A stretch of DNA of 64,000 nucleotides. It comes from Parcubacteria group bacterium. GTDB taxonomy: Bacteria > Patescibacteriota > Patescibacteriia > UBA1558 > GWA2-36-10. The position numbers were made by a program, and so were the translations under genes. The DNA lies in NCBI GenBank assembly GCA_003104935.1, contig PQAE01000012.1, positions 4,988 through 68,987 on the forward strand, given 5' to 3'. Below, piece by piece: positions 1 to 64,000 of the stretch. Position 1 is the first letter of the stretch, and the number at the start of each line of letters is the position of its first letter. The notes below the pieces were generated by a model, which saw nothing but the letters and a program-made list of their open reading frames with translations, was not told the DNA's origin and did no database searches.

Positions 1-203
1 ACATCGGGTATTTTTTGTTCCCGGCTACAACGGCGCCTATGTTTTCTCTTACACAGAAGATAAATTGACCCTTGCCCATGCCTTGGATATAAATCAAGCC
101 AAACGCGCCCTCTATATCAACGACAATCTCTATGTCATCGGTGCGAAATCACTATTTGTGCTCAAGGAAAGTGATTGGTCAAAAGTAAGTCAATTAGATC
201 TGA

Positions 204-1010
204 GTGAAAACAAATAATTCTCACGATTTATACCCGGAAAAAAGTCGGGTCCAAAAAAATTATTACGATCAGACGGCTAAAAACTATGACCGCTGGCATA
301 TTGAACCGGCCAGCGCCAAGATAGTAGACGGCTGGAATTTTAGCAACCTCAAAAAATTTATCGGCGCAAGGAAGATATTCCGGGCTCTGGATTTGGGTTG
401 TGGCACCGGTCGTCTAGCTAACTCTTTACTATCCATCACCGCCGAGGTCTACGGCTTAGATTTTTCAAAGGAAGTAATCAAAATTGCTCAGCAAAAATAT
501 CCCGCCCTAAAATTAACTTGCGGCCAGGTAGTTGATTTACCTTACGACAATGATATTTTTGATTTAGTGGTCATCAACGGTTCGTTACATCATTTTTTTG
601 CCGTCGAACGCACATTGAAAGAATCTAGGCGAGTCTTAAAACCGGGCGGTTTTTTTGTATTGCTCGGCGAGCCCAACAGCCAATTTTTAAAATTGTCAAA
701 TATCTTTTTTTATATTTGGCTGTTGAATCGCATTGTTGTGAATATAATTTCCTTTTTTAAAATAAACAAATCATTAGCGGAAGATATTGAGCCAGAGGCC
801 GAGTCCTATGTGCCCGCGAGGCTAAGAGAAATAATTGAGGCAGTAGGTTTTAAGGTTGTAAAATTTTACACTTATGATTATTTGACCCGCTCCGAAAGTA
901 AGTGGTGGTTGAAACACTACCGGGCTTACCTGGACTGGGAGCATAAAAACATCTCCTTGATTGTAAAAAACCGCGGTGCGGCTATCCAGTGTTTTGCCAT
1001 AAAAAAATAA
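204..1010 (+). CDS. class I SAM-dependent methyltransferase (type 11-like)
   Basis: LDLGCGTGR glycine-rich SAM-binding motif. 268-aa ORF. Confidence 0.7.
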   Translation: MKTNNSHDLYPEKSRVQKNYYDQTAKNYDRWHIEPASAKIVDGWNFSNLKKFIGARKIFRALDLGCGTGRLANSLLSITAEVYGLDFSKEVIKIAQQKYPALKLTCGQVVDLPYDNDIFDLVVINGSLHHFFAVERTLKESRRVLKPGGFFVLLGEPNSQFLKLSNIFFYIWLLNRIVVNIISFFKINKSLAEDIEPEAESYVPARLREIIEAVGFKVVKFYTYDYLTRSESKWWLKHYRAYLDWEHKNISLIVKNRGAAIQCFAIKK

Positions 1011-1011
1011 T

Positions 1012-1911
1012 ATGCCTGCAAAAAAAATTGCAATTTTAAGCGGCGGCACCAGTAGCGAGAGAAAAATAGCCCTATTATCCGCCCGCACTGTCCTGAATTT
1101 GCTCAAGAGTAAATTTTCAGTTTGTTTATATGATTTTCCCCGCCAAATACCAGCTTTTTTGCGCAATTATAAAAAATACGATATTGCCGTACCAATATTT
1201 CACGGTAGCGGAGGCGAGGACGGCGTTGTTCAAGGATTTTTGCGGACACTGAAGATTCCTTTCGTATTTTCTGATACCGTTTCTCAAGCTATCGGTATTG
1301 ATAAAATACAGAGCAAATTGCTGGCGCGTAGCCTAAAAATTAGTACCCCGGATTATATTCTGCTCAAAAAAAATAAACCCATAAGATACAGATATCCGGT
1401 AATTGTCAAACCTATCGCCGGTGGCAGTTCTCTGGGGGTTAGCTTGGCTCGCACAGCTCCAGAATTAAAAAGAGCAATTAAGGTAGCCCTCCAATATAAA
1501 CAGGCGGTGGTAGTAGAGGATTACATCCCAGGCGATGAATATAGCGTCTCGGTTGTTGAATATCGAGGGAAAACTATAGCTTTGCCGGTCATAGCCATTA
1601 TTTCCAAAAAATCTTTTTTTGACTACCAGAGCAAATATGACCCGACATTAGCCAAGGAAATTTGTCCGGCATCGATTAATAAAACACTGTCACAGAAGTT
1701 ACAGCGATCTGCACTAGACATGCACCTGGCGTTGGGTGCGCGCCATCTGAGCCGTTCGGATTTTATTGTGTCAAAAAATAGGCTTTATTTTCTGGAGATA
1801 AACACTATCCCGGGTTTAACTAAAAACTCCCTGATCCCCAAGTCTTTACGAGCCGCTAATATTGACTTTTTAGAGCTTTTTCAGGGCTGGATGGAACATC
1901 CGACGCGTTAG
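1012..1911 (+). CDS. ddl: D-alanine--D-alanine ligase
   Basis: N-terminal KIAILSGGTSSER motif, ATP-grasp architecture, 299 aa. Confidence 0.8.
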   Translation: MPAKKIAILSGGTSSERKIALLSARTVLNLLKSKFSVCLYDFPRQIPAFLRNYKKYDIAVPIFHGSGGEDGVVQGFLRTLKIPFVFSDTVSQAIGIDKIQSKLLARSLKISTPDYILLKKNKPIRYRYPVIVKPIAGGSSLGVSLARTAPELKRAIKVALQYKQAVVVEDYIPGDEYSVSVVEYRGKTIALPVIAIISKKSFFDYQSKYDPTLAKEICPASINKTLSQKLQRSALDMHLALGARHLSRSDFIVSKNRLYFLEINTIPGLTKNSLIPKSLRAANIDFLELFQGWMEHPTR

Positions 1912-1955
1912 GTTTTCTGCTTGCCAAAATTAATAAATATGCTAAAATAGCCACA

Positions 1956-3644
1956 TTGTTTATTTTTTATCAAACTATGAATAAATACAACCAGCCCGCC
2001 TTGCGAGGGCAGATTTCAAAAAATACTGTACGCGCTACTTTTATATTTATATTTATACTGACTTTTTTGGCGGTGCTGATCGATCTGCCACAATCCTGGG
2101 GCTGGTTTAACAAGTATAAAATTCATTTGGGATTGGATCTGCAGGGCGGTACACATCTGGTATATCAGGCGGACGTTTCCCAGGTGCCGACTTCTGAGCA
2201 GAAAGATAGCGTCGAAGCCCTGCGCAACGTCATCGAAAGACGGGTTAATGTTTATGGCGTGTCTGAACCCATAGTCCAAACCAACTATAGCGGCAATAAC
2301 GCCCGCATCATTGTGGAACTAGCCGGCGTTAAAAATATTAATGATGCCATTGCTATTATTGATAAAACTCCCCAGCTTGATTTCCGACTACAGTCCGCCG
2401 CTCCGGTTAGTGCGACCTCTACATCTACCGATGAAATCAGGAAGAAAGCCGAAGAAGTCCTAAAGCGCGTTTTAGCAGGAGAAGATTTTGCTAAACTGGC
2501 CCAACAATATAGTGAAGATCCCGGATCTAAAGACAAAGGTGGTGATTTACCTTGGGTAACGGAAGGTAAATTCGTACCGGAGTTTGATCAGGCAATTTTT
2601 AAAGATCTCAAACCTGGGCAAATATCCAAGACATTGGTGGAGTCCCAATTTGGCTACCACATAATAAAAAAAATAGAGGAACAGGTAAATGAACAGGGTC
2701 AGATTGAAGTTCATGCCGCCCACATATTATTCAGCAAACCCAATGCCGATTTGACCGATGTTAATTGGATAGCCGCCGGCCTGACCGGACGTCATATCAA
2801 GAAAGCCAGTCTGAACTTTGACCCCAATACTCAACAGCCGCTGGTAATGGTCGAGTTTAATGATGAAGGAAAATCACTTTTTGGAAAAATTACCACAGCT
2901 AACATCGGCAAGCCTGTCGGAATATTTTTAGACAACGAGCTGATTTCCAGCCCGACTGTGCAAGAGGCCATCACCGACGGACGCGCCCAGATTTCGGGAA
3001 AGTTTACAGTCAATGAAGCCAAACAATTAGTTAAGGACCTGAACCTCGGCGCTCTACCGGTGCCGATTCAGCTGATAAGCCAACAAACCGTTGGCGCTAC
3101 TTTAGGTGATATTTACGTCAAAAAATCGCTGATCGCCGGTATTATTGGCTTTTTAGCCGCCGCTTTATTTATGCTTATTTATTATCGCTTACCCGGCTTT
3201 ATTTCAGTCTTGGCTCTGGGTATTTATACTGCTATTGCTTTAGCTATTTTTATTCTGATACCGGTAACTATGACCATGGCGGGAGTGGCCGGCTTTATCC
3301 TTTCTATCGGCATGGCAGTCGATGCTAACGTGCTGATTTTTGAGAGGACAAAGGAAGAATTAATCGAAGGTAAGAGCTTGTATACGGCAGTAGAAAATGG
3401 TTTTCACCGGGCCTGGTCTTCGATTCGTGATTCCAATATTTCTTCCATTATCACCTGTATTATTTTAGCCTGGTTTGGCACCTCGATTATCAAAGGCTTT
3501 GCCATCACCTTGGGCATCGGTATTTTGATCTCCATGTTTTCGGCCATCACCGTTACCCGCACTTTTTTGCGCTTAGTGGTCAGTAGAAAATTAGAATCCA
3601 AGCTGGGTTGGTTTGGAGTGAACACTATTAATAAAGTTGATTAG
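1956..3644 (+). CDS. secD: protein translocase subunit SecD with an inserted parvulin-type (PpiC) PPIase domain
   Basis: SecD N-terminal TM plus P1 head motifs (LGLDLQGGTHLVYQ; C-terminal TM bundle). An internal block GEDFAKLAQQYSEDPGS...GGDL...FGYHIIKK matches parvulin rotamases. Confidence 0.8.
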   Translation: MFIFYQTMNKYNQPALRGQISKNTVRATFIFIFILTFLAVLIDLPQSWGWFNKYKIHLGLDLQGGTHLVYQADVSQVPTSEQKDSVEALRNVIERRVNVYGVSEPIVQTNYSGNNARIIVELAGVKNINDAIAIIDKTPQLDFRLQSAAPVSATSTSTDEIRKKAEEVLKRVLAGEDFAKLAQQYSEDPGSKDKGGDLPWVTEGKFVPEFDQAIFKDLKPGQISKTLVESQFGYHIIKKIEEQVNEQGQIEVHAAHILFSKPNADLTDVNWIAAGLTGRHIKKASLNFDPNTQQPLVMVEFNDEGKSLFGKITTANIGKPVGIFLDNELISSPTVQEAITDGRAQISGKFTVNEAKQLVKDLNLGALPVPIQLISQQTVGATLGDIYVKKSLIAGIIGFLAAALFMLIYYRLPGFISVLALGIYTAIALAIFILIPVTMTMAGVAGFILSIGMAVDANVLIFERTKEELIEGKSLYTAVENGFHRAWSSIRDSNISSIITCIILAWFGTSIIKGFAITLGIGILISMFSAITVTRTFLRLVVSRKLESKLGWFGVNTINKVD

Positions 3645-4560
3645 TTGTATGTATAACATCATAGGAAAAAGAAAATTTTGGTTGTGGTTTTCCGGGATTT
3701 TGATGACCGGATCTATCTTGCTTTTGGCTGTATTTGGCCTGAAGCCGGGGATTGATTTTACCGGCGGCAGTTTGCTTGATGTGAGCTATAGCGTCCAGCG
3801 GCCTTCAGCCGACCAGATTAGCGACGCCTTAGCCGACCAGAAACTGCAGGATTTAAAAATTCAGCCCAGTGGCGAGAAGGATTTTCTGATCAGATTCCAA
3901 AATACCGATGAACCCACACACCAGGCTGTACTGGCAAAGCTGAAAGATATTAAAATCGAGACTGCGCCCGATAATACATTTATTGAAAACCGTTTTGACG
4001 CTATTGGTCCTGTTATCGGGGAGGAATTGCGCAACAAGGCGATTCAGGGAATTGCTTTGGTTTTAATATTTATCGTATTATATATTGCCTGGGCGTTTCG
4101 CAAGGTCTCTCGTCCGGTTGCCTCTTGGAAATACGGTGTGGCGGCTATCATCGCCCTGATTCACGATATTACCATCGTCACGGGGATCTTTGCCCTGTTT
4201 GGAGTTCTATTTGGCACCGAGGTTGACAGTTTATTTGTAACCGCGCTGTTGACTATCCTGGGTTTTTCAGTGCATGACACTATCGTCACCTTTGACCGCA
4301 CCAGAGAAAATCTGCACAAAAGGCAGGACTTGGAGTTTGAAGATGTGCTTAACCTCAGTATTAACGAGACTATGGTGCGATCACTCAATACTTCAATCGT
4401 GACTTTGCTTGCACTGTCGGCCGTATATCTGTTCGGCGGTGAAAGCACTAAAAATTTTACTACGGCTCTGTTATTCGGTATTGTTTTTGGAACTTATTCC
4501 TCAATCTTTGTGGCCTCACCGATACTTTTGCTTTGGAACAGGCAAAAAAGGACTAGCTAG
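3637..4560 (+). CDS. secF: protein translocase subunit SecF
   Basis: Overlaps the secD stop. N-terminal TM, periplasmic loop, C-terminal multi-TM SecF pattern. Confidence 0.8.
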   Translation: MISCMYNIIGKRKFWLWFSGILMTGSILLLAVFGLKPGIDFTGGSLLDVSYSVQRPSADQISDALADQKLQDLKIQPSGEKDFLIRFQNTDEPTHQAVLAKLKDIKIETAPDNTFIENRFDAIGPVIGEELRNKAIQGIALVLIFIVLYIAWAFRKVSRPVASWKYGVAAIIALIHDITIVTGIFALFGVLFGTEVDSLFVTALLTILGFSVHDTIVTFDRTRENLHKRQDLEFEDVLNLSINETMVRSLNTSIVTLLALSAVYLFGGESTKNFTTALLFGIVFGTYSSIFVASPILLLWNRQKRTS

Positions 4561-4657
4561 CAAATTATTATAAATGTTATCAAACCTCTATGGTCCATAG
4601 AGGTTTTTTGTTGTAAATTATAACACTATTGACTAATTTTATAAAATATGGTAATGT

Positions 4658-5800
4658 ATGAAGGATTTTAAAAAATGTCAAAAAATAAGGCAAAAAACCA
4701 TGAATTCCATATTAGATAAAGTAATAAGCTCCAAACACCTGTCAAGTCTGGCGGATTTTGACCCGCATCAGACGCTGGCTAGTATTTTGCAGGCGTTATC
4801 AGAACGGGAGCAGGAAATCATCAAGCTTCGCCATGGTCTGGCTAACTACGAAAAAAAGACTTTGGAAGATATCGGCAAAAAGTACAATATTACCAGAGAA
4901 AGAGTACGCCAAATTGAAAATAGCTCGCTAAAAAAAATTACGAAAAATTTTAATCAGAGCTACCTCAAAGAAATTGAATTACTGGCGAATTCTACTTTAG
5001 CGGAACACGGTGGCATGATGTCAGAAGATAACCTAACCGGCGAGCTTTTGGTTATGCCCGGCGAAAGTCAGGAGAACAAAGCGGCCATCCGTTTTATACT
5101 GAATGAATTACTAAGCCATCGCTTCTATCTGGTTAAGGAAGGCAAAGACTATTACAGTTTTTGGAAAACTCCGGAGTCTTCGCTGGACTATTTCCATAAT
5201 ATTATTGATAATATCGTTTCCTTGGTGGACAATCACGGACAGGCGCTACCGGCTGATAACCTCATAGATCAAATAAAGCAGGCCGAGTTTTTTACCACAG
5301 ACGAAGCACTGACGGAAAAAATGATTTTAAACTTCTTGCAAATCACTAAAAAATTAGGAGCTAATCCCTACAATGAGTGGGGTTTGGTAAGCTGGCCGGA
5401 TATCACCCCGCGCCGCATGAACGATAAAATATACCTGGTGCTCAAAAAGGAAAATAAACCTCTACACTTTACGGAGATTGCCGAAAAAATTAATCAGATG
5501 TCATTTGACGAACGCCAAGCTTTCCCGGCCACTATTCATAACGAGCTGATCCTAGATGACAAGTATGTCCTGGTAGGCCGTGGCATCTACGCCCTCAAAG
5601 ATTGGGGTTACAAGCCGGGAGTAGTCAGTGATGTGATATATGACATTCTCAAGGATGCCGGCCGACCACTTTCCAAAAAAGAAATCATAGAGGAAGTAAT
5701 GAAGAAACGCATGATCAAGCAGACCACCATCACTTTGGCTCTGATGAATAGAGATAAATTTAGCCGCGACGAAAAAGGAAGATATTCAATAAAACAGTAA
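4658..5800 (+). CDS. sigma-70 region-4 domain protein with C-terminal HARE-HTH (RNAP delta-like) winged-helix domains
   Basis: N-terminal EQEIIKLRHGL...TLEDIGKKYNITRERVRQIE is a sigma region 4 HTH. The C-terminal repeats resemble HARE-HTH. The likely true start is an internal ATG near 4700. Confidence 0.55.
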   Translation: MKDFKKCQKIRQKTMNSILDKVISSKHLSSLADFDPHQTLASILQALSEREQEIIKLRHGLANYEKKTLEDIGKKYNITRERVRQIENSSLKKITKNFNQSYLKEIELLANSTLAEHGGMMSEDNLTGELLVMPGESQENKAAIRFILNELLSHRFYLVKEGKDYYSFWKTPESSLDYFHNIIDNIVSLVDNHGQALPADNLIDQIKQAEFFTTDEALTEKMILNFLQITKKLGANPYNEWGLVSWPDITPRRMNDKIYLVLKKENKPLHFTEIAEKINQMSFDERQAFPATIHNELILDDKYVLVGRGIYALKDWGYKPGVVSDVIYDILKDAGRPLSKKEIIEEVMKKRMIKQTTITLALMNRDKFSRDEKGRYSIKQ

Positions 5801-5813
5801 TAAGATTTTTTAC

Positions 5814-5856
5814 AAAACAACTCGCTGCCCCCTCGGTGCCGGGTTGTTTTTGTTTG
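5814..5856 (+). terminator. intrinsic terminator after the sigma-like gene
   Basis: GC-rich imperfect hairpin (ACAACTCG...CGGGTTGT) followed by a T-run. Confidence 0.45.
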
Positions 5857-5903
5857 CACTCTTTATAAAAAGCTACAAAACAGGTATAATATAGACAATC
5901 AAT

Positions 5904-7409
5904 ATGGAATTTGCCATCGATCTCTCGGTTTTCAGCAATTTTAGCCAACTCGGTCCTCTGAGCATGGTTTGGATTGTTTTTATTAACGGCGGCTGGATCG
6001 TTTTTGTTTGGTTTTTTATCAACGCCTGTTACCTGGTCTGGCTGTTCCGTAAACAAAATCAATGGTTTGCCACTAACGAATATATGATCCTGGCCGTTGA
6101 TATTCCCAAAGATACCGAACAGACGCCGAAGGCGGTGGAGCAATTATTTGCCACTATTTCCGGGGCACACACGCCACTGAGTTACAAAGAGTTATGGTGG
6201 CAAGGCAAGTTTCAGCTGGCTTTTCAGTTTGAGATTATTAGCATTGACGGTTATATCCAATTTTTGATTCGCACACCGAGACAATGGCGAGATCTGGTGG
6301 AAAGTGCCATTTATTCACAATATCCCGACGCGGAGATAACCGAGGTAGAGGATTATGTTAATACAGTGCCCGACAAATATCCCAATGATACCCATAATAT
6401 CTGGGGCACTGAGGTAATCTTGGCCCGCAACGATGTTTTCCCGATAAAAACCTACAAGGAGTTTGAGGACAGTGTTTCCGGTGAGTTTAAGGACCCACTG
6501 GCTTCCTTATTGGAAACCATGAGTAAAATTAAAAAGGGCGAGCAGGTTTGGATTCAGATTATTGTAAAGCCGACAGGTTTTGAGTGGACTGCCAAGAGTT
6601 CCAAGATGGCCTATAAAATTGCGGGCAAGAAAGTACCGGAGAAAAAAAACGGCTGGTCTAGTTGGCTTTCTCCATTCACCGGATTGATATTTTTGACGAC
6701 CGGAGAGGAAATGTTTTTTCAAACCGGAGGAGGTAGTAAACCCAGTGTTCAAAAAGAACCGATGCCGAGCATGATGTTACATCTAACTCCGGGTGAACGA
6801 TTGGGCGTAGAAGCCATAGAACGAAAAGCCAGTAAGATCGGTTTTGAATGTAAAATAAGACTTATCTATATATCGCCTCTGGAGCTTTTTCAGTCTTCGC
6901 GCGTTGTCTCTTCAGTTTTCGGATCGTTGAAACAATTTAATACTCTTGACCTCAATGCTTTTAAACCTGACCCGCGGACGAAAACGCAGATTATGTATTT
7001 TTTTATCAAATCGCGGATCGCTGCGCGTCGTCGCTACATCATGGAAGGGTATAAAAAACGTAGCGGCATGATGGGTCATAGCCCTTTTATATTAAATACG
7101 GAGGAGCTGGCTACGCTTTGGCACTTCCCAGCCAGGGATATTAAGGCGCCGCTTCTGCAAAAAACCGAGTCTAAGAAATCAGAACCGCCTTCGAGTTTGC
7201 CCATTGAATCTATGGAGAAAACCAGACAAACTGACTATAGTGAATTGCGCCGACAATTGCGTGAAAGCACTAAACCCGATCAACCCGCCTTTGATCTGAT
7301 GGACAAGCATTATGAACACAGATTTGCCAAGAAAAACGCATTGTCGACGCAACGGCCCGCCTCAACTACCCACAAAGGCGAACCGCCGGCTAATTTACCT
7401 TTAGGCTAA
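5904..7409 (+). CDS. membrane protein (2 N-terminal TM helices plus a large soluble domain), partner of the downstream T4CP-like ATPase
   Basis: Two hydrophobic helices at the N-terminus. The stop overlaps the start of the next gene (TAATATG), indicating translational coupling. Confidence 0.6.
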   Translation: MEFAIDLSVFSNFSQLGPLSMVWIVFINGGWIVFVWFFINACYLVWLFRKQNQWFATNEYMILAVDIPKDTEQTPKAVEQLFATISGAHTPLSYKELWWQGKFQLAFQFEIISIDGYIQFLIRTPRQWRDLVESAIYSQYPDAEITEVEDYVNTVPDKYPNDTHNIWGTEVILARNDVFPIKTYKEFEDSVSGEFKDPLASLLETMSKIKKGEQVWIQIIVKPTGFEWTAKSSKMAYKIAGKKVPEKKNGWSSWLSPFTGLIFLTTGEEMFFQTGGGSKPSVQKEPMPSMMLHLTPGERLGVEAIERKASKIGFECKIRLIYISPLELFQSSRVVSSVFGSLKQFNTLDLNAFKPDPRTKTQIMYFFIKSRIAARRRYIMEGYKKRSGMMGHSPFILNTEELATLWHFPARDIKAPLLQKTESKKSEPPSSLPIESMEKTRQTDYSELRRQLRESTKPDQPAFDLMDKHYEHRFAKKNALSTQRPASTTHKGEPPANLPLG

Positions 7410-7410
7410 T

Positions 7411-9138
7411 ATGCTAGATAATAAAAAAGTAACCGTTTTTGCCGAAACTAATTATCGGCGCTCAAATGTAAAATTTGGCATCAAAACCGACGACCGACGC
7501 CGGCATATGTATTTTATTGGTAAAACGGGCATGGGTAAATCAACGGTGCTGGAAAATATGATTATTCAGGATATTCAGTCGGGCTTGGGCGTCTGTGTTG
7601 TTGACCCGCACGGTGATTTGGTGGAAAAAGTAATCAGTTTCGTACCTACGCATCGCATTAATGATGTTATTTATTTTAATCCGTCAGATTTAGCCTACCC
7701 TATAGCCTTTAACGTCTTAGAAAGCGTAGATCCGGAACAACGTCACCTGGTTGTTTCCGGCTTAATCGGCGTCTTTAAAAAAATCTGGGCGGATTCCTGG
7801 GGCCCGCGGTTGGAATACGTCCTGCACCATGCGATTTCCGCCTTGCTGGAATACCCCGGATCTACCTTGTTGGGAATCATGCGCATGCTGGTAGACAAAA
7901 CCTTCCGCAAAAAAGTTGTTGAGAAAATATCTGACCCGGTTGTTAAAGCTTTTTGGATTGACGAATATTCCAAATATCCCGACCGTTTCCAATCTGAGGC
8001 CATCGCCCCTATCCAAAATAAAGTCGGCCGTTTTTTGTCATCTGCCCTGATAAGAAATATTCTGGGACAGGTAAAGTCTTCCTTTTCCATGCGGGAGATA
8101 ATGGACCAGCAGAAAATATTGCTACTAAACCTATCCAAAGGTCGCGTCGGAGAAGACAATTCGGCCTTACTCGGCGCCATGATGATCACCAAGATCCAAT
8201 TAGCCGCCATGAGTCGCATTGATACGCCGGAGATAGAACGCAAGGATTTTTATCTCTACGTAGACGAATTTCAAAACTTTGCTACCGAATCTTTCGCCAA
8301 TATTTTATCCGAAGCCAGAAAATACCGATTAAATCTTATTATTGCCCATCAATATATCGAACAGGTGGAGGAAACTATTCAGGCCGCTGTTTTTGGCAAT
8401 GTCGGGACTATAGTGGTCTTTAGAATCGGGGCGGCCGACGCCGAATATCTGGAAAACGAATTTACTCCGACCTTTACACCCGAGGACCTGGTTAACCTAT
8501 CAAAATTTGAGGTTTATATAAAATTAATGATTGATGGTGTGACTTCCGAAGCCTTTTCTGCCCGAACCTTGCCGCCTGTGGAAATGCCGGAAAATGATTC
8601 CGAGGTTCGCGAAAAAATCATCAGTGTTTCACGCGAGCGCTATGCCAAACCCCGAGAAGTTATTGAAGAAAAAATTACCCGCTGGAGCGAGACTCTATTA
8701 GAAGAGTCTGCTCAGGCGCAACGGGAAGTCAGCACGGCCGGGCAGAAAAAACCAACACTAAGTAAGCCAAAAAAGCATGTGCTGACCGAAGTAAATTGCG
8801 ACTTCTGCGGTAAGGAAACGGAAATAAATTTTATCCCTGACCCGACCAAACCTATTTATTGTAAAGAATGTCTTTCCTTGTCCAAGGCTGGGAAGATACC
8901 GGCGCCTTCTAGCATAAAGGTAGTGTCCGGTAACAAACGAGCCAAGGAATCGGAACACTTTATGTCTCTGTCTGAAGCTATGCATATCAGGCCAAATAAC
9001 CATCCGGGGCCGGCAACGGCGGATGCGGACGATGATGATGACACCGACATAGAGCAAACGACTAAATTATCTGTGCCGATAAGCAATCCGCAATCATCTG
9101 AAAAAAGTTTGCCTCGGGGTAAAATCATCAATTTTTAA
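7411..9138 (+). CDS. TraG/TraD/VirD4-family (type IV coupling protein-like) P-loop ATPase with C-terminal zinc ribbon and acidic tail
   Basis: Walker A GKTGMGKST and Walker B LYVDEFQNF are present. RKYRLNLIIAHQ...VFRIG matches the TraG-D C-terminal pattern. CDFCG...CKEC is a Cys4 ribbon. The tail is DADDDDDTD. Confidence 0.7.
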   Translation: MLDNKKVTVFAETNYRRSNVKFGIKTDDRRRHMYFIGKTGMGKSTVLENMIIQDIQSGLGVCVVDPHGDLVEKVISFVPTHRINDVIYFNPSDLAYPIAFNVLESVDPEQRHLVVSGLIGVFKKIWADSWGPRLEYVLHHAISALLEYPGSTLLGIMRMLVDKTFRKKVVEKISDPVVKAFWIDEYSKYPDRFQSEAIAPIQNKVGRFLSSALIRNILGQVKSSFSMREIMDQQKILLLNLSKGRVGEDNSALLGAMMITKIQLAAMSRIDTPEIERKDFYLYVDEFQNFATESFANILSEARKYRLNLIIAHQYIEQVEETIQAAVFGNVGTIVVFRIGAADAEYLENEFTPTFTPEDLVNLSKFEVYIKLMIDGVTSEAFSARTLPPVEMPENDSEVREKIISVSRERYAKPREVIEEKITRWSETLLEESAQAQREVSTAGQKKPTLSKPKKHVLTEVNCDFCGKETEINFIPDPTKPIYCKECLSLSKAGKIPAPSSIKVVSGNKRAKESEHFMSLSEAMHIRPNNHPGPATADADDDDDTDIEQTTKLSVPISNPQSSEKSLPRGKIINF

Positions 9139-9189
9139 ACTTGTATTTTTCACTTTCTCACTTGCTTTTTTTACTTTTAACTAAAGATC

Positions 9190-10686
9190 ATGCCTTATTA
9201 TTTGAAAATAAAAAAATTAGATATCACCACCGGACAATCCAATATTGCCCTGTTGCACGAGGATGAAGCTATTCGCTATGGCATCCATGCTGGCGATAAG
9301 ATAGAAATCTGCTGGGGCGACAAAAAAATTATTGCCGAGGCCAATACTAGCGATAAAAAAGTCAAACCCGGACAAATCGCCCTATATAAAGATATTTGGC
9401 AACAGACTAGCATTGCCGACAACACTATAGTAGAGGTGGAAGTGTTGGAGCGGGCTAAATCTGTCCAAGCCATCAAGAAAAGGCTACTAGGCAAGAAATT
9501 GAAATACCAGGATTTTTTCCAAATTTTTTCCGATATTGCCAGCGGCGTACTGACACGCACTGAAACTACCTATTTTGTGGCCTCGGGATTCATGCATAGC
9601 TATACCAATCAAGAGCTTTATTATATGACCAAGGCTATGGCCGAATCCGGTGAAATGCTAAAGTTTCCCGGAATCATAGCCGACAAACACTCGGTGGGCG
9701 GCCTAGCCGGCAACCGCACTACGATGGTGGCAGTGCCCATTTTAGCTTCCCTTGGCCTTACTATTCCCAAAACATCGTCTCGCGCTATAACCTCTCCGGC
9801 CGGCACGGCCGACACTATGGAGGTCTTAGCTAAGGTCTCCTTTAGTGCTGACGAGATCCGACAGATAGTTAAAAAAATCGGCGCTTGTATGGTCTGGGGT
9901 GGAGGATTGAACCTGGCGCCGGCTGATGATAAAATTCTCAAGGTTTCTTATCCCCTTTCCCTGGAACCGTACAGCAAGATGCTAGTTTCCATCATGGCCA
10001 AAAAAGTCGCTACCGGCGTGACTCATCTGATCATCGATATGCCGGTAGGCCCGACGACAAAAATACCCAATATGAAGATTGCCCGTTCGCTGGAGGCAAA
10101 ATTTAAGTATTTGGCTCGACGATTTCATATTAAAATAAAAGTAGTGATGATCCGTACTGAGGATCCGGTCGGCCGCGGTGTAGGACCGGCCTTGGAAGCT
10201 CGCGATGTCTTGCGCGTTCTACAGCAAAGAGATAATTACCCGACGGATTTGGCTAATAAATCAATACATCTGGCAGGCGAACTTCTGGAGCTGACCGGCA
10301 AGGCTAGAAAAGGCCAGGGTGCACACGCGGCTTGGCAGGCGCTAGACAGCGGAGCCGCCTGGAAAAAAATGCAGGAAATCATCAAGGCCCAAGGCGGCAA
10401 TCCCAATGTGACACCCAGTGATATTGTCATCGCTGCACACAAAAAATATATTAATGCCCCACGTAGCGGCCGCATAATATTTACGGACAATAAAACCATC
10501 AACGTCATTGCCCGCATTTTAGGGGCCCCGGCAGACAAGCTGGCTGGCGTTTATTTGAACAAGGAGTATGATGACCGCGTCAAAAAAGACGAGCGCTTAT
10601 TTACCCTTTATGCACGCACTCCCGAACGCATTCGGCTAGCCACTAAGGCTCTGGAAAAAATGAGCATTTTCAAGATTGGTCACTAA
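9190..10686 (+). CDS. AMP phosphorylase (archaeal-type nucleoside phosphorylase, DeoA-like)
   Basis: About 500 aa with an N-terminal extra domain ahead of a thymidine-phosphorylase fold. The length and N-domain are typical of AMP phosphorylase rather than 440-aa thymidine phosphorylase. Confidence 0.65.
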   Translation: MPYYLKIKKLDITTGQSNIALLHEDEAIRYGIHAGDKIEICWGDKKIIAEANTSDKKVKPGQIALYKDIWQQTSIADNTIVEVEVLERAKSVQAIKKRLLGKKLKYQDFFQIFSDIASGVLTRTETTYFVASGFMHSYTNQELYYMTKAMAESGEMLKFPGIIADKHSVGGLAGNRTTMVAVPILASLGLTIPKTSSRAITSPAGTADTMEVLAKVSFSADEIRQIVKKIGACMVWGGGLNLAPADDKILKVSYPLSLEPYSKMLVSIMAKKVATGVTHLIIDMPVGPTTKIPNMKIARSLEAKFKYLARRFHIKIKVVMIRTEDPVGRGVGPALEARDVLRVLQQRDNYPTDLANKSIHLAGELLELTGKARKGQGAHAAWQALDSGAAWKKMQEIIKAQGGNPNVTPSDIVIAAHKKYINAPRSGRIIFTDNKTINVIARILGAPADKLAGVYLNKEYDDRVKKDERLFTLYARTPERIRLATKALEKMSIFKIGH

Positions 10687-11735
10687 TGAAAAAAGGAAAG
10701 CAAAAAATATTAGTAGCACTGTCCGGCGGCGTTGATTCCGCCGTGACTTTGTTTTTACTAAAAAAACAGGGCTATTTGGTCGAAGCGGCGTACATGAAAA
10801 ACTTTTCGGAAAGAATTAATATCAAGGGTAGCTGTCCCTGGCGCGAAGACCGAGAAGAAGCTTATCGCGTAGCTACCAAGCTCAATGTGCCGATGCATAC
10901 TTTTGATTTTCAAAAAGAATACCACGATAGAATCGTTGATTATATATTTGAGACCTACCGCCTTGGTCAAACTCCGAATCCCGACGTGCTTTGTAACAAT
11001 GAAATAAAATTTAAATTATTTCTGGAAAAGGCACATAAAATGGGTTTTGATAAAATCGCTACCGGACACTACGCTCAGGTAAAGCGGAATAAGAAGTATT
11101 ACCATCTAATACGCGGCAAGGACTCAACTAAAGACCAATCATATTTTTTGGCCGGCTTGGAGCAGTGGCAATTAGCCAGAGCTTTATTTCCGGTGGGTGG
11201 ATTGTTGAAGTCTGAGGTCAGAAAAATCGCCAGGCGGGCGCATTTGCCCAATGCCCAAAGGCCAGATTCACAGGGAATTTGTTTTATTGGCAAGATAAAG
11301 CTTGCGGACTTTCTGGCTCAGAAAATAAAGCCAAAAAAAGGCGATATAGTTGACATAAAAGGCCGTAAATTGGGCGAGCATAGGGGAGTCTGGTTTTATA
11401 CTATTGGTCAGCGCCACGGGCTGAATATTGGCGGTTCAGGACCATGGTATGTGGCCAAGAAAGATATTAGGAAGAATAGATTAGTTGTCGCAAAAATTAC
11501 TGACCCTGAGTTATATGTCAATGCTGTTAAAGTCAGTGGATGGCATTGGGTGGCAGAGAGTTATAAACTGCCGCTGAAAACATCGGCCCAAATCCGTTAT
11601 CGACAGGAACCACAAAAATGCGTCGTATATAAAAACAAAGTAGATTTTGTCGCTCCGCAAAAAGGAGTAGCCAGCGGGCAGACCATCGCACTCTACAAAA
11701 AAAATAAGCTAATTGCTAGCGCTAATGTATTTTAA
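10686..11735 (+). CDS. mnmA: tRNA-specific 2-thiouridylase MnmA
   Basis: PP-loop SGGVDS motif, 349 aa. Confidence 0.85.
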   Translation: MKKGKQKILVALSGGVDSAVTLFLLKKQGYLVEAAYMKNFSERINIKGSCPWREDREEAYRVATKLNVPMHTFDFQKEYHDRIVDYIFETYRLGQTPNPDVLCNNEIKFKLFLEKAHKMGFDKIATGHYAQVKRNKKYYHLIRGKDSTKDQSYFLAGLEQWQLARALFPVGGLLKSEVRKIARRAHLPNAQRPDSQGICFIGKIKLADFLAQKIKPKKGDIVDIKGRKLGEHRGVWFYTIGQRHGLNIGGSGPWYVAKKDIRKNRLVVAKITDPELYVNAVKVSGWHWVAESYKLPLKTSAQIRYRQEPQKCVVYKNKVDFVAPQKGVASGQTIALYKKNKLIASANVF

Positions 11736-11737
11736 AA

Positions 11738-11766
11738 CCTCCCCGGCCGTTGCCAGGGAGGTTTTA
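11738..11766. terminator. bidirectional intrinsic terminator (CCTCCC...GGGAGG followed by TTTT)
   Basis: Hairpin with U-tracts on both strands, placed between convergent mnmA and the small minus-strand ORF. Confidence 0.5.
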
Positions 11767-11780
11767 GTATTGGAGGCATT

Positions 11781-12059
11781 TCATTCGCCGACTTTCTCAA
11801 AATAGGCGCCGGGCACCCATTTATTTCTTCCGTCCAAACAAAAGAAATAGTAATTTTCGTGAATCCAGCTACAGTCGCACACGACATTGTTCGGCCTGCA
11901 AGCCGGGCCATGCTCCTTGATTCGCAAACTGCGGATCTCTACATTGGTCACGCGGTATGTTTTACCGCTTTCCAATCTATATTCGCGCAGTTGGAGCTCA
12001 GTCAATTGCAAGCCGCTGTCCTTGAGTCGGACTATCTGACCCAGGTGAAGCTCCCACAT
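11781..12059 (-). CDS. small GC-rich hypothetical protein (92 aa from an internal ATG with AGGAGG RBS; the ORF track begins at 12089)
   Basis: AGGAGG lies 6 nt upstream of the ATG at 12059. GC is about 50% against a background near 40%. Two Cys pairs are present. Confidence 0.45.
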   Translation of the reverse strand: MWELHLGQIVRLKDSGLQLTELQLREYRLESGKTYRVTNVEIRSLRIKEHGPACRPNNVVCDCSWIHENYYFFCLDGRNKWVPGAYFEKVGE

Positions 12060-12120
12060 GACATTCCTCCTAAAATGAACTCCGGTCACTTTCTATATAC
12101 TCCCTGACCGGATTTATGTC

Positions 12121-12155
12121 AAAAGAAAAAGCCCCGCGCGAACGAGGCTTTTCTT
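12121..12155. terminator. bidirectional intrinsic terminator (GCCCCGCGCGAACGAGGC hairpin)
   Basis: 6-bp GC stem flanked by A/T runs on both strands. On the minus strand it terminates the structured leader just upstream of the small ORF. Confidence 0.55.
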
Positions 12156-12160
12156 ATGAA

Positions 12161-12397
12161 AGAGTGCTCGGGATGACTTTGAACCTCCACCAGCAGGTCA
12201 GTGTTTCTGGGACGACTCCACCTCGGCTGGCGCCGATGGCTTCATAGTCTCCTGACTACATGCAGTGTAGACACCACTCGCGGTTCAAAAACCGCTCAAC
12301 ACATATTCGGCTTCAGTCCGCCGTCCAGCCACGGGGATTCGAACCCCAAAGCCCAATTGCAGGCTGTTTACCCGAGCACTACTCGTAAAGTACATTT
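12161..12397 (-). ncRNA. unclassified structured RNA or cis-regulatory leader (about 240 nt) with a 5'/3' closing helix and a tRNA T-arm-like hairpin
   Basis: GC-rich and ORF-free. GUGCUCGGG at the 5' end pairs with CCCGAGCAC at the 3' end. Internal hairpins are GGGGUUCGAAUCCCC, GCGGUU-UUUG-AACCGC and AGCC...GGCU. A promoter lies upstream and a terminator downstream. Confidence 0.45.
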
Positions 12398-12404
12398 CGC
12401 ATAA

Positions 12405-12432
12405 ATATATCTCCAGTTACTGATTTTGTCAA
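12405..12432 (-). promoter_or_regulatory. sigma70-type promoter (TTGACA, 17-nt spacer, TATATT) driving the minus-strand structured RNA
   Basis: Read on the minus strand: TTGACA aaatcagtaactggaga TATATT. Confidence 0.5.
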
Positions 12433-12694
12433 TATCAGCGCATATTGATTAATTAAGATAAATATATCACACATAAATGCATATTCTATTTACACCTATA
12501 CGGGCCGCCATGGATTTCCCCAAATAAGTCAGTATCGCTCCTTCTTTGATACGTCGCTGAGTGATCGGATTATTCCCAGGCGGTACTCTTTTAAATTTTA
12601 TTGGACATAGTAAACCTTGACTTTTAAGGCCATTTTACCTATAATTCATATTAATTAACCATTATTTTACGATGGTTTTTTATACCAAAAGCGC

Positions 12695-14440
12695 ATGATG
12701 AAAGCCCAGGAATTAAAGGACAAATATTTAGATTTTTTTGCCTCAAAAAATCATAAAATAATAAGCTCGGCCTCTTTGATACCGGAAAATGACCCTACGG
12801 TTTTATTTACGACCGCCGGTATGCACCCTTTGGTGCCATATTTAATGGGAGAAAAACATCCCGAAGGAAAGCGACTGGCAAATATACAAAAATGCCTGCG
12901 CACTGGTGATATAGACGAGGTGGGGGATGCCATTCACCATACTTTTTTTGAAATGCTTGGTAATTGGTCATTAGGCGATTATTTTAAAAGCGAAACAATA
13001 TCATATTCATGGGAATTGTTAACCAAAATTTATGGGCTTGATAAAAAAAACCTGGCGATTTCTATTTTTGGCGGCAATCAGGCCGTACCCGAATATGACA
13101 AAGAATCGGAGAAATACTGGCTGGATTTGCATATAACTCCCGAGAGAATTTCTAAAGTTACTGACAATTGGTGGGGTCCAGCCGGACAAATCGGTCCCTG
13201 CGGTCCGGACACCGAGATTTTTTATTGGACCGGATCGGGCATTGCTCCGAAAAAATTTGATGAAAGTGACAAAAGCTGGGTGGAGATCTGGAACAATGTT
13301 TTGATGGAATTTAACAAAACTGCAGACGGAATATTTATCCCGTTGAAACAGAAAAATGTGGACACCGGAATGGGTTTGGAAAGAACATTGGCGGTGATCA
13401 ATGGCTTTGACGATAATTATCTGACTGAGCTTTTTCAGCCGATAATTGAAAGGATTGCAGACTTGTCCGGTAAAAAATATTCTAACAACAAAAAAGCCTT
13501 CCGCATTATCGCCGACCATATCCGCAGTGCAGTATTTGTCCTGGGCGACCCTATGGGTATTGCCCCCTCCAATACCGGTCAGGGCTATGTTCTGCGTCGG
13601 CTGATCAGGCGGGCAATTAGATTCGGGAAAGCCCTGGGCCTTGAACACAATTTTTGTACAGCGCTCGCACAGGTCATTATTAATGATCAGTACTATAATC
13701 ACAGCTATCCCGAGATTAAGCGAAATGAAGATTTCATACTGACCGAGTTAGAAAAAGAGGAAATAAAATTTAGACAGACCCTGAAAAAAGGATTAAGGGA
13801 ATTTCAAAAAAAGAAGAGTATTAACGGCGCCGAAGCTTTTCAGTTATTTTCTACCTACGGATTTCCTTTGGAACTAACCGAGGAGCTAGCTAGGGAAAAT
13901 AATTTCCAGATAAATAAAAATGATTTTGCTGCGGAGTTTAAAAAACACCAAGAGCTTTCCCGCACCGCCTCCGCCGGATTATTTAAGGGTGGTTTAGCCG
14001 ACGATTCGGTCATGAGCAAGCGCCATCATACGGCTACCCATCTATTATTACAGGCTTTGCGAATCGTCTTGGGATCGCACGTGGAACAACGCGGAGCCAA
14101 TATCAATACTGAGAGAATACGTTTTGATTTTACCCATTCGGAAAAAATGACTGCCGCACAACTCAAAAAAGTGGAAGATTTGATTAATGAACAGATAGAA
14201 AAAAGACTACCGGTTGGTTTTAAGGAAATGAGCGTTGAGGACGCAAAGCAACGCGGCGCTATGGGCATTTTTACTCAAAAATATGGGGAAAAGGTAAAAG
14301 TGTACACGGTGGGCGATTTCAGCCAAGAAATTTGCGGCGGTCCGCATGTGGATAATACCAAAGAGCTGGGACATTTTAAAATATTGAAAGAAGAATCTAG
14401 CTCGGCCGGTATTAGAAGAATAAAGGCAAAACTAGAATAA
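12695..14440 (+). CDS. alaS: alanine--tRNA ligase (catalytic plus editing domains, no C-Ala domain)
   Basis: N-terminal class II AlaRS motifs (FTTAGMHP, HHTFFEMLGNWSLGDYFK). The editing domain carries HxxxH and CGGPHV. 581 aa. Confidence 0.85.
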   Translation: MMKAQELKDKYLDFFASKNHKIISSASLIPENDPTVLFTTAGMHPLVPYLMGEKHPEGKRLANIQKCLRTGDIDEVGDAIHHTFFEMLGNWSLGDYFKSETISYSWELLTKIYGLDKKNLAISIFGGNQAVPEYDKESEKYWLDLHITPERISKVTDNWWGPAGQIGPCGPDTEIFYWTGSGIAPKKFDESDKSWVEIWNNVLMEFNKTADGIFIPLKQKNVDTGMGLERTLAVINGFDDNYLTELFQPIIERIADLSGKKYSNNKKAFRIIADHIRSAVFVLGDPMGIAPSNTGQGYVLRRLIRRAIRFGKALGLEHNFCTALAQVIINDQYYNHSYPEIKRNEDFILTELEKEEIKFRQTLKKGLREFQKKKSINGAEAFQLFSTYGFPLELTEELARENNFQINKNDFAAEFKKHQELSRTASAGLFKGGLADDSVMSKRHHTATHLLLQALRIVLGSHVEQRGANINTERIRFDFTHSEKMTAAQLKKVEDLINEQIEKRLPVGFKEMSVEDAKQRGAMGIFTQKYGEKVKVYTVGDFSQEICGGPHVDNTKELGHFKILKEESSSAGIRRIKAKLE

Positions 14441-14523
14441 ATTTAATTTCTTCGAGCGAACCCGATCAAAGCGAGGGAGAGTCGAGAAGTATTAGTTCTC
14501 GACAAGCTCGAACAAAAAAAAAT

Positions 14524-14892
14524 ATGGACATAAAAATTTACAACCGGAATTTTGACCTGACCCAGCCGCTACGCGACTATCTGCACGAGAAATTCGGTGC
14601 GCTGGAAAAATACAATATGAATATTTTGGGCTTTCATGTGGAGATGAACCGCGATAACCATCACCAAAAAGGCGAGGTTTATAACATCGAAGTGCATCTG
14701 CATTTGCCGGACAAACAGACCATCACTATGAAGGAAATTCAGGATGATGCCTATGCGGCCATTGACTTGCTACAGACCAAGATTGCCCGCGCCATGGTCA
14801 AGCTCAAGGCTAAAAATACAAGCAAATTTCGCCGCGCGGCCGGCAAGCTACGGGCCTTAAAATTTTGGAGTAAGAGCAATAAAGAGTATTAA
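14524..14892 (+). CDS. hpf: ribosome hibernation promoting factor / RaiA family protein
   Basis: MDIKIYNRNFDLTQPLRDYLHEKF is the typical start of the sigma-54 modulation protein family. Confidence 0.8.
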   Translation: MDIKIYNRNFDLTQPLRDYLHEKFGALEKYNMNILGFHVEMNRDNHHQKGEVYNIEVHLHLPDKQTITMKEIQDDAYAAIDLLQTKIARAMVKLKAKNTSKFRRAAGKLRALKFWSKSNKEY

Positions 14893-14983
14893 TCCTTAAT
14901 CACTGAAACGGCTGAGTCGCGTTAGAAATTTGAATCTTAATGTGGCCCACATAATTGAGAGTTATTATTAAATTTTTAACCGG

Positions 14984-17746
14984 ATGAGTTTCTTAGACAA
15001 ATTATTTGGTGACGCCAATAAAAAATATCTCGATAGCCTCAAACCACAAATTGAGGCTATTAATGCTTTAGAAAAGAAATTTGAATCTCTAACTGACGCC
15101 CAGATTAAAGAACGTAGCTTTGATTTAAAAAAACAAGTCGGCGAAGGAAAAAATCTGGATGAAGTATTAGTGCCGGCTTTTGCCTTGGTACGCGAAGCCG
15201 CCAAGCGAACTCTGAGACAGCGCCACTTTGATGTGCAACTCCTAGGAGGCATGGTTTTGCATCGGGGTCAAGTCGCAGAAATGAAAACCGGTGAGGGAAA
15301 GACCTTAACCTCCACCTTACCCATTTATCTTAATGCTTTAGAGAGCAGAGGCGTTCACGTGGTTACTGTCAACGACTATCTGGCCAAACGCGATGCCGTC
15401 TGGATGGGACAGATTTATGGTTTACTAGGTTTGACCGTGGGCACTATCCAGCACGAAGCCTCTTTTTTATACGACAGTGTTAAAGCCGACGCGGAAAAGG
15501 AAAAACTGCGTGACCAGGGCGTATCAGTGGTGATGGACTACTTGACCCCGGTTTCACGCCAGGATGCCTACAAAGCAGACATCACCTACGGCACCAATAA
15601 TGAATTTGGTTTTGATTATCTGCGTGATAACATGGCCCAAGATGTCAGCCAGCAGGTGCAACGCGGCCTGCATTATGCCATTGTGGACGAAGTCGATAGT
15701 ATTTTGATTGACGAAGCTAGAACACCGCTGATTATCTCTGCACCGGCTGACGAATCAACCGACAAATATCGACAATTTTCCATTCTAGTAAATCAGCTGG
15801 AGGAAAACGCCGACTATAACATCGATGAAAAGATGCGCGCCGCCACATTGACGGAAGAGGGTATTAAAAAAATGGAAAAGGCCCTAGGTGTGGATAATAT
15901 TTATGAGAGCCAGGGCATGGACACGGTACATCATCTGGAGCAGGCTCTGCGCGCCAAAACGCTTTATCAACTGGATCGTGATTACGTTGTAAAAGACAAC
16001 GAAGTCGTCATCATCGATGAATTCACCGGACGGATGATGCAAGGCCGTCGCTATAGCGAAGGTCTGCACCAGGCTATAGAGGCCAAAGAAGGTGTGGAGG
16101 TCCAGAGAGAGAGTCAGACTCTAGCCACCGTCACCTTTCAAAATTATTTCCGGATGTACGACAAGTTGTCCGGTATGACCGGTACTGCCGCCACCGAGGC
16201 CGAGGAAATGGCTAAAATATACAATTTGGATGTTACGGTCGTGCCTACTAACCGCCCTTTTATCCGTCTGGATCTCAAAGACCGTATTTATCGCTCTGAG
16301 CGAGGAAAATTTAAGGCCTTGATCAGAGAAATCCAGGCCTGTCACGAAAAAGGCCAACCTGTCTTGGTCGGCACCATTTCTATTGAAAAGAACGAGCTCT
16401 TAAGCAGGATGCTGGAAAAAGCCGGTATTCCCCATAGTCTGCTAAATGCCAAACAGCACGAAAAAGAGGCGCAAATCATCGCCCAAGCCGGTCAAAAAGG
16501 CGCGGTCACTGTAGCCACTAATATGGCCGGGCGTGGCGTGGATATCATATTGGGTGGTTCACCCTTTGAGCAGGCCAAATATGAGGAAATAAAGGCCTTA
16601 GGAGGTCTTTTAGTCATGGGTAGCGAGCGCCACGAGTCCCGCCGTATTGATAACCAATTGCGCGGCCGTTCCGGCCGTCAGGGTGATCCCGGAGCCAGCC
16701 AGTTTTATATTTCCATGGAAGATGATCTGATGCGCATCTTCGGATCGGAGCGGATGAAGGGACTGATGGAAAAGCTGGGTATTGCTGAGGACACGGCTAT
16801 AGAAAATAAGCTGATTTCCAATTCAATAGAATCCGCCCAGAAAAAAGTAGAGGGTCATAATTTTGATATTCGCAAACACTTGGTGGAATATGACGACGTT
16901 ATAAATAAGCACCGCCAGGTGATTTACAAAACTCGCCAGAGAATACTGAAATTTTTTGCCGGCCAGGATACGGAAATCGGGGAAAACATAAAAACCTCCG
17001 CCGACCTGGTATTGGATTACGTTAACCAGGAAATAAACAGCGTTGTTTCTTTTCACACCTTAACCGACAAAAACCACGGCGACTTTAACCCCCGCGAAAT
17101 ACTGGAAACTATTAAAACCATCTTTTCATTGTCCGCCTCGGAAGAAGGAAAATTAACCGAGCTGATAAAAACCAATCAAAAGCAAAATACGCACGGCGAG
17201 AGAACCGGCGTCATAGATTATCTGGAGAAAATAGCACGCGAAAAATACGAACAACTGACAAAAGATATCAATGCCAGCGTGGAATTGACGGACAAGACCT
17301 GGGCGCCGATGCAACTGATAGAGCGTGGTATAGTTTTGCGCAGTATGGATTCCCTCTGGGTAGAGCATCTGACCGCCATGGACAAGCTACGCACCGGCAT
17401 CGGCCTACAGGGTTATGGGCAACGGGATCCGCTGGTAGAATACAAACGTGAGTCTTTCGCGCTATTTAATAATCTTCTGGAGTCTATCCGCAAGCAGATA
17501 GTTTATTCCATATATAAGATCCGTCTAGCGCAAAAAATGACTGCCCCCACAGCAAAGGAACCAGCCAAAAAACTGGCTGAGCAAAAAGCCGGCTACAATC
17601 CTTTTAAAAAAGAAGTGGAAAACAGAGAAGGTCAGGATCAATTAGTTTCCAGTAAGCCTAAAGACGAAGAGGGACATAAGATAGGACGCAATGATTTGTG
17701 TTATTGTGGCAGTGGGAAAAAGTATAAAAAATGCCATGGAGCATAG
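14984..17746 (+). CDS. secA: preprotein translocase ATPase SecA
   Basis: DEAD-like motor motifs and a C-terminal zinc-binding CYCGSGKKYKKCHG. 920 aa. Confidence 0.9.
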   Translation: MSFLDKLFGDANKKYLDSLKPQIEAINALEKKFESLTDAQIKERSFDLKKQVGEGKNLDEVLVPAFALVREAAKRTLRQRHFDVQLLGGMVLHRGQVAEMKTGEGKTLTSTLPIYLNALESRGVHVVTVNDYLAKRDAVWMGQIYGLLGLTVGTIQHEASFLYDSVKADAEKEKLRDQGVSVVMDYLTPVSRQDAYKADITYGTNNEFGFDYLRDNMAQDVSQQVQRGLHYAIVDEVDSILIDEARTPLIISAPADESTDKYRQFSILVNQLEENADYNIDEKMRAATLTEEGIKKMEKALGVDNIYESQGMDTVHHLEQALRAKTLYQLDRDYVVKDNEVVIIDEFTGRMMQGRRYSEGLHQAIEAKEGVEVQRESQTLATVTFQNYFRMYDKLSGMTGTAATEAEEMAKIYNLDVTVVPTNRPFIRLDLKDRIYRSERGKFKALIREIQACHEKGQPVLVGTISIEKNELLSRMLEKAGIPHSLLNAKQHEKEAQIIAQAGQKGAVTVATNMAGRGVDIILGGSPFEQAKYEEIKALGGLLVMGSERHESRRIDNQLRGRSGRQGDPGASQFYISMEDDLMRIFGSERMKGLMEKLGIAEDTAIENKLISNSIESAQKKVEGHNFDIRKHLVEYDDVINKHRQVIYKTRQRILKFFAGQDTEIGENIKTSADLVLDYVNQEINSVVSFHTLTDKNHGDFNPREILETIKTIFSLSASEEGKLTELIKTNQKQNTHGERTGVIDYLEKIAREKYEQLTKDINASVELTDKTWAPMQLIERGIVLRSMDSLWVEHLTAMDKLRTGIGLQGYGQRDPLVEYKRESFALFNNLLESIRKQIVYSIYKIRLAQKMTAPTAKEPAKKLAEQKAGYNPFKKEVENREGQDQLVSSKPKDEEGHKIGRNDLCYCGSGKKYKKCHGA

Positions 17747-18084
17747 GAATTAAAAATATGAGCCAATCCAATAACGTAAAAATTGTAGTATTCGTGCCAG
17801 AATCGCACACAGATATAGTCCGCGAAGCAATAGGCAAAGCCGGTGCAGGAAAAATTGGGAACTATACCCACTGTAGTTTTTCATCAAAAGGCATCGGACG
17901 ATTCGAACCAGAACACGGTGCTCATCCAGCGATTGGAGAGGTTGGTAGATTGGAGTCGGTTTATGAGGAACGGATAGAGTTTGTATGCGATCGTAATCTT
18001 ATAAAAGATGTACTTACAGCCATTAAAAAAGTGCATCCTTATGAAGAAGTCGCATTAGACATATATCCGTTGGAAGAATTTTAA
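17731..18084 (+). CDS. CutA1 / PII-like divalent-cation tolerance family protein
   Basis: A C-terminal HPYEE motif and the size match CutA. The start probably lies at an internal ATG, and the ORF overlaps the secA end. Confidence 0.5.
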   Translation: MPWSIGIKNMSQSNNVKIVVFVPESHTDIVREAIGKAGAGKIGNYTHCSFSSKGIGRFEPEHGAHPAIGEVGRLESVYEERIEFVCDRNLIKDVLTAIKKVHPYEEVALDIYPLEEF

Positions 18085-18119
18085 TTCATGCGGGACGCCA
18101 TTAAAAATCAAAAAATGTC

Positions 18120-18560
18120 ATGGAGGGTAAAAAAGTAGAACCGAAGTTAAAAGCCATGTGTCTACTTCTGGATGATCAGAGCCGACTTTTAGCCAGCCAA
18201 GGCTATGATCATATAAAAAAGCAGCGCTTTTATAGAATTTTAGGTGGGCATTTAAACCCCGGCGAGGATCCAGCTGACGGTGTGCGCCGAGAAATCCGTG
18301 AGGAAGTAAATTCTGAAATTGATAATTTAGAATTTTTAGAAGTAATCGATAACCAATTCATATACCAAGGCCGGCCCGGTCACGAAATAGTTCATTTATA
18401 TAAGGGTAAATTATCTCGCCGAGAAATAGAAGATATTCCTCAATTCACGTTCGTTGACGGGCCAGAAGTAATTACCGCACAGTGGATAAAGATTGATGAT
18501 ATTATTCATAAAAAAATTATTGTTTATCCCCACTTTGATGTAAAAAAATACCGTGTATGA
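18120..18560 (+). CDS. NUDIX hydrolase
   Basis: Nudix box GGHLNPGEDPADGVRREIREEVN. Confidence 0.7.
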   Translation: MEGKKVEPKLKAMCLLLDDQSRLLASQGYDHIKKQRFYRILGGHLNPGEDPADGVRREIREEVNSEIDNLEFLEVIDNQFIYQGRPGHEIVHLYKGKLSRREIEDIPQFTFVDGPEVITAQWIKIDDIIHKKIIVYPHFDVKKYRV

Positions 18561-18570
18561 AAAATAGCAA

Positions 18571-19029
18571 ATGGCCAATAAACAAAAAGTAAAAAAAACG
18601 ATCTCTGTTGCCGTGAGCGGCGGATTTGATCCCTTGCATATCGGACATGTGCGTATGTTTAGAGCCGCTAAAAAATTGGGTGATAATCTAACAGTGATAT
18701 TAAATAACGATAATTGGCTAAAGGTAAAAAAAGGCTTTGCTTTTATGCCGGAAAAAGAGCGCGCTGAGATTATCAGAAATATAAAATGGGTTGATCAGGT
18801 GGTGATCACAACTCATAAGCCAAATACGAAAGATATGAGTATCTGCAAAGAACTCACGAGGATAAAACCAAATATCTTTGCTAACGGTGGGGATAGAAAG
18901 CTGGGCAATATTCCGGAGGTCCCGGTATGCCGTCGCCACCATATTAAAATGGTCTTTAATATCGGCCATGGTGGGAAGATTCAATCCAGTTCCTGGCTGT
19001 TGATGGAGTATAAAAATAAAGTTAAATGA
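18571..19029 (+). CDS. cytidylyltransferase-like nucleotidyltransferase (TagD / RfaE-II / RibL-like)
   Basis: GGFDPLHIGH (HxGH) motif, about 150 aa. Confidence 0.65.
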   Translation: MANKQKVKKTISVAVSGGFDPLHIGHVRMFRAAKKLGDNLTVILNNDNWLKVKKGFAFMPEKERAEIIRNIKWVDQVVITTHKPNTKDMSICKELTRIKPNIFANGGDRKLGNIPEVPVCRRHHIKMVFNIGHGGKIQSSSWLLMEYKNKVK

Positions 19030-19033
19030 TAAG

Positions 19034-19282
19034 ATGGACGGATTAATGAAATTTGAGTCACCGTCATTAGAGCAGGAAACAAAGATTATTGACGGCAAAC
19101 AATATCGCCGTGTGTTAACCGGCTATACCATTAGACAATACTTTTCTCACGACACACCTGAAAAAGGACCCGGGCCGGGCTGGGACTTTCGGCGAGCAGT
19201 ATTGGAAAAATATGGAGTTGATTCGCCGGACAAATTACCCGAGGAACCTTATTATGATTGGGAGTTAATTGAGGATAATTAA
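19034..19282 (+). CDS. hypothetical protein
   Basis: 82-aa ORF in the operon context. No recognisable motif. Confidence 0.35.
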   Translation: MDGLMKFESPSLEQETKIIDGKQYRRVLTGYTIRQYFSHDTPEKGPGPGWDFRRAVLEKYGVDSPDKLPEEPYYDWELIEDN

Positions 19283-19385
19283 TTAATTTAACGCTTTTGC
19301 GAGTCGCGCTAAGCGCGACGTGGCAAACCCATCTGGGTAACCACCCCTTTCGCTACGTTCAGGGTCACGATAGCAGGGAAAATTT

Positions 19386-19652
19386 ATGTCAACAATAAGC
19401 AAAAAAATCTGGCCCGAGTACTTTAATCAGATCGTCTCGGGAAAAAAGAAGTTTGAGCTTCGCCTCAATGATTTTGAGATCAATGAGGGCGATACTTTAT
19501 CATTAGAGGAGTGGGATCCAAAAACTAGTCAATACACTGGCCGCAAAATAGAGAAAAAAGTAACTTTTGTGGCAAAATTCAAAATTGACAAATTATTCTG
19601 GCCACAGGAGGAAATAATTGAAAAGGGAATACAGATTATATCACTGGAATGA
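19386..19652 (+). CDS. ASCH / DUF3850-like small beta-barrel protein
   Basis: KKIWPEYFNQIVSGKKKFELR start is typical of DUF3850/ASCH. Confidence 0.5.
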   Translation: MSTISKKIWPEYFNQIVSGKKKFELRLNDFEINEGDTLSLEEWDPKTSQYTGRKIEKKVTFVAKFKIDKLFWPQEEIIEKGIQIISLE

Positions 19653-20157
19653 GATGATAAAGCCTCTGCCACGCCACGAGTTGAAAAAACTTTATAATTC
19701 ATTTCCCCGCAAGCGAATTGCCGCCGGAGCTTTATTTTTAAACAGAAAAGGAGAATTGTTACTAGTCAAGCCGTGCTACCGGCCTTTTTGGTCCATACCC
19801 GGCGGCGTAGCCGAAAAAGACGAGTCGCCGTTTGAAGCCTGCCAACGGGAATGCAAGGAAGAAATAAATATCCGCCCAAAGAAACTACGTCTATTATGCC
19901 TGGATTATAAAAATACTTTTGATATCAAACCCGAGAGCATGCAACTGATTTTTTATGGCGGTCGTCTTTCAATAAAACAAATATCACGAATAAAGGCAGA
20001 TCGGCGTGAAATCACTGGTCATAAATTTGTGAGTTTAAATCGGGTTTATAAAACTCTGGGCGGTAAACACAGCGATTTGGCAAAAAGGATAAAATATTGT
20101 TTTTTAGCCATCAAAAATAAAAAGGTTTATTATTTGGAAAACGGTAATCTAAAATAA
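19618..20157 (+). CDS. NUDIX hydrolase
   Basis: Nudix box GGVAEKDESPFEACQRECKEEINI. Confidence 0.65.
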   Translation: MKREYRLYHWNEMIKPLPRHELKKLYNSFPRKRIAAGALFLNRKGELLLVKPCYRPFWSIPGGVAEKDESPFEACQRECKEEINIRPKKLRLLCLDYKNTFDIKPESMQLIFYGGRLSIKQISRIKADRREITGHKFVSLNRVYKTLGGKHSDLAKRIKYCFLAIKNKKVYYLENGNLK

Positions 20158-20237
20158 TATTTATCCCGTGCAAAGCTTAACCTATTATCCTGACAACGCA
20201 AAAGAGCCATATATATTACTAACAATTAACTTCTAGT

Positions 20238-20816
20238 GTGATGAAAATCATATTTGGGATAGACAACGACAACCAAGAACGTATTTTGCACGAAATGGGT
20301 GTTGATTTTATTGTCCGGCCGACAAATTTTGTGGAGCATCCCGTGCACTATGGCGATCCCAGTCAGCAAGCCCTGGCCATGGCCAAGGCTAAAGCGCAAA
20401 GATTAGATAATGATCTTAATGAGCCGGTAGTTATATTGACCACTGCACAAGTCGTGACCTATGAGGAACATTTTCTTCATAAACCAAAAAATGAGGCAGA
20501 AGCCCGTAAACTCCTGGATAGTTACCACCGCTTGCCGGCCAAATGCTACACCGCGGTAGTAGCAATAAATGCCCAAAGTAGCCAGGAAGCCGAAGGTGTA
20601 GAGCTGGCTAAAGTTTACTTTAACCCTCTGAGTAAAGATGAAATTGACCATCTTATTAAAACCGGCGATGTTTATAATCTGGAAGGCGGATTTAATATCC
20701 GCGGGGCCGAATGGCGACGGCACATCCGGACCATTGATGGTCACCAGGACACTGTCCTGGGCCTACCCAAGGAATTAGCCCGAAGATTAATAGAACAAGT
20801 TCAGGGTCAATTATGA
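20238..20816 (+). CDS. Maf-like nucleoside triphosphate pyrophosphatase
   Basis: Size and central motifs resemble Maf/Ham1-fold NTP pyrophosphatases. The N-terminal motif is divergent. Confidence 0.45.
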   Translation: MMKIIFGIDNDNQERILHEMGVDFIVRPTNFVEHPVHYGDPSQQALAMAKAKAQRLDNDLNEPVVILTTAQVVTYEEHFLHKPKNEAEARKLLDSYHRLPAKCYTAVVAINAQSSQEAEGVELAKVYFNPLSKDEIDHLIKTGDVYNLEGGFNIRGAEWRRHIRTIDGHQDTVLGLPKELARRLIEQVQGQL

Positions 20817-21034
20817 AAATCAACCTGGGAAAATATCTCCACTACAAAGGTGATACAGTGGAGGTAATCGGCACGGCCAAGCACAGCGAAACTCTGGAAG
20901 ACTTTGTGATTTACAAACACCTGACCGGCCAGCATACTGGCGAAGTTCACTTCTGGGTGCGGCCGTTAGCAATGTTTCTTGAGGAAGTAGAGTCCGGCGG
21001 AGTTAAAGTACCGCGCTTTAAATATTTGGGATAA
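20813..21034 (+). CDS. DUF1653 family protein
   Basis: G.YLHYKGDTVEVIG...HSETLEDFVIYK...WVRPL.MF matches the DUF1653 pattern. Confidence 0.55.
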   Translation: MKINLGKYLHYKGDTVEVIGTAKHSETLEDFVIYKHLTGQHTGEVHFWVRPLAMFLEEVESGGVKVPRFKYLG

Positions 21035-21037
21035 ATT

Positions 21038-21532
21038 TTGATATTAATTTATATGGCCGGCAGACAATTACTAACCTTAATCTACATAATTAAAGATGGA
21101 AAGTTACTTTTGGGTCTAAAAAAACGCGGTTTTGGTATGGGTCGCTACAATGGCTTTGGTGGTAAGCTGGAGCCCGGTGAAACTATAGAAGAATCGGCCC
21201 AGCGCGAAATTTTTGAGGAAGCCGGAATCAATGTACTGGATCTGTGTAAGGCGGGTATTTTGGATTTTGATATACCAGCTTCTAAGCCCCCAGAAATTCA
21301 AGTCCACGTCTTTAAAGGTTCCAGGTTTTCCGGTCAGGTGACTGAGAGCGAGGAAATGCGGCCGGAGTGGTTTGATCTTGATAAGATACCCTATAAAAAA
21401 ATGTGGGCCGACGATCCTTATTGGTTTCCCTTGATGATGGCCGGTAAAAAATTTAAGGCGTACTTTGCTTTTGACACCTTAGACAAGGTCATAGCGCACA
21501 AAATTGAGGAAGTGGCAGAGTTGAATGATTAG
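21038..21532 (+). CDS. NUDIX hydrolase (MutT / 8-oxo-dGTPase-like)
   Basis: Nudix box GGKLEPGETIEESAQREIFEEAG. Confidence 0.7.
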   Translation: MILIYMAGRQLLTLIYIIKDGKLLLGLKKRGFGMGRYNGFGGKLEPGETIEESAQREIFEEAGINVLDLCKAGILDFDIPASKPPEIQVHVFKGSRFSGQVTESEEMRPEWFDLDKIPYKKMWADDPYWFPLMMAGKKFKAYFAFDTLDKVIAHKIEEVAELND

Positions 21533-21624
21533 CAAATTTGTGCTAAATTACAGGAGCTAAAAAAACGCTCCGGCGTATTATTTTACCTAAGCTTAGCGTA
21601 AAATCTGAATAAAATATTTACTCA

Positions 21625-22722
21625 ATGTTATATAATAAAATCATTAGACCTATCTTGTTCCTGATGGACGCCGAGTTTGTCCATGATCTGGTCAGCTCTA
21701 TTTTGTCGGTGGCGAATAAAAGCCGGATGATCAATAATATAATCTTTATTTTTTTTAATTTTTCTACTCCGAGAATCAAACAAAAGTTGTGCGGACTTTA
21801 TTTTCGGACGCCCATTGGGCTAGCCGGCGGTATGGATAAGAAAGCGGCCGCGCCGCTCCTATGGAGTGCCTTTGATTTTGGCTGGGCCGAGCTCGGTTCC
21901 TTTACCGCCGAACCCTGGGCCGGCAACGCGCGGCCGCGACTGTGGCGCCTGATCAAGGAACAAGGCATTATTGTTTATTCCGGCCTGCCCAATATCGGCG
22001 CCCTGGCTGTTTCAAATAAATTAACCCGAGAAATCAAGCGCTATCCCAGAAGGGGATTATGGGGTATTAGTATCGCCAAGACTCCGCGCGTCCCTCTGGA
22101 ACAGGCGGCCGAGGACTACGCCCGCAGTTTCAATATTTTAGAGCCCCTGGCTAATATCATCACTATTAACCTCAGCTGCCCCAATGTTAGCGGATTTATC
22201 GGCCTGCAGGATCCGCAAAAATTAGAACCAATCTTAAAAAAGATTACCGAGATTAACAAAAATAACAAAATAATATTTCTGAAAATCGGCAATGACTTGG
22301 ACACCAGCCAGTTGGATGATATTATCGCGCTGGTAAAAAAATACAGCATTCACGGCATTATCGCCACTAACCTGACTAAAAAAAGAGAAAAAATATCTCT
22401 GCCTTCAAAATATGCGGACAAACCCGGCGGAATTTCAGGCAAATTGATCAGCGACCGTGCCAATAAAATTATCGCCCATTTGTATCGGCAATCAGAAGGA
22501 AGATATATTGTCGTCGGTTGTGGCGGGGTTTTTACCGGCCAGGATGCTTTTACAAAGATTAAAGCCGGAGCCCAGCTTATCCAATTAGCCACCGGATTTA
22601 TTTTTGGCGGACCGGCCAGTATCAAGAAAATAAACCGCGAGCTTGATGCCGCGCTGAAACAGAATGATTTTGCGCATATTGCGGATGCCGTGGGCAGAGA
22701 AGCTTATAATTATTCGCTATGA
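21625..22722 (+). CDS. pyrD: dihydroorotate dehydrogenase-like (class 2, membrane-associated N-terminus)
   Basis: GLAGGMDK, GLPN.G, ISIAKT and NLSCPN motifs are present. 365 aa. Confidence 0.65.
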   Translation: MLYNKIIRPILFLMDAEFVHDLVSSILSVANKSRMINNIIFIFFNFSTPRIKQKLCGLYFRTPIGLAGGMDKKAAAPLLWSAFDFGWAELGSFTAEPWAGNARPRLWRLIKEQGIIVYSGLPNIGALAVSNKLTREIKRYPRRGLWGISIAKTPRVPLEQAAEDYARSFNILEPLANIITINLSCPNVSGFIGLQDPQKLEPILKKITEINKNNKIIFLKIGNDLDTSQLDDIIALVKKYSIHGIIATNLTKKREKISLPSKYADKPGGISGKLISDRANKIIAHLYRQSEGRYIVVGCGGVFTGQDAFTKIKAGAQLIQLATGFIFGGPASIKKINRELDAALKQNDFAHIADAVGREAYNYSL

Positions 22723-24227
22723 ACCAAAAATACAAAGATTACTATTCCTATCGCCTGCTGGAGATAATACCCGGACTGCTAATCTGGGCTACTTTTGTTG
22801 GTGCCGTGATTATCTCGATTCTTTCACCCATTATCGGCATCTATATTATCATAGCTTTTGATGTTTATTGGGTGCTGCGGGTAACCTATTTGACTATATT
22901 TTTAGTGATGTCTTGGTTTCAATATCAGAAAGCCAGAAGAGTATCCTGGTGGCCAAAACTTCAGGCCGATTTTTCTGGTTGGTCGGAGTACTATCACATT
23001 ATTTTTCTGCCTACGGCCGGAGAACCGCTGAGTATAGTGGAAACCACTTTTAACAATCTGGCCAATATCGTCAATTATGATAAGAAAAAAATGATTGTGG
23101 TCCTGGCCGGAGAGGAGCGCAAGACTGAGCAGTTTGCCGAGGTCACCGAAAACATCTTAGCTAAACATGAGAGTATTTTTTACAAAATACTGATCACTAC
23201 CCATCCTGATAATATTCCCGGTGAAATAGCGGGCAAGGGTTCCAATCTTTTTAATGCCGGGCACGAAGCCAAAAAATATATTGATGCCGAAAAAATTGAT
23301 TATAAAAAAATCATCGTATCTACTTTTGACATTGACACCATCACTCATCCGGATTATTTTGCCTACCTCACTTACAAATTTCTGTCCCATGCTAATCCCT
23401 ATCGCGCTAGCTTTCAGCCCATGGCTTTTTATAATAATAATATCTGGAAATCAGATGTCATCACCCGCATCGTCGCCAATTCTACCACCTTCTGGCTCCT
23501 AACTGATCTGGCCCGTCCGGCACGCTTATTTACTTTTTCTTCGCACAGTATGAGCTGGCAGGCGCTGGTGGATGTGGGTTTTTGGCAAAACAATATCGTT
23601 ACCGAGGATTCCCGCATTTTTTTACAGTGTCTGATCCACTATGACGGCGACTATCAGGTCGAACCCATGCATATACCGGTTTCCATGAACACGGTTTATG
23701 TCGGCACTTTTTGGCGTAGCATGAAAAATCAATACCGCCAAATGCGTCGCTGGGCTTACGGTGTGGAGCATTTTCCGTACATGGTCTGGCATTTTCGACT
23801 AGCAAAAAAAATGCCTCGCACTAAAAAATGGATTTATATCTGGAACCAAACAGAAGGCGTATATTCCTGGGCAACAGCGCCTTTGATCATCCTAATCATG
23901 GGCCAGTTGCCGCTTTATGTGGCGGAAAAGCAACATCTTACCACCGTCCTGACGCAAAACGCCCCGTTGATTATGGAAGCTCTGATGCGCTATGGCATGT
24001 TTGGTTTGCTAATCGTAGCTTTTTTAAGCGTGACGATCTTACCGCCCTTGCCGCCGCAAAAAAATAAATATTACAAATTTTATATTTATCCTTGGATGTT
24101 TGCCCAATGGATTATCTTTCCGGTGACGATGATCATTTTTGGATCTGTTCCGGCGGTTGATGCCCAGACCAGACTGATGTTCGGCAAATATCTCGGTTTT
24201 TGGGTCACAGAAAAAGTCAAAGAATAA
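22719..24227 (+). CDS. membrane-embedded family-2 glycosyltransferase (processive synthase-like, QxxRW motif)
   Basis: The motifs DID and TEDSRIF are present, and QYRQMRRW matches QxxRW. Multiple TM helices at both ends. Confidence 0.5.
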   Translation: MNQKYKDYYSYRLLEIIPGLLIWATFVGAVIISILSPIIGIYIIIAFDVYWVLRVTYLTIFLVMSWFQYQKARRVSWWPKLQADFSGWSEYYHIIFLPTAGEPLSIVETTFNNLANIVNYDKKKMIVVLAGEERKTEQFAEVTENILAKHESIFYKILITTHPDNIPGEIAGKGSNLFNAGHEAKKYIDAEKIDYKKIIVSTFDIDTITHPDYFAYLTYKFLSHANPYRASFQPMAFYNNNIWKSDVITRIVANSTTFWLLTDLARPARLFTFSSHSMSWQALVDVGFWQNNIVTEDSRIFLQCLIHYDGDYQVEPMHIPVSMNTVYVGTFWRSMKNQYRQMRRWAYGVEHFPYMVWHFRLAKKMPRTKKWIYIWNQTEGVYSWATAPLIILIMGQLPLYVAEKQHLTTVLTQNAPLIMEALMRYGMFGLLIVAFLSVTILPPLPPQKNKYYKFYIYPWMFAQWIIFPVTMIIFGSVPAVDAQTRLMFGKYLGFWVTEKVKE

Positions 24228-24248
24228 TTAATAATTTACTGCATAGCT

Positions 24249-25811
24249 ATGAAAAAAATGATTTTTTTATTTTCCGTGTTGCTGGCGGCCGTTTTTATTT
24301 TTCCCTCCGGCAGTCGCGCCCAGGTGACGATCACTGACGGACCCGATGCCATCCAGATTAGAAATCTCTACGCCGGCAATATCGTCGTGCTGGACGACGG
24401 CTATAAAAAGGATTATTACTATATCGAGCCCCTTACCCAGGAAAAATATTATTTCAGCGACGATGTGAGTTTGCTCAAATTGATTCGCGCTTTGGGCCAA
24501 AGCACCAACACTAAGTCGCTGGTTAATCTGCCGCAGTCCAAATCTGACAAAAATGCCAACTATAACGCCGTGCAAAAACTGCGCGGTCGTTTCCTACTAC
24601 AGACAGATAATGACAATCAGGCCTGGTATATCAACCCCTTAGACAACCTGCGTTATAAGATCGACGGCGGAAAAGACGGTCTAAAGATTGTCCGCAACTT
24701 GGCGCTCAATGTTGATAGCACAAAACTAAGTGTTTTTCCCTTGCCGAAAAAAACTAGCTTCCGCAAAAATACCGGCGACGCTGTGGATTTTGGCATGTTT
24801 TGGCAAGTGCAAAATCTTTTGAAAAAAAATTATTATCAGCCCGATAAAGTAAATGATTCGGAACTGTTTTACGGGGCCTTACAGGGAGTAGCGGCCTCAT
24901 TACAGGATCCCTACACTGTTTTTTTTACCCCTCCGGGGAGCAAAAACTTTTTGGATAACATATCCGGAGCTACCGAGGGCATCGGCGCCTATGTGGACGT
25001 AATCAATGGCCGCCTAACTATTATTGCTCCTTTAGAAAATTCACCGGCTCTGGCGGCTGGACTATTACCTAACGACCAGGTACTGACGGTCGACGATGTG
25101 GATATTAGCGGTTGGCTACTGGATAATGCCGTAGGTTTGATCAAAGGCCAGTCCGGCACCGCGGTTAAGCTGAAGATTTATCGACCAGCCAGTGACCGCA
25201 CTTTTGATGTTTCTATTGTTCGGGCCAAAATAGTCATTCCGACGATTGAAGCCAAAACCCTAAACAATAATCTGGCTTATATCAAAATTTCATCGTTTAG
25301 CCAGGATCTACCGACCTTGTTTAACCAGGCGCGGAACAAGGTCATAGGTAATGCTACCAGGGGAGTGATCATAGATTTGCGCAATAACCCCGGCGGCTAC
25401 ACCGACGCGGCCCAGATTCTAGCCGAGTCCTGGCTACCCGAAGGCGATGTTATCTTTCGCGAAAATTATAGCGATCATTCCCAAACCTATCAGGCCATCA
25501 GCAATAATGATATCAATCTGCCCACGGTCATATTGATTAACTCCGGAAGTGCCTCGGCTGCGGAGATTTTTACCTTGGCACTGAGCAAAAACGGTTTGGC
25601 ACAAACCGTCGGCGAGACCTCATTTGGTAAGGGCACCGGCCAACAGCTGGCGAACTTTCCGGACGGCTCAGCTTTAAAATATACGGTTTTTGAGTGGTTT
25701 GGCCCGCAAGATAGTTTTATTGAAGGTCAAGGTATTAAGCCGGATTATGCTGTGCAGAATACTCCGGGCAGTGACCTACAGTTAGAAAAAGCTTTGACTT
25801 TGCTAAGATAA
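24249..25811 (+). CDS. secreted C-terminal processing (S41) peptidase with PDZ domain
   Basis: Signal peptide, PDZ region, S41 motifs GSASAAEIF and GKGTGQ. Confidence 0.75.
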   Translation: MKKMIFLFSVLLAAVFIFPSGSRAQVTITDGPDAIQIRNLYAGNIVVLDDGYKKDYYYIEPLTQEKYYFSDDVSLLKLIRALGQSTNTKSLVNLPQSKSDKNANYNAVQKLRGRFLLQTDNDNQAWYINPLDNLRYKIDGGKDGLKIVRNLALNVDSTKLSVFPLPKKTSFRKNTGDAVDFGMFWQVQNLLKKNYYQPDKVNDSELFYGALQGVAASLQDPYTVFFTPPGSKNFLDNISGATEGIGAYVDVINGRLTIIAPLENSPALAAGLLPNDQVLTVDDVDISGWLLDNAVGLIKGQSGTAVKLKIYRPASDRTFDVSIVRAKIVIPTIEAKTLNNNLAYIKISSFSQDLPTLFNQARNKVIGNATRGVIIDLRNNPGGYTDAAQILAESWLPEGDVIFRENYSDHSQTYQAISNNDINLPTVILINSGSASAAEIFTLALSKNGLAQTVGETSFGKGTGQQLANFPDGSALKYTVFEWFGPQDSFIEGQGIKPDYAVQNTPGSDLQLEKALTLLR

Positions 25812-25861
25812 AATGGTCAAAAAAACCTCTCCCTGCCGGGAGAGGTTTTAACTTTCCTTAT

Positions 25862-26779
25862 TTAATTAAGATATTTTTCGTAACCGCGGATAAATTCGCC
25901 CGCCATCATGATTCTCTTGCCTTCAGGTTGGATTTCCAGGATTTCTAAACTGCCGTCATCAGTACCGACAAAAAAATGATTATTTTCTACAGCAAACTGC
26001 GCCGGCCTAAGCTCTTGATCTGATAATTTGGTCTTAATGAGCTTAATCTTTATACCGTTGAGATCGGTATAAACTGATGGCCAAGGATTGTAGGCCCGGA
26101 CTTTATTATGAATTTTTAGGGCGCTATCTTGCCAGGAAATATCGCCGTCTTCCTTTTTAATCAATTTACAGAAAGTAGCCGCACGATCATCTTGCGATTT
26201 GCCAGCCAGACCACCATCCAAATAGCTGATGATACTGCCGGCTAAAATTTTACCTCCGACGATGGCCAGCTTGGCGGAGAGAGATTCAAAATTATCTTCC
26301 GAACTGATATCTATATTTTGCTGAGCTAAAATAGGACCATGATCCATATGATCATCTAATTGGATTAGGGTCACCGCAGTTTCCTTTAAACCATCGGCTA
26401 AAGCGGTCTGAATAGGGGAGGGGCCGCGTAAAACTGGCAAAGCACTGGGATGAATATTAATGGCGCATAACTCCGATAAATCCAAAATCTCCTGTGGAAT
26501 AATCTTGCCATAAGCCACAATCACAAAAGTAGCCGGTAAATATTTTTTCAGCGCAAACACAAAATCTTCATCCAATCTTTCCGGGCAGAGAATCGGTAAA
26601 GAATAAATCGAGGCGGTTTTTTTTACCGGCGAACTACTTATTTTTTGCCGGCGTCCGGAAGGACGATCCGGCTGCGTAACCACAGCTTTTACCAAACCGA
26701 GAGCTAAGAGTATACGAAAGCTGGGAATCGCGAAGTCGGGCGTGCCCCAAAAAATTATTTTCTTATTGCTGACTGCCAT
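25862..26779 (-). CDS. fmt: methionyl-tRNA formyltransferase
   Basis: IIFWGTPDFA N-terminus. Formyltransferase fold plus C-terminal domain. Confidence 0.85.
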   Translation of the reverse strand: MAVSNKKIIFWGTPDFAIPSFRILLALGLVKAVVTQPDRPSGRRQKISSSPVKKTASIYSLPILCPERLDEDFVFALKKYLPATFVIVAYGKIIPQEILDLSELCAINIHPSALPVLRGPSPIQTALADGLKETAVTLIQLDDHMDHGPILAQQNIDISSEDNFESLSAKLAIVGGKILAGSIISYLDGGLAGKSQDDRAATFCKLIKKEDGDISWQDSALKIHNKVRAYNPWPSVYTDLNGIKIKLIKTKLSDQELRPAQFAVENNHFFVGTDDGSLEILEIQPEGKRIMMAGEFIRGYEKYLN

Positions 26780-27257
26780 TTCTTATTTTATCTAAAATAT
26801 CCCGCCCTTGCGTTATTTTTTCCGCCCGATCGATAAATAATACTCCCTGAAGATGGTCAATCTCATGTTGTAACACTACCGCCAACATGCCTTTTATTTT
26901 TTCACTGCATCTCTGACCGTCCAGATTCTGGTAATTCAAGTGTATTTTTTTTGGTCTTTTTACTAAACCGAAAATGCCTGGCAAGGACAAACAGCCCTCA
27001 TCGGTGGTAGTCAGGTCAGTAGAGCTAAAGGTGATCTCTGGATTAACATAGGCCTGATATGATTTTTTATCCGCTTTACCTACCACCACTAATCTAATGG
27101 TTTTACTAACCTGAGGAGCAGCTAGGCCGATACCATCATCAGCATACATGATTTCAGCCATATCGCTAGCTAATTTCCTTAATTCAGCATCAAACCGACT
27201 GACTTCATCAGCCTTTTTTCTCAATATTTCCTGAGGATATTTAGCAATTGTCAGCAT
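26763..27257 (-). CDS. def: peptide deformylase
   Basis: GIGLAAPQV, CLSLPG and HEIDHLQG motifs. Confidence 0.85.
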   Translation of the reverse strand: MLTIAKYPQEILRKKADEVSRFDAELRKLASDMAEIMYADDGIGLAAPQVSKTIRLVVVGKADKKSYQAYVNPEITFSSTDLTTTDEGCLSLPGIFGLVKRPKKIHLNYQNLDGQRCSEKIKGMLAVVLQHEIDHLQGVLFIDRAEKITQGRDILDKIRNGSQQ

Positions 27258-27330
27258 AATATTTATACTATAACAATTTGTGTATAATTTGTCAATAATT
27301 ATATCCCGTTTTTTTTGCTATAATACAAAC

Positions 27331-27594
27331 ATGGCAGGAAACAGCAATTTCCAAAAAATAGGTGACCTTTTTCAGGGTCCTTCAGGTCCAAAACCGCCGG
27401 CCTACCAATGGCAGGATTTGGCTTTAAAAATAATCGCTGATTTAAACGTGCCAAATTATAAAAGAAACTCCGTTTTTAAAATCTGCAAGGAAAATAGCCG
27501 GGAGCTTGTAGAAAAATGCCTGGACGACACCAAGGAATTAGCCACGGGCGAGAGTTGGAAATATTTTTTTAAACTTGCCGCTAAGAAAAAATAA
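27331..27594 (+). CDS. small hypothetical protein (87 aa), probably a leaderless mRNA
   Basis: TATAAT lies 6 nt upstream of the ATG at 27331, with an extended -10 TGTGTATAAT further upstream. No RBS. Confidence 0.4.
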   Translation: MAGNSNFQKIGDLFQGPSGPKPPAYQWQDLALKIIADLNVPNYKRNSVFKICKENSRELVEKCLDDTKELATGESWKYFFKLAAKKK

Positions 27595-27634
27595 TTAAAC
27601 AAAAAAAACATCCCACCCGACAAGATGTTTTTTA

Positions 27635-28426
27635 TTAGCGATGTAATATAATATTTTCCGTCAGATAACCGATGCCAAAAGGGGACTGATAGGCTAATTC
27701 TTCAGACTGCCAATTAAAATCCTGAATAAGCCCCAGTAGTACCAACAAAGAACGGTACCCGCACTCTCCGGCCTCACGCACTAAAGACTCGTCGATGTTA
27801 ATGATCTCTGCCGTCTTATTTTCCTGCAACAGGCGGCGAATATTTTGATCAAACTCTTGTGCCCGGACAGAAAAACCGGCCGGAGAATCCTTATGTAAAC
27901 GATGCGACAGGTCACCCGAGGCAATCACAGCGATGCGCTCGCTAGACGACTCTACAATCTCCTTGACTGCTTGGCCAAAGCGCACGTGGTCATGGCGGGA
28001 AAGATTGGAAACGCTGGCGGCGACAATTTTAGTTTCCTTTAAATTTTTCAATAGATAGTACAGTGGCACGGCGGTTCCGTAATCTATCACCTCGTTGGCC
28101 ACCAATGTCAGGGGTAAACTGGTTTCGCAAGACTCCTTTATTTTATAGCCTAGAGACAAATCGTTTTTAAAACTAAGATTTGTTACCAGATCTCCGAAAT
28201 CCTTAAAATTTGTCCGTAAAATAGGGCTCTGATTTATAGTAAAATTGCGGTCACGTTCGGTAGCATGAGGACTGATGATAAACACAGTGCCTGGCTGACT
28301 GGCATAAAGCTCATCGGCCAGGTGCTGATAAGCGCGCACCGTGGCTTCCAGCAACGCAAAATGTTCCCGACCTATCTCCGGGATAAGCAGGGGTGGGTGG
28401 GGCACTAAACTGGCAAAAGTAATCAT
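27635..28426 (-). CDS. MEMO1 / class III extradiol dioxygenase subunit B-like family protein
   Basis: VPHPPLLIP and GDLSH motifs. Start taken at the internal ATG that overlaps the upstream gene's stop. Confidence 0.45.
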   Translation of the reverse strand: MITFASLVPHPPLLIPEIGREHFALLEATVRAYQHLADELYASQPGTVFIISPHATERDRNFTINQSPILRTNFKDFGDLVTNLSFKNDLSLGYKIKESCETSLPLTLVANEVIDYGTAVPLYYLLKNLKETKIVAASVSNLSRHDHVRFGQAVKEIVESSSERIAVIASGDLSHRLHKDSPAGFSVRAQEFDQNIRRLLQENKTAEIINIDESLVREAGECGYRSLLVLLGLIQDFNWQSEELAYQSPFGIGYLTENIILHR

Positions 28427-29892
28427 TAATTTACTGGACTTAGCGGCTGACCGACGATATGAAAATTTATCACCATAGCGGAAACGGTTAATATGTTTTT
28501 CCAATTATAACCCAAATCATTAAAAGTCCGGGCATCGGGGATAAGACGACGCCGACCGGCAGAAATCACATAAACGTTGGGGTCCTTTTCCTTCTTGATT
28601 AAAGTGCCGTCAGACAATTTGACCGGTGGAGCGTCAGTATAAGTCGCTAGGGTTTTAGAGCTAGCACTATTGATCTTCAGGGCGGGAAAATTTGCCTTGG
28701 CAATCAGCTCGTCAATAATCGGCGATTTTTGACCGTCCTTGACGTAATATAGTGACTTGGTAGTCAAATCCCGGAACAATTTACCAAAAGGACTAACCTG
28801 AGTAGTTACGCTTTCGATGGGCTCGCCGTCAGTCAAGGTAGCCAGCTCATCGGCGGTAGCACTTATCACTTCCTCGGGATTAAAACCTAGCTTCTTAAAG
28901 GCCTCGGCTGAACTGATCAGGCGTTTAGTCAAGCCGTCCACCAGATATTTTTGACCATCAGCCGATGACAAGATCGTATAATTGGAAAATTTAATAACCG
29001 GTCCTGTGGGGTACTTATCCAGCTCCGTACTACTGACGGCTAATACTTTGGCGGGATCAAATCGCGAAACCAGAGCATTCATAGTAGCAAATGGTAGTTT
29101 AGAAGACGCATGAATCAAATAGATGGATTTAATATCCTCTCCGTCCTTAGCCTTTACCAAAGCACCCTCCGGTATAATGCCTTCGTCGGTAACAGTATTT
29201 ATTGCGGCCGCAGAAAAACCATATCTTTCCCAAATATCGCGAAATGACTTATTACCGCTGATGTGCGGCGTATAGACATACATCGCCGCGGTAATATTGT
29301 TTTCCGGCTTGATTTCAGTACCCTTGGAGGTGCAGGGAATAAAGGGATTATAATCGTCCACACAAGATCGTTCACCCGGCCGGTGTTTATATTCAGTAAT
29401 ATTGTCCATATAGTATCTAAACTGCAGAGAAGCGCTACGCACCTGTTTGCCGAATCCTTTAAATTTAAAATTACAGCCGCCGCTATCCGGACAGCCATAA
29501 CCCATAGCATAAGCGACGGCATTTTCCACAGGATCAGGATCTTCAATCAAGCTCATTTCTTTTTGCAAAGTGGTTAGTATAAATTGCGGATTTATTTTTG
29601 CCTCCTGAGCGGCGTTCCAGATTATCTCCGCGGCCGAGCGCTGTTTAAAATATTCCACTGTCGGATCCAGAGTCACTTCGCCCGGCCCGGGATTATTACC
29701 TTCATAAAAATAAGTGGCCAAAAAACTATTGTGGCTCTGCAAAAAGTCCCGGATCTGTACCTGGGTCATGGAACCGTAATTATTAGCTTCATTATCGGTA
29801 ATGATGCTATTGGGGTTAAACTCCGCACGCGCCGAAAAAGGAATTAAAAAGTATATTAACAGCAAAAAATATGGCTTGTTCAGTTTCAACAT
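28426..29892 (-). CDS. secreted hypothetical protein (signal peptide; possible glucosaminidase-like N-terminal region)
   Basis: N-terminal signal sequence. The NAAQEAKINPQFILTTLQKE segment resembles GH73/FlgJ-type muramidase helices. Weak. Confidence 0.45.
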   Translation of the reverse strand: MLKLNKPYFLLLIYFLIPFSARAEFNPNSIITDNEANNYGSMTQVQIRDFLQSHNSFLATYFYEGNNPGPGEVTLDPTVEYFKQRSAAEIIWNAAQEAKINPQFILTTLQKEMSLIEDPDPVENAVAYAMGYGCPDSGGCNFKFKGFGKQVRSASLQFRYYMDNITEYKHRPGERSCVDDYNPFIPCTSKGTEIKPENNITAAMYVYTPHISGNKSFRDIWERYGFSAAAINTVTDEGIIPEGALVKAKDGEDIKSIYLIHASSKLPFATMNALVSRFDPAKVLAVSSTELDKYPTGPVIKFSNYTILSSADGQKYLVDGLTKRLISSAEAFKKLGFNPEEVISATADELATLTDGEPIESVTTQVSPFGKLFRDLTTKSLYYVKDGQKSPIIDELIAKANFPALKINSASSKTLATYTDAPPVKLSDGTLIKKEKDPNVYVISAGRRRLIPDARTFNDLGYNWKNILTVSAMVINFHIVGQPLSPVN

Positions 29893-30014
29893 AAGAGCAA
29901 GGGATTTATTTATTATTTTTCCACTATATTATAGCATAAATTTGATAAATAACAAAATTTTCCTAAATTTAAATAAAAATTGATTTTAGTGCCGAAATAA
30001 GCTAAAATCAAGAC

Positions 30015-30569
30015 ATGAATACCTATAGATTATTTATTGATTTGCCTGTCGATCCGGCCTTTTCCCACTCGCTTTTTAAACATTTTGACAGACTGAATTT
30101 GCCCTGGTCGAAATTGAAAAAAGTTGAGGCACGTGATATGCATCTGACACTAAAATTTCTCGGCGAAACCCCTTTGGAGAGATTAGAACCTATTATCAAC
30201 GCCCTTAGCGACATCAAACTTAACTTCCGGGAAATTGAACTGATTTCCGCCGGGCCGAAAATTTTTACCGAAAATAATCCCCGTATTTTGGCCCTAGCTC
30301 TTAAGCCCAATGAAAAACTAAGCGCTCTTTTTCTGGAAATAGACCAATCGCTGGCCGAGGCCGGACTGGCTGCCCGGGATAATCGCGGCTATACGCCACA
30401 CCTCACCTTGGCGCGGGTCAAAGAGGCGGCTCGGCCGGAGGAGTTTGAGGCGTTTTTAAACTGGTCGGAACAACTAGGTGGTTGGGTCAGTGGCTATTTT
30501 GAGCTTCAAGAAAGTCAGTTGACGCCCCGCGGACCAAAATACGATGTCATGCAAACATTTGATTTATGA
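30015..30569 (+). CDS. thpR: RNA 2',3'-cyclic phosphodiesterase (2H phosphoesterase, LigT/ThpR)
   Basis: Two H-x-T-x motifs (HLTLKF and HLTLAR). Confidence 0.7.
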   Translation: MNTYRLFIDLPVDPAFSHSLFKHFDRLNLPWSKLKKVEARDMHLTLKFLGETPLERLEPIINALSDIKLNFREIELISAGPKIFTENNPRILALALKPNEKLSALFLEIDQSLAEAGLAARDNRGYTPHLTLARVKEAARPEEFEAFLNWSEQLGGWVSGYFELQESQLTPRGPKYDVMQTFDL

Positions 30570-31291
30570 GAGAGTATAAATTACTGGGAGTCAAAGTCCA
30601 AACCTTGGCCGAGTATGTGGTCAAGGATGCTTTACATACTTTTTTAAATTCGGACAGCCAGCACCAGATCGTCACTGTTAATCCTGAATTTATCGTCGCT
30701 ACCCAAAAAGATAAAAAATTTCTAACTGTAATCAATGAAGCCAGTTTAGCCACGATTGACGGCAACGGCATTATCAAAGCTCTGCAATTTATGGGCCACC
30801 ACGTTTCCTTGGACGATAGAATTACCGGCGCCGATTTGACCGAGTTGATGATCGAACTAGCCAGCCGTGAAAACTACAAAATATTGTTTATTATGAAGAG
30901 TGACGGGCTGACCAAGCCGGAGGATTTATTTATGATCATCAAAAGCAAATACCCGCAATTGGAGTTTCGCACCGCTGATGAAAATACAGCTATTGAAAAA
31001 GCGCGCATATTTTTTCCGCGCCTGGCCATCGTCGGACTGGGTGCGCCTTATCAGGACTTTTGGATCTGGGAAAACCTACCCAAGATGCCGACGGTAAAAG
31101 TAGCGGTCGGAGTAGGCGGCAGTCTGGATTTTATTTCCGGCAAACAAAAAAGAGCTCCCAAAATTTGGCGCAGTCTGGGATTAGAATGGTTTTGGCGCCT
31201 GATCAAACAACCCTGGCGCATCACCCGGATCTGGAGAGCCGTTTTTGTCTTTTCGTCCTTAGTAATCAGATATAAAATTAAACATCAATAA
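30566..31291 (+). CDS. WecB/TagA/CpsF family glycosyltransferase
   Basis: Family-typical N-terminus and conserved Trp-rich C-terminus. 241 aa. Confidence 0.7.
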   Translation: MREYKLLGVKVQTLAEYVVKDALHTFLNSDSQHQIVTVNPEFIVATQKDKKFLTVINEASLATIDGNGIIKALQFMGHHVSLDDRITGADLTELMIELASRENYKILFIMKSDGLTKPEDLFMIIKSKYPQLEFRTADENTAIEKARIFFPRLAIVGLGAPYQDFWIWENLPKMPTVKVAVGVGGSLDFISGKQKRAPKIWRSLGLEWFWRLIKQPWRITRIWRAVFVFSSLVIRYKIKHQ

Positions 31292-31294
31292 CAT

Positions 31295-32752
31295 ATGACT
31301 ATTCGCACTAGGTTCGCTCCCAGCCCCACCGGCTACCTCCACATCGGCGGTTTACGCACGGCATTATTTTCTTATCTCTGGGCCAGGAAAAACAAAGGGT
31401 CCTTCATCTTGCGGATAGAGGACACAGATCAAAAGCGCTATGTCAAAGGCGCCGTAGACCTGCTCATTAAATCACTGATAAATGTCGGCTTACAGCCCGA
31501 CGAGGGTCTTGTGGCACCTGGCAAGGAAAGGGGCAAATTTGGGCCTTATATACAGTCTCAGAGGCTAAAAATATACCAAAAGTCTGCCCAGGATCTGATT
31601 CATAAGGGCCTGGCCTATTATTGCTTCTGCAGTAGTCAGCGGCTGGAAAAATTGAAAAGGGAACAGCAGGACCGCCAAGAAATGCCACACTACGACGGAC
31701 GTTGCCGCGCACTTTCCGAGACGGAAATTAAAAAAAATTTAGCCCAAAATAGATCGGCCGTGATCCGGTTTAAAATACCGCCCGTGGAAAAGATTGTGGT
31801 CAAGGATTTACTCCACGGAGAAATTACCGTTAGCCCACGCGATCTGGATGATTTTATTTTACTGAAATCCGACGGCTATGCCACTTATCATCTGGCCAAT
31901 GTAGTAGACGATGTCGGCATGAAAATATCTCACGTGATCAGGGGCGAGGAGTGGCTACCGTCTTTGCCCAAACATATTCTTCTTTACCAGGCCTTTGGCT
32001 ACAAAGCGCCAGAATTTGTCCATCTGCCACTCCTGCTTAATCCGGACCGTAGCAAACTATCCAAACGCCAGGGTGATGTTTCAGTAGAGGATTTTATCGG
32101 TCATGGCTATCTTCCCTCGGCTCTAATCAATTATGTCGCTTTGCTGGGATGGAATCCCGGCACTGAAAGGGAAATATTCTCTCTGACTGAGTTGAGTCAG
32201 GAGTTTAGTCTAAAAAAATTAAATAAAGCCAGCGCTATTTTTGATGTCCAAAAATTAAATTGGTTTAATGCTGAATATATCCGTAAAATTATAAAAGCCG
32301 GCGGAAAAGAATATGCCGACCTGGCGGCTTATAGCGTAAGATTTATCACTAAAATGCCGGAACGCGCCAAGGATTTATTGAGGTTGTTCGGCAGTCGGCT
32401 CAGTCGGCTCAACGAATTAGATATTCTGTCGGCTTGGCTGTGGAAACTGCCAAAGTATGACCGTAAGTTGTTAATTTTTAAAAAAAGCACCAAGGATAAA
32501 ACTGAACTTGGCTTAAAATTGGCCCTGGACAAACTTTCCAGTCTGGATCCAAAAAAATGGACGCAGGATAACATTTTTTCCGCTTTGGAAAATATTGTAA
32601 AGGAAAATAATCTGGCGCCCGGCGATGTATTTTGGCCCGTCCGACTGGCAATTTCCGGTCAGGAAAAAAGTCCTTCGCCTGCAGAAATCCTGGAATTTCT
32701 AGGTGCTGAGGAAAGTCTAGCTCGTCTACAAAAAGCATTATCTTTACTGTAA
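31295..32752 (+). CDS. gltX: glutamate--tRNA ligase
   Basis: RFAPSPTGYLHIGG HIGH motif and KLSKR. Confidence 0.85.
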   Translation: MTIRTRFAPSPTGYLHIGGLRTALFSYLWARKNKGSFILRIEDTDQKRYVKGAVDLLIKSLINVGLQPDEGLVAPGKERGKFGPYIQSQRLKIYQKSAQDLIHKGLAYYCFCSSQRLEKLKREQQDRQEMPHYDGRCRALSETEIKKNLAQNRSAVIRFKIPPVEKIVVKDLLHGEITVSPRDLDDFILLKSDGYATYHLANVVDDVGMKISHVIRGEEWLPSLPKHILLYQAFGYKAPEFVHLPLLLNPDRSKLSKRQGDVSVEDFIGHGYLPSALINYVALLGWNPGTEREIFSLTELSQEFSLKKLNKASAIFDVQKLNWFNAEYIRKIIKAGGKEYADLAAYSVRFITKMPERAKDLLRLFGSRLSRLNELDILSAWLWKLPKYDRKLLIFKKSTKDKTELGLKLALDKLSSLDPKKWTQDNIFSALENIVKENNLAPGDVFWPVRLAISGQEKSPSPAEILEFLGAEESLARLQKALSLL

Positions 32753-32799
32753 ATTTGTCAAAATAAGAGAAAAATGATATAATATAGGGTACTTTACCC

Positions 32800-34050
32800 A
32801 TGTTTATTAAACATAAAAACAAAAAATACCTTATTTTTGGATCTTTGGCCCTGGTAATGGCTTTATTTTTTGGTATTAGAAATATTTATGCTACCGAATA
32901 TAAGCTGGATGAATTGGACAATGTAGAGATCTGGCAGATCAACCAGGATATCAATGATAAAAGGTCTCAAATACAGGATTTGAAAAAACAAATTGAAGTA
33001 TACCAAAAAAACATTGATGCCAAACAAAAAGAACTAACAAACTTGTCCAGCCAGGTCGGCACTCTAAACGATAGTATCGCCAAAACAAACTTGGAGATAA
33101 AAAGCGTAGAGCTGGAAGTAGAAACTTTAAATCTAAAAATTGAAAATATCCAGTTGAAAATCCAGGCCAAGGAAAGAGAGATTTCCGATCAAAAAGATAA
33201 CATTGCCGAAATCCTGCGCAGTCTGCATTTGGAACAGCAAAAAAATAATCTATTAGAGCTCTTATTGATGAACGATAATTTCAGCGATTTTATGGCCGAG
33301 CTGAACCGCCTGGAAAACGTCCAAAACGGCCTTTTGGATAAAGTCGGCGAACTTAATAGCGTCAAGATGGCTTTGGATCAGGATCAGACTGATCTGGTCA
33401 GCCAGCACAGCGAACTAGACACACTGCAGGATATCTTAGTCACCAAGGTGGAAAATCTGGACGGTCAGAAAACCGCCAAAAATAATTTAATGAAGCTGAC
33501 GCAAGGCCAGGAAGCTAAATTCCAGGCTTTGATGAAGCAAGCCAAGGAAGAGCAGGAACAGGCCAATAACGATATTGTTTATTTAGAAAAAGTAGCCCGA
33601 GAAAAACTCAACCGCACTATGGCCCTGGATGCTTATGCCGGAGAAGGTTTTACTTGGCCGGTAGCATCGCGCGTGATCACTTCTTATTTTCATGATAAAG
33701 ATTATCCTTACCGTTGGATTTTTGAGCATCCGGCCATCGATATTGCTACCCCGCAAGGCACGCCGATCAAAGCCGTGGAATCTGGTTATGTCACTATAGC
33801 CAAAGATGGCGGAAAAAAGGGCTATAGTTATATTATGATTGTCCATGCCAGCGGCCTTTCCTCGGTCTATGGGCACATCAATCAAATGTCAGTCAGCGTG
33901 GACCAATTTGTTTCTAAGGGGCAGATTATCGGTTACTCGGGAGGAACGCCGGGTACGCGTGGCGCCGGACCATTTACGACCGGCCCGCATCTGCATTTAG
34001 AAATCAGATTAAACGGTATTCCGGTAGATCCGCTTAGTTATTTGCCTTAA
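32800..34050 (+). CDS. M23 family metallopeptidase with N-terminal coiled coil (EnvC-like)
   Basis: Long coiled-coil region. C-terminal M23 motifs (HxxxD-like, HLHLEIR). Confidence 0.75.
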   Translation: MFIKHKNKKYLIFGSLALVMALFFGIRNIYATEYKLDELDNVEIWQINQDINDKRSQIQDLKKQIEVYQKNIDAKQKELTNLSSQVGTLNDSIAKTNLEIKSVELEVETLNLKIENIQLKIQAKEREISDQKDNIAEILRSLHLEQQKNNLLELLLMNDNFSDFMAELNRLENVQNGLLDKVGELNSVKMALDQDQTDLVSQHSELDTLQDILVTKVENLDGQKTAKNNLMKLTQGQEAKFQALMKQAKEEQEQANNDIVYLEKVAREKLNRTMALDAYAGEGFTWPVASRVITSYFHDKDYPYRWIFEHPAIDIATPQGTPIKAVESGYVTIAKDGGKKGYSYIMIVHASGLSSVYGHINQMSVSVDQFVSKGQIIGYSGGTPGTRGAGPFTTGPHLHLEIRLNGIPVDPLSYLP

Positions 34051-34076
34051 TTTTAAATTAGCCGAATTGCTGAAAT

Positions 34077-35207
34077 ATGACCGGGCATCAAAAATATTTT
34101 TTGAAATTAATCTTAGCCCTACTTATTTGCTTGGTAGGGCTGATTTTTATTGTTCAAAAAAATAATAACGATGTTTTCTTTGACTTGCCCGGTTTGTCGG
34201 CAGAGAACATTCTTTACCGTATTGATGATATCAGGCCGGCAAAAGAAAATATTTTGACTGACACCGAAACCCTTGAGATGAGGCGAGTGTCTTTTTTATT
34301 TTTCGGCGATCTGATGCTGGACCGCAATGTTAAAACCAAGATAGGGGAGAGTAATAATATTGATTTTCTGTTCAAGGGTTTGGCCCGAGAGGAAAACAGG
34401 TTTTTTATGAGCCCGGACATCATCAGCGCCAATCTGGAAGGTGCCGTGACGAGTAGCGGGGTGCATTATCCTCCGATCTCCGAAAATGACTTTGCTTTTA
34501 ACACCTCTACCGTCAACGGACTTAAAAAATATAATTTTAATTTTTTTAATATAGCGAACAATCACATTACAGATCAGGGACCAAGAGGACTGACCGAAAC
34601 CACTACCAACCTCACAACCCTCGGCTTTGACTTTAGCGGCTGTGCCGACACACAAATTGGCGATTGTAGTTATAAAATTGTTAATAAGAACGGAATAAAG
34701 GTGGCTATGGTAGGATTGAGCCAGGTTTATCATCTTCTTGATATCAACCAGGCGTCCGAATTAATAAAAAAAATCAGGGCACAAGCCGACATCATAGTAG
34801 TCAATGCGCACTGGGGCAATGAATACGAACATAATTTTAACTCTAAACAAAGTGCTCCAGCCCACACCATGATCGATGCCGGAGCAGATATTATTATCGG
34901 CCATCACCCTCATGTGGTCCAGGGCTTGGAAATCTATAAAAACAAGCCGATATTTTACTCGCTGGGCAATTTTATTTTTGACCAGTATTTTTCTACTGAT
35001 ACGCAAGAGGAGTTAGGAGTCGGTATGAATTACCATCAGGCGGATAAAAAAATGATATTATATCTCTTTCCGATGCGCAGTGTCTCCAGCGTACCACAAT
35101 TGATGGTTGATCGGGAAAAAAATGAATTTTTAAATAAATTTGTTACTTGGTCCAAACTTGAGGAAAGCAAGAAATCAGAAATTTTGTCGGGGATACTTAA
35201 TCTCTAA
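34077..35207 (+). CDS. CapA family metallophosphatase (PGA-synthesis CapA-like)
   Basis: N-terminal TM. GDLMLDR, NAHWGNEYE and GHHPHVVQG metallophosphatase motifs. Confidence 0.7.
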   Translation: MTGHQKYFLKLILALLICLVGLIFIVQKNNNDVFFDLPGLSAENILYRIDDIRPAKENILTDTETLEMRRVSFLFFGDLMLDRNVKTKIGESNNIDFLFKGLAREENRFFMSPDIISANLEGAVTSSGVHYPPISENDFAFNTSTVNGLKKYNFNFFNIANNHITDQGPRGLTETTTNLTTLGFDFSGCADTQIGDCSYKIVNKNGIKVAMVGLSQVYHLLDINQASELIKKIRAQADIIVVNAHWGNEYEHNFNSKQSAPAHTMIDAGADIIIGHHPHVVQGLEIYKNKPIFYSLGNFIFDQYFSTDTQEELGVGMNYHQADKKMILYLFPMRSVSSVPQLMVDREKNEFLNKFVTWSKLEESKKSEILSGILNL

Positions 35208-35220
35208 AATTAAATAAAAG

Positions 35221-35277
35221 AAAAGAGCCCCGTAACGTTGTGTCAGCATTGTGATGTCAGACGGCGTTACGGGGCTC
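35221..35277 (-). terminator. intrinsic terminator (13-bp perfect stem GAGCCCCGUAACG) ending the minus-strand RNA
   Basis: On the minus strand the hairpin is followed by UUUUCUUUU. There is no T-run on the plus strand. Confidence 0.6.
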
Positions 35278-35591
35278 CCAGGGTTGCTTTGGTGGACAAC
35301 GAGTTCTGACTGTGGTCAGCAGTTTTCCGGCATAGGCTCCGGCTAACCTGACAACAGCAACTGTGTCCCCAAGGTGGTAAGGTCTATAGCAACCCCACGA
35401 GGATTGCTGGGGGAGGATTCCCGCGGGTGTGGCCGACTTTAGTTCGGTCCCGACTTATCCAGTTTTTCTCCCTGGCGGATAGCTCACTACTGCAGGACTT
35501 GCCCCACATTAAAGCAGTATGCGAGCGTCAATTATCTACACCTAGACAGGGCTAGCACTCTATCTATTGCATCGATCCCGCTCGAGCCCCC
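35225..35591 (-). ncRNA. unclassified GC-rich structured RNA (about 370 nt) downstream of xer. The 5' end starts GGGGGCUCGAG.
   Basis: ORF-free with about 55% GC. The 5' GGGGCUC pairs with GAGCCCC near the 3' end. Internal hairpins are present and a terminator follows. Canonical RNase P P4 and tmRNA T-arm sequences were not found. Confidence 0.4.
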
Positions 35592-35698
35592 AGCAATATT
35601 ACGAAGAACACTTACGATTGAGTATGTGAGCACACATTAAATAATCTGTCAAGACCACCCGGCAGATATTTTAAAATTTATGCTAATATTAGCTAAAA

Positions 35699-36646
35699 TC
35701 ATTGCCTTAAAGGATGATATTTGCTGTGTGTTTTCTCCGCATAGCGGTCCGAGGCGTGCACATAGCGAGTCGTGGTATCCAAAGACTCGTGACCCAAAAG
35801 TATTTGAATAGCAGCCGGATTAGCGCCGCTTTCCGCCATGTAAGTAGCAAAACTGTGGCGAATGGAGTGGGCCGAAACCGGAATATTTATTCCTAAAAGC
35901 TGCCGGTATTGCTTTATTTTGGACTGCAAATAATTGGCGGAAATTCTTTTATTTTTTTCCTGGTTGTTCCTGCCGCGATAGGGGACAAACATAAAATCGG
36001 AATCATCGTCACGAGTACGCAGATAATTTTGTAGCCACTTGATCGCGCGCGGAGTCAGATAAACAAATCTTTGTTTTTTACCCTTGCCCATGATGTAAAT
36101 CCGGCCACTGGGATCAAGCTGGGCTTTTTTGAGCGACAATAGTTCGGAAATACGCATGCCGGTGGCAAATAAGGTTTCCAGCATAGCTTGGTTGCGCAGG
36201 GCAATTATTTTGTCGGTTTCAAATTTAGCCGGAGCTTCAATCAATTTGATCAGATCCCGCATCTCCGGTACCTGGCCGTACTTCTTTTCTGTCTTCAGTA
36301 GTTTTATATCATCGGCACTGATCGGTGATTTATAATCAACATCCGCTAAAAATTTTAAATACGAACGTAAGGCCGATAAAATTCTATTGATACTATAGCT
36401 GGAAAGCTGGCCCTGGTTATGTTCGCCTTCGGCCGTCAGCCTTGAAGTAGAGGATAGGTAGGCCTTAAATTTGATCAAGGCCCTTTTATCCATTTTGATA
36501 AAAGGCCGTCTGATATCATCAGAAATAAATTTCTGAAAAGTATTTAAATCTCTTTCATAATTATAAACAGTTTCCGCCGAATAATTTGACGATTGGATGT
36601 TTTCCAAATATTCATCTAAAAGTGGCAGGGGAGAAGCGGTTTTCAT
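35699..36646 (-). CDS. tyrosine site-specific recombinase (XerC/XerD family)
   Basis: RHSFATYMAESGANPAAIQILLGHESLDTTTRYVH catalytic C-terminus (R..H..R..Y). N-terminal SAM-like domain. Confidence 0.8.
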   Translation of the reverse strand: MKTASPLPLLDEYLENIQSSNYSAETVYNYERDLNTFQKFISDDIRRPFIKMDKRALIKFKAYLSSTSRLTAEGEHNQGQLSSYSINRILSALRSYLKFLADVDYKSPISADDIKLLKTEKKYGQVPEMRDLIKLIEAPAKFETDKIIALRNQAMLETLFATGMRISELLSLKKAQLDPSGRIYIMGKGKKQRFVYLTPRAIKWLQNYLRTRDDDSDFMFVPYRGRNNQEKNKRISANYLQSKIKQYRQLLGINIPVSAHSIRHSFATYMAESGANPAAIQILLGHESLDTTTRYVHASDRYAEKTHSKYHPLRQ

Positions 36647-36763
36647 ATTCTATATTATATTACAGGCGTAAATACCTGTCAAACTGAGTGTAAGAGATAT
36701 TATACTCAGTTAGTAGTAAATAATATAACGGGCAATTAATTTGCTTGCCGGCACTACACTCTA

Positions 36764-37588
36764 CTAATCAAACCAAACTTTGTCCCCAAAACGCAAATCA
36801 ATATAATTCATATCAGTGCCCACTACATTCCCCGCTTTGAGGATGCGGGCCAGATTATTCAGCTGGGTCTCAACAGACGTGTTGGTGTCTATTTTAACAA
36901 AATATCCGGCCGAGGTATACAATTCCCAGCTGGTGCCGTCATAGACCGCTATTTTGGTCAAACCGACTAATGATCCGATGATATCCTGCCAGCGGGCATA
37001 AATTTTGTTGATTATATCCAGTTCCTGAGCGGCAAATACGGCGTTATCCGCTCCGAACTGACTACGATGGTCCTCCAGTGTCAAATATGAGCTGTCCAAG
37101 GCTCCTATGGGCCTAATTTTAGCTGCCGAGGCATCGAGTAGGTATATTTCATTGTCTTTTTGCCAGACAAAGTGCGAGACTTTCTCCTTGATGTTAACAT
37201 CCAGACTATGCGGCCATTTTTTGGAAATATAAACCTCCTCCAGATTATAGGTCTGCTGGAGCTTGTCGGCCAAAAGCTTGGTATTTAATAGAAAAAAATT
37301 ATTATTTTTAAAAAAGACGTAGCGAGATTGGCTCAACAAGGGATCTAAAGTGGTCCGGACGTCGCTTAGGGTCAAATCTTTCTGCCCGCTTAAACCCACA
37401 TCGCGGATAGCCAGATACCTGATCTGGAAAATACTTTGCACCAAAAAAATAAAAACTATCAGCCAGAAGATTTTGATCACTCGCCGGTATAACTTCGGGC
37501 GCTCCCGGGTATAGTAAGATTTCATCAGGCGGCGGGGACGATGGGGCAGATGTTTCTGCCAGGATTTGCTGGATCGAATATTGAGCAT
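36764..37588 (-). CDS. ftsQ: cell division protein FtsQ/DivIB-like (TM plus POTRA)
   Basis: N-terminal basic region plus a single TM. POTRA-like beta region. Confidence 0.55.
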   Translation of the reverse strand: MLNIRSSKSWQKHLPHRPRRLMKSYYTRERPKLYRRVIKIFWLIVFIFLVQSIFQIRYLAIRDVGLSGQKDLTLSDVRTTLDPLLSQSRYVFFKNNNFFLLNTKLLADKLQQTYNLEEVYISKKWPHSLDVNIKEKVSHFVWQKDNEIYLLDASAAKIRPIGALDSSYLTLEDHRSQFGADNAVFAAQELDIINKIYARWQDIIGSLVGLTKIAVYDGTSWELYTSAGYFVKIDTNTSVETQLNNLARILKAGNVVGTDMNYIDLRFGDKVWFD

Positions 37589-37634
37589 ACTCTACTCTGC
37601 TGTATGACGGCTATATTTAATGTGTCGTTTAATA

Positions 37635-38747
37635 TTAAATGATTATTCTGGGAATATCAGTATTTATTCGGGTGACAATTTCATAATTAATACTTTGCGC
37701 TTGGCCGGCTAAATATTCGGCACTGATTTTTTCTGCATCATCTATACCGATTAATGTTGCCCTGTCCCCTACCTTCACTTCCAGGCCCTGAGGAATCTCC
37801 ACCATCGTCAGATTCATACAAATATTGCCGCGCACCGGACATCTTTTGCCCTTAATTAAAACTTCACTTTTGTTAGAGAGCGCGCGCGGATAACCTTCGT
37901 TGTACCCTACCGGCAAGACCGCTAGCTGGCCATCGTGTTCAAAAATGTGCGTGCGATTATAGCCGATGCTTTCTCCGGATTTTATTTTTTTTATTTGTAC
38001 TATTTTTGTGCACCAACTCAGGACCGTGTGCAGATCCAGGCCTAGCTTTTCACCACGCTGTCGCGACGGCTCCGAGGGCCATAGACCATATAAAGACAAA
38101 CCCAGTCTTACTATGTCTAATTGAGAATCCGGCACGCTGATAGCCGCGGCCGAACAGGCAATGTGAAATAAAATGTCCGGAAATTGCTTTTTTATTTGGT
38201 TCAGCTGGGCTAATTGACCTCGGGAAAAAGTCTGATCCTCGGCTTCGGATTCCGCAAAATGACTAAAGATGCTAAAAATTTCTAAATTTGGTTTGTGCTG
38301 TATTTGCCGGACAACGTCCGCCGCCTCCTCTACTCTAAACCCCAGACGCGACGTGCCGGTATCAACCTTTATATTAATTTGAAATTTGGTATTTAACTTC
38401 GCTCCTAAATCATTTAGATAATCTGCCGTGGCCAAGTCATAAACCGTTAGTGATATATTTTGGTCGACAATTTTTAATAATTGGCTCTCCTCCGGATCAA
38501 AATAACTTAGGACCATTAGCGGTTTTTTGCTGAGCACACGGACAGCCAAGGCCTCGTCTAAATTAGCCAGCATAAATCCGGCCGCATTTTTTTCCTTTTC
38601 TAAAATACTTAACACCGATGCCAGACCGTGCCCATAAGCATTACTCTTGATTACCGGCCAGATTTGAGCATGAGGAATGATATTCTTATACTGCTGGAGA
38701 TTATGGACTAAATTGGCCTTATTTATTTCTACCCAGGCAAGCGGCAT
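37635..38747 (-). CDS. alr: alanine racemase
   Basis: PLP-binding VIKSNAYGHG motif. Confidence 0.85.
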   Translation of the reverse strand: MPLAWVEINKANLVHNLQQYKNIIPHAQIWPVIKSNAYGHGLASVLSILEKEKNAAGFMLANLDEALAVRVLSKKPLMVLSYFDPEESQLLKIVDQNISLTVYDLATADYLNDLGAKLNTKFQINIKVDTGTSRLGFRVEEAADVVRQIQHKPNLEIFSIFSHFAESEAEDQTFSRGQLAQLNQIKKQFPDILFHIACSAAAISVPDSQLDIVRLGLSLYGLWPSEPSRQRGEKLGLDLHTVLSWCTKIVQIKKIKSGESIGYNRTHIFEHDGQLAVLPVGYNEGYPRALSNKSEVLIKGKRCPVRGNICMNLTMVEIPQGLEVKVGDRATLIGIDDAEKISAEYLAGQAQSINYEIVTRINTDIPRIII

Positions 38748-39994
38748 TATTTTTTCTTCAATACTTTTTTTCCGACAAACTTTTGCAAAACCTTAGGCAC
38801 CTGCACTGACCCGTCCGCTTGCTGAAATTGTTCCAGGATGGCCGGCACTATGCGGCTGGTGGCTAGACCCGAGGCATTAAGTGTATGTAAAAATTCCGTC
38901 TTCTTAGCGTCTTTGTCCTTAAAACGGATATTGCCGCGCCGGGCCTGATAATCCAAAGCATTGGAAATACTGCTGACTTCTTTATAAACATTCATGCTGG
39001 GAATCCAGACTTCCAGATCAATAGTCTTGGCCATAGCGGCGCTGGCGTCCTCGGCCGCAAGCAAAACTGATTGACAGTGCAGACCTAGCCCCTCAACCAA
39101 CTTCTGAGCATTCTTTGTGAGCTCATCAAAAGCCTTCCAGGAATCTTCCGGCCGAGTAAACTGAAACATCTCAATCTTATTAAACTGATGGCCGCGCACC
39201 ATGCCCCGCTCCTCTTTGCGATAGGCTCCGGCCTCACGTCGGAAGCAAGCTGAATATGCAAAATATTTTCGCGGTAATTCTTCCCCAGGAATAATCTCGT
39301 CACGATGCCAATTGCCCAACATCATTTCGCTGGTAGCGTTTAAGCACAACCTATCTTGATTCCAATACAAATCATCTCTAAACTTGGGCAAATGTCCGGA
39401 GGTATAGGCCGACTGCTCAGTCAGTAAATACGGCGGCAAGATAAATTCATAATCATTTTTACGGTGAAACTCTATAAAATAATTTAGTAAAGCCCACTCC
39501 AGTAATGCTCCGTCTCCGGTATAAGCCCAAAAGCCCGAGCCGGACATCTTGACGGCGCGTTCATAATCCACCAGACCTAAACTAGTGGCTAATTCTACGT
39601 GATCTTTTGGGGTGAATTTAAAGGATGGTTTTTTTCCGAAAGTATGAATAACCTTATTATTTTCCTTGCCACCGGGCAAAACGTCTTCGGCTGGGAGGTT
39701 TGGCAGTTCCGACAACCTGATACGCAAAGTGTCCTCGACCGCGGCCAAGTTTTCGTCATATTGCTTTATTTCCTCGCCGACTTTTTTTAATTTGGCAATG
39801 GTGGCGGCGTCAGGTTTGGACTGGGAAGATTTGTTGCGCTGAGCCCTCAACTCTTCTGTCTTACTGATAAGCATCCGCCTTTCATCGTCCAGCTGTATCA
39901 GGTGCTCCAAATCAAAATTTTCCGGCTTTAATCTCTTGAGCAATGCTGCTTTGACCTGGTCTTTATGATCGCGAATTTTTTGAATGTCCAGCAT
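38747..39994 (-). CDS. serS: serine--tRNA ligase
   Basis: N-terminal coiled coil plus class II core motifs. 415 aa. Confidence 0.85.
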   Translation of the reverse strand: MLDIQKIRDHKDQVKAALLKRLKPENFDLEHLIQLDDERRMLISKTEELRAQRNKSSQSKPDAATIAKLKKVGEEIKQYDENLAAVEDTLRIRLSELPNLPAEDVLPGGKENNKVIHTFGKKPSFKFTPKDHVELATSLGLVDYERAVKMSGSGFWAYTGDGALLEWALLNYFIEFHRKNDYEFILPPYLLTEQSAYTSGHLPKFRDDLYWNQDRLCLNATSEMMLGNWHRDEIIPGEELPRKYFAYSACFRREAGAYRKEERGMVRGHQFNKIEMFQFTRPEDSWKAFDELTKNAQKLVEGLGLHCQSVLLAAEDASAAMAKTIDLEVWIPSMNVYKEVSSISNALDYQARRGNIRFKDKDAKKTEFLHTLNASGLATSRIVPAILEQFQQADGSVQVPKVLQKFVGKKVLKKK

Positions 39995-40000
39995 AAAAAA

Positions 40001-40657
40001 TTATTTTAAAATAATTGAAAGTATCATATCACCCTGCACAATGTTATTTACAACATCCTGGCCTTTGGTTACCTGACCAAAAATAGTGTGCTTATTGTCC
40101 AGCCAGGGCGTGGGCACGTGGGTAATAAAAAATTGGGAGCCATTGGTATTGGGACCGGAGTTGGCCATGGCCAAAACTCCCGGCTTATCAAACTTCAGAT
40201 TCGGGCTAAACTCATCGGCAAATTTATATCCAGGTCCGCCGGTACCGGCAATCGGTAGGCCACTGCTGTCCGGTGCATAAACAAAATCCTTTCCCGCCGT
40301 ACCCTTGGCCTGCGGATCTCCGGTTTGAATCATAAAATCGGCAATCACCCGGTGAAAATAAATACCGTCATAAAAACCGCTCTGGGCTAATTTTATAAAA
40401 TTAGCCACGGTAGCCGGCGCCTGATCTTTATAAAATGTAATGTCAATCTCTCCCTTGGTAGTAACAATACTGGCCGCGGTGACTGTGTTATTCTGATCCA
40501 TAATTAATTTTTTATCCTGATTATTGACTAAAATATTTTTCTGATTAACTTTTTGGCCTGTCTGACTATTATTCTGCGCGCGGCCGCCGACTAAATAGCC
40601 CAAACCGATCAATAAAAGTATTGCCACTACCACCCCTAAATATTTATTCTGATTCAT
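40001..40657 (-). CDS. cyclophilin-type peptidyl-prolyl isomerase (membrane-anchored or secreted)
   Basis: N-terminal TM. Cyclophilin motifs FHRVI.DFMIQ.GD and [15 protein letters not shown]. Confidence 0.8.
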
Positions 40658-41252
40658 ATTGCAATTTTTTAATAATTTTATTGACCGCTTGGCCGCGGTG
40701 ACTAATCTTATTTTTTTCTTCTATGGATAGCTGAGAAAATACTTTATCGTGACCCAGTGGGTAAAAAATCGAACTATAGGGTAGGCCCGGCTCAATCGGA
40801 CAGGCTAATTCCGTCCCAATCCTTCCCCGGCAGGTGCCTTCAGCGGTGATTAGCTCCTCGCCGTCAAACAGAGCCGCCACGGTAATAAACTGACAGTTAC
40901 GTTTTTCAACAGGTACTTTTTGCAAACTCTTTAACAACCAATCTAGAATATCCTGGTCTGAGCCGCGCTGGGCATTGCCCCAACGGCGAGAGTGCACTCC
41001 CGGCTCTCCGTGCAAGGCATCCACGGCTAATCCGGAATCATCGGCAAGAGTCGGTATTTTGGCCAACTCAAAATAAAACTTGGCCTTGGCTACGGCATTA
41101 TCCTCAAAGGTCCGCCCAACTTCTTCAAATTCTTCGCTGATTTTCAAATCGTTCAAGGAATATATCGGGATACCGAAGGTCTCAAAAAGTTTTTTTAATT
41201 CCGCAAACTTTCCGGAATTGTGAGTGGCAATCAATAATTTCTCAAGCTTCAT
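40644..41252 (-). CDS. rdgB: non-canonical purine NTP pyrophosphatase RdgB/HAM1
   Basis: [14 protein letters not shown]-terminus. Ham1 fold motifs. Confidence 0.8.
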
Positions 41253-41289
41253 AAATAAATTACAGGTACTGGTTAGAAACTACTCGTCA

Positions 41290-42822
41290 CTAAGTGCTCG
41301 CCTTCGGCCGCATAGTTGGGAATAAAATAACTTCTTTGATATTTTCCACATCGCCCAGCATCATTACCAGCCGATCAATGCCGATGCCTACTCCGGCGGT
41401 AGGCGGCATGCCGTGTTTCAATGCCTCCACAAAGTCATCGTCGGCACCCTGTGCCTCGTCATCGCCGGCCGCCCGCAATCTCTTTTGCTCCTCAAAACGT
41501 TCGGCCTGATCCAGAGGATCATTGAGCTCAGAAAAAGCGTTACAAAGCTCTGCGGTCTTGACCACTAATTGAAATCTTTCTACGTAGTTTGGCCGATCCG
41601 GAATTTTTTTGGCTAAGGGCGACAACTCAATCGGATGGTTAATAATAAAGGTCGGTTGAATTATTTTTGACCGAACAAATTTTTTGTACAGTTCGTCCAG
41701 CAGTTTGCCCCGGCCCCAGCTTTTATCCACCGGCAAATTAGCTTTCATGGCGATAGCGGCCAAGTCATTATCCGAGGCCTGATCAATATTAATTTTTAAA
41801 GCTTTATCCAGCTCGGTCTTAAAATCCAGACGCGGATAGGGCGTTTTAAAATTTAAGGTATCATTACCGCACTTTATGTTGGTCTTGTGAAACAGTCCTT
41901 TGACCATACTTTCAAGATATTTTTCCACCAGCTCCATATAACCCCGGTAATCCTGATACGCCTCATAGGCCTCCAACTGGGTAAACTCGGGGTTGTGCTG
42001 ATGATCGATGCCCTCATTTCTAAAACAGCGGGCGATTTCATATACTTTGTCATAACCACCGATGATTAATCTCTTCAGATAAAGCTCCGGGGCAACCCGT
42101 AAGTACAGATCCATATCCAGGGCATTATGGTGCGTCACAAATGGTTTGGCCGTAGCACCGGTAGCGATAACTTGTAATACTGGCGTGTCTACATCCATAT
42201 AACCGCGCTCATCAAAAAAATTGCGCGTTAATTTTATAATCTTAGAACGCAGATCAAAAACTGTTTTTCTGTCCGGATTCACAATCAGATCCAAATATCT
42301 CTTGCGAAAGCGCAGATCCGGATCCTTCAGACCATAATATTCATCGGGAATCGGCAACAAGGCCTTGGTTAATAATCGAAAATTACTAACCAGCAAGGTT
42401 GATTCATCTGTCTTGGTCGTAAAAGCCGTGCCGCTAAACTCCACAAAGTCTCCTTGGTCTATAAAGTTCTTAAACTGCTCATACTCCTCGGCTCCTATAC
42501 TGTCCTGGCGCAAAAAGGCCTGCAGTCTTCCGCTACCGTCGGCAAAGTGCAAAAAACAAGATCCGCCCTGCAGACGCAAGCTAAATATACGGCCGGCCAA
42601 AACTACTTTTTTCTGGGACTTTAATAATTTACTAAAATCCTGCAGAAAGTCCGCTACCCGATAATTTCGGGCAGTCTGAGCCGGATAGGCGCTAAGCCCT
42701 CTCTTCCTGATTTCCTGCAACTTATCCAACCTTTGTTTATACTCGTCGTTGATGTTTATTTTTTCTCTCATAGAAATGATAAATATATACATAATAATAC
42801 CGAATTTTGAGCTAAAAAGCAA
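41290..42822 (-). CDS. lysS: lysine--tRNA ligase (class II); true start probably at an internal ATG near 42771
   Basis: Anticodon-binding OB and class II motifs. C-terminal GMPPTAG.GIGIDRL. Confidence 0.85.
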   Translation of the reverse strand: MLFSSKFGIIMYIFIISMREKININDEYKQRLDKLQEIRKRGLSAYPAQTARNYRVADFLQDFSKLLKSQKKVVLAGRIFSLRLQGGSCFLHFADGSGRLQAFLRQDSIGAEEYEQFKNFIDQGDFVEFSGTAFTTKTDESTLLVSNFRLLTKALLPIPDEYYGLKDPDLRFRKRYLDLIVNPDRKTVFDLRSKIIKLTRNFFDERGYMDVDTPVLQVIATGATAKPFVTHHNALDMDLYLRVAPELYLKRLIIGGYDKVYEIARCFRNEGIDHQHNPEFTQLEAYEAYQDYRGYMELVEKYLESMVKGLFHKTNIKCGNDTLNFKTPYPRLDFKTELDKALKINIDQASDNDLAAIAMKANLPVDKSWGRGKLLDELYKKFVRSKIIQPTFIINHPIELSPLAKKIPDRPNYVERFQLVVKTAELCNAFSELNDPLDQAERFEEQKRLRAAGDDEAQGADDDFVEALKHGMPPTAGVGIGIDRLVMMLGDVENIKEVILFPTMRPKAST

Positions 42823-42847
42823 CGAATATTACAATGTTTTCTGACTA

Positions 42848-42876
42848 TTGACAATATTATAATTATATGCTATAAT
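42848..42876 (+). promoter_or_regulatory. consensus sigma70 promoter (TTGACA, 17-nt spacer, TATAAT)
   Basis: Perfect -35 and -10 hexamers with optimal spacing, upstream of the 2-TM miniprotein. Confidence 0.6.
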
Positions 42877-42922
42877 GAGAGAATAATCAGTGTTCCTAAC
42901 ACCCTATCGTTTGGAGATAGTC

Positions 42923-43102
42923 ATGTTCCTCTGTACTTTTCTTGGCACGCTTCTTGGTGCCGTTACGGGCCTTGAGGTTTACAACGGAACTAACAACTCC
43001 GGTTTGGCATGTGCAAGCTCGATGGCCATCTTCGCCATAGGAATGCTCGTGGGAAGAGTAGTAGTGGCCATCGAGGATTTGCGCAGGCAAATCAAAGGAT
43101 AA
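42923..43102 (+). CDS. small 2-TM membrane protein (59 aa from the ATG with GGAGA RBS; the track ORF starts at GTG 42890)
   Basis: Two hydrophobic helices and a basic C-terminal tail. GC-rich compared with neighbours. Confidence 0.45.
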   Translation: MFLCTFLGTLLGAVTGLEVYNGTNNSGLACASSMAIFAIGMLVGRVVVAIEDLRRQIKG

Positions 43103-43114
43103 GCGCATCATCAA

Positions 43115-43163
43115 AAGAGACTCATTACTTCAATACCAATGAAGACAAATGAGTCTCTTTTCA
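43115..43163 (+). terminator. intrinsic terminator (11-bp stem AAGAGACTCAT...ATGAGTCTCTT followed by TTTTCAGTTT)
   Basis: Perfect 11-bp inverted repeat with a 23-nt loop and a T-run. Confidence 0.55.
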
Positions 43164-43167
43164 GTTT

Positions 43168-43200
43168 ACCCCGTTAGACGCCAGTGGCGTCTAACGGGGT
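43168..43200. promoter_or_regulatory. perfect 15-bp inverted repeat with 3-bp spacer (ACCCCGTTAGACGCC agt GGCGTCTAACGGGGT) abutting the -35 element. Operator-like.
   Basis: The right arm ends at the first T of TTGACA. No U-tract follows it directly. Confidence 0.45.
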
Positions 43201-43228
43201 TGACAAATATGCTTTTTTTTGATATTTT
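43200..43228 (+). promoter_or_regulatory. sigma70-like promoter (TTGACA, 17-nt spacer, TATTTT)
   Basis: Consensus -35 hexamer, 17-nt spacer, AT-rich -10. Sits upstream of the AAGGA RBS and the ATG at 43273. Confidence 0.45.
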
Positions 43229-43272
43229 GAAGCGTAAATCATGTTCGCTCCACTAGCTGAAAGGATAAAGCC

Positions 43273-43530
43273 ATGCAAGGCCTTCTGTTTCTGGAAATCG
43301 ACAAGGGCAAGTTCGGCGCTCATGGTTATGCCGACCACACCCAGATCTGGCACCTGGTGCAGGACGGACATGCCCTGCACATCAAGAAACACTTCACGGG
43401 CAAACCTGGTGAGGAACAGCTCAAGGTCACAGTCACTGAGTGTGACGAGTCCTGCCCGCAACTGGTAAATATCCCCGAGCATGTCGTCACTAAGGCCCTG
43501 CCCAAGATTCAGGAAATCATCAAGCGTTGA
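43273..43530 (+). CDS. His-rich hypothetical protein (85 aa) with a CxxxC pair
   Basis: AAGGA RBS 7 nt upstream. GC is about 55%. Seven His residues, several spaced two to three residues apart, and the Cys pair CDESC. Confidence 0.45.
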   Translation: MQGLLFLEIDKGKFGAHGYADHTQIWHLVQDGHALHIKKHFTGKPGEEQLKVTVTECDESCPQLVNIPEHVVTKALPKIQEIIKR

Positions 43531-43598
43531 TGAACTGATTCTATGTCCAGAGGGGCATACGCCCTCGTCAGCACGAGCATATTTTCCCAGGAGGCCTA

Positions 43599-43700
43599 AT
43601 GACCAGGTACATCATCTTTATCGGTGCGATCGTCGTGGCCGCAATCATCATCACTGCCCGTGTACTCATGGGCAAAGAGAATATCGGCGACTACATGTGA
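43599..43700 (+). CDS. 33-aa single-TM peptide (MTRYIIFIGAIVVAAIIITARVLMGKENIGDYM), below the ORF-track cutoff
   Basis: Strong AGGAGG RBS 4 nt upstream. Hydrophobic helix followed by a charged tail. Co-transcribed with the 85-aa gene. Confidence 0.4.
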   Translation: MTRYIIFIGAIVVAAIIITARVLMGKENIGDYM

Positions 43701-43715
43701 GTCGCTGCCACAAAC

Positions 43716-43745
43716 AGGGACAGCCACATGGCTGTCCCTTTCAAA
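43716..43745 (+). terminator. intrinsic terminator (GGGACAGCC acat GGCTGTCCC followed by TTTCAAATTT)
   Basis: 9-bp GC stem, tetraloop and T-rich tail after the peptide gene. Confidence 0.5.
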
Positions 43746-43746
43746 T

Positions 43747-44550
43747 TTATTCAATTTTTGGCAAGGGCTGTTTCCGGTACTTCCACAGATATTTCAGAAA
43801 ACTAAGAATATGATTACGGGCGGTTTTTTTAAACAAGGTTTTCCAAAGATTATCCGAAGCCGACTCTCGCCGGTGCAGATGGATGATCTCGGCCTCGCCC
43901 ACGTAAGCCACCATATAGCCGGCGGCCCAAAACCTCCGGGACCAATCTAGGTCCTCCATATACATGAAATACCTTTCGTCTAACAGGCCGACTTTTTCTA
44001 AGGTTGACCGCCGGACAATCAGACAGGCGCCAAATAAAGCCGGCACATAAGCATTGACACTATGGTCAATATCCGTCATTAAATAATTATTTAACCAGGC
44101 TTGTCCGGCCCGACTCTGCCCTACTCCGGTGCGACGGTACAGCGGTAGATGCCAGTCCGGAAAACGGGTACAGGAATACTGCACACTCTTATCGGCATTG
44201 ATCAGTCGCGGACCGGCCAACCCCACTTCCGGATGCGCTTCCATATATTCATACAATTTATTCAGTCCGTCCGACAATATAGCTAGATCCGGATTACATA
44301 TCAAAATATACTTGCCCTGGCTGGCCTTAACGCCCAGATTATTGCCGTAGGCAAAACCGCCGTTTTTATTGCTCTGAATAAATTTCACCCCGGGAAATTT
44401 TGGAACCAATTCAGCGATGCCATCATAGGAGCCGTTATCCACCACAATAATTTCATTGTGGTAAGGCAAACCTAGCTCCAGCAGATTAACCAATAATTCC
44501 TTAACTAAACGCCGGTTAAAATAATTTAGTATTACTATTGATAAATCCAT
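43747..44550 (-). CDS. family 2 glycosyltransferase
   Basis: IVILNYFN...VVDNGSYDG GT-A N-terminus with DxD region. Confidence 0.7.
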   Translation of the reverse strand: MDLSIVILNYFNRRLVKELLVNLLELGLPYHNEIIVVDNGSYDGIAELVPKFPGVKFIQSNKNGGFAYGNNLGVKASQGKYILICNPDLAILSDGLNKLYEYMEAHPEVGLAGPRLINADKSVQYSCTRFPDWHLPLYRRTGVGQSRAGQAWLNNYLMTDIDHSVNAYVPALFGACLIVRRSTLEKVGLLDERYFMYMEDLDWSRRFWAAGYMVAYVGEAEIIHLHRRESASDNLWKTLFKKTARNHILSFLKYLWKYRKQPLPKIE

Positions 44551-44554
44551 ATTT

Positions 44555-45562
44555 TTATCTAAACCATTTCCTCATGTCGGCGGGCTTGAGCTCGGTATGC
44601 GACATAATAAATTTGTGCTTCTTTTTTAGCTTAGGCAAACTCCGAAAAAACTCGCTCAATCCGCCCAAGGTTTGCCTTTCAAAAATTAATAAATAAATAA
44701 ATTTACGAAATTCGTACCAACTGATGGGCCAAAAGTCCTGCCAAATGTTTTTAAAAAAAGAATTTTTATACAAAGTCATCAGATGATTGCGGTAGGACAG
44801 ACGATTGGCCAGAGTGCGGTGTTTAAACATAAAACGGATATTACTGCCGCCACTGACACTACGGTGATGATATGCTTTGGTATTGGTGATCAACCAGTTT
44901 TGCCAGCCGGCCAGACGCAGTCGCCATGCCAGATCCACGTCTTCTTTATAGGCGAAAAAATCCTCATCAAAAAATTCAAAATAATTTTCCTCTTTGGTCT
45001 GAGCCACGCTTTCCAGAGCTTTACGGCGATAAATTACTGCCGTAGCGCTCAGTCCAAAAACCTCGGTGTTTTCCAGAGGCCGGTCAGCTTGGCCCTGCAA
45101 ATAATCGTAGACAAAACGCTTGCGATCTATTTTAAGTCCGGCCGAATCAATTATTTCTGTCTTATGACCTTCGCTAAAATCCCAATACATCAATTTACCC
45201 GAGACGCTAGCACACATCGGATTCTTATCCATAAAGTCCACTAAGCTTTGAATATAGTCTTTATCTAAGATAATATCCTGGTTTAAAACAAAAACATAGT
45301 CCGATTCAGTCCAATTCATAATCAGGTTATGGCCACGGGCAAAACCGATATTTTGCTTTTGCCTGACTATCCGCGTACCCGGCAAGGCATCCTCTACGGC
45401 CTTTACCGAATCATCGGTAGAGGCATTATCTAAAACTAACAGCGTCCAATCTTTAAAAGTTTGCGCTTTAAGACTATTAATCAGCCAGGGCAGATAGTGA
45501 ACCCCGTTCCAGGTCAATAAACTGATAATTACTTTATTTTCCTTGTTAGTGCTCATGTCCAA
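44555..45562 (-). CDS. family 2 glycosyltransferase
   Basis: ISLLTWNG...LVLDNASTDDS GT-A N-terminus. Confidence 0.7.
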   Translation of the reverse strand: MDMSTNKENKVIISLLTWNGVHYLPWLINSLKAQTFKDWTLLVLDNASTDDSVKAVEDALPGTRIVRQKQNIGFARGHNLIMNWTESDYVFVLNQDIILDKDYIQSLVDFMDKNPMCASVSGKLMYWDFSEGHKTEIIDSAGLKIDRKRFVYDYLQGQADRPLENTEVFGLSATAVIYRRKALESVAQTKEENYFEFFDEDFFAYKEDVDLAWRLRLAGWQNWLITNTKAYHHRSVSGGSNIRFMFKHRTLANRLSYRNHLMTLYKNSFFKNIWQDFWPISWYEFRKFIYLLIFERQTLGGLSEFFRSLPKLKKKHKFIMSHTELKPADMRKWFR

Positions 45563-46973
45563 AAATTATGGTACTGAGCATCAAGGCGCCCAAGCCCAGA
45601 GGATGATTTAGATAAGGGCTAAATATGTGGATGACTGCCACGGCACCCAGAATAGATATAATGGCCATTGGTTTAATATATTGCTCTCTTATCCGGCCAT
45701 AAGCTCTCTTTAAAACTAGCAAAATCCAGGCTACAAAACAAGCTACCAGCAATACTCCGCCCTTGACCCACTGATCCAGCCAACCCCACTCAAAAGAATA
45801 AGTAGTCAGCCAGCCCTCGGGATTATCTCCGCTCTTGATGCGCGGGTCATTGGACCGATAAGTCAGTTCCTTGCCAAAACCATAACCGATTAACGGACTA
45901 TTTTTTATGGCCTGGCCCATCACCGGCAAAAGTTGGAGGCGGCTGCTCGCCGCGGCTTCACCACTGTCAGTACTGCGCTGGCCAAAAATCTGCCAGGAAT
46001 TCCAGTGCGGCAGATTGTAGGCTAACTCTACAAACAAAAAACCTAGAATAAATACAGGAATCAAGCGTAGCCAGATTTTCCATGAATAAATATGGCGCCG
46101 GAAAATAATATAATTTACTGATAGTAAGGTACCAGCTACAACCACTCCTAACCAGAAACTGCGTGACAAGGAAATATATAAAGCGGCAATAAAAATGGCT
46201 AGATAAAATATAAGACCATATTTTTTATTACCAAAAAATTGTTTCAAAAATAAAACTACAAATGCAAATAAAACATAAATTTGCGCGGACATAAATACCC
46301 GCCAAAAATTGACAGTAAAGGGAGTGATTTCTCCGCTACGACTATCTCTGACCCATTTGTATAAAAAAGTTAAATTTGTACTGTGATAATACTGGGCATA
46401 GACGTTGAAAATCGTAATTGTTTTGACGCTGATAATCAGAACCGCGGCCAGCAAGAGCTGATAAATATTTTTTAAATAATCGCGTTGATAAAACTCATAC
46501 CAAACCGGCAGATATAAAACATAAAAATAAGCATTGGCGTCAAGAAATATATCAGCCCACGGATATTTATTATAAATACCAACGATTATCGCCAAAGCAA
46601 TGATCGTGATTAGAAACAACCACAGCCTAAAAAAATTTTTATCTTTGACTAGTTTTAATTGAGGTAATTTTGCGCAGTATTTTATGGCAAAAGCTGAGAC
46701 AATAGCGGCAAAAATGATCATTCTGGCGGAGATGCCAGCCCAAATAAAACTATGGCCGGCGCCGCCCCAAAATAGTTCCGCTAGCGACAAATACAGAGCG
46801 TATTCCGGCTTCCAAAAAACCAAGACAAAACCCAATATAAATAAGCCGGCTAAAACATAAAAATTAATAAAAATAAAGTTATAGGCCAACCATGAACAGA
46901 TTTCGGCCAGTAAAAAAAACAGTAAATAATATAGCAATCTATTCTTCTTCATCGGGGTGTAAAAACCAGGCAT
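45546..46973 (-). CDS. polytopic membrane protein, O-antigen polymerase/ligase (Wzy)-like
   Basis: More than 10 predicted TM helices with a large loop. Position inside the glycan cluster. Confidence 0.5.
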   Translation of the reverse strand: MPGFYTPMKKNRLLYYLLFFLLAEICSWLAYNFIFINFYVLAGLFILGFVLVFWKPEYALYLSLAELFWGGAGHSFIWAGISARMIIFAAIVSAFAIKYCAKLPQLKLVKDKNFFRLWLFLITIIALAIIVGIYNKYPWADIFLDANAYFYVLYLPVWYEFYQRDYLKNIYQLLLAAVLIISVKTITIFNVYAQYYHSTNLTFLYKWVRDSRSGEITPFTVNFWRVFMSAQIYVLFAFVVLFLKQFFGNKKYGLIFYLAIFIAALYISLSRSFWLGVVVAGTLLSVNYIIFRRHIYSWKIWLRLIPVFILGFLFVELAYNLPHWNSWQIFGQRSTDSGEAAASSRLQLLPVMGQAIKNSPLIGYGFGKELTYRSNDPRIKSGDNPEGWLTTYSFEWGWLDQWVKGGVLLVACFVAWILLVLKRAYGRIREQYIKPMAIISILGAVAVIHIFSPYLNHPLGLGALMLSTIIFGHEH

Positions 46974-47886
46974 AATATATGGTCAACATGATATTCAACG
47001 GCGTTAATAACAGTAAGATCAGCCACTGCCACCGGGGCTTGTTTTTCCAAAAAAAATGCAATAAGCTACGGTTGAAAATAAATTGTTTACGGATGATACC
47101 CCGCTGATTAAAGCTGGCCCCGGCTTGGTGGCGCAGAGTGGCCTGAGGAAAAAACACCACTGACCAACCGGCTCGCCTGGCCCGCAGGCAATAATCCACT
47201 TCCTCAAACCAGACAAAAAATTTCTCGTCCAGCAAACCAATCTGGTCAACAAGTTTACGGTTTATCAGCATGGCCGCGCCCATGACCTGCTCTACTTCCT
47301 GAGTCCGGGAGTAATCAAAATTTTCCTGCAAATATTCACCGATCGCATCCTGGGCCGAAAGCTTGGTCCCGACTTTAGTCAATAAGATCGACGGCGGCAT
47401 ATTCATTTTTTTTTGCTTGGCCAGTTGCGGAGAAATAATATTTTGCAGTTTTAATAGAGTCAGGATCTGCGAGTGCAGATCGGGAAATTTGCGCACCGAA
47501 TGCTGTACTGTGCCGTCGCTACTGAGTATTTTCGGCCCTAATATTCCTACCTCAGGGTGCTGACGCATATATTCCAGCAAACCAGGCAAGGTATTTTCCC
47601 CAATTTCCGTATCCGGATTGAGTAAAAGTATATAATCGCCATCGGACTGCTTGATACCAAGGTTGCAGGCTTTGGCAAAACCGTGATTACGCGGTAAAGC
47701 TATAGAAATCACATCCGGAAAATCCATAATCAGCATTTCCGAGGTTCCGTCCTGGGAATCATTGTCCACCACAAAAATCTCCAGCTTCAGACCATGACTG
47801 TATTTTTCCAAAGACTGCAAGCACTTATCCAAAAGACGCCTGACCTTCCAATTGACGATAATAATCGATAAATCCGGTTTAGCCAT
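46939..47886 (-). CDS. family 2 glycosyltransferase
   Basis: LSIIIVNWK...VVDNDSQDGT GT-A N-terminus. Confidence 0.7.
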   Translation of the reverse strand: MAKPDLSIIIVNWKVRRLLDKCLQSLEKYSHGLKLEIFVVDNDSQDGTSEMLIMDFPDVISIALPRNHGFAKACNLGIKQSDGDYILLLNPDTEIGENTLPGLLEYMRQHPEVGILGPKILSSDGTVQHSVRKFPDLHSQILTLLKLQNIISPQLAKQKKMNMPPSILLTKVGTKLSAQDAIGEYLQENFDYSRTQEVEQVMGAAMLINRKLVDQIGLLDEKFFVWFEEVDYCLRARRAGWSVVFFPQATLRHQAGASFNQRGIIRKQFIFNRSLLHFFWKNKPRWQWLILLLLTPLNIMLTIYYAWFLHPDEEE

Positions 47887-47891
47887 AATAT

Positions 47892-49061
47892 TTAATCAAA
47901 CTTGGTAATGATGATATCCAACATTTTTTTTACGGTATTGAACCAAGAATATTTTTTGACAAATTCCTGGCGAGCGACCCGATGATCAGCGTCATCATCG
48001 CTCAACTGCTTGTTCACCAATTTGTCAAAATCCTCGTAATCTTTGGCCACCGCTATAACTTCACTAAAATTATCCAGGCCGACATTCTCCGTAGAAACTA
48101 CGGGCTTGCCGCAGGCCAAATATTCATATACCTTCATCGGATTGGTGCTGGCGCTGTGTCCGCTGGTCTTATGCGGCACGATGCCCAGGTCAAACTGCTG
48201 GATATACATCGGCGCCTCCGCGTAGGATTTATAACCCAAAAAGTGAACATTGGACAACTTCTCCAAAGACAATTTAGCCTGATCCAGCTCGCTCCAGACC
48301 GGACCGACCAATACCATTGATTTATCGGGATTTTTTTCAGCCAAATACCTTAACAATTCAAAATCCACCCGCTCCTGCATCACCCCGATATAGCCGATGA
48401 TCGGGCGCGATATATCGGCAATATCGCGGTTAACCAGAGGAAATGATTTATTATAGTGCACTAGATCCACTCCGTTGGGAATCCAATAAACATTGGGTTG
48501 ATTATCAAAAAAATTCTGCAGATTTTGGGAAACGGCAAAAATTATATCTGCACTTTTTTTGATATTGTCATAAGCCGTTTGCAGACGCGCTTTCTGGCGC
48601 GCGTAGGAAGAGTGTAAAAGCCAATTATCTACAGCATCAAAAACGGTCAGTTTTTGCCCCAGATTATGCCAATAAGGCGCGACAAAAGGAAAAAAAGACC
48701 AGAGCACGGCGTCGCCAAAATTTAATTGCAGACAAACCTTCTTTATCTTAGCCATAGTGTGTTTTGGCCGGAAGAAAAAATTTATGTCCGAATAAACATA
48801 AAGCTTATCCGACATTTTGGTCAGCTTGGAAGTAAGGGTCCGCTTGAGGACCTTCCCTTCATGCAGATTTAATACTAGATCTTCCTTATACATACGCAGA
48901 GCCCGTTTGGGGCTAAGAGGCAGATAATCAATAGCCAGTATTTTACCGACCTCGGGCCGGCCGAGCAACTGCTTGAGGACATGATAATTACGGTTGGACA
49001 CTCCGCCTTCCCACTCGGAGTAGTTGGACATATTAAACATGATGATATCAAATGGCTTCAT
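47892..49061 (-). CDS. family 1 (GT4-like) glycosyltransferase
   Basis: C-terminal GT-B nucleotide-sugar binding region. Confidence 0.55.
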   Translation of the reverse strand: MKPFDIIMFNMSNYSEWEGGVSNRNYHVLKQLLGRPEVGKILAIDYLPLSPKRALRMYKEDLVLNLHEGKVLKRTLTSKLTKMSDKLYVYSDINFFFRPKHTMAKIKKVCLQLNFGDAVLWSFFPFVAPYWHNLGQKLTVFDAVDNWLLHSSYARQKARLQTAYDNIKKSADIIFAVSQNLQNFFDNQPNVYWIPNGVDLVHYNKSFPLVNRDIADISRPIIGYIGVMQERVDFELLRYLAEKNPDKSMVLVGPVWSELDQAKLSLEKLSNVHFLGYKSYAEAPMYIQQFDLGIVPHKTSGHSASTNPMKVYEYLACGKPVVSTENVGLDNFSEVIAVAKDYEDFDKLVNKQLSDDDADHRVARQEFVKKYSWFNTVKKMLDIIITKFD

Positions 49062-50164
49062 ACAATTTTTGCTAATAATCCCTTAAGGCGATTACTCTGT
49101 TGCTCGGAAGAGGCAAATTGCTCAAATCTACGACGGGCGGCTTCAGCCAGCTTAATCCTGAACTCGTTATCAAGCAGTAATTTTCTGACGGCCGCAGCCA
49201 ATTGTTTGACGTCTTCATTATCGATCAGCAGGGCGTTGACATTATTTTCCCAAATCTCGGCCACGCCGCCGCTGTTGCCGGCGATGATAGCTAGTTTGCA
49301 GGCGGCCGCCTCCAAAAACACTATGCCAAATCCCTCGACATCGACGTCATCGTTCCGGTTCGGCAGGACAAAAATATCCGCTAAGTTATAATAATATACT
49401 TTTTCCTCATCCGCTACCGATTCCAGGATAAAAACCTTGCCCGTCAAATTATAATTTTTAATCAGTCCTTCCAACTCCGCCTTTAAATCTCCGTGTCCGA
49501 CAATAAAATATTTTATTTTAAGATCACAAAGCTGAGCAATGGCTTTGAGCACTAAATCCTGTCCTTTTCTTTTGTTTAGCCGACCCACGGTCAACAGTAT
49601 CTTATCGTCCGGCTCAAGCTCATACTTACGGCGCAAATACTGCAGATGCTGATCCTCTACTTTCAACTCTAAATCTAAGCTGGGATAAAATATCTGTAAT
49701 TTTTCTTCTGGCAGATTAAAATAACTGATAACCTCTTTGGTATTATTACTGTTGGTCAAAATAAGACTAGCTCTGGCTAAAATAAGCTTGGTTAGCCAGG
49801 CTTTATGACGTAAAGCCAGACGAATATCTAAACCATGTAAGGAAATCACGTAGGGTATTTTATCAAACAGATACAAACAATAAGCCAAACTGCCCAGGGG
49901 TAAAATATTTGGCGTAAAAATCAGTCCGATTTTTTCCTCGCGGAGAATCCTGCGCAGTTTAAAAAAAGTGATTAGCCAGGTCGGCCACAACCAATGGGAC
50001 TTTAACCGCCAATGACGGATATTATCCGTGGTCTTAATCTCGGGATGGTCACTGATCACTAGATAGTCTGACATGTCAAAATGGCGAAATAAACTATAGC
50101 AATATCGGGCCACGCCGCCGCGATGAGGATAATATTCGTGGGTTAGTACTAATACTTTCTTCAT
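49058..50164 (-). CDS. family 1 (GT4) glycosyltransferase
   Basis: LVLTHEYYPHRGGVARY N-terminus and C-terminal GT-B motifs (E..E). Confidence 0.7.
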   Translation of the reverse strand: MKKVLVLTHEYYPHRGGVARYCYSLFRHFDMSDYLVISDHPEIKTTDNIRHWRLKSHWLWPTWLITFFKLRRILREEKIGLIFTPNILPLGSLAYCLYLFDKIPYVISLHGLDIRLALRHKAWLTKLILARASLILTNSNNTKEVISYFNLPEEKLQIFYPSLDLELKVEDQHLQYLRRKYELEPDDKILLTVGRLNKRKGQDLVLKAIAQLCDLKIKYFIVGHGDLKAELEGLIKNYNLTGKVFILESVADEEKVYYYNLADIFVLPNRNDDVDVEGFGIVFLEAAACKLAIIAGNSGGVAEIWENNVNALLIDNEDVKQLAAAVRKLLLDNEFRIKLAEAARRRFEQFASSEQQSNRLKGLLAKIV

Positions 50165-51606
50165 TGGGCCTTAGTCAGAGAGTTTTTTATAAAAACAAAG
50201 TCTTGCTTACTGATTGCCCTGGTCAGTAGCATAAAACCCAAATAAATTACCGCCCCCGCCAATATAGTCCAGTACCAGACGATATAATCCTGCAAAAAAC
50301 CGATGGCAAACAGCATGATCAGTCCCGACATCACGGTCTTAATCACCGGGGCAAATTCGTCGGCCTTTGGTTTAACTACCGATAAAACGGCATACAGATT
50401 TAAACTGAATAAAAACAAAGTACTGATCGAGGAGGATAAACTAGCTCCCCAAATACCCAGTACGCGTATCAAAATCAAATTTAAAATTATGTTTAAGACC
50501 ATGGTCAGCCCCAGATTTCTAGTATTTATCTTTTGGCGATTAGTGGCGTTAAGAAAACTGGACAAAGAAAAATTAACAAATAAAAACGGTATGCTGGCAA
50601 TCAGCACCTGCAACGGAAATATGGAAAAATGAAACTGGCTGGTGTACATTTTGTCTACTAAGTTTGGCGCCAAGGCGATGATCCCCAAGCTTAAAGGCAC
50701 GGAGATAAAAGCCAAATAATTAAACGATTTAACAAAAGTCTTTTCCAACGCCTGTTGGTCATTTTTAAAATAATTAGAAAAAGCGGGATACAGTGCGGCC
50801 ACAAAAGCCAAAGGAATAAATTGTAGAGCAAAAGTAAGCTTATAGGCGATGCTATAAAAACCGACCGCGGCATCACCCATAAACATCTTTAGAAAAAAAG
50901 TGTCAATATAAGCGTAGATCTTGGCGAAAATAGCCGACAGCGCAAAAGGTAAGGTAAGCAAACTTATATTTTTTATGAACGCCCGGTCATAGAGCATTTG
51001 AAATTTAACCTGCCATTTGCTCTTCAGAATAGCGAGAGAAAAAATAAAATTAAATAAACTAGCAGCTAATAATACTGTCAAGAAAACCGCCACGCTATGG
51101 GTCAGCGACAACATACTCAGACCCAGGATCATGACGATCAGCTGAAATATAATCGTGCCCCAGGATTCATATTTTAGGCTTTGCTTGCCGCGGATATAGG
51201 CATAAAATAGCAAAGTAAAACTATCAATGATAGTAATCAAGGTGGTGATATAAATCAAATTTCTAACCTGGTCGCTGTAAAACAAAAAACTATTTAGTAA
51301 CACCAAAAAAATCGCCGTGGCCAAAGCCAGCATTAATTTTAAGGTCAGGATCTGCTGAAACCAGCGTTGGCCGCCTTCCTGATCCTTGGCCACCTGGCGA
51401 ATAAGTACTGGCGACAAACCCAGATCTACCAATACGGCAAACATAGTAGCAAATGATATGGCAAAAAAATATTGACCCGTGGCCTCGGCTCCCAGACTCC
51501 TAGCTAGAATAGTAAAGTAAATAAAAGATAGAATCTTTTGGCCGATTAAGGCAATCATAAAAAAGGAGGTATTAGCCGTAATTTTTTGAGCATTTACCAT
51601 GTTCAT
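50161..51606 (-). CDS. wzx: polysaccharide/O-unit flippase (Wzx, MOP superfamily)
   Basis: About 12-14 TM helices with an N-terminus typical of PST family transporters. Confidence 0.7.
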   Translation of the reverse strand: MNMVNAQKITANTSFFMIALIGQKILSFIYFTILARSLGAEATGQYFFAISFATMFAVLVDLGLSPVLIRQVAKDQEGGQRWFQQILTLKLMLALATAIFLVLLNSFLFYSDQVRNLIYITTLITIIDSFTLLFYAYIRGKQSLKYESWGTIIFQLIVMILGLSMLSLTHSVAVFLTVLLAASLFNFIFSLAILKSKWQVKFQMLYDRAFIKNISLLTLPFALSAIFAKIYAYIDTFFLKMFMGDAAVGFYSIAYKLTFALQFIPLAFVAALYPAFSNYFKNDQQALEKTFVKSFNYLAFISVPLSLGIIALAPNLVDKMYTSQFHFSIFPLQVLIASIPFLFVNFSLSSFLNATNRQKINTRNLGLTMVLNIILNLILIRVLGIWGASLSSSISTLFLFSLNLYAVLSVVKPKADEFAPVIKTVMSGLIMLFAIGFLQDYIVWYWTILAGAVIYLGFMLLTRAISKQDFVFIKNSLTKAQ

Positions 51607-51647
51607 ATTATATCAAAAAAGGGTAATATATCAATCATTATTAATAC

Positions 51648-51676
51648 TTGACAGATTATAGATAGTATGCTAGTAT
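51648..51676 (+). promoter_or_regulatory. sigma70-type promoter (TTGACA, 17-nt spacer, TAGTAT)
   Basis: Consensus -35 hexamer and 17-nt spacer upstream of sRNA candidate 1. Confidence 0.5.
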
Positions 51677-51683
51677 ATATAGT

Positions 51684-51962
51684 TATTGGTCCTTGAAAAG
51701 GGTCGCCCATACGCATATGTGCCTACCTAGTGCAACGCAGACAGCAGCATCTAGATGACGCTATGTCGGTGGGCTTCCCCACCTAATCCAATACCTTACG
51801 GGGTACAGGTATTGGCGTCCGTTGAGAGCTTCCCCACCTATGCTACATGTGATGTATTTCTGAGAGACCGACCAATATGTCGGGGCACAGGACCAAGCAG
51901 CTCTCGTCCCTCCACCAATAGAGGTATCCCAATCAAATGGGGCCTAGGTGGAGGGATTTTTT
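51684..51962 (+). ncRNA. candidate structured sRNA 1 (about 280 nt), unclassified
   Basis: GC-rich with no credible ORF. Hairpins include GGUGGG-CUUC-CCCACC and CCAAUACC-UUACGGGGUACA-GGUAUUGG. CCCCACCUA motifs recur. The terminal hairpin CCCUCCACC...GGUGGAGGG is followed by AUUUUUU. Confidence 0.45.
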
Positions 51963-51999
51963 AAATCGTATTTATGTTAATTTCTATTATCCACCCCCC

Positions 52000-52028
52000 T
52001 TGACAAAAATATGACCATGTGCTAATAT
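52000..52028 (+). promoter_or_regulatory. sigma70-type promoter (TTGACA, 17-nt spacer, TAATAT)
   Basis: Consensus -35 hexamer and 17-nt spacer upstream of sRNA candidate 2. Confidence 0.5.
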
Positions 52029-52034
52029 ACAAAG

Positions 52035-52162
52035 TTGTACGAACATTACGGAATGTCGGTATCCTACGGGGTACAGATACCGACATTATTAATGAGTCCT
52101 CCCCATTAAAAAAGCAAGGACTCCGAAAAATAACCCCCAAACTTCAGGTTTGGGGGTTTTTT
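52035..52162 (+). ncRNA. candidate sRNA 2 (about 130 nt), sharing a hairpin-loop motif with sRNA 1
   Basis: ACAUU-ACGG-AAUGU hairpin. GUCGGUAUC-CUACGGGGUACA-GAUACCGAC hairpin. Terminator CCCCCAAAC uucag GUUUGGGGG followed by UUUUUU. Confidence 0.45.
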
Positions 52163-52168
52163 ATATGC

Positions 52169-52190
52169 AAAAGCCACCCAGAAGGGTGGC
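52169..52190 (-). terminator. intrinsic terminator of the rplM-rpsI operon (GCCACCC uucu GGGUGGC followed by UUUU)
   Basis: 7-bp GC stem with a tetraloop and U-run on the minus strand, about 55 nt after the rpsI stop. Confidence 0.6.
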
Positions 52191-52245
52191 TTGAACTAGC
52201 AATTTAATGGCTCAAATATCTCTAACTGCGACCAGATCCAGAAAG

Positions 52246-52659
52246 CTAGCGCTTGCTCCACTGCGGAGCTTTACGGGCCTTCTTGAGCCCAGGTTTTTTT
52301 CTTTCTTTGATGCGGGAATCTCTGGTTAAAAATCCTTCCTTGCGTAAAGATGAACGTAGTTCTTCATCAGTCGCCAATAGAGCTCGGGCAATACCGTGAC
52401 GCACACTGTCTGCCTGGCCCTTGATGCCGCCGCCCTGCACTTTGACAGAAATGGATATCTTATCGCGGCCGGTTAATTTCAAAGGTTTTAAAATATTCTC
52501 CTGCCACTCAAAGTATGGGAAATATTCCTTAAAGTCCTTACCGTTCACTATGATTTTGATGCTGGCTACGCGGTCATTTAATATCCGCACGCGGGCGATA
52601 GCGCGCTTGCGCTTGCCTACAGCCGGGGTATAATCTGTTTTTTTGATTGCTGGAGTCAT
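52246..52659 (-). CDS. rpsI: 30S ribosomal protein S9
   Basis: GGG.KGQA....HGIARAL core and C-terminal KKPGLKKARKAPQWSKR. Confidence 0.9.
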   Translation of the reverse strand: MTPAIKKTDYTPAVGKRKRAIARVRILNDRVASIKIIVNGKDFKEYFPYFEWQENILKPLKLTGRDKISISVKVQGGGIKGQADSVRHGIARALLATDEELRSSLRKEGFLTRDSRIKERKKPGLKKARKAPQWSKR

Positions 52660-52661
52660 AA

Positions 52662-53009
52662 TTAACTGATGGTTAACCTTTTTAACATATTCTTGCGCAA
52701 ACGGTTTTTGGGCAACATATCGGTAACGATCTGACGAAAAGCTTTGGCCGGATTTTTGGCCATTAGATCGCTGAGTTTTATGTTGCGGATGCCTCCGGGG
52801 TAACCGCTATAACGGTGATAGGTCTTCGCCTGCAACTTATTACCGGAAAATTTCAAACCCACGGCGTTGGTTACGCTGACGATATCGCCGCAATCTGTAT
52901 GGGCCTGATAACTGGGTTTATGTTTACCCTGCAAGATAAAAGCCACCCGCGAGGCCAAACGGCCGGCGATTTTTCCTTCGGCATCTAGTGTATGTTTTTC
53001 TCTTTCCAT
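52662..53009 (-). CDS. rplM: 50S ribosomal protein L13 (short form)
   Basis: GRLAS.VA..L.GKHKP.Y..H.D.GD motif. Located directly upstream of rpsI. Confidence 0.85.
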   Translation of the reverse strand: MEREKHTLDAEGKIAGRLASRVAFILQGKHKPSYQAHTDCGDIVSVTNAVGLKFSGNKLQAKTYHRYSGYPGGIRNIKLSDLMAKNPAKAFRQIVTDMLPKNRLRKNMLKRLTIS

Positions 53010-53019
53010 AAAAGCAAGT

Positions 53020-53370
53020 TTATACTAGTTCAATCTGGGCCATCTTGGCGCCGTCACCCAAACGCTGACTGATTTTGATAATTCGGCAATAACCGCCTTT
53101 TCTATCCTTGTATTTGGGAGCCAGTACGTCCAGTATTTTCTGCACCGCTTTTTTATCCGGTAGCACCCTAGTCAATAGTTGCTTATTATAGATCGACTTG
53201 ACTTTGCCGCGGGTGATCAGTCTTTCAACCAGCGGACGCAAAGCTTTGGCTTTGGGTTCGGTAGTCACTATCTTTTCATACAATACTAAAGAAACAGCTA
53301 GGTTCTCCATCAAAGCCTTACGGGGCGCTGCCTGACGCTTAAAAATCTTATTTTTATTACGGTGTCTCAT
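53020..53370 (-). CDS. rplQ: 50S ribosomal protein L17
   Basis: MRHRNK..K..R....R.AL..NL N-terminus. Confidence 0.9.
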   Translation of the reverse strand: MRHRNKNKIFKRQAAPRKALMENLAVSLVLYEKIVTTEPKAKALRPLVERLITRGKVKSIYNKQLLTRVLPDKKAVQKILDVLAPKYKDRKGGYCRIIKISQRLGDGAKMAQIELV

Positions 53371-53372
53371 GA

Positions 53373-54164
53373 TTATTTAATTTTCTTTGTCTTTTTTTCT
53401 TCACTGTCTTTATCTTTTTCTTTTCTGGTTTTTTTCTTCTCCTCCTTGACCGGCTCCGCCGTTTCTACCGCCGACTCTTCCGTAATCACAAAAAAATTAA
53501 ATTGATCACGTAGCAGTGCGCCGGCTTTGCTGATCGCTGTGCGGGCATCGATCGTGCCGTCAGTCAGTATATCCATGGTTAATCTTTCATAATTGGTCAT
53601 CTCGCCAACACGCACATTTTCTATATTATAGCCGACATTTAATACCGGGGAAAAACTGGAGTCAATGGCGATATTGCCGATTTCCAGCTTAGCTCTTTCT
53701 TCACGCTGGTCTACCGTCAGATAACCGATACCTTTTTCTACGGTAATTTCCATCGCCAGCTTAGCGTGCTTGTCAGTTAAAGTAGCAATTAGTAAATCTT
53801 TATTGATTATCTCTACCTCGGCATTGGGTTTGATATCGGCGGCAGTCACTTCTTTTTCGCCCTTGACATCAATGGATAATTTAACCGGCTCCGCGGAAAA
53901 ACATTTCAATCTCAATTTCTTGAGATTAAGCATGATCTCCACTAAGTCCTCTTTGACAAAATCTACCGAGTCAAACTCATGTTTAGCCCCTTCCATCTTA
54001 AAGGAAGTCACCGCCGCTCCTTCCAGAGAAGATAAAAGCACGCGACGCAGTGAATTGCCGACAGTAATGCCGAGCCCGGGATAAAAGGGTTCGATCACCA
54101 CCTGGTAGCGATGATTTTTCAGATCGCTGACCGAAATTTTTTCTGGTAATGTTATTTGTCTCAT
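53373..54164 (-). CDS. rpoA: DNA-directed RNA polymerase alpha subunit, N-terminal domain only, with a K/E-rich tail (no alpha-CTD)
   Basis: Alpha-NTD dimerisation and insert domains. Ends in EKKKTRKEKDKDSEEKKTKKIK after about 230 residues. 263 aa, against the usual roughly 330 aa. Confidence 0.8.
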   Translation of the reverse strand: MRQITLPEKISVSDLKNHRYQVVIEPFYPGLGITVGNSLRRVLLSSLEGAAVTSFKMEGAKHEFDSVDFVKEDLVEIMLNLKKLRLKCFSAEPVKLSIDVKGEKEVTAADIKPNAEVEIINKDLLIATLTDKHAKLAMEITVEKGIGYLTVDQREERAKLEIGNIAIDSSFSPVLNVGYNIENVRVGEMTNYERLTMDILTDGTIDARTAISKAGALLRDQFNFFVITEESAVETAEPVKEEKKKTRKEKDKDSEEKKTKKIK

Positions 54165-54220
54165 GGTTGTTATTTAAAATTTTCTCGCCCGCAAAAGGCG
54201 ATATTTTTTATTTTTATTTA

Positions 54221-54841
54221 TTACCGAGAATAGAAATCAACGATTAAGTGGATCTCAATGTTGCGGGGCAAATCAGACTTGTTAGGCAAGCTGGTGACAG
54301 TGGCCGACATATCCTTAGTATTGACCGCCAGCCAGCCAGGCACTTCACGCTCCACTTTTTTCATCATTTCCTCCAGATTTTTCCAATAGGTATTATCTTT
54401 CTTATTTTCCTTAACTTTGATCACTTCGCCCGGCCGAATAGTATAGGAAGGAATATCCACCTTGACGCCGTCCACAGTAAAGTGGCCGTGCGTGACCAGC
54501 TGACGAGCCATCCGTCTGGTCTGGGCCCAGCCCGCTCGATAAACCGCGTTATCCAGACGGGTTTCCAATAGAGTTAAAAAGTTGTCACCGACATCGCCGA
54601 CGATTTTTCCGGCGCGCTCAAAGGTCAGGGCAAATTGCTTTTCCAATAGGCCATAGATCATTTTAGTTTTTTGCTTTTCCAAAAGCTGACGGCCGTACTC
54701 GGAGACCTTGGCAAAAGAGCGTTTGGCACCGTGCATGCCAGGCGGATTATTGCGCTTGACCAACGGATTTTTTAATGTATCCGCTACGTTTTCGCCAAAG
54801 CGACGACTGGATTTATGTCGGGGTTTTAAATTTCTGGCCAT
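54221..54841 (-). CDS. rpsD: 30S ribosomal protein S4
   Basis: MARNLKPRHK..RR.G N-terminus. S4 domain. Confidence 0.9.
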   Translation of the reverse strand: MARNLKPRHKSSRRFGENVADTLKNPLVKRNNPPGMHGAKRSFAKVSEYGRQLLEKQKTKMIYGLLEKQFALTFERAGKIVGDVGDNFLTLLETRLDNAVYRAGWAQTRRMARQLVTHGHFTVDGVKVDIPSYTIRPGEVIKVKENKKDNTYWKNLEEMMKKVEREVPGWLAVNTKDMSATVTSLPNKSDLPRNIEIHLIVDFYSR

Positions 54842-54843
54842 AA

Positions 54844-55227
54844 TTACATTCTTCTGGGTTTCTTAGGACGACAACCGTTATGAGGTATAGGCGTCATGTC
54901 TTTGATCGAATTTACATTTAAGCCGTGGCTGTGCAAAGCCCGGACAGCCGCTTCCCGGCCGGCGCCCACCCCACGCACAAAGACGTCCACCTCTTCCAAA
55001 CCATATTCTTTGGCTTTCTCGATGGCACTACGCACGATAATACCTGCGGCGTAAGGAGTGGCTTTTTTTGGTCCCTTAAAACCGTTCACTCCGGCTGAAG
55101 ACCAGGACAAAAGATTGCCTTGCTGGTCGGTCAGACTGACTAAGGTATTGTTATAAGTAGCTTGGATGTGGGCTTGGCCCTTTTTAACTACTTTCTTTAC
55201 TTTTTTCTTGGCTTTGATATTTGGCAT
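54844..55227 (-). CDS. rpsK: 30S ribosomal protein S11 (start at MPNIKAKKK; the longer track ORF is an upstream extension)
   Basis: Conserved S11 core SFNNTLV...G..L.W.SAG..GFKG..K.TP.AA. Confidence 0.85.
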   Translation of the reverse strand: MPNIKAKKKVKKVVKKGQAHIQATYNNTLVSLTDQQGNLLSWSSAGVNGFKGPKKATPYAAGIIVRSAIEKAKEYGLEEVDVFVRGVGAGREAAVRALHSHGLNVNSIKDMTPIPHNGCRPKKPRRM

Positions 55228-55243
55228 AATAAATTTTCGTCGA

Positions 55244-55630
55244 TTAGGTCTTTTCAGCCGCTTTGGCGCGTCCGCTACCCATGGTGACGCGTTTGTTGCC
55301 GCGCACGGTACGGGAATTTGACTTAGTGCGCTGACCGCGAGTAGGCAAACCACGAGTGTGCCGCAGTCCACGATAGGATTTGATTTCCTTCAGGCGTTTG
55401 ATATTGGCCGATCTTTCCCGGCGTAATTCACCTTCAATCTTTAATTTTTCTACTCTTAGACGCAACTGATTCACCTGATCATCCGTCAGATCCTTGACGC
55501 GAGTATCAAAATTAATACCCAGAGATTTTAAAATCTTCTGGGCAGTAGTATTACCGATACCGTAAATATAGGTCAAAGAAATGACCACTCTTTTTTCCTT
55601 GGGGATATTTACACCTGATATTCTTGCCAT
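55244..55630 (-). CDS. rpsM: 30S ribosomal protein S13
   Basis: [21 protein letters not shown]-terminus. Confidence 0.9.
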
Positions 55631-55716
55631 AAGTTTAGTTAAAAGTTGAAGGTTTAAAGTGCCAAGTTTTTATTCTAATTCACTTTTTACTTGTTACTTT
55701 AGACTTTTTACTCGTT

Positions 55717-55830
55717 TATCCTTGTCTTTGTTTGTGCTTGGGATTTTTACAAATACAAGTAACCCGGTTTTTGCGGCGAACCAGTTTGCAATCCTTGCAC
55801 ATTTTTTTAACCGATGCTCTTACTTTCATC
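55717..55830 (-). CDS. rpmJ: 50S ribosomal protein L36 (37 aa; not in the ORF track)
   Basis: Manual translation of the minus strand gives [37 protein letters not shown]. This is the C-x2-C...C-x-C zinc-ribbon L36. Confidence 0.8.
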
Positions 55831-55888
55831 CCGTTAGAGATTTACCCGTTTGTTAAATAATTGATATCTATATTTTTACTTTATAAAA

Positions 55889-56125
55889 TTATCGGCGATA
55901 AGTGATGCGACCCTTGGTCAGATCATAAGGGCTCATCTCCACAACTACCCGGTCACCGGGCAGGATGCGAATTTTGTTCATGCGCATCTTTCCGGACAGA
56001 TGAGTCAAAATATTGTGCCCGCTTTCTAAAATAACTTTAAAAGTGGCATTGGGCAGTAACTCTACCACCTCTCCGTTGACTTCTAGAAAACCCTTATTGT
56101 TCACCTTTGATTCTATTTCTCCCAT
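55889..56125 (-). CDS. infA: translation initiation factor IF-1
   Basis: S1-like OB fold. G.V.E.LPNA.F.V.L..GH.......GKMR...I....GD.V..E.SPYDL.KGRI. Confidence 0.9.
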
Positions 56126-56132
56126 TATAATA

Positions 56133-56166
56133 ACAAAAAAAGAAATTCCGCTTAGCGCAAATGCGG
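56133..56166 (-). promoter_or_regulatory. terminator-like hairpin plus U7 tract in the infA 5' leader (possible attenuator)
   Basis: On the minus strand: CCGC AUUUGCGCUAA GCGG AAUUUCUUUUUUU, ending about 14 nt before the infA AUG. No SD sequence. Confidence 0.3.
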
Positions 56167-56232
56167 CTAATTGATAGAGTTTCTTTTTAAACTGGCTTTA
56201 GCCAATGTTTCATTTATAATAAACGCTACTAT

Positions 56233-56260
56233 ATTATACAGATTTTTTACGATAAGTCAA
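56233..56260 (-). promoter_or_regulatory. sigma70-type promoter (TTGACT, 16-nt spacer, TATAAT) for the infA/ribosomal operon
   Basis: Read on the minus strand: TTGACT tatcgtaaaaaatctg TATAAT. Confidence 0.45.
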
Positions 56261-56419
56261 GGAATTAAGGTGCTAGTGTCTAATTTGACGGTCTTTTAGC
56301 CAGAAATTGGCCCAAATACTAATCTTCTCGCCCTCCGAAGCCTTGGCGCAGGAGGGTCAAGGATTTTGGCGTACTTTAGACTAGAAATATAAATTACAGT
56401 ATATTTTAGCTAACTTTAG

Positions 56420-57340
56420 CTAAATTATTAATTGAACTTCCTCCTGCAATTGCACCCCGTATTCATCCCTAATCTGCTGTTTGATAAAGCTAATCAAGGT
56501 GATGACATCGTCCGCCGTAGCCTGCCCGGTATTTACTATATAATTCGCGTGTTTTTCCGAGATCTGGGCACCGCCAATTGTCTTGCCCTTGAGGCCTAAA
56601 TGGTCAATGAGGTAGCCGGCCGGTATCTTCTGGAATTTTTCAAACTGTGTCGTATCTATACCTTTGGCCTGTAACTTGGTGACATCGACATCAGTCAGGT
56701 TTAAATTCTTGAAGATGCATCCGGCTGAAGGCTGATGGGGTTGGGTGTCTTGGCGATATTTCAAACGTTCGTCCACTAATTTCCTGGCCGCATCAATATC
56801 CCCTTTTTTAAACTCTAAATCCGCTTCCAGAATTAAATATTTTTTTTCCTTAAATATACTATGTCGATATTGAAACAGCGCTTCACTGGGCTTCATGCTC
56901 CGCAACTCGTACTTTTCATCCAAAAATCTGACTTCGGTCAGCACATCAGCCATAGACTGGCCATAGGTGCCGGCATTACCGCGGATCGCTCCCCCCACAG
57001 TGCCGGGGATGCCGGCCATAAACTCCAAGCCGACCAGATCCCTATCCAAAGTTTGATTTATCAAATAACTGACGACAACTCCGGCACCGGCAGTCGCAGT
57101 TTCACCCCTGATCTCCAATCTGTCTAAACCAAGCTTGATCACTAGACCGCGAAACCCCTGGTCGGAGATAACTATATTACTCCCTCCGCCAAGAGGCAAT
57201 ATATTTTGTTTATTCTCCTTGGCCCACTTGACCGCTTCCAAAACTTCGTCAATATTTTTTACCTCTATAAAATAATCCGTTGGTCCGCCGATCTGGAAAG
57301 TGGTGTATTTGCTTAGAGCTATATTTTTTTTAAATTTCAT
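56420..57340 (-). CDS. murB: UDP-N-acetylenolpyruvoylglucosamine reductase
   Basis: FAD-binding N-terminus (YTT..IGG...Y). 306 aa. Confidence 0.85.
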   Translation of the reverse strand: MKFKKNIALSKYTTFQIGGPTDYFIEVKNIDEVLEAVKWAKENKQNILPLGGGSNIVISDQGFRGLVIKLGLDRLEIRGETATAGAGVVVSYLINQTLDRDLVGLEFMAGIPGTVGGAIRGNAGTYGQSMADVLTEVRFLDEKYELRSMKPSEALFQYRHSIFKEKKYLILEADLEFKKGDIDAARKLVDERLKYRQDTQPHQPSAGCIFKNLNLTDVDVTKLQAKGIDTTQFEKFQKIPAGYLIDHLGLKGKTIGGAQISEKHANYIVNTGQATADDVITLISFIKQQIRDEYGVQLQEEVQLII

Positions 57341-58110
57341 AAATTACATTTTATCCACCTAAAAACAATCTGATACAACTCCTCAATTTCATGATCGCGC
57401 TTAAAAGTATGATCTGCGCCTTTAACTATATGCCACTCTTTTTTACCGGACAAGGCATCAAAATATATTCTATTATTTTCGGTCAGGAAATCGTTTTCGC
57501 CTAGAACAAATAAAGTCGGGATTTTAATAACTGAAAGTTTTGGCCTGAGGTCATACTTAACCGTATCCGCTTCATATTGGTTCCATTTCAATTTCTTGAT
57601 CACCCCCGGTTTACTACTGCTGGGACGCACTTGATATCCCGTACGTCGCCACTCGGCAACTTCTTTATGGTCACGCGCCTCGATAGTCAACCGACCGGCT
57701 AAAACCGTACCCAGCGGTGCTAACATACTGACGTTGTCGGGATATTTTTCAGCATAATAAGATACACAAAAACCCCCTAAACTGTGCCCTACCAAAGCAA
57801 ATGGTTTCACAAACCACTTCTGCTGATCGGCCCAATTTATTACATCCTCCAAATCCTCATAATAGTTAGTAATATTGGCGTCCTCATAACTTCCTTCACT
57901 TTGACCAAGTGTATGGGTCGTATCAAAACGAACAACGTTAAAATTATTTTCATTAAAAGCTCTGGCGACGGCGGCAATATGTTTTTGTTCCTTAAACCCC
58001 CCTAAACCATGCATAATAAAAACCAAGCCTTTGGCATCTTCCACTATATTCAGCAATACCGCGATTTTTTTATTACCTCTATTTTTTATAAATATCTTCT
58101 CTGTTTTCAT
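57337..58110 (-). CDS. alpha/beta-fold hydrolase (esterase/lipase-like)
   Basis: GHSLGG nucleophile elbow. Confidence 0.7.
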   Translation of the reverse strand: MKTEKIFIKNRGNKKIAVLLNIVEDAKGLVFIMHGLGGFKEQKHIAAVARAFNENNFNVVRFDTTHTLGQSEGSYEDANITNYYEDLEDVINWADQQKWFVKPFALVGHSLGGFCVSYYAEKYPDNVSMLAPLGTVLAGRLTIEARDHKEVAEWRRTGYQVRPSSSKPGVIKKLKWNQYEADTVKYDLRPKLSVIKIPTLFVLGENDFLTENNRIYFDALSGKKEWHIVKGADHTFKRDHEIEELYQIVFRWIKCNL

Positions 58111-59474
58111 TTCACTATTTCTCTAGCCAAATTATCGATGTCCCCGGCACCAATGAATAATAATACAGAATTAACCGGATTGATATCTTTCAATATTGTT
58201 CTGACAGTCTTAAAATCAGGCGCATAGTACTTTTTGGCATGATTTATCTTGTCCACCAAATCCCGACTGCTGATGCTGTCCGTCTCAGCTTCATCGCGGC
58301 CACTGACTCCGTAAATCTCGGTAACTATGACCTGATCGGCCAGATAAAAACTCTGCGCAAATTCGTTTAGCAAGGTGCGAGTACGGTTGTGATGATGGGG
58401 CTGGAAAATGGCCATTATTTTCTTATCCGGATAAAAATCTTTGGCGGCTCGCAGTAATCCTTGGATGGAGTCGGGGTGATGGGCATAATCCGAAATGACA
58501 ATATTGGTCTTATGCTCCCCCACTTTTTCGAAACGCCGCCAGGTGCTCTTAAAGTCGTTAAGCGCGTTCCACAATTGGTGTTTATTTACCTTGAGAAAGT
58601 CGGCCACCGCCGCGGCGGCTACAGTATTATAGATATTATATTTGCCCGGCAGGTGTAATTCAATATCGGATAATAGCCTGGTCTTTTTATAAATCTTGAA
58701 TTTCTGAACGCCGTCGATAATCTTCACATCGCCAAAACGATAATCGGCGGCTGGATCAACACCGAAGGTTTTGAGCCGCCGCGGCGATTTTATGTCCGCG
58801 CTATTTTTATCATCAATGTTTTTTATCAGCAAACCGTTTTTTGGTAATTTGTCGGCAAATTTCTGAAAGTGATTTTGGATATCACGCAGGTCTTTGAAAT
58901 AATCCAGGTGATCTTCGGCCACGTTGGTTAAAACAATCACCTGGGGATTGATCTCCAGCATGTGCGCCTGCCATTCACAAGCCTCTACTACCAATATCTT
59001 TGATTTACCCAGACGGAAATTACTGCCCCACTGCGGCACTAGAGACCCCACGATGACAGTGGGATCTAATCCCGCTTTTTCCAAGATTAAGCCCAACATG
59101 GCTGTGGTTGTGGTCTTGCCGTTGGTGCCGGCCACCGCAATGGTCTGATACTCTTTACTCATCAGTCCTAAATATTGAAAATAACTATAGCAAGGTATGT
59201 TTAACTCTCGAGCGCGAACCAGCTCCGCGTGGGTTTCCGGTAGCGCGGAAGAGTAAAGAAATAAATCAATGTCCGGGGTAATATTTACAGCTTTTTGTTT
59301 AAAATTAATCAACAAGCCTTTATCCGACAACCGCTTCGTAACTTCTGAATGTTGCAAATCTGAACCCTTGACTTCCTTACCTAAGTCCAGGAAATAATAA
59401 GCTAGCGCGGACAGGCCAATACCGCCGATGCCGGCCAGGTAAACTTTCTTTATATTGTTTAAATCAATGGTCAT
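58107..59474 (-). CDS. murC: UDP-N-acetylmuramate--L-alanine ligase (start at internal MTIDLNN)
   Basis: Mur ligase motifs (GIGG.G.S..A, GTNGKTTT). The longer track ORF extends into the upstream GC-rich element. Confidence 0.85.
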   Translation of the reverse strand: MTIDLNNIKKVYLAGIGGIGLSALAYYFLDLGKEVKGSDLQHSEVTKRLSDKGLLINFKQKAVNITPDIDLFLYSSALPETHAELVRARELNIPCYSYFQYLGLMSKEYQTIAVAGTNGKTTTTAMLGLILEKAGLDPTVIVGSLVPQWGSNFRLGKSKILVVEACEWQAHMLEINPQVIVLTNVAEDHLDYFKDLRDIQNHFQKFADKLPKNGLLIKNIDDKNSADIKSPRRLKTFGVDPAADYRFGDVKIIDGVQKFKIYKKTRLLSDIELHLPGKYNIYNTVAAAAVADFLKVNKHQLWNALNDFKSTWRRFEKVGEHKTNIVISDYAHHPDSIQGLLRAAKDFYPDKKIMAIFQPHHHNRTRTLLNEFAQSFYLADQVIVTEIYGVSGRDEAETDSISSRDLVDKINHAKKYYAPDFKTVRTILKDINPVNSVLLFIGAGDIDNLAREIVK

Positions 59475-59630
59475 TTTCTCTGATCGCCCATTCCCGCCGA
59501 GCCTGAGGCGAGATGCGGGAATCCAGCAAACTAACACTATCCCTAATTGGCTGGATCCCCGGGTCTCCACCTACTCTGCCAGCTGGCGGATTCGGCGGAC
59601 AGGAAGCCCGAGGATGGACAAAATATTTGA
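59475..59630. other. GC-rich (about 58%) ORF-free structured element between the GIY-YIG gene and murC
   Basis: 11-bp stem GGGGAUCCAGC...GCUGGAUUCCC on the minus strand. Other features include the palindromic GCCAGCTGGC and the CCCGC...GCGGG stem. Could be a structured murC leader or a small RNA. Confidence 0.3.
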
Positions 59631-59918
59631 TTAAAGATCGTAATACAAATCTTTCCAATAAGGGTTATCTTTCTCGATTAACTTTATTTTCCAACCCCTA
59701 TTCCACTTCTTTATCTGTTTTTCTCTCCATCGGGACGAATCTCTGTGTTCATATATTTCGAAATACACGAGTTTATCAACATTATACCTCTCTGTAAAAC
59801 CTTTCACTAATTTGTCCTTATGTTCATAAACTCTCTTTTCCAAGTCATCAGTAGATCCAATATAAATAGTACCGTTCCTCCGACTTGCTAAAATATAAAC
59901 ATAATACTGCTGATCCAT
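59631..59918 (-). CDS. GIY-YIG nuclease family protein (small, YhbQ-like)
   Basis: YYVYIL....G.IYIGST.DL..R..EH GIY-YIG signature. 95 aa. Confidence 0.7.
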   Translation of the reverse strand: MDQQYYVYILASRRNGTIYIGSTDDLEKRVYEHKDKLVKGFTERYNVDKLVYFEIYEHRDSSRWREKQIKKWNRGWKIKLIEKDNPYWKDLYYDL

Positions 59919-59936
59919 CGCTTTTCTTCATAAAAG

Positions 59937-60959
59937 CTACTTATTTAGTACGCTGTCAATCAACTCCGCATATTTCTTCTGCCAATTTCTGGGAAAGATA
60001 TTATATAGATTTTGGCCTAATTCCAATCGCAATTTATCACTATCGGTCAGTTTTGACAAATAACGATTCATAATATGTTTAGAACCCTGCTTTACTACAT
60101 AGGCGGCGTTGTGCCGGGCAAAAAAGGCGGCATTTTTTTCCTGATGGCTGTCGGTAATGGGAATCAGAATCAAGGCCTTCTTTAAGGCCGCGGCTTCACT
60201 TATCAGCGACATGCCGGCACGGGAAATAATAATATCGGCCGTAGCCAAAAGCTCGCCCATCTGTTCGGTCACAAATTGATAAGGAAAATAATTCGGACAA
60301 TCCAGTCGCTGATCCCAGTTTTTCTCTCCCAAGATATGATGGACATCGTATTTCTGGCAAAGCTCGGGGATAAACTGACCGACAAAATTATTCATCCCCC
60401 GTGCTCCCAGACCGCCGCCGGTAATCAATATTCTCGGTCGCGCTACCGGCAACGTTTTGACAATTCGCACCGGATTACCGGTCACTACTACTTTAGATGT
60501 TTTAAAATATTTCGCCTGCTCCTTAAAGACGACGCTGATTTTTTCGGCCAAGGGCGCCATCATCTTATTGGACAAACCTATTTCCAAATCTTGCTGATGA
60601 ATCACCACTGGGATTTTTAAAAACCAGGCGGCTACGGCGACGGGCACAGCGACAAAACTACCGGCTGTCAGTATCAGATCGGGTCTAAACTTTTTTAAGA
60701 TATTTATGCCTTGTACTACCGCCACCAGAGCCTTAAAGGAATCTATAAAATTGCGTAAGGAAAAGTATCGGCGTAGCTTAGCGCTACTAATAGATTTAAA
60801 ATCTATTCCGGACGCGGCTACCGCTTCTCTTTCCGGACCAGTCGCTGTACCGACAAACAAATACTGGGCGGCATAATTCTGGGCAATGGCCAATAGCGGA
60901 CTGACCGATCCCATAGTGCCGCCGCCGGCCAAAATAATTTTTGGCTTAAATTCTGGCAT
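59937..60959 (-). CDS. murG: undecaprenyldiphospho-muramoylpentapeptide beta-N-acetylglucosaminyltransferase
   Basis: ILAGGGTMGSV N-terminus. GT28 C-terminal domain. Confidence 0.85.
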   Translation of the reverse strand: MPEFKPKIILAGGGTMGSVSPLLAIAQNYAAQYLFVGTATGPEREAVAASGIDFKSISSAKLRRYFSLRNFIDSFKALVAVVQGINILKKFRPDLILTAGSFVAVPVAVAAWFLKIPVVIHQQDLEIGLSNKMMAPLAEKISVVFKEQAKYFKTSKVVVTGNPVRIVKTLPVARPRILITGGGLGARGMNNFVGQFIPELCQKYDVHHILGEKNWDQRLDCPNYFPYQFVTEQMGELLATADIIISRAGMSLISEAAALKKALILIPITDSHQEKNAAFFARHNAAYVVKQGSKHIMNRYLSKLTDSDKLRLELGQNLYNIFPRNWQKKYAELIDSVLNK

Positions 60960-62145
60960 AACCGGTGTATTTGGAAATATTGGCCAGGATACCCATAGCC
61001 GCCAGACTGACCGCCAGATTTGACCCTCCCAGCGAAATAAATGTCAAAGGCACGCCGGTCATGGGCAATAAATTGGTCATGCCGGCGATATTGATAAATA
61101 TCTGAACCGCTAGCCAGACGGTGATGCCGATAGCAGTCAATTTGGCAAAATTATCCTCGGAATGCCGAGCAATTTTAAAACCGCGGAAAATAAGAATAAC
61201 AAACAATAACAAGAAAATTGCAGTAAAAACAAAGCCGATTTCCTCCGAAATTATCGGAAAAATAGAATCGTTGGCCGGCTGGGGCAAATACGATTTTTGG
61301 CGCGATGAACCTAGACCAACACCAAACCAACCGCCCGAACCGATGGCAATCAAAGACTGCTTAATCTGCCAGCCGGCACCTTGCGGATCTAAATCGGGAT
61401 GGAGCCAAACTAAAATTCGGCTCATCCGATAAGCGGCAAACTTAATCATCGTTACTAAAAAAATCGAGCCGGCAACTACGATAATCCCTAAATGCTTCCA
61501 TTTGGCGCCGGCCGCAAAATACATAGCTAAGGAAACCAAGACGATAATGCTCAAGGTGCCGATATCCGGCTGTAAAATAATCAACAGGCAGATCGTAGCC
61601 AATAAAAATATAAAAGGGAGAAAACCGGTAGACCAATCACCAACTTTTCGGCCCAGGCGATCACACCAACCAGCCAAAAATAAAATATAAAATAACTTGA
61701 CCAGCTCGCTGGGTTGAAATGAAAAATTTCCTAAAACAATCCAGGAGCGCGCCGTTCCATAATGATTCACAAAATTACTGATAAAAACCAAACCGAGTAA
61801 TGCCAGAGAACCGAGTAAAAAAAGCGGCGCCATCCGGCGGTACCAGTCAAAATTTATCCTAATGCAAATATAAAATAATATCGCCCCGATAAGCAATCCA
61901 TGAACTAGTTGTTGTTTAACATAAAAATAAGTATCGCCAAACTTATAAAAAGCCATAGTGGAAGAGGCCGATGACAAAAATAACAGACCCATGAAAAGTA
62001 GCACTCCCAAAATCACCAGGAGCACAAAGTCCGGCTGGTGCCCCTGCCCCCGCCGCGGTATAAATGGTTCTAGGAACCAGGAGATGATTTCGCTACGACG
62101 CTTTCTGACCATAATATAATTTTTCAAATTGCCGCGCCCGGTCAA
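60946..62145 (-). CDS. ftsW: SEDS family peptidoglycan glycosyltransferase (FtsW/RodA)
   Basis: 10-TM SEDS topology with conserved loops. Positioned between murD and murG. Confidence 0.8.
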   Translation of the reverse strand: MTGRGNLKNYIMVRKRRSEIISWFLEPFIPRRGQGHQPDFVLLVILGVLLFMGLLFLSSASSTMAFYKFGDTYFYVKQQLVHGLLIGAILFYICIRINFDWYRRMAPLFLLGSLALLGLVFISNFVNHYGTARSWIVLGNFSFQPSELVKLFYILFLAGWCDRLGRKVGDWSTGFLPFIFLLATICLLIILQPDIGTLSIIVLVSLAMYFAAGAKWKHLGIIVVAGSIFLVTMIKFAAYRMSRILVWLHPDLDPQGAGWQIKQSLIAIGSGGWFGVGLGSSRQKSYLPQPANDSIFPIISEEIGFVFTAIFLLLFVILIFRGFKIARHSEDNFAKLTAIGITVWLAVQIFINIAGMTNLLPMTGVPLTFISLGGSNLAVSLAAMGILANISKYTGYARI

Positions 62146-63502
62146 ATTCGTTGATAAACATATTGAAACTTGTCGCGGCCGGCGAAAACAAAATAATACT
62201 CTGATTTTTTACCGCCTCTGTCCAAGCCAACTGCCAGGCATTTCTCAAGGTCTTGACCGCAACTCTTAAATTGCCAGCGGGAAATGATAATCGGCGCAGC
62301 TCCCGTTGTAGTTTGATGCTACCCGTACCGTCTAATAAAACTAAAAATTTAACCTGCTTTTTTATCTGCCGAGCCAAGGCCCGGTAGTCCAGTTTCTTGT
62401 CCATACCGCCGGCGATCAATACCACGGATTTGTCAGCCAAGGCCTGCAAAGCGGCCAAGGCGGCATCCGGTGTCGTGGAAGTAGCGTCATTATAGACGGC
62501 GACATTTCTTTTTTTACCTAAGTACTCCAGGCGATATTTAATTCCGCAAAATTTACTAACCACCAAACTAATATTTTTGTTGCTAATCTTCATCAGCTTA
62601 GCCACCGTAATGGCCGCTAAAATGTTTGAAAGATTATGCGCGCCGATTAATTTTATTCTTTTTACCGGCATGACTAACTCCGTTTTGCTTTTGTCAAAAA
62701 AATAAATCTGCCCCTGCCGAACAAAAGTGCCGCGCACCTTATGCTCTAAAGAAAAAAAATAAAACCGCGACGATATTTTTTTGGAAAATTCTCGGGTATT
62801 TTTGTTGTCAAAATTTAAAACTGCGCAATCTCCGGACTTCTGATATTTAACCAGGGCAAACTTGGCACTGCGATATTCACTAAAATTTCTATATCTATTC
62901 AGGTGATCCTCTAAAACATTAGTAATGACAGCGATTGGCGGAGAAAAATGTTGCTCATCCAGAGATTCCAACTGCCAGCTGGACAGTTCCAATACTGGAA
63001 AGGAACGGGTGTTTAATTTATCGGCCACGGCCATCATGCCTTGCGTCGCGATATTGCCCGCCAAAACATGGCTTTTTATCTTGGTTTTTAGCAATTGATG
63101 GATCAGGGTACAGGTGGTAGATTTACCGCGCGTGCCGGTGACGCCGATAACCGGTCCCGGAAAAACGCTAAAAAACAAAGTAGCTTCATTGATGATCCGC
63201 GCTCCTGATTTTTTAGCCCGCGCCAAATAAGGCGAACTGTTGGGTACACCCGGATTTTTTATCACTACATCCTGACCGCAAAAATCCTGATAATCATGGC
63301 GCCCTAAAGTATATTTGATTTTTTTAGCGCCCGGTACTTTTTTTAATTTGCTTAAACTGGCGCGCAGTTGCACGGCTGTTTTTAGATCGGTAACAGTCAA
63401 TCGGGCGCCGTGGCGACAAAACCACTCGGCCACCGATAAACCGCCCTGATTAAGCCCCAGTCCCATGACCAGGACTTTTTTGCCGCGCCAGCTCTTTACC
63501 AT
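62093..63502 (-). CDS. murD: UDP-N-acetylmuramoylalanine--D-glutamate ligase
   Basis: Mur ligase central domain with GVTGTRGKSTT. Confidence 0.85.
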   Translation of the reverse strand: MVKSWRGKKVLVMGLGLNQGGLSVAEWFCRHGARLTVTDLKTAVQLRASLSKLKKVPGAKKIKYTLGRHDYQDFCGQDVVIKNPGVPNSSPYLARAKKSGARIINEATLFFSVFPGPVIGVTGTRGKSTTCTLIHQLLKTKIKSHVLAGNIATQGMMAVADKLNTRSFPVLELSSWQLESLDEQHFSPPIAVITNVLEDHLNRYRNFSEYRSAKFALVKYQKSGDCAVLNFDNKNTREFSKKISSRFYFFSLEHKVRGTFVRQGQIYFFDKSKTELVMPVKRIKLIGAHNLSNILAAITVAKLMKISNKNISLVVSKFCGIKYRLEYLGKKRNVAVYNDATSTTPDAALAALQALADKSVVLIAGGMDKKLDYRALARQIKKQVKFLVLLDGTGSIKLQRELRRLSFPAGNLRVAVKTLRNAWQLAWTEAVKNQSIILFSPAATSFNMFINEFDRARQFEKLYYGQKAS

Positions 63503-64000
63503 AAGCGCAGGTCAATGATAGCAATGATAAGTCCCAGGACCGCCATCACTCCGGAGATAATCCAAAAACGCATCACTACCTTAGTTTCCGGCCAGCCCTT
63601 AGCCTCAAAATGATGGTGGATAGGCGTGGACAAAAAAACTTTTTTCTTACGGATTTTTTTTGACATCATCTGAATCAACACTGACAACGATTCCAACATA
63701 AATAAAAATCCGACCACCAGAAGCAAAAGCGGATAACCGGTAAGCATGGCCACGATGCCCAAAGAAATCCCCAAGGACATAGCGCCGGTATCACCCATAA
63801 AAAAGCGGGCGGGATTGATATTAAACCACAGAAAAGATAAAAGTGTGCCGCAGATCACGCCACAAAAAGCGGCCAGATCAAAACGGCCCTGGAGAAAAGC
63901 GATAGTGCCAAAGGCGGCAAAAGAAGTCAGGCATAATCCCCCGGCCAGACCGTCCAGACCATCCGCTTCATTGACGGAAAAAGCCGTGCCGACTATCACG
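63496..64000 (-). CDS. mraY: phospho-N-acetylmuramoyl-pentapeptide transferase (C-terminal part; gene continues past the window end)
   Basis: NADGLDGLA and HHHFE motifs. The ORF is open at the window edge. Confidence 0.75.
   Translation of the reverse strand, partial: VIVGTAFSVNEADGLDGLAGGLCLTSFAAFGTIAFLQGRFDLAAFCGVICGTLLSFLWFNINPARFFMGDTGAMSLGISLGIVAMLTGYPLLLLVVGFLFMLESLSVLIQMMSKKIRKKKVFLSTPIHHHFEAKGWPETKVVMRFWIISGVMAVLGLIIAIIDLRLW

Follow-up and report, generated by a model that had tools for sequence, protein, structure and literature searches.

The SecD protein encoded near the beginning of a 64-kb stretch of Parcubacteria-group DNA (the whole analyzed stretch is referred to as the window) carries a parvulin-type domain in the connector between the two parts of its extracytoplasmic P1 region, with the β1-type strand of this domain placed after strand β4 and not ahead of the core. 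We consider it probable, at roughly 0.78, that the protein represents a SecD in which a circularly permuted parvulin couples the export motor to folding; thus, one protein would both pull exported chains from the Sec channel and aid their folding. In the open-access papers searched, neither a description of a SecD-parvulin fusion nor one of a circularly permuted parvulin was found, and the domain seems to be the first natural case of circular permutation described for the parvulin fold.

The secD gene and the site of insertion

The ORF and all motifs quoted in the first-pass annotation of this DNA were located in the 562-aa translation, i.e., GEDFAKLAQQYSEDPGS at residues 175-191, GGDL at 195-198, FVPEFD at 206-211, QFGYHIIK at 231-238, and VHAAHILF at 252-259. 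Residues are counted from TTG 1956 throughout, the true start probably being ATG 1977 (555 aa), since a public 100%-identical protein (P0001) has a length of 555 aa. Judged by its profile matches, the ORF is a genuine SecD of the SecDF branch of the RND superfamily: the SecD equivalog TIGR01129 scores 388.5 bits against a cut-off of 244.4 and is covered over model positions 1-397, and the domain scan returned PF07549, PF21760, PF22599, and PF02355 in this order. Pfam matches and AF2 helices together delineate the SecD layout of TM1, a large extracytoplasmic P1 with base and head, and TM2-6, followed by an adjoining secF. Residue D456 in GMAVDANV, invariant across an alignment of 54 homologues, aligns with D340 in GAAVDGNV of the Thermus thermophilus (Tth) SecDF, reportedly the conserved TM4 aspartate of the proton pathway. 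The secF gene (TIGR00966, 287 bits, cut-off 160; PF02355, E 9.3e-57) is separated from the secD stop codon by 4 nt, counted to its probable start. Coordinates of all features are compiled in Table 1.

Table 1. Features of the secD-secF locus in window coordinates
Feature	Residues	Nucleotides	Strand	Basis and remarks
secD ORF	562 aa from TTG 1956	1956..3644	+	stop TAG 3642-3644
TM1	22-43	2019..2084	+	AF2 helix 22-43; aligns with N-terminal TM of T. thermophilus SecDF
P1 base, N-terminal part	87-146	2214..2393	+	PF21760 (SecD_1st), E 9.4e-16; final strand LDFRLQ
N-side flexible linker SAAPVSAT	147-154	2394..2417	+	pLDDT <50 at 150-154
Parvulin core α1-α2-α3-β2-α4-β3-β4	155-244	2418..2687	+	PF13616/PF00639; pLDDT 97-98
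β4-β1' hairpin loop NEQGQ	245-249	2688..2702	+	AF2 models, DSSP
Permuted parvulin strand β1' IEVHAAHILFS	250-260	2703..2735	+	sequence, conservation, AF2; carries H256
C-side linker KPNADLTDV	261-269	2736..2762	+	pLDDT ~59, full-length AF2 model
Native SecD lead-in (NWIAAG-LTG) and P1 head subdomain	270-370	2763..3065	+	PF22599
TM2-TM6 of SecD	371-545	3066..3590	+	PF02355; includes D456 (nt 3321-3323)
secF, separate gene		3637..4560	+	TIGR00966, PF02355; probable start ATG 3649

The annotation had placed the parvulin inside the periplasmic P1 region of SecD. Its location in P1 of a true SecD was corroborated by Pfam, TIGR01129, and the alignment with Tth SecDF, but the site is the connector from P1 base to head and does not lie within the head itself. 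In this alignment, residues 141-147 correspond to Tth positions 113-120, with LDFRLQS facing LEFRIVKE (~113-120), and residue 276 corresponds to Tth 160; the SecDF_P1_head domain (PF22599) is matched at residues 275-369 (E 4.3e-30). The insert comprises ~120 residues at a connector that is normally short and hypervariable. With 129 residues compared with ~40 in Thermus and 10-49 in most insert-less relatives of the candidate phyla radiation (CPR), the short, uninterrupted base-to-head connector of a canonical SecD is absent here, in agreement with the earlier statement that this is not the standard SecD architecture. The N-side linker is of low complexity and varies within the SecD-parvulin family. 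Pfam yielded no match to a trigger-factor/SurA-like N/C chaperone domain around the parvulin, which is joined to the SecD elements by linkers of only 8-9 residues.

Strand order, predicted fold and active site of the parvulin

A domain scan established that the signature block goes far beyond a weak local similarity, residues 152-241 matching PF13616 with E 3.7e-27 (95.6 bits, cut-off 22.5) and PF00639 with E 1.6e-23 (84 bits, cut-off 21.7). Both matches begin late in the profile, at position 9 of 97 in PF00639 and 29 of 116 in PF13616 (positions 29-114 covered), showing that the N-terminal strand β1 is missing ahead of the block. The β1-type segment VHAAHILF follows it, as had been noticed from the sequence, and the canonical order β1-α1-α2-α3-β2-α4-β3-β4 is replaced by one with β1 after β4. 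Moving residues 245-262 to the front extended the matches to profile positions 1-96 in PF00639 and 14-114 in PF13616 with a gain of 6 to 8 bits, modest because the strand is short, compared with +0.8 bits in a control with the reversed strand. The permuted form fits an insertion into a loop, as the new termini, i.e., the start of α1 and the end of β1', are close together.

AF2 modeling of the domain only (residues 152-266) gave a single domain with a pLDDT of 94.8 and a pTM of 0.87, answering the question of fold completeness raised in the annotation with a predicted complete and compact parvulin fold of a four-stranded sheet plus helices. In the full-length model, pLDDT values of 87-92 were obtained over the insert, and β4 (residues 233-244) pairs in a hairpin with residues 250-260; in the domain-only model, this β4-β1' hairpin reaches a pLDDT of ~98. 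Based on DSSP, the confidence scores, and Foldseek statistics, β1' apparently fills the canonical β1 slot. At a pTM of 0.48, the full-length model does not fix how the parvulin and the P1 head are placed with respect to each other. Foldseek searches aligned the domain model with 8HM3/8HM4 over 107-111 columns including the trailing strand (rmsd 2.2-2.5 Å, TMq 0.77-0.80), compared with only 77 columns for the canonical PrsA 6XD8 (core rmsd 1.4 Å). With the full-length model, solely SecDF/RND matches were returned, none of them informative on the insert.

Mapping to Pin1/Par10 assigned the Pin1 residues H59, C113, S111, T152, H157, L122, M130, and F134 to H256, D188, S186, S230, H235, L198, F206, and F210, respectively (codons of D188, H235, and H256 at nt 2517-2519, 2658-2660, and 2721-2723). 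The equivalent of Pin1 H59 is supplied by the trailing strand only. Within the 54-homologue alignment D188, G196, H235, H256, and I257 are invariant, with L258, S186, L198, and F210 nearly so. As far as residue identities can tell, H256 together with D188, S230, and H235 forms the full parvulin active site, and the inserted parvulin is apparently an active prolyl isomerase.

Distribution, proposed function and alternative readings

The survey of SecD architectures suggested in the annotation uncovered a broad family within the CPR whose inserts come in several architectures and to which the window SecD belongs. All of the best 120 homologues (55-100% identity, from many independent assemblies) share the same Pfam combination. 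The SecD-parvulin architecture was encountered in over 140 independent sequences, and among the 150 best clusters at 50% identity, 99 contain it. On this sequence basis, it is common in Patescibacteria/CPR, with variants carrying two cores or larger inserts. For the two-core proteins, alignment with the 15-residue strand model (hmmalign) was ragged, and only presence or absence of the histidine was used. A contig scan with a generic QFGYH parvulin pattern, a poor taxonomic survey, returned SecD-parvulin genes at 6 of 80 loci; within the 64-kb window, no other parvulin was found.

Most likely, the domain would serve as a PrsA-like foldase integrated into SecD where chains leave the Sec channel. 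In the predicted fold, the parvulin is entered at α1, runs to β4, and returns via a short hairpin into β1', which finishes the four-stranded sheet and brings in the second active-site histidine. Two flexible linkers tether it beside the P1 head. Under the proposed mechanism, the proton-driven SecDF would seize and pull the unfolded chain as it leaves SecYEG, and the tethered parvulin would bind this chain and catalyze isomerization of Xaa-Pro bonds. Translocation would in this way be coupled to folding as by PrsA in Gram-positives or the PrsA-like dome in Mycoplasma, but in one polypeptide. The data presented here show the domain composition, the site of insertion, the permuted order, the conserved catalytic residues, the predicted complete fold, and the distribution across the family; from these, we infer enzymatic activity, substrate hand-over, and a role as stand-in for a free PrsA.

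A folded and permuted parvulin need not be an enzyme, and the domain might instead act as a holdase, as a substrate-binding surface, or as a mechanical modulator of the P1 head swing, a reading that we regard as rather improbable, yet as the most serious competitor. Catalytically inactive parvulin domains are known from PpiD and SurA P1. The insertion at the hinge of a moving head would suit such a role, and clearly degenerate cores are present in two-core and larger-insert relatives. Among the 143 single-insert relatives, eight have lost the β1' histidine, indicating that catalysis is not universally retained in the family; the entire catalytic set is nevertheless kept here and in the other 135, which would be unexpected for a purely structural domain. 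Sec-associated parvulin chaperones, in turn, are described to work largely without PPIase activity (context in PMC9643414).

Far less probable is that VHAAHILF is a vestigial fragment of a second repeat, or a linker devoid of a structural role, leaving the core incomplete and without its central strand. The alignment does show the insert to be collinear with part of the SurA tandem (P1 core, linker, and β1 of P2), as if cut from a tandem repeat. Strand and histidine are, however, invariant, and the strand is kept even in relatives whose β4-β1' loop has grown to 45-55 residues (P0127, P0134, and P0137); AF2 packs it into one compact domain at pLDDT ~98, and a parvulin lacking β1 would be short of one catalytic histidine as well as of the strand at the center of its sheet. 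The "second partial repeat" offered in the annotation as an alternative to circular permutation can consequently be retained as the probable origin of the permuted unit, i.e., a SurA-type tandem slice, but not as a rival structure. Tandem parvulins that occur on their own show the canonical phase, opposite to that of the insert, and in the single-insert relatives β1 precedes the core in 0 of 143 and follows it in 135. Profile completion, the invariant H256, the AF2 hairpin, these counts, and the absence of the strand from insert-less SecDs support the segment as parvulin β1 in a circularly permuted position. The least probable explanations, a native P1 element resembling β1 (the W/F-x-x-T-x-LTG lead-in just downstream is native SecD and also found in insert-less SecDs) or an assembly or frameshift chimera, are ruled out, the former by insert-less relatives, whose connectors, as short as 10 aa, never contained a VHAxHIL-type histidine strand, and the latter by the continuous ORF and the recurrence of the architecture.

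Whether and in what way the Sec translocon is physically coupled to folding factors outside the cytoplasm is under active investigation, with PpiD/YfgM, SurA with the holotranslocon, and the Mycoplasma dome as examples. The widespread fusion of a catalytically intact-looking parvulin at the hinge of the substrate-binding arm of SecD provides independent evolutionary evidence for such coupling. It also offers an experimental handle, with one gene accessible to D188, H235, and H256 point mutants or to deletion of the insert, and it illustrates a way in which bacteria of very small genome size may save on chaperones. Annotation pipelines name these proteins "SecD" only, which hides the foldase, and in the output of domain-boundary tools the insert shows up as a Rotamase domain truncated at its N-terminus.

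A wider joint reading, which we put forward tentatively and at somewhat less than even odds, would take α1…β4-β1' as a recurrent loop-insertable module, the fusion as a covalent translocation-folding machine replacing free PrsA/SurA in many CPR lineages, the two-core SecDs as parvulin-in-parvulin nesting, and 8HM4 as an unrecognized strand-exchanged tandem. If true, each two-core SecD would consist of a degenerate permuted parvulin whose β4-β1' loop accommodates a canonical and active one, the active core of 8HM4 would be completed by the His-bearing strand that follows core 1, and nature would have supplied the proof that the SecDF P1 head passes substrates to parvulin foldases.

Comparison with known systems

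Both in sequence and in fold, the window SecD is matched best by canonical SecD/SecDF (T. thermophilus 3AQP/5YHF, D. radiodurans 5XAM/5XAN), which shares with it TM1, P1 base and head, TM2-6, the GG motif, the TM4 aspartate, and the SecF partner, but has a short connector where the window SecD has a whole parvulin domain. The insert itself resembles PrsA, the lipoprotein foldase of Bacillus, Listeria, and Staphylococcus (1ZK6, 4WO7, 6VJ6, 6XD8), in being a non-phospho-specific parvulin with aspartate at the position of Pin1 C113 and in the motifs SEDxGS…GGDLG…FGYHIIK, with a core identity of ~50% to 6XD8. PrsA is likewise extracytoplasmic and membrane-tethered and acts on Sec substrates. It differs by its β1-first order and by a parvulin set in an N/C chaperone domain, whereas the window SecD has no such domain and SecD itself is the anchor.

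The only solved structure aligning sequentially with the whole unit, trailing strand included, is a SurA-like PPIase of Bacteroides fragilis, a target of BfUbb (8HM3/8HM4). There, a His-bearing strand (INTRHILL) follows an active-looking core after a 7-residue turn, and the preceding strand (VEVQIITQ) has no histidine; judging from the Foldseek statistics, the β4-to-β1 order seems to recur in this protein by strand exchange. In contrast to the window SecD, it is a soluble tandem-parvulin chaperone whose first core is also preceded by a strand and whose second core is degenerate. For E. coli SurA (1M5Y), domain P2 is the best sequence match of the insert core, and the P1-to-P2 junction is collinear with the β4-linker-β1' junction (EVHARHILL against EVHAAHILF). 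Troman et al. 2023 (PMC9987972) predicted docking of SurA parvulin domains on the SecDF P1 head, and the fusion places a parvulin beside this head, matching that predicted contact. SurA differs in that it is soluble in the periplasm, contains two canonical parvulins plus an N/C chaperone module, and associates with SecDF non-covalently.

In Mycoplasma pneumoniae, Mdp436/444/489 form a dome complex with SecDF-SecYEG-SecA (10.1101/2025.04.25.650208, 10.1101/2024.09.05.611430), of which the PrsA-like Mdp444 assembles with SecDF-SecYEG (10.1101/2025.04.25.650208). Mdp444 is active as a PPIase and was cross-linked to SecD. The Rosetta-stone style link between SecDF and parvulin chaperones postulated in the annotation is consistent with the assembly of Mdp444 with SecDF as well as with the predicted contact of SurA with the SecDF P1 head. 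As here, a bacterium that has a reduced genome and lacks an outer membrane has its Sec translocon, including SecDF, coupled to PrsA-like parvulins at the exit; the Mycoplasma foldases, however, are separate large lipoproteins forming a chamber, whereas in the window SecD a single small parvulin is covalently built in.

The secD gene and the site of its parvulin insert

We confirmed the ORF at 1956-3644 (+) as secD, comprising 562 aa if counted from the TTG. Since a public protein 100% identical to it (P0001, [quoted passage not shown]) has 555 aa, the start is probably ATG 1977. The identity given in the first-pass annotation was corroborated by TIGR01129 (SecD, NCBIfam), scoring 388.5 bits (cut-off 244.4), and by SecF as the next ORF (TIGR00966, 287 bits). 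A Pfam scan placed a highly significant parvulin match within the SecD domains, and every parvulin motif quoted in that annotation was found at its place. The match enters the profiles only at position 9/97 (PF00639) and 29/116 (PF13616); thus, the first parvulin strand is absent in front of the block, as had been claimed.

Domains and predicted structural elements of the studied SecD (residues numbered from position 1956)
Feature	Residues	Source	Remark
Sec_GG	55-73	Pfam
SecD_1st	87-146	Pfam
Rotamase_3/Rotamase	152-241	Pfam	E 3.7e-27 and 1.6e-23
SecDF_P1_head	275-369	Pfam
SecD_SecF_C	371-540	Pfam
Linkers	150-154 and 261-270	Full-length AF2 model	Low confidence
α1	155-173	Full-length AF2 model
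α2	178-185	Full-length AF2 model
β2 bridges	197 and 201	Full-length AF2 model
α4	208-217	Full-length AF2 model
β4	233-244	Full-length AF2 model	Hairpin to strand 250-260

An artefactual joining of two genes was ruled out, as 120/120 best homologues (55-100% identity) likewise pair the SecD Pfam domains with Rotamase; they stem from many assemblies of Komeilibacteria, Nomurabacteria, Parcubacteria, and "Patescibacteria group" MAGs. SecD and parvulin are both well-known families, and public annotation names such proteins only SecD. In the open-access library searched, neither a fusion of SecD with a parvulin nor a parvulin with circular permutation was found described.

In comparison with the solved T. 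thermophilus (Tth) SecDF, LDFRLQS (141-147) aligns to LEFRIVKE (~113-120) and the alignment resumes at residue 276 (Tth 160), so that ~129 residues stand in place of the ~40-residue connector between P1 base and head. Insert-less relatives carry a low-complexity, hypervariable connector of mostly 10-49 residues, never containing a VHAxHIL-type strand among those compared. The lead-in W/F-x-x-T-x-LTG, which reads NWIAAG-LTG here, is the sole native SecD portion, and the insert proper spans about residues 148-268. P1 lies outside the cytoplasm, between TM1 and TM2, so that the parvulin is exposed to the cell envelope. The motor portion looks intact by alignment, with D456 (GMAVDANV) matching Tth D340 and being invariant among homologues.

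Probable circular permutation of the parvulin

Six lines of evidence (sequence test, conservation, active site, predicted structure, fold search, and family statistics) agree in pointing to a circularly permuted parvulin, as the first-pass annotation had proposed, with a trailing strand (β1', residues 250-260) behind the core (α1 through β4, residues 155-244). Placing residues 245-262 (NEQGQIEVHAAHILFSKP) before the block extended the matches to profile positions 1-96 (PF00639) and 14-114 (PF13616) with a gain of 6-8 bits, compared with 0.8 bits for the reversed control. H256 and I257 are invariant in 54/54 homologues, a conservation comparable to core D188, G196, and H235, with L258 and E251 being nearly invariant. 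The re-permuted unit was aligned to Par10 and Pin1, the reference sequences being verified against 1JNS and 1PIN. Pin1 H59, C113, S111, T152, H157, L122, M130, and F134 correspond to H256, D188, S186, S230, H235, L198, F206, and F210, respectively; judged from this alignment, the dual-histidine site is complete only if the trailing strand belongs to the domain. As the phosphate loop of Pin1 is lacking, the domain is of the Par10/PrsA type.

AF2 predicted the insert with a pLDDT of 87-92 in the full-length protein, and residues 152-266 in isolation as a single compact domain including the trailing strand (pLDDT 94.8, ~98 for this strand; pTM 0.87). By Foldseek, the canonical PrsA 6XD8 matched no more than the core (77 columns, rmsd 1.4 Å), and matches to PrsA or others extending beyond β4 showed an rmsd of 9-13 Å. 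The solved Bacteroides fragilis SurA-like PPIase (8HM3/8HM4) matched over 107-111 of 115 columns (rmsd 2.2-2.5 Å, TMq 0.77-0.80), hence with the trailing strand aligned in sequential order.

Across 143 SecDs with one core immediately following the base strand, a β1 motif preceded the core in none, and a His-containing β1 followed it in 135, with a His-to-His spacing of 20-21 in 129 of the latter. P0127, P0134, and P0137, single-insert homologues retaining VRA[RS]HIL, show a spacing of 52-66 because a 45-55-residue low-complexity linker, acidic/Asn-rich, intervenes between β4 and β1'; the hairpin loop itself is permissive for insertion. Free-standing tandem parvulins from the same search begin on β1 and finish on β4, a canonical phase opposite to that of the SecD insert.

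The alternative raised in the first-pass annotation, a second partial repeat, does not describe the predicted structure, which is that of a circular permutant, but survives as the probable evolutionary route, since the insert unit is collinear with E. coli SurA 164-280, i.e., P1 parvulin core, linker, and P2 β1 (junction TEVHARHILLKPSPIMTD in the insert unit vs IEVHAAHILFSKPNADLTD in SurA). A duplication followed by truncation of the tandem would probably have yielded the circular permutant. The new termini (α1 start, β1' end) should lie near each other because in the canonical fold they flank the β1-α1 loop, and close termini are a requirement for a domain spliced into a loop.

Distribution among related SecDs and genomic neighborhood

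An exhaustive search with residues 87-370 (E <= 1e-30) returned 212 clusters at 50% identity. The architecture survey suggested earlier distinguished, among the best 150, class A (like the studied SecD, 30), class B (two recognizable cores, 16), class B' (a ~120-residue unrecognized segment, then β1 and core, 28), class C (160-350-residue inserts, 13), N-terminally truncated fragments with core and head (12), SecDs without parvulin (44), and parvulin-only proteins (6); SecDF fusions numbered 13, and this query-biased ranking does not turn class counts into frequencies among CPR SecDs. One class C member belongs to Candidatus Peribacterales (Peregrinibacteriota), extending the insertion beyond the Parcubacteria group.

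In many CPR SecDs, including P0124, P0129, P0139, P0166, P0168, P0189, and locus L036 (2431-4551), two cores or 200-350-residue inserts occupy the same connector, some of these proteins being SecDF fusions >1000 aa; core 2 looks active, whereas core 1 is degenerate throughout, lacking the β4 His. The 234-residue connector of P0238 resembles two fully degenerate parvulins. In 19 two-core SecDs, the β4 His of core 1 occurs in 0, a His in the inter-core strand in 15, the core 2 His in 18, and a His in the trailing strand in 5. This pattern is only suggestive; better than a sequential arrangement, it fits a nested one, where the β4-β1' loop of a degenerate, permuted parvulin would hold an active canonical parvulin. 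SecDs with parvulin insert(s) also occur in L003 (JAACEG010000012.1, labelled Lysobacteraceae MAG, 29.8% GC) and L060 (labelled Gammaproteobacteria MAG, 46.8% GC); L003 is probably a mis-binned CPR contig because its GC content is implausible for Lysobacteraceae.

Directly 3' of secF, a 380-aa protein (4658-5800, +) pairs Sigma-70 region 4 (44-94) with HARE-HTH (257-310), unusual in a sigma-like factor. At 5904-9138 (+), a 501-aa protein without Pfam match and a 575-aa TrwB/VirD4-like coupling ATPase ending in a treble-clef zinc finger (PF23477) are possibly related to type-IV secretion or DNA uptake. The alanyl-tRNA synthetase ORF (12695-14440, +) has only 581 aa (catalytic domain and tRNA_SAD) and appears to be without the usual bacterial C-terminal part. 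SecA (14984-17746, +; 920 aa with SEC-C motif) lies ~11 kb 3' of secDF on the same strand. Almost all genes are on the + strand at 204-25811 and on the - strand at 35699-63999; this switch at ~22000-36000 and the GC skew change from positive to negative (cumulative maximum near 21-22 kb) are compatible with a replication terminus region. The remaining window content is of the housekeeping kind, comprising Ddl, Mur ligase, MnmA, GluRS, Asp/Lys/Asn-type class II aaRS, and Fmt together with a PDZ-containing S41 protease, an M23 peptidase, a PGA_cap protein, and a protein resembling Wzy_C ligases. ARAGORN detected no tRNA/tmRNA gene in the 64-kb window, nor was a second parvulin found there.

Putative function and relation to known parvulins

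SecDF is thought to use its P1 head to catch chains as they emerge and to pull them with energy from the proton-motive force. Parvulin foldases have been tied to the SecDF/Sec exit site by three independent observations: AlphaFold models and EM set SurA on the SecDF P1 head through its parvulin domains (PMC9987972), PpiD/YfgM associates with SecYEG (PMC9643414), and PrsA-like lipoproteins of Mycoplasma pneumoniae, one being Mdp444 with PPIase activity, build a dome together with SecDF-SecYEG-SecA (10.1101/2025.04.25.650208; 10.1101/2024.09.05.611430). By analogy with these, the insert would most likely act as a tethered PrsA-like foldase or holdase on chains during SecDF extraction, SecDF handing the chain over to it. 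Conservation of every catalytic residue favors true isomerase activity. The fusion is real, conserved, and structurally neat; it bears on the coupling of translocation and folding and overturns nothing.

For 8HM3/8HM4 (residues ~150-265 being of interest here), the 8HM4 sequence was recovered via a Bacteroidota-like probe. Its order is N-domain, VEVQIITQ (a β1-like strand without His ahead of core 1), active-looking core 1 (SEDRGSAIKGGETGF…EYGFH242IIQL), a 7-residue turn, INTRH258ILLKP, and degenerate core 2. Based on the Foldseek statistics, the His-carrying INTRHILL, which superposes on the SecD trailing strand, appears to fill the β1 slot of core 1 in the crystal. These tandem parvulins may be nested or have exchanged strands, in contrast to a simple bead-like succession.

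Follow-up and report, generated by a model that had tools for sequence, protein, structure and literature searches.

How a segment of ~0.92 kb came to lie between lysS and the end of a surface-glycan gene cluster, and what its small genes and its perfect inverted repeat do there, is the question that this locus raises. The genomes of CPR/Patescibacteria are very small, and the usual view of them is that they are streamlined and contain little mobile DNA; the host in this case would be a Komeilibacteria-like Parcubacteria genome. In what follows, the window is the whole stretch of DNA that was analysed (64,000 nucleotides). The locus is a well-documented, functionally anonymous accessory islet, and the explanation that we favor overall—with a probability of roughly 0.6—combines an accessory insert at an insertion hot spot, two moron-like units, a palindromic hairpin of the insulator type and a family protein with a putative zinc site.

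A horizontally acquired islet at an insertion hot spot

The limits of the insert were set by alignment with related genomes, and the two features that define them are the following:

~42823..43746, no strand: islet, ~0.92 kb (alignment with relatives)
42794..42822, minus strand: ancestral lysS promoter (junction alignment with 13 relatives)

The comparison set comprised ~35 related Komeilibacteria/Parcubacteria genomes that keep the gene order of the window, with LysS identities of 54-74%. The order Wzy-GT2b-GT2a-lysS is conserved throughout this set, and in ~20 relatives only 79-128 bp of AT-rich DNA extend from the GT2a stop codon to lysS. Ten relatives hold unrelated inserts of 364-1875 bp at the same point, which makes the GT2-lysS gap a recurrent insertion hot spot; those of loci L016, L026 and L049 include small membrane proteins encoded on the opposite strand, with their own TTGACA promoters and terminators. 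Neither tblastn nor blastn found the islet sequence in 80 related loci, and no homology was detected between the small membrane ORFs of the window and the ORFs inserted at the hot spot in relatives. On comparative sequence grounds, both the insertion and the hot spot are established.

The islet is flanked by the lysS promoter on one side and by the stop codon of a GT2 glycosyltransferase gene (43747-43749) on the other. This promoter (−35 TTGCTT at 42822..42817, a 17-nt spacer and −10 TATTAT at 42799..42794, all on the minus strand) is the left limit of native DNA: 13 relatives have ATAATAC..AATTTTG..CTAAAAA(T/G)CAA in common at the junction and diverge right after it, and the insert starts at ~42823. 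The landing site would be a roughly 10-nt dispensable gap between the last glycosyltransferase stop codon and the lysS promoter. Both transcription units of the islet are opposite in strand to all neighboring genes, which include lysS, ham1, serS and the glycosyltransferase genes. No direct repeats were found flanking the islet, no tRNA gene in the 64-kb window and no regulator or HTH gene in the islet neighborhood; the sole recombinase in the window is an XerC/D-type gene located 6 kb away, with housekeeping genes in between. Rfam returned nothing at gathering score across the window, and only chance matches to hairpin-type microRNAs and sRNAs in this region. A literature search with the locus-tag prefix and the run accessions gave nothing relevant.

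A markedly higher GC content of 50-55% had been ascribed to the region in a preliminary description of this DNA. That figure holds for the ORFs (50-54%), whereas the whole insert reaches 47.9%, against 43.4% for the window—a value within the top 4.5% of equal-length sliding windows—and two other regions of the window also attain ~50.5%. GC3 gives a sharper foreign signal than bulk GC: the 85-aa gene has 0.69 and the 33-aa ORF 0.74, versus 0.38-0.55 across all 38 long genes. The proposed foreign origin is thus upheld by the absence of the islet from sister genomes together with its atypical composition and codon usage. Moreover, identical islet DNA was assembled from two independent samples and runs, which rules out an assembly chimera and indicates that the islet is not an artefact. 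The segment was acquired horizontally and is made up of two mini-operons, each of them self-contained.

Two compact units with predicted promoters and terminators

All sequence features listed in the preliminary description are present where it had placed them, among them the consensus promoter and the hairpin on either side of the 59-aa ORF, the perfect 15-bp inverted repeat with a 3-bp spacer that touches the −35 hexamer of a second promoter, and the 33-aa ORF with its AGGAGG and closing hairpin. In order along the islet, they are:

42848..42876, plus strand: promoter P1, TTGACA-17-TATAAT with a TG extension (consensus match 12/12)
42923..43102, plus strand: 59-aa ORF with two hydrophobic segments, putative protein (ORF list, hydropathy)
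43113..43161, no strand: predicted hairpin terminator of unit 1 (−21.4 kcal/mol, z −6.2)
43168..43200, no strand: perfect 33-bp palindrome, ACCCCGTTAGACGCC-AGT-GGCGTCTAACGGGGT (−32.4 kcal/mol, z −7.9)
43200..43228, plus strand: promoter P2, TTGACA-17-TATTTT with a TG extension (consensus match 10/12)
43273..43530, plus strand: gene of the 85-aa protein, NCBI locus tag C3F02_04650 (coding score, family alignment, AF2)
43589..43594, plus strand: AGGAGG Shine-Dalgarno sequence, 4 nt 5′ of the ATG of the 33-aa ORF
43599..43700, plus strand: 33-aa ORF with a single hydrophobic helix at about residues 4-20 (ORF list, hydropathy)
43716..43739, no strand: 10-bp G+C-rich closing hairpin (−20.2 kcal/mol on the plus strand, −20.9 on the minus strand)

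Unit 1 would lead from P1, which sits 25 nt from the divergent lysS −35 hexamer, through the 59-aa ORF (with a GGAG 6 nt upstream) and its two hydrophobic segments to the hairpin terminator. The latter has a perfect 14-bp outer stem and an inner 5-bp stem, followed by UUUUCAGUUU, and it can act in both directions because an A-run precedes it and a T-run follows it. The strict terminator scan missed the two main hairpins because it restricts how long the loop may be and where the T-run may lie. Unit 2 would run from P2 through the 85-aa protein and the 33-aa single-helix peptide to a bidirectional terminator. The AGGAGG in front of the peptide is one of only 14 occurrences in the window on both strands, and the GC3 of the 33-aa ORF resembles that of the 85-aa gene. 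The closing hairpin, with the stop codon of the convergent GT2 gene 7 nt away, is by its structure a predicted bidirectional terminator, serving unit 2 and the GT2 gene alike.

A rare protein family with a conserved Cys/His cluster

The 85-aa gene has a coding score of +0.18 per codon, inside the range of real genes, and it belongs to a family of ~25 sequences that come from CPR genomes wherever the source is named. The family is sparsely represented: an exhaustive phmmer search yielded ~10 true relatives among 1.84 billion representative proteins, a profile search gave 16 clusters and a metagenome scan for further family loci added a single one, L094. Among long-form members, dN/dS lies between 0.15 and 0.33. 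Coding score and family alignment identify the 85-aa gene as a genuine protein-coding gene, and its family is rare and uncharacterised. No credible match in Pfam, PHROGs, NCBIfam or PADLOC was obtained for any of the three ORFs (PADLOC gave one chance-level match only), nor in the PDB for sequence searches with the 85-aa protein and the family profile; the 85-aa protein thus matches no characterised family. Searches of IMG/VR viral contigs and GenBank phages likewise gave no match to the family.

The protein has seven His residues (17, 22, 27, 33, 36, 40 and 70) and the motif C57-D-E-S-C61. The description of a His-rich protein with a CDESC pair was correct for this sequence, although the high His content is a property of this member and not a family trait. 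The invariant residues of the family are M1, G3, G12, G18, W26, G32, H36, C57 and C61; H36, C57 and C61 are present in all 21 of the members compared, and position 27 is Cys in 20 of these 21 and His in the protein from the window. The AF2 model of the 85-aa protein (pLDDT 84) consists of four β-strands and a C-terminal helix, in a register that opposes residues 27 and 36 across the β2-β3 hairpin and places C57 after β4 on the same face. The conservation of these Cys and His residues makes metal binding plausible, and conservation and model together suggest a structural zinc site formed by Cys/His27, H36, C57 and C61—the protein would then be a β-meander-plus-helix domain held by this site. 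Fold searches with Foldseek returned nothing significant (E values of 0.14-1.5, TM-scores of at most 0.46); the best of the non-significant structural neighbors of both models include EagT6 and SciW. A PC4-like ssDNA-binding fold, considered for its same topology and a 'PEQ.W'-like helix start, was set aside at an hhalign probability of 0.5%.

In one relative (protein P0003, locus L094), the same ORF continues into a C-terminal hydrophobic helix, and another (P0023) may have an N-terminal one, in an extension that is possibly a mis-called start. From these two cases we infer an association with the membrane: the 85-aa protein would work at the cytoplasmic membrane face, and the 33-aa peptide could supply the anchor. 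No homology was found between the small membrane ORFs of the window and the fused hydrophobic segments of P0003 and P0023. The 59-aa and 33-aa ORFs have no homologues, and neither lies beside any relative of the 85-aa gene; the suggestion of a peptide/protein pair was therefore not substantiated as a conserved arrangement.

Mobility of the family among genomes

The relatives point to a gene that would move among genomes together with its promoter and terminator, as one unit. Loci L003 and L005 have in common a ~750-bp cassette, roughly 88% identical, in hosts with GC contents of 0.37 and 0.54, and the family gene of L003 has a GC content of 0.60 against 0.37 for its host. A head module—the motif AGAAGCA..AAAATTTT, a hairpin and TTGAC—is common to L003, L005 and L103, and a tail terminator is common to five distinct cassette contexts. 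In L103, the head and tail modules also flank a different gene, in tandem. Loci L005 and L102 adjoin tRNA genes and L003 adjoins tRNA fragments; in L003 and in L104, paired copies of a 23-25-nt palindrome flank the cassette. A TTGAC(A)-type promoter of its own lies just 5′ of the gene in at least seven other family loci. Viral contigs contained neither the head nor the tail module; with no family members in IMG/VR and GenBank phages either, a phage origin was set aside.

The palindrome as a probable hairpin

The palindrome, whose perfect arms can be read as 15-3-15 or 16-1-16, exceeds in length every other perfect G+C-containing inverted repeat of the 64-kb window, and its last base is the first T of the P2 −35 hexamer, so that the right arm abuts this hexamer. 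Its stem is followed by TGACAAATATGC and only afterwards by T8; since this run starts 11 nt past the stem, the palindrome is not a canonical intrinsic terminator, and the strict terminator scan passed it over. Unit 1 already has a terminator of its own 7 nt upstream of the palindrome, so that the need for a second one is not obvious. The sequence occurs once in the window, where its half-site has no extra copies beyond chance; it is absent from 105 fetched loci, except for the window's own copies, and viral contigs contain only single-arm, chance-level 15-mer matches. As far as sequence comparison reaches, the palindrome is not conserved.

A hairpin overlapping the −35 hexamer is found in the window, in L003/L005/L103 and in L006, with three stems that are unrelated in sequence. 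Three substitutions within the L003/L005/L103 stem yield G·U pairs on the sense strand, and the equivalent hairpins of L006 and L104 carry T-runs. The abutting arrangement is not universal, since a distance of 10-85 nt separates the upstream hairpin from the −35 hexamer in L104, L094, L102 and L009. The recurrence of a hairpin at the −35 hexamer, its unconserved sequence and its G·U-compatible substitutions favor a terminator or insulator over an operator; most likely, on this comparative evidence, the palindrome acts as a nucleic-acid hairpin and not as a protein operator. It would constitute a second terminator or insulator that blocks read-through from P1 into unit 2, and it is possibly also the left end of the unit-2 cassette.

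Alternative readings of the islet

In the preliminary description, the palindrome was called operator-like, and it might indeed be a true operator at which a dimeric protein—a host regulator or the 85-aa protein itself—binds double-stranded DNA and blocks or recruits RNA polymerase at the P2 −35 hexamer. The perfect symmetry and the contact between the right arm and this hexamer fit such a role, as do the inverted repeats at the −35 hexamer in two other family lineages, the location of the family gene's promoter 6 nt from a CIRCE operator in L013 and the four-strand-plus-helix topology of the 85-aa model, which resembles PC4-like and SSB-like nucleic-acid binders at non-significant levels. However, perfect arms of 15-16 bp far exceed the half-site needs of a helix-turn-helix protein, the stem sequence differs between lineages and changes that preserve G·U pairs are meaningless for the recognition of double-stranded DNA. 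The claim fared poorly in other respects as well, given that the palindrome is absent from homologous loci, the 64-kb window contains no second copy beyond chance, the neighboring genes include no regulator, the 85-aa family matched no DNA-binding family (with an hhalign probability of 0.5% against PC4) and the palindrome center, inferred from the coordinates to be near −51, is not at a classical activator position. We regard an operator as unlikely; the second terminator that the preliminary description had itself named as a possible alternative is what the recurring, unrelated hairpins with wobble-compatible changes point to, in the form of a terminator or insulator. A related reading, less probable still, takes the palindrome as a recombination site or cassette boundary whose hairpin is read on single-stranded DNA, as in attC or IS200/IS605-PATE elements, and the islet as a two-cassette array. 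It draws on the head module and tail terminator common to the long-form cassettes, which surround two tandem genes in L103, on the paired 23-25-nt palindromes around the L003 and L104 cassettes, on the tRNA genes beside L005 and L102 and the tRNA fragments beside L003, and on the presence in the arms of GTTAGAC and GTCTAAC, which fit degenerate attC core motifs. Nevertheless, no integron integrase or Y1 transposase is adjacent, the only recombinase being the XerC/D-type gene at 6 kb; the core-like motifs occur in the reverse of the attC order; the stem is perfect, whereas attC stems typically contain extrahelical bases; the islet is without flanking repeats; and the palindrome bears no sequence likeness to the head module of the other cassettes. 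IS200/IS605-PATE ends are ruled out, as the hairpins on the two sides of unit 2 show no relationship to each other and the islet has no Y1 transposase in its vicinity, and a dif/Xer site is excluded by the form of the repeat, judged against the general features of dif. Also improbable, and speculative, is an undescribed CPR-specific cassette system of promoter-gene-terminator units with exchangeable non-coding head and tail modules, inserting at hairpins, beside tRNA genes and in promoter-proximal gaps without a recognisable recombinase; the palindrome and P2 would then be a head module and the GT2-lysS gap a landing pad.

Other alternatives concern the small ORFs. The 59-aa ORF, and possibly the 33-aa ORF too, could be untranslated, with unit 1 a ~280-nt non-coding RNA or a vestigial unit and the 85-aa protein the only product of the islet. 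The codon model scores the 59-aa ORF at −0.25 per codon, which is non-coding-like, and the 33-aa ORF at ~0, compared with 0.26±0.09 for real genes; the antisense of the 59-aa ORF scores slightly higher in the host model, and the strand of unit 1 is disputed between gene callers, one of which picked an antisense 71-aa ORF instead. The 33-aa ORF was found by one gene caller, and a search of 5.8 billion clusters gave no homologue of the 59-aa ORF. Against this, the consensus P1, the well-spaced GGAG, the clean two-helix hydropathy and the terminator right after the stop codon suit a translated 59-aa ORF, a host-trained codon model judges short foreign membrane ORFs poorly and the chance of an AGGAGG at the distance seen before the 33-aa ATG is only ~0.2%, as estimated from base composition. 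The untranslated reading strikes us as doubtful, albeit worth serious consideration, and both small membrane ORFs are presumed to be translated. Very improbable, on the other hand, is a small membrane-toxin module in which the 33-aa peptide acts as a type I-like toxin or as a holin-like effector, partnered by the 85-aa protein as an antidote or chaperone that grips its transmembrane helix. Hok-, Fst- and TisB-type toxins have the format of a small single-helix peptide, which the 33-aa peptide with its perfect AGGAGG fits; EagT6 and SciW are chaperones that bind the transmembrane helices of secreted toxins; and the cassette is mobile, in a family of patchy distribution. Yet the peptide is missing beside every other family member, no antisense promoter or RNA is evident (no minus-strand promoter-like site was found over or beside the 33-aa ORF), the sole PADLOC match is at chance level and the fold matches with EagT6 and SciW are non-significant.

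Significance of the locus

In the favored reading—an accessory insert with two autonomous units—the point where a surface-glycan cluster ends against the lysS promoter is a sharply defined hot spot for insertions, at which related species have taken up a variety of small membrane proteins or secreted ones. A second outcome is the recognition of a rare small-protein family, probably with a zinc site, whose gene spreads among CPR genomes in the company of its promoter and terminator. Work on this family could show how episymbionts gain envelope-associated accessory functions.

Comparison with known systems

Like peptides of the Hok, Fst and TisB types, the 33-aa ORF combines one hydrophobic helix and a strong ribosome-binding site with an accessory locus, but it has no antisense RNA signal, no conservation and no homologues, and it sits downstream in the same unit as another gene. 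The predicted curved, antiparallel four-stranded sheet with one helix recalls the Eag/DUF1795 (EagT6, SciW), cystatin-like and PC4-like folds, and Eag proteins bind transmembrane helices much as the 85-aa domain is fused to, or encoded beside, hydrophobic helices. These matches are non-significant and unaccompanied by sequence similarity, however, and the conserved Cys/His cluster is, to our knowledge, absent from those families.

The palindrome shares with intrinsic terminators a G+C-rich, very stable stem, a loop of 1-3 nt and a position directly 3′ of one unit and 5′ of the next promoter. It differs in that its U-run starts only 11 nt beyond the stem, where 0-2 nt would be usual, its perfect stem of 15-16 bp is unusually long and a canonical terminator is already present upstream. 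Integron cassettes are likewise small tandem ORF units in the same orientation with inverted-repeat hairpins at their boundaries, and the L103 array, with its conserved non-coding modules around different genes, resembles them further. An attC site is defined by R''(RYYYAAC)...R'(GTTRRRY), by an imperfect stem with extrahelical bases and by an adjacent IntI/attI platform. The palindrome departs from this definition with its wrongly ordered core-like motifs (GTTAGAC ... GTCTAAC), its short (33 bp) and perfect repeat and no IntI gene or attI; the islet units also carry their own promoters, unlike integron cassettes, and insertions occur at many unrelated chromosomal sites.

Finally, the morons of lambdoid phage genomics are autonomous promoter-gene-terminator units between conserved genes. 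In contrast to these, the islet lies outside any prophage, in a chromosomal region of housekeeping and glycan-synthesis genes, with no phage genes nearby and no matches in IMG/VR, GenBank phages or PHROGs. The likeness is in the architecture: each unit of the islet has its own predicted sigma-70-type promoter and hairpin terminator, the islet separates two genes that adjoin each other in relatives, it stands out from its surroundings in composition and codon usage, and it encodes small, lineage-specific and dispensable proteins.

Architecture and composition of the islet

All the elements listed in the preliminary description were found in the sequence between lysS and the neighboring GT2 glycosyltransferase gene (GT2a). 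They are arranged as two units, each with its own promoter (P1 and P2, respectively) and terminator:

42848-42876: promoter P1, TTGACA-17-TATAAT, with a TG extension
42923-43102: 59-aa ORF with two hydrophobic segments; GGAG 6 nt upstream
43113-43161: hairpin (-21.4 kcal/mol), preceded by an A-run and followed by a T-run
43168-43200: perfect palindrome (-32.4 kcal/mol, z -7.9), half-site ACCCCGTTAGACGCC
43200-43228: promoter P2, TTGACA-17-TATTTT, with a TG extension
43273-43530: 85-aa ORF with His at positions 17, 22, 27, 33, 36, 40 and 70 and the motif C57-DES-C61
43589-43594: AGGAGG, 4 nt ahead of the 33-aa ORF
43599-43700: 33-aa ORF
43716-43739: 10-bp G+C-rich hairpin, 7 nt off the stop codon of the convergent GT2 gene

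The palindrome is the longest perfect G+C-containing inverted repeat of the window, and its last base is the first T of P2; AGGAGG occurs only 14 times on both strands of the window. We also observed that, at 42817-42853, the insertion set P1 back-to-back with the lysS promoter, 25 nt from the lysS -35 hexamer, and that a promoter scan reported a minus-strand TTGTCA-17-TAATAT overlapping the P1 -35 hexamer. This new neighbor may alter how the essential gene lysS is expressed.

The GC content of the insert is indeed raised (47.9% versus 43.4% for the window, within the top 4.5% of equal-length sliding windows), but less markedly than first described—the islet ORFs have 50-54% GC, and two further regions of the window also reach ~50.5%. 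Codon-position GC sets the islet apart from its host more clearly than overall GC, with GC3 values of 0.69 (85-aa gene) and 0.74 (33-aa ORF) versus 0.38-0.55 in all 38 long genes of the window. The product of the 85-aa gene is identical to 'MAG: hypothetical protein C3F02_04650 [Parcubacteria group bacterium]'. An assembly chimera could be ruled out, since independent assemblies of two sequencing runs contain the same DNA at 100% identity over 20 kb and 1.8 kb.

Elsewhere in the window, a 490-bp gap (35208-35698, GC 0.485) between a PGA_cap-like gene and a XerC/D-type integrase gene contains no ORF longer than 43 aa. This gap starts with a 13-bp perfect hairpin (GAGCCCCGTAACG...CGTTACGGGGCTC), has an RNA fold z-score of approximately -4 on both strands and gave no Rfam match even at E <= 1; it may represent an unrecognised structured RNA.

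A recurrent insertion site between GT2a and lysS

To place the islet in its genomic context, 80 related loci were fetched via LysS, and the window proteins were located in them by tblastn. The gene order Wzy-GT2b-GT2a-lysS is kept in ~35 relatives (LysS identity 54-74%), named as Komeilibacteria, Parcubacteria or Patescibacteria MAGs. In ~20 of them, just 79-128 bp separate the GT2a stop from the lysS start, and this AT-rich spacer (GC 0.19-0.33) contains the lysS promoter, TTGATT-17-TATTAT. The window retains this promoter (TTGCTT at 42822..42817 and TATTAT at 42799..42794) and departs from its relatives directly beyond it, which delimits the insert to ~42823 to 43746. Neither the islet DNA nor homologues of the 85-aa, 59-aa and 33-aa ORFs were found in the related loci. 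Ten relatives carry different inserts at exactly this point, including the following:

L016: membrane proteins of 80, 70 and 143 aa, encoded on the opposite strand together with TTGACA promoters and terminators of their own
L026 and L049: a 67-aa two-helix protein
L025 (4126-6001), L027 (1066-2605), L028 (732-2286) and L030 (4518-6001): a secreted 430-560-aa protein with a T9SS-like C-terminal tail
L023: a NUDIX-like ORF, judged by eye
L043: a 146-aa ORF

The inserts of L027, L028 and L030 have a GC of ~0.50 versus 0.36-0.39 in their hosts. The sorting tail of the secreted proteins (..NYPNPFNPTTTI..) is a Bacteroidota-style signal, unexpected in Patescibacteria. The short gap in ~20 relatives, together with the varied inserts in ten, indicates that accessory genes, for the most part envelope-related, have repeatedly landed in the handful of dispensable bases lying between the lysS -35 hexamer and the GT2a stop, and that the islet of the window is one occupant of this site. 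The original reading of a foreign islet is well supported.

A rare family of small proteins

Under a coding model trained on the long genes of the window, the 85-aa gene scored as coding, at +0.18 per codon (real genes, 0.26±0.09; wrong frames, -0.52±0.24). Its product had no match in Pfam, PHROGs, NCBIfam, PADLOC or PDB sequences, and a word-indexed search returned only the protein itself. When 1.84 billion representative proteins were searched exhaustively with phmmer, 14 matches were obtained, ~10 of them genuine (31-46% identity over the full length) and three attributable to repeat or zinc-finger noise. A profile search brought the family to 16 clusters, in which all taxon-named members belong to Parcubacteria or Patescibacteria. 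Two size classes can be distinguished, i.e., a short form of 79-88 aa and a long form of ~160 aa with a helical C-terminal extension. The family is invariant at M1, G3, G12, G18, W26, G32, H36, C57 and C61. D58 and S60 are shared by 20/21 members and H22 by 16/21; position 27 is Cys in 20/21 members and His in the window protein alone. The dN/dS values among long-form members (0.15-0.33) show the family to be under purifying selection.

An AlphaFold2 model built from the family alignment was confident (pLDDT 84), with strands at residues 4-10, 19-30, 33-43 and 49-56 and a helix at 69-84; the long-form model has three additional helices. In the model register, residue 27 stands opposite residue 36 on the beta2-beta3 hairpin; C57 comes after beta4 on that same face, and the next loop contains C61. 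From this placement we infer a structural zinc site, predicted to be Cys3His in most members and Cys2His2 in the window protein. The proposed role of a His-rich protein in metal homeostasis found no support. High His content is not a family trait (2.4%-8.2%, the window protein being the maximum). Fold searches gave no significant match; the weak neighbors were cystatin-like scaffolds, Eag/SciW chaperones gripping transmembrane helices and SSB/PC4-like proteins, with PC4 failing a direct profile test (0.5% probability). The 85-aa protein belongs to a small-protein family of CPR bacteria that is new, rare and functionally anonymous.

The small membrane ORFs

The conserved peptide partner suggested for the 85-aa protein did not hold up, as neither the 59-aa nor the 33-aa ORF has a counterpart beside any family member. 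Gene calls for the first unit conflict, one caller reporting the 59-aa ORF and the other an antisense ORF of 71 aa. No homologue of the 59-aa ORF was found at all, and its score under the host model (-0.25 per codon) is in the non-coding range; its translation is nevertheless plausible because of the perfect promoter, Shine-Dalgarno sequence, hydropathy profile and terminator. The 33-aa ORF, with a GC3 close to that of the 85-aa gene and a complete, correctly spaced AGGAGG, is probably real but peculiar to this lineage. Two family proteins are the only ones that point to a membrane connection: P0003 (locus L094) has a C-terminal hydrophobic helix within the same ORF, followed by a 49-aa Cys-rich ORF, and P0023 may have a membrane helix at its N terminus, provided that its start codon was called correctly. 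On this basis, the family domain may be linked to the membrane, and the 33-aa peptide may be a separately encoded anchor.

Family cassettes in other genomes

At every locus with sufficient flanking DNA, the family gene is solitary among housekeeping genes, and a TTGAC(A)-type promoter lies directly upstream of it in seven other loci; the exceptions are L012, where the gene is within an operon, and L009. Several features of these loci are evidence for horizontal transfer of the family. A common ~750-bp cassette, ~88% identical, occurs in L003 (host GC 0.37, gene GC 0.60) and L005 (host GC 0.54). Long-form cassettes share a head module (AAGAGGCGGNNCTTGCNGCCTCTTGAC) with a hairpin and a TTGAC promoter, and the terminator GCACGACCTWCGGGTACGGC, the tail module, accompanies the family gene in L003/L004, L005, L102 and L104/L105. 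Both modules also flank a 155-aa lipoprotein gene in L103, in tandem with the family gene. These tandem cassettes (L103, 1-1588) have ~90 nt of head in common (TAGAAGCA.AAAAGAAAAATTTT, hairpin and TTGAC promoter), and the lipoprotein gene is followed by the terminator that the family gene has at other loci.

The cassette of L005 lies between tRNA-Arg and tRNA-Val, with additional tandem copies of the head motif past tRNA-Arg (5700-5900), that of L102 after a tRNA and that of L003 after tRNA fragments. Moreover, two copies of a 23-25-nt palindrome bracket the cassette in L003 (TGTTTAACCC-NNN-GGGTTAAACA; 5770-5792 and 6511-6533) and in L104 (AAGTTAGGACAyyGGrTGTCC; 443-466 and 1188-1217). In the second L003 copy, the loop is inverted, with the outer flanks keeping a direct orientation. 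Such bracketing resembles what insertion into a hairpin target, or duplication of that target, would leave. No family members or modules were found in viral contigs or phage genomes.

Individual loci displayed further features. The long-form copy in L003 (P0013, 6001-6414) has an internal deletion and appears frameshifted past residue ~74 relative to the L005 gene, and is probably a decaying pseudogene within an otherwise conserved cassette. In L013 (~1870-1900), the hrcA promoter is overlapped by a textbook CIRCE element (TTAGCACTC-N9-GAGTGCTAA), which is only 6 nt from the -35 hexamer of the divergently oriented family gene; that copy could therefore also be gated by HrcA. A near-identical ~30-nt leader, AAAATyTGTTCTTwAAGGGAGGmCAAT, precedes the ATG in L102 (2830-2866, long form) and L006 (1105-1141, 79-aa short form), the two proteins diverging about as much as any family pair.

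The palindrome ahead of P2

The palindrome abutting P2 was originally described as operator-like. For an operator, recurrence or conservation would be expected; the palindrome sequence, looked for in the window and in 105 fetched loci, shows neither, making this role unlikely. The arrangement, by contrast, does recur at other loci. An 11-bp stem (CAAGAGGCGGY-loop-RCCGCCTCTTG) terminates within the -35 hexamer in L003, L005 and L103, and in L006 the hexamer is contained in an A/T-rich stem; the stems of the three lineages (the window, L003/L005/L103 and L006) are unrelated in sequence. Within the L003/L005/L103 stem, three substitutions result in G·U or U·G pairing on the sense strand; the second L103 stem copy has two mismatches. 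In L104, L102, L094 and L009, a terminator-type hairpin is located 10-85 nt upstream of the promoter instead. The unrelated stems, the G·U-compatible changes and the kept arrangement fit a hairpin acting as RNA or single-stranded DNA on the sense strand.

Placed directly in front of a self-contained unit's promoter, such a hairpin would serve as a terminator or insulator; it might also be the head of a mobile cassette. Our confidence in the insulator or second-terminator role is only moderate, because the T8 run begins 11 nt past the stem and a good terminator is already present 7 nt upstream. That the palindrome marks a cassette boundary appears more doubtful still than an operator role.

Relationship to known systems

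Taken together, these results confirm the initial observation. We consider it improbable that the promoter-gene-terminator units of the family constitute a CPR-specific cassette system. Among known kinds, the moron of phage genomics, an autonomous promoter-gene-terminator unit, comes closest, and the islet resembles such an accessory transcription unit, with the difference that it is chromosomal rather than located in a phage.

Follow-up and report, generated by a model that had tools for sequence, protein, structure and literature searches.

Tandem genes for a predicted, lineage-restricted family of structured small RNAs between rpsI and wzx in a Komeilibacteria-like Patescibacterium

Among described systems, tandem sibling sRNAs (PrrF1/PrrF2 of Pseudomonas, OmrA/OmrB, and Qrr1-5), for which our comparison is drawn from general knowledge, resemble the locus considered here in being adjacent, separately promoted and terminated paralogues in which one short element has been kept while the remainder has diverged. 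The present pair is unlike them in that its second copy is cut down, lacking the helices designated P1, P2, and P4 below, and in that the kept element is held in a hairpin loop; there is no sequence relationship, and no target or chaperone is known here. RsaE and RoxS, the C-rich-motif sRNAs of the Firmicutes, are likewise stand-alone RNAs built of consecutive hairpins and a terminator, with several CCCC-type tracts, but the RNA described here is much larger and more structured, carries an extra invariant G-rich loop, gives no covariance-model match, and has neighboring genes that offer no Shine-Dalgarno (SD) sequence to target. The protein-titrating RNAs CsrB and RsmZ display an identical short motif in the apical loops of repeated hairpins, with a copy number that varies among homologues; however, there are 1 to 2 hairpins per RNA here rather than many, the loop motif is GGGUACA rather than A(N)GGA, and we know of no CsrA-like partner for this organism. 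Orphan structured noncoding RNAs (raiA and the large OLE, ROOL, and GOLLD RNAs) are comparable in their multi-helix, covariation-supported folds with variable insertions (185 nt in L202, one of the orthologous lineages), whereas the RNA described here matches none of them in Rfam, is much smaller, and is very narrowly distributed. Patescibacteria have tiny genomes and few known regulators, and, judging by the titles and abstracts of the papers listed, our search of the literature turned up no sRNA described from Patescibacteria (CPR).

The window, that is, the whole 64,000-nucleotide stretch of DNA that was analyzed, contains a gap of 639 bp between rpsI and wzx with no credible open reading frame (ORF) inside. 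Two plus-strand promoter-to-terminator units occupy this gap, each with a perfect hairpin that shows the same 11 nt, UACGGGGUACA. The first-pass annotation had claimed two such units, each running from TTGACA, a 17-nt spacer, and an AT-rich -10 element to a terminator, with neither a credible ORF nor a downstream plus-strand gene; the promoters and terminators were located, and the gene calls agreed. Its further claim of an identical 11-nt loop on different stems that both pair was also confirmed, with the correction that the unit 2 stem is 12 bp long and not 9. A ribosomal-protein operon lies on one side of the gap and the sugar-exporter gene wzx on the other, and the host is a tiny-genome, groundwater-type bacterium. 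The flanking genes and the parts of unit 1 are as follows, L202, L203, and L225 being the three closest lineages.

50161 to 51600 or 51606 (start at 51600 or 51606), minus strand: wzx, from the gene call.
51607 to 51634, minus strand: promoter of wzx, TTGATA-16-TATAAT, divergent from that of unit 1; given as context and outside the RNA.
51648 to 51676, plus strand: unit 1 promoter, with -35 TTGACA (51648-51653), a 17-nt spacer with TG, and -10 TAGTAT (51671-51676), from a promoter scan; same promoter and position in L203 and L202.
51684 to 51962, plus strand: unit 1 RNA, a predicted transcript of ~279 nt, with its 5' end placed from the -10 box and its 3' end at the T-run.
51686 to 51693, plus strand: 5' strand of P1, UUGGUCCU, pairing with 51889-51896; weakly supported, crosses P5.
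51700 to 51779, plus strand: P2, a long irregular hairpin with the base GGG-UC-GCCCA / UGGGC-UU-CCC; the base covaries (GGGAUGCUCG/CGAGCAUCCC in L203).
51777 to 51787, plus strand: C-rich box A, CCCCACCUAAU, between P2 and P3; CCCCUCCUAUU in L203 and CCCCUACCCUU in L225.
51788 to 51815, plus strand: P3 hairpin CCAAUACC/GGUAUUGG, 8 perfect pairs (51788-51795/51808-51815), loop UUACGGGGUACA (51796-51807).
51824 to 51830, plus strand: 5' strand of P5, GAGAGCU, with its partner AGCUCUC at 51899-51905; covariation across 5 sequences.
51831 to 51842, plus strand: C-rich box B, UCCCCACCUAUG, immediately after the 5' strand of P5; from the repeat and the comparison.
51868 to 51883, plus strand: P4 hairpin CCGAC-CAAUAU-GUCGG; strands swapped in L203 and L202 (GUCGG/UCGAC), GCUCAU/AUGAGC in L225.
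51889 to 51905, plus strand: 3' strand of P1 (51889-51896), a GC linker, and the 3' strand of P5, AGCUCUC (51899-51905); contains the conserved AAGC(A).
51907 to 51962, plus strand: terminator of unit 1, whose stem UCCCUCCACC/GGUGGAGGGA encloses 30 nt with a small predicted helix, then U6; from an inverted repeat and the fold.
52246 to 52659, minus strand: rpsI, from the gene call.

Both unit promoters are of the near-consensus extended -10 type (TTGACA-17-TAnTAT with TG before the -10 element), and the pattern TTGACA-N14-TGn-TAnnAT occurs at only one other site in the 64 kb. L202 and L203 have kept both the promoter of the RNA (TTGACA-17-TAATAT with TG) and the wzx promoter that diverges from it. 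The arms of the unit 1 terminator (51907-51916/51947-51956) form a 10-bp GC-rich inverted repeat followed by T6; since they lie 30 nt apart, a simple terminator scan misses them. The GC content of the unit 1 RNA is 50%, compared to ~40% in its flanks. By its sequence, the element thus has its own promoter and its own intrinsic terminator, is noncoding, and has no downstream same-strand gene, as is generic for stand-alone trans-encoded sRNAs.

Orthologues of unit 1, at the same locus and in the same orientation, were found in L202, L203, and L225, giving the conservation in related Patescibacteria that the first-pass annotation had proposed as a check. L202 (77% identity in wzx and 84% in S9) has an rpsI-wzx gap of 623 bp; L203 (wzx, 73%) has ~1.1 kb of sequence upstream of wzx; and in L225 (S9, 78%), the RNA lies directly downstream of rpsI, with a contig boundary cutting off its 5' end. 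The P3-type hairpin occurs once in L203, once in L225, twice inside the L202 RNA, which has a 185-nt extra domain, and in two genes here. The aligned gap has a mean column identity of ~56%, with the unit 1 structure retained. Insertions and deletions among the RNAs measure 1, 3, 13, and 185 nt and ORFs are not conserved, and on these grounds a coding reading was rejected. The S9 protein is identical to PWB38273.1, which comes from a metagenome-assembled genome labelled 'Parcubacteria group bacterium', and the nearest species-level relatives by S9 protein were Komeilibacteria metagenome-assembled genomes (61 to 74% identity). At L204, L221/L222, L223, L224, L226, and L227, either there was no RNA at the locus or the contig ended too early. 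A metagenome scan with the pattern TTGAAAAGGGN{80,105}CYTN{2,3}GGGTACAGR returned 15 matches, which were taken as chance since none had the hairpin. Three pattern scans of viral contigs turned up either nothing or a stretch conserved within an unrelated set of phage contigs, and no meaningful match came from a BLASTN search of the gap against phages and plasmids. Within the sampled loci, the family is confined to a narrow Komeilibacteria-like clade of the Patescibacteria.

The RNAalifold consensus derived from the three full-length sequences (unit 1, L203, and L202) comprised 69 pairs, 17 of them with compensatory changes. Pairing was possible in 87% of cells, compared to 36 to 43% when partners were slid by 1 to 3 columns, and none of 500 shuffles was as good. 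For P3, 47 of 48 cells were paired with 6 compensatory positions, and the stem CCAAUACC/GGUAUUGG is replaced by CCAAUGCC/GGCAUUGG in L225, an orthologous compensatory change; three orthologues share one and the same P3 stem sequence despite the divergence of their other helices. The terminator stem, which is CCCCCGCGC/GCGCGGGGG in the orthologues, was paired in 44 of 45 cells with 4 compensatory positions. P5 was paired in all 30 cells of five sequences with 3 compensatory positions (1 of 2,000 shuffles as good), its strands being GAGAGCU/AGCUCUC in unit 1 (51824-51830/51899-51905), GGGCCU/AGGCUC in L203, GAGUCU/AGACUC in L202, GAGUCC/GGACUC in L225, and GAGUCCU/AGGACUC in unit 2 (52094-52100/52117-52123). 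In all five RNAs a CCC(C) tract follows the P5 5' strand by 0 to 3 nt, and AAGC(A) precedes the P5 3' strand in four of the five, L225 having AAGUC. Folding energy does not separate the strands (unit 1, z = -4.74 on the minus strand versus -2.65 on the plus strand); rather, the plus strand is fixed by the G-U pairs that the conserved helices contain, since these would read as A-C mismatches on the opposite strand, and by the plus-strand promoters and terminators. On this comparative evidence, RNA structure is under selection, with P3, P5, and the terminator predicted to keep their pairing through compensatory changes. The compensatory changes in the three orthologous lineages favor the initial proposal of selection on RNA structure rather than on a DNA-binding site; with four orthologous lineages, one of them truncated, the covariation reflects few independent events.

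The loop sequence TACGGGGTACA occurs exactly twice in the window (51797-51807 and 52065-52075), where 0.65 occurrences are expected by chance at up to one mismatch. All six hairpins (unit 1, unit 2, both L202 copies, L203, and L225) carry GGGUACA unchanged, and the 2 to 3 nt before it vary; no other hairpin presenting GGGUACA was found in 2.1 Mb of fetched loci. The G-run of the P3 loop and the C-run after the P5 5' strand track each other in length, with 4 G and 4 to 5 C in unit 1, unit 2, and L225 and 3 G and 3 C in L202 and L203. This tracking hints at an internal loop-loop contact of the kind typical of compact binding folds, and it may represent one evolutionary event.

P1 was paired in 23 of 24 cells, with 1 compensatory position and a score no better than those of shuffles. 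In each of the three full-length RNAs, folds with P1 and folds with P5 differ by no more than ~1 kcal/mol, and the two helices cannot coexist without a pseudoknot. Since P1 crosses P5 and the folds are nearly isoenergetic, P1 may be an alternative fold, a part of a pseudoknot, or not real, and the architecture of unit 1 is accordingly not fixed. The long-range helix P5 had been missed both by the first-pass annotation and by the single-sequence fold. Three C-rich boxes had been reported in unit 1, together with possible pseudoknots between them and GGUGGG or GGUGGAGGG. Two of the boxes stand as an exact 13-mer, GCTTCCCCACCTA, present at 51773-51785 and 51828-51840, but the third, CCCTCCACC, forms the 5' side of the terminator stem of unit 1, and its pairing with GGTGGAGGG is therefore a plain hairpin and not a pseudoknot. 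Neither proposed pseudoknot was supported, since CCCUCCACC/GGUGGAGGG is the terminator stem and GGUGGG falls, by comparison, in the base of P2; the local GGUGGG/CCCACC hairpin given by the single-sequence fold was rejected for the same reason.

Unit 2 is composed of the following parts.

52000 to 52028, plus strand: unit 2 promoter TTGACA-17-TAATAT with TG, closely resembling the orthologue promoters; 10/12 consensus match.
52035 to 52164, plus strand: unit 2 RNA, a predicted transcript of ~130 nt with P3', P5', and terminator; from a covariance-model match and alignment to the orthologues.
52052 to 52087, plus strand: P3' hairpin AAUGUCGGUAUC/GAUACCGACAUU, 12 perfect pairs (52052-52063/52076-52087), loop CUACGGGGUACA (52064-52075).
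52094 to 52123, plus strand: P5' hairpin GAGUCCU/AGGACUC (strands 52094-52100 and 52117-52123), loop CCCCAUUAAAAAAGCA.
52132 to 52164, plus strand: unit 2 terminator, a bidirectional hairpin (52132-52158) plus T-run, shared with rpsI of the minus strand; from a terminator scan.

For a covariance model that excluded unit 2, only the segment from P3 to the terminator in unit 1, L203, and L202 was used. This model detected unit 2 (52054-52164) at 38.7 bits (E value of ~6e-9), scored the independent L225 sequence at 87 bits, and found the second hairpin inside L202 at an E value of 0.027, with no significant match in ~35 other rpsI loci from Patescibacteria and relatives. Because a model made from the orthologues finds it, unit 2 is considered a miniaturized paralogue of unit 1, and the two are adjacent, separately promoted and terminated, detectably homologous genes at the sequence level, as tandem siblings are. 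Unit 2 has its promoter context and AAGCAAGGaCUCC...CCCCC in common with L202 and L203, whereas AUGUCGGU is common to unit 2, unit 1, and L225. It lacks P1, P2, and P4 and is not present in L202, L203, or L225. From these sequence relationships, the units are not equivalent, unit 2 being a predicted cut-down derivative present only in this genome among those compared. Unit 2 would have derived from a unit-1-like gene via internal deletions, and its P3 stem would then have been rebuilt on a different sequence such that the same loop was still displayed. An ACGG tetraloop hairpin had also been described in unit 2; CAUU-ACGG-AAUG does exist, but its AAUG is shared with the 12-bp stem, and the minimum free energy fold takes the long stem. 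Guanidine-II-like ACGR loops were rejected as well, the pattern not being conserved and there being no Rfam match.

A search of the whole window with Rfam 15 (4,227 covariance models) at the gathering threshold gave no match, and a search of the gap at an E value of ≤10 gave only low-scoring matches, nearly all in the terminator region. At an E value of ≤1, nothing was found on the RNA in L202, L203, or L225, and ARAGORN found no tRNA and no tmRNA in the window. SRP RNA is characterized by a helix 8 with a GNAR tetraloop cap and by conserved symmetric and asymmetric loops; there was no match to its model and no GNAR-capped helix 8 in the consensus fold, and CAGG and AAGCAGC stand side by side with no hairpin between them. 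6S RNA is a rod-like duplex of ~180 to 200 nt with a large central bubble; its model gave no match, and the RNA folds as a series of hairpins or a multi-branch structure with no central-bubble rod. RNase P RNA has conserved P4 sequences (GAGGAAAGUCC / ACAGAA.CCGGCUUA) and a core of ~330 to 400 nt; here, the P4 sequences are missing, the model did not match, and the RNA comprises ~215 nt plus the terminator. The earlier failure to assign either unit to a known class thus held when the window, the gap, and the orthologues were searched, and the suggestion of an undescribed sRNA family with two paralogues gained from the link that the covariance model makes between unit 2 and the orthologues. Judged from sequence comparisons, the units represent a new family of predicted stand-alone bacterial structured sRNAs that falls outside every specific family tested.

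Units 1 and 2 are probably two independently transcribed genes of one uncatalogued structured sRNA family, with a shared P3/P5 module that acts in trans. The most likely order in unit 1 would be a short 5' tail, P2, P3, a long P5 arm (P5, a C-rich/AAGCA internal loop, and P4), and a large terminator hairpin, with P1 either an alternative to P5 or in a pseudoknot with it. Retained in both copies are a promoter, P3, P5 and the C-rich...AAGCA loop that it closes, and a terminator. The working module would therein consist of the invariant GGGUACA in an 11- to 12-nt apical loop beside a CCCC...AAGCA loop closed by P5, and the RNA would work in trans, offering this module to a partner. The mechanism that we tentatively prefer is that a protein or other factor is bound, the RNA serving as a decoy or scaffold whose hairpin copy number would set its capacity. 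Recognition by a factor is favored because the P3 stems of three orthologues agree in sequence and not only in pairing, the hairpin has been multiplied, and the lengths of the G-run and the C-run track each other.

A possible but less likely mechanism is that of a base-pairing riboregulator, in which the GGGUACA loop (by kissing) and/or the C-rich boxes would serve as mRNA seeds, as in RsaE, RoxS, and the tandem siblings. The stand-alone promoter-to-terminator units, the invariant 7-nt single-stranded motif common to the paralogues, the 2 to 3 CCCC-type tracts per RNA, and the conserved linkage to the divergent wzx promoter are all consistent with it. However, TGTACCCC occurs in the window only as the antisense of both units, and the few matches to TGTACCC or to the box complements in the 64 kb are unremarkable and nothing beyond chance; an RNAduplex target search gave only meaningless long-loop duplexes. 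C-rich boxes, which may be paired or unpaired, are present, with no match to the RsaE model, and five ribosomal-operon genes and two glycosyltransferase genes nearby lack an SD sequence, which weakens an anti-SD role for the boxes, a reading not favored here. Moreover, the fold is more elaborate, and the P3 stem more conserved in sequence, than a simple seed carrier requires.

It is unlikely that unit 2 is a decaying, functionless partial duplicate and that the element as a whole is neutral, accessory cargo in an intergenic region that is a variable hot spot, although the locus lends itself to such a reading. In the Komeilibacteria relatives identified by a genome-collection scan with S9, wzx also follows rpsI, but the gap is 75 to 185 bp and without the RNA, and it is likewise short in L204 and L221/L222. 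Given the short gap in most relatives, the units appear as an insertion into a conserved rpsI-wzx junction. Unrelated small ORFs fill the same gap in L223 and L224, and L203 has a 102-aa ORF beside the RNA (in Pfam, the small neighboring ORFs of L203, L223, and L224 had no informative match); the junction is thus a variable hot spot and the RNA, missing from the same locus in most relatives, accessory. Unit 2 itself, being restricted to this genome and shorn of three helices of unit 1, has the look of a remnant. Against decay, unit 2 keeps a 10/12 promoter with TG, a perfect 12-bp stem on a new sequence, a perfect 7-bp P5, an intact loop, and a fold z-score of -4.46, and decay is not expected to preserve all these features; against neutral cargo, the unit 1 structure has been retained at only ~56% mean column identity.

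Quite unlikely, too, on present sequence patterns, is that the module is a trans-acting conformational switch or an aptamer-like or catalytic RNA specific to Patescibacteria, with duplication of the hairpin (internally in L202 and as the mini-gene here) tuning its capacity. A cis-acting leader, riboswitch, or attenuator for a downstream gene is very unlikely. The multi-helix fold with its two isoenergetic alternatives, P1 versus P5, would suit such an element, and in L203 a same-strand ORF, that of 102 aa, does come after the RNA. However, no same-strand gene lies downstream in the window, L202, or L225, where a strong terminator closes the RNA and rpsI converges on it, and the ORF of L203 is separated from the RNA by the terminator and preceded by a weak promoter-like site (9/12).

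DNA-level elements, either palindromic protein-binding sites or hairpin sites for recombination or replication, are scarcely credible, even with perfect inverted repeats in an intergenic hot spot, since the center is conserved and the arms are wholly different (the opposite of what a dimeric DNA-binder would read), the helices contain G-U pairs, the long-range P5 and P2 covary, the oriented promoters and terminators are conserved, and no recombinase or HUH gene was found near the units. Hardly more plausible is a highly divergent SRP RNA, 6S RNA, RNase P RNA, or tmRNA missed by the Rfam models. Patescibacterial RNAs can be atypical, and the strings AAGCAGC and CAGG bear a faint resemblance to SRP helix 8, but none of these families matched even at an E value of ≤10 or in the orthologues, ARAGORN found no tmRNA, the GNAR-capped helix 8, central-bubble rod, and P4 consensus are all missing, and absence from the locus in close relatives together with a truncated duplicate here is not expected of an essential RNA.

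The reading that remains preferred is that of two genes for one trans-acting structured RNA, and the comparative evidence is that of a real, undescribed, lineage-restricted structured sRNA family, known as predicted transcripts, in a Komeilibacteria-like Patescibacterium. Its value is limited by its very narrow known distribution, and the functional clue is its linkage to the wzx glycan-export operon only. For a group with so few known regulators, it offers a covariation-supported RNA family with precise boundaries, promoters, a natural minimal version of ~130 nt, and a candidate recognition module; the defined boundaries, the minimal version, and the candidate module together give a direct experimental handle.

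When the junction between rpsI (ribosomal protein S9) and the glycan-export gene wzx was compared across related loci (L002-L006, L012, L204, L221-L224 and L203), it proved to be a variable hot spot. In most relatives it measured 75-185 bp. The L223 junction carried two small ORFs led by Shine-Dalgarno sequences, that of L224 a single 101-aa ORF, and that of L203 a 102-aa ORF adjoining the orthologue of the unit 1 RNA; a Pfam search with these small ORFs returned no informative matches. Both L203 and L220, short contigs, belong to one metagenome-assembled genome (GCA_964622805.1), and L203 1-280 and L220 2012-2142 overlapped downstream of rpsI with two mismatches; therefore, that assembly breaks within this intergenic region. 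In the L202 orthologue, 185 nt (L202 2264-2448, minus strand) were inserted between box A (C rich) and P3, the hairpin displaying the GGGUACA loop. This insertion comprised a second P3-like hairpin, CCAACGCC-CUAGCGGGUACA-GAUGUUGG, and a perfect 14-bp inverted repeat, CUAGAUAGCUAUAU/AUAUAGCUAUCUAG, enclosing about 100 nt.

On the minus strand, wzx looks leaderless in its start region (51600-51634): the last base of its -10 element, TATAAT, is at 51607, and its conserved ATG start codon lies at 51600. The same layout was found in L202 (TATAAT-tagagc-ATG), whereas in L203 the leader was longer and contained a hairpin. At the other end of the gap, two hairpins, within 52132-52192, lay downstream of the minus-strand rpsI gene:

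52171-52192, minus strand, hairpin 1 after rpsI, AAGCCACCC/GGGTGGCTT
52132-52158, bidirectional, hairpin 2 after rpsI, also serving as the unit 2 terminator

Besides those of units 1 and 2, the only further TTGACA-N14-TGC-TAnnAT promoter in the window was at 42848-42876 (plus strand), where, within 42848-43160, it would drive an ORF:

42923-43102, plus strand, hydrophobic ORF of 59 aa

This ORF had a GGAG Shine-Dalgarno sequence, whereas none was recognizable within 30 nt upstream of rpsI, rplM, rplQ, rpoA or rpsD, five ribosomal-operon genes (starts within 52659-54870). A hairpin terminator followed the ORF, which may encode a small membrane protein or be a toxin-like gene.
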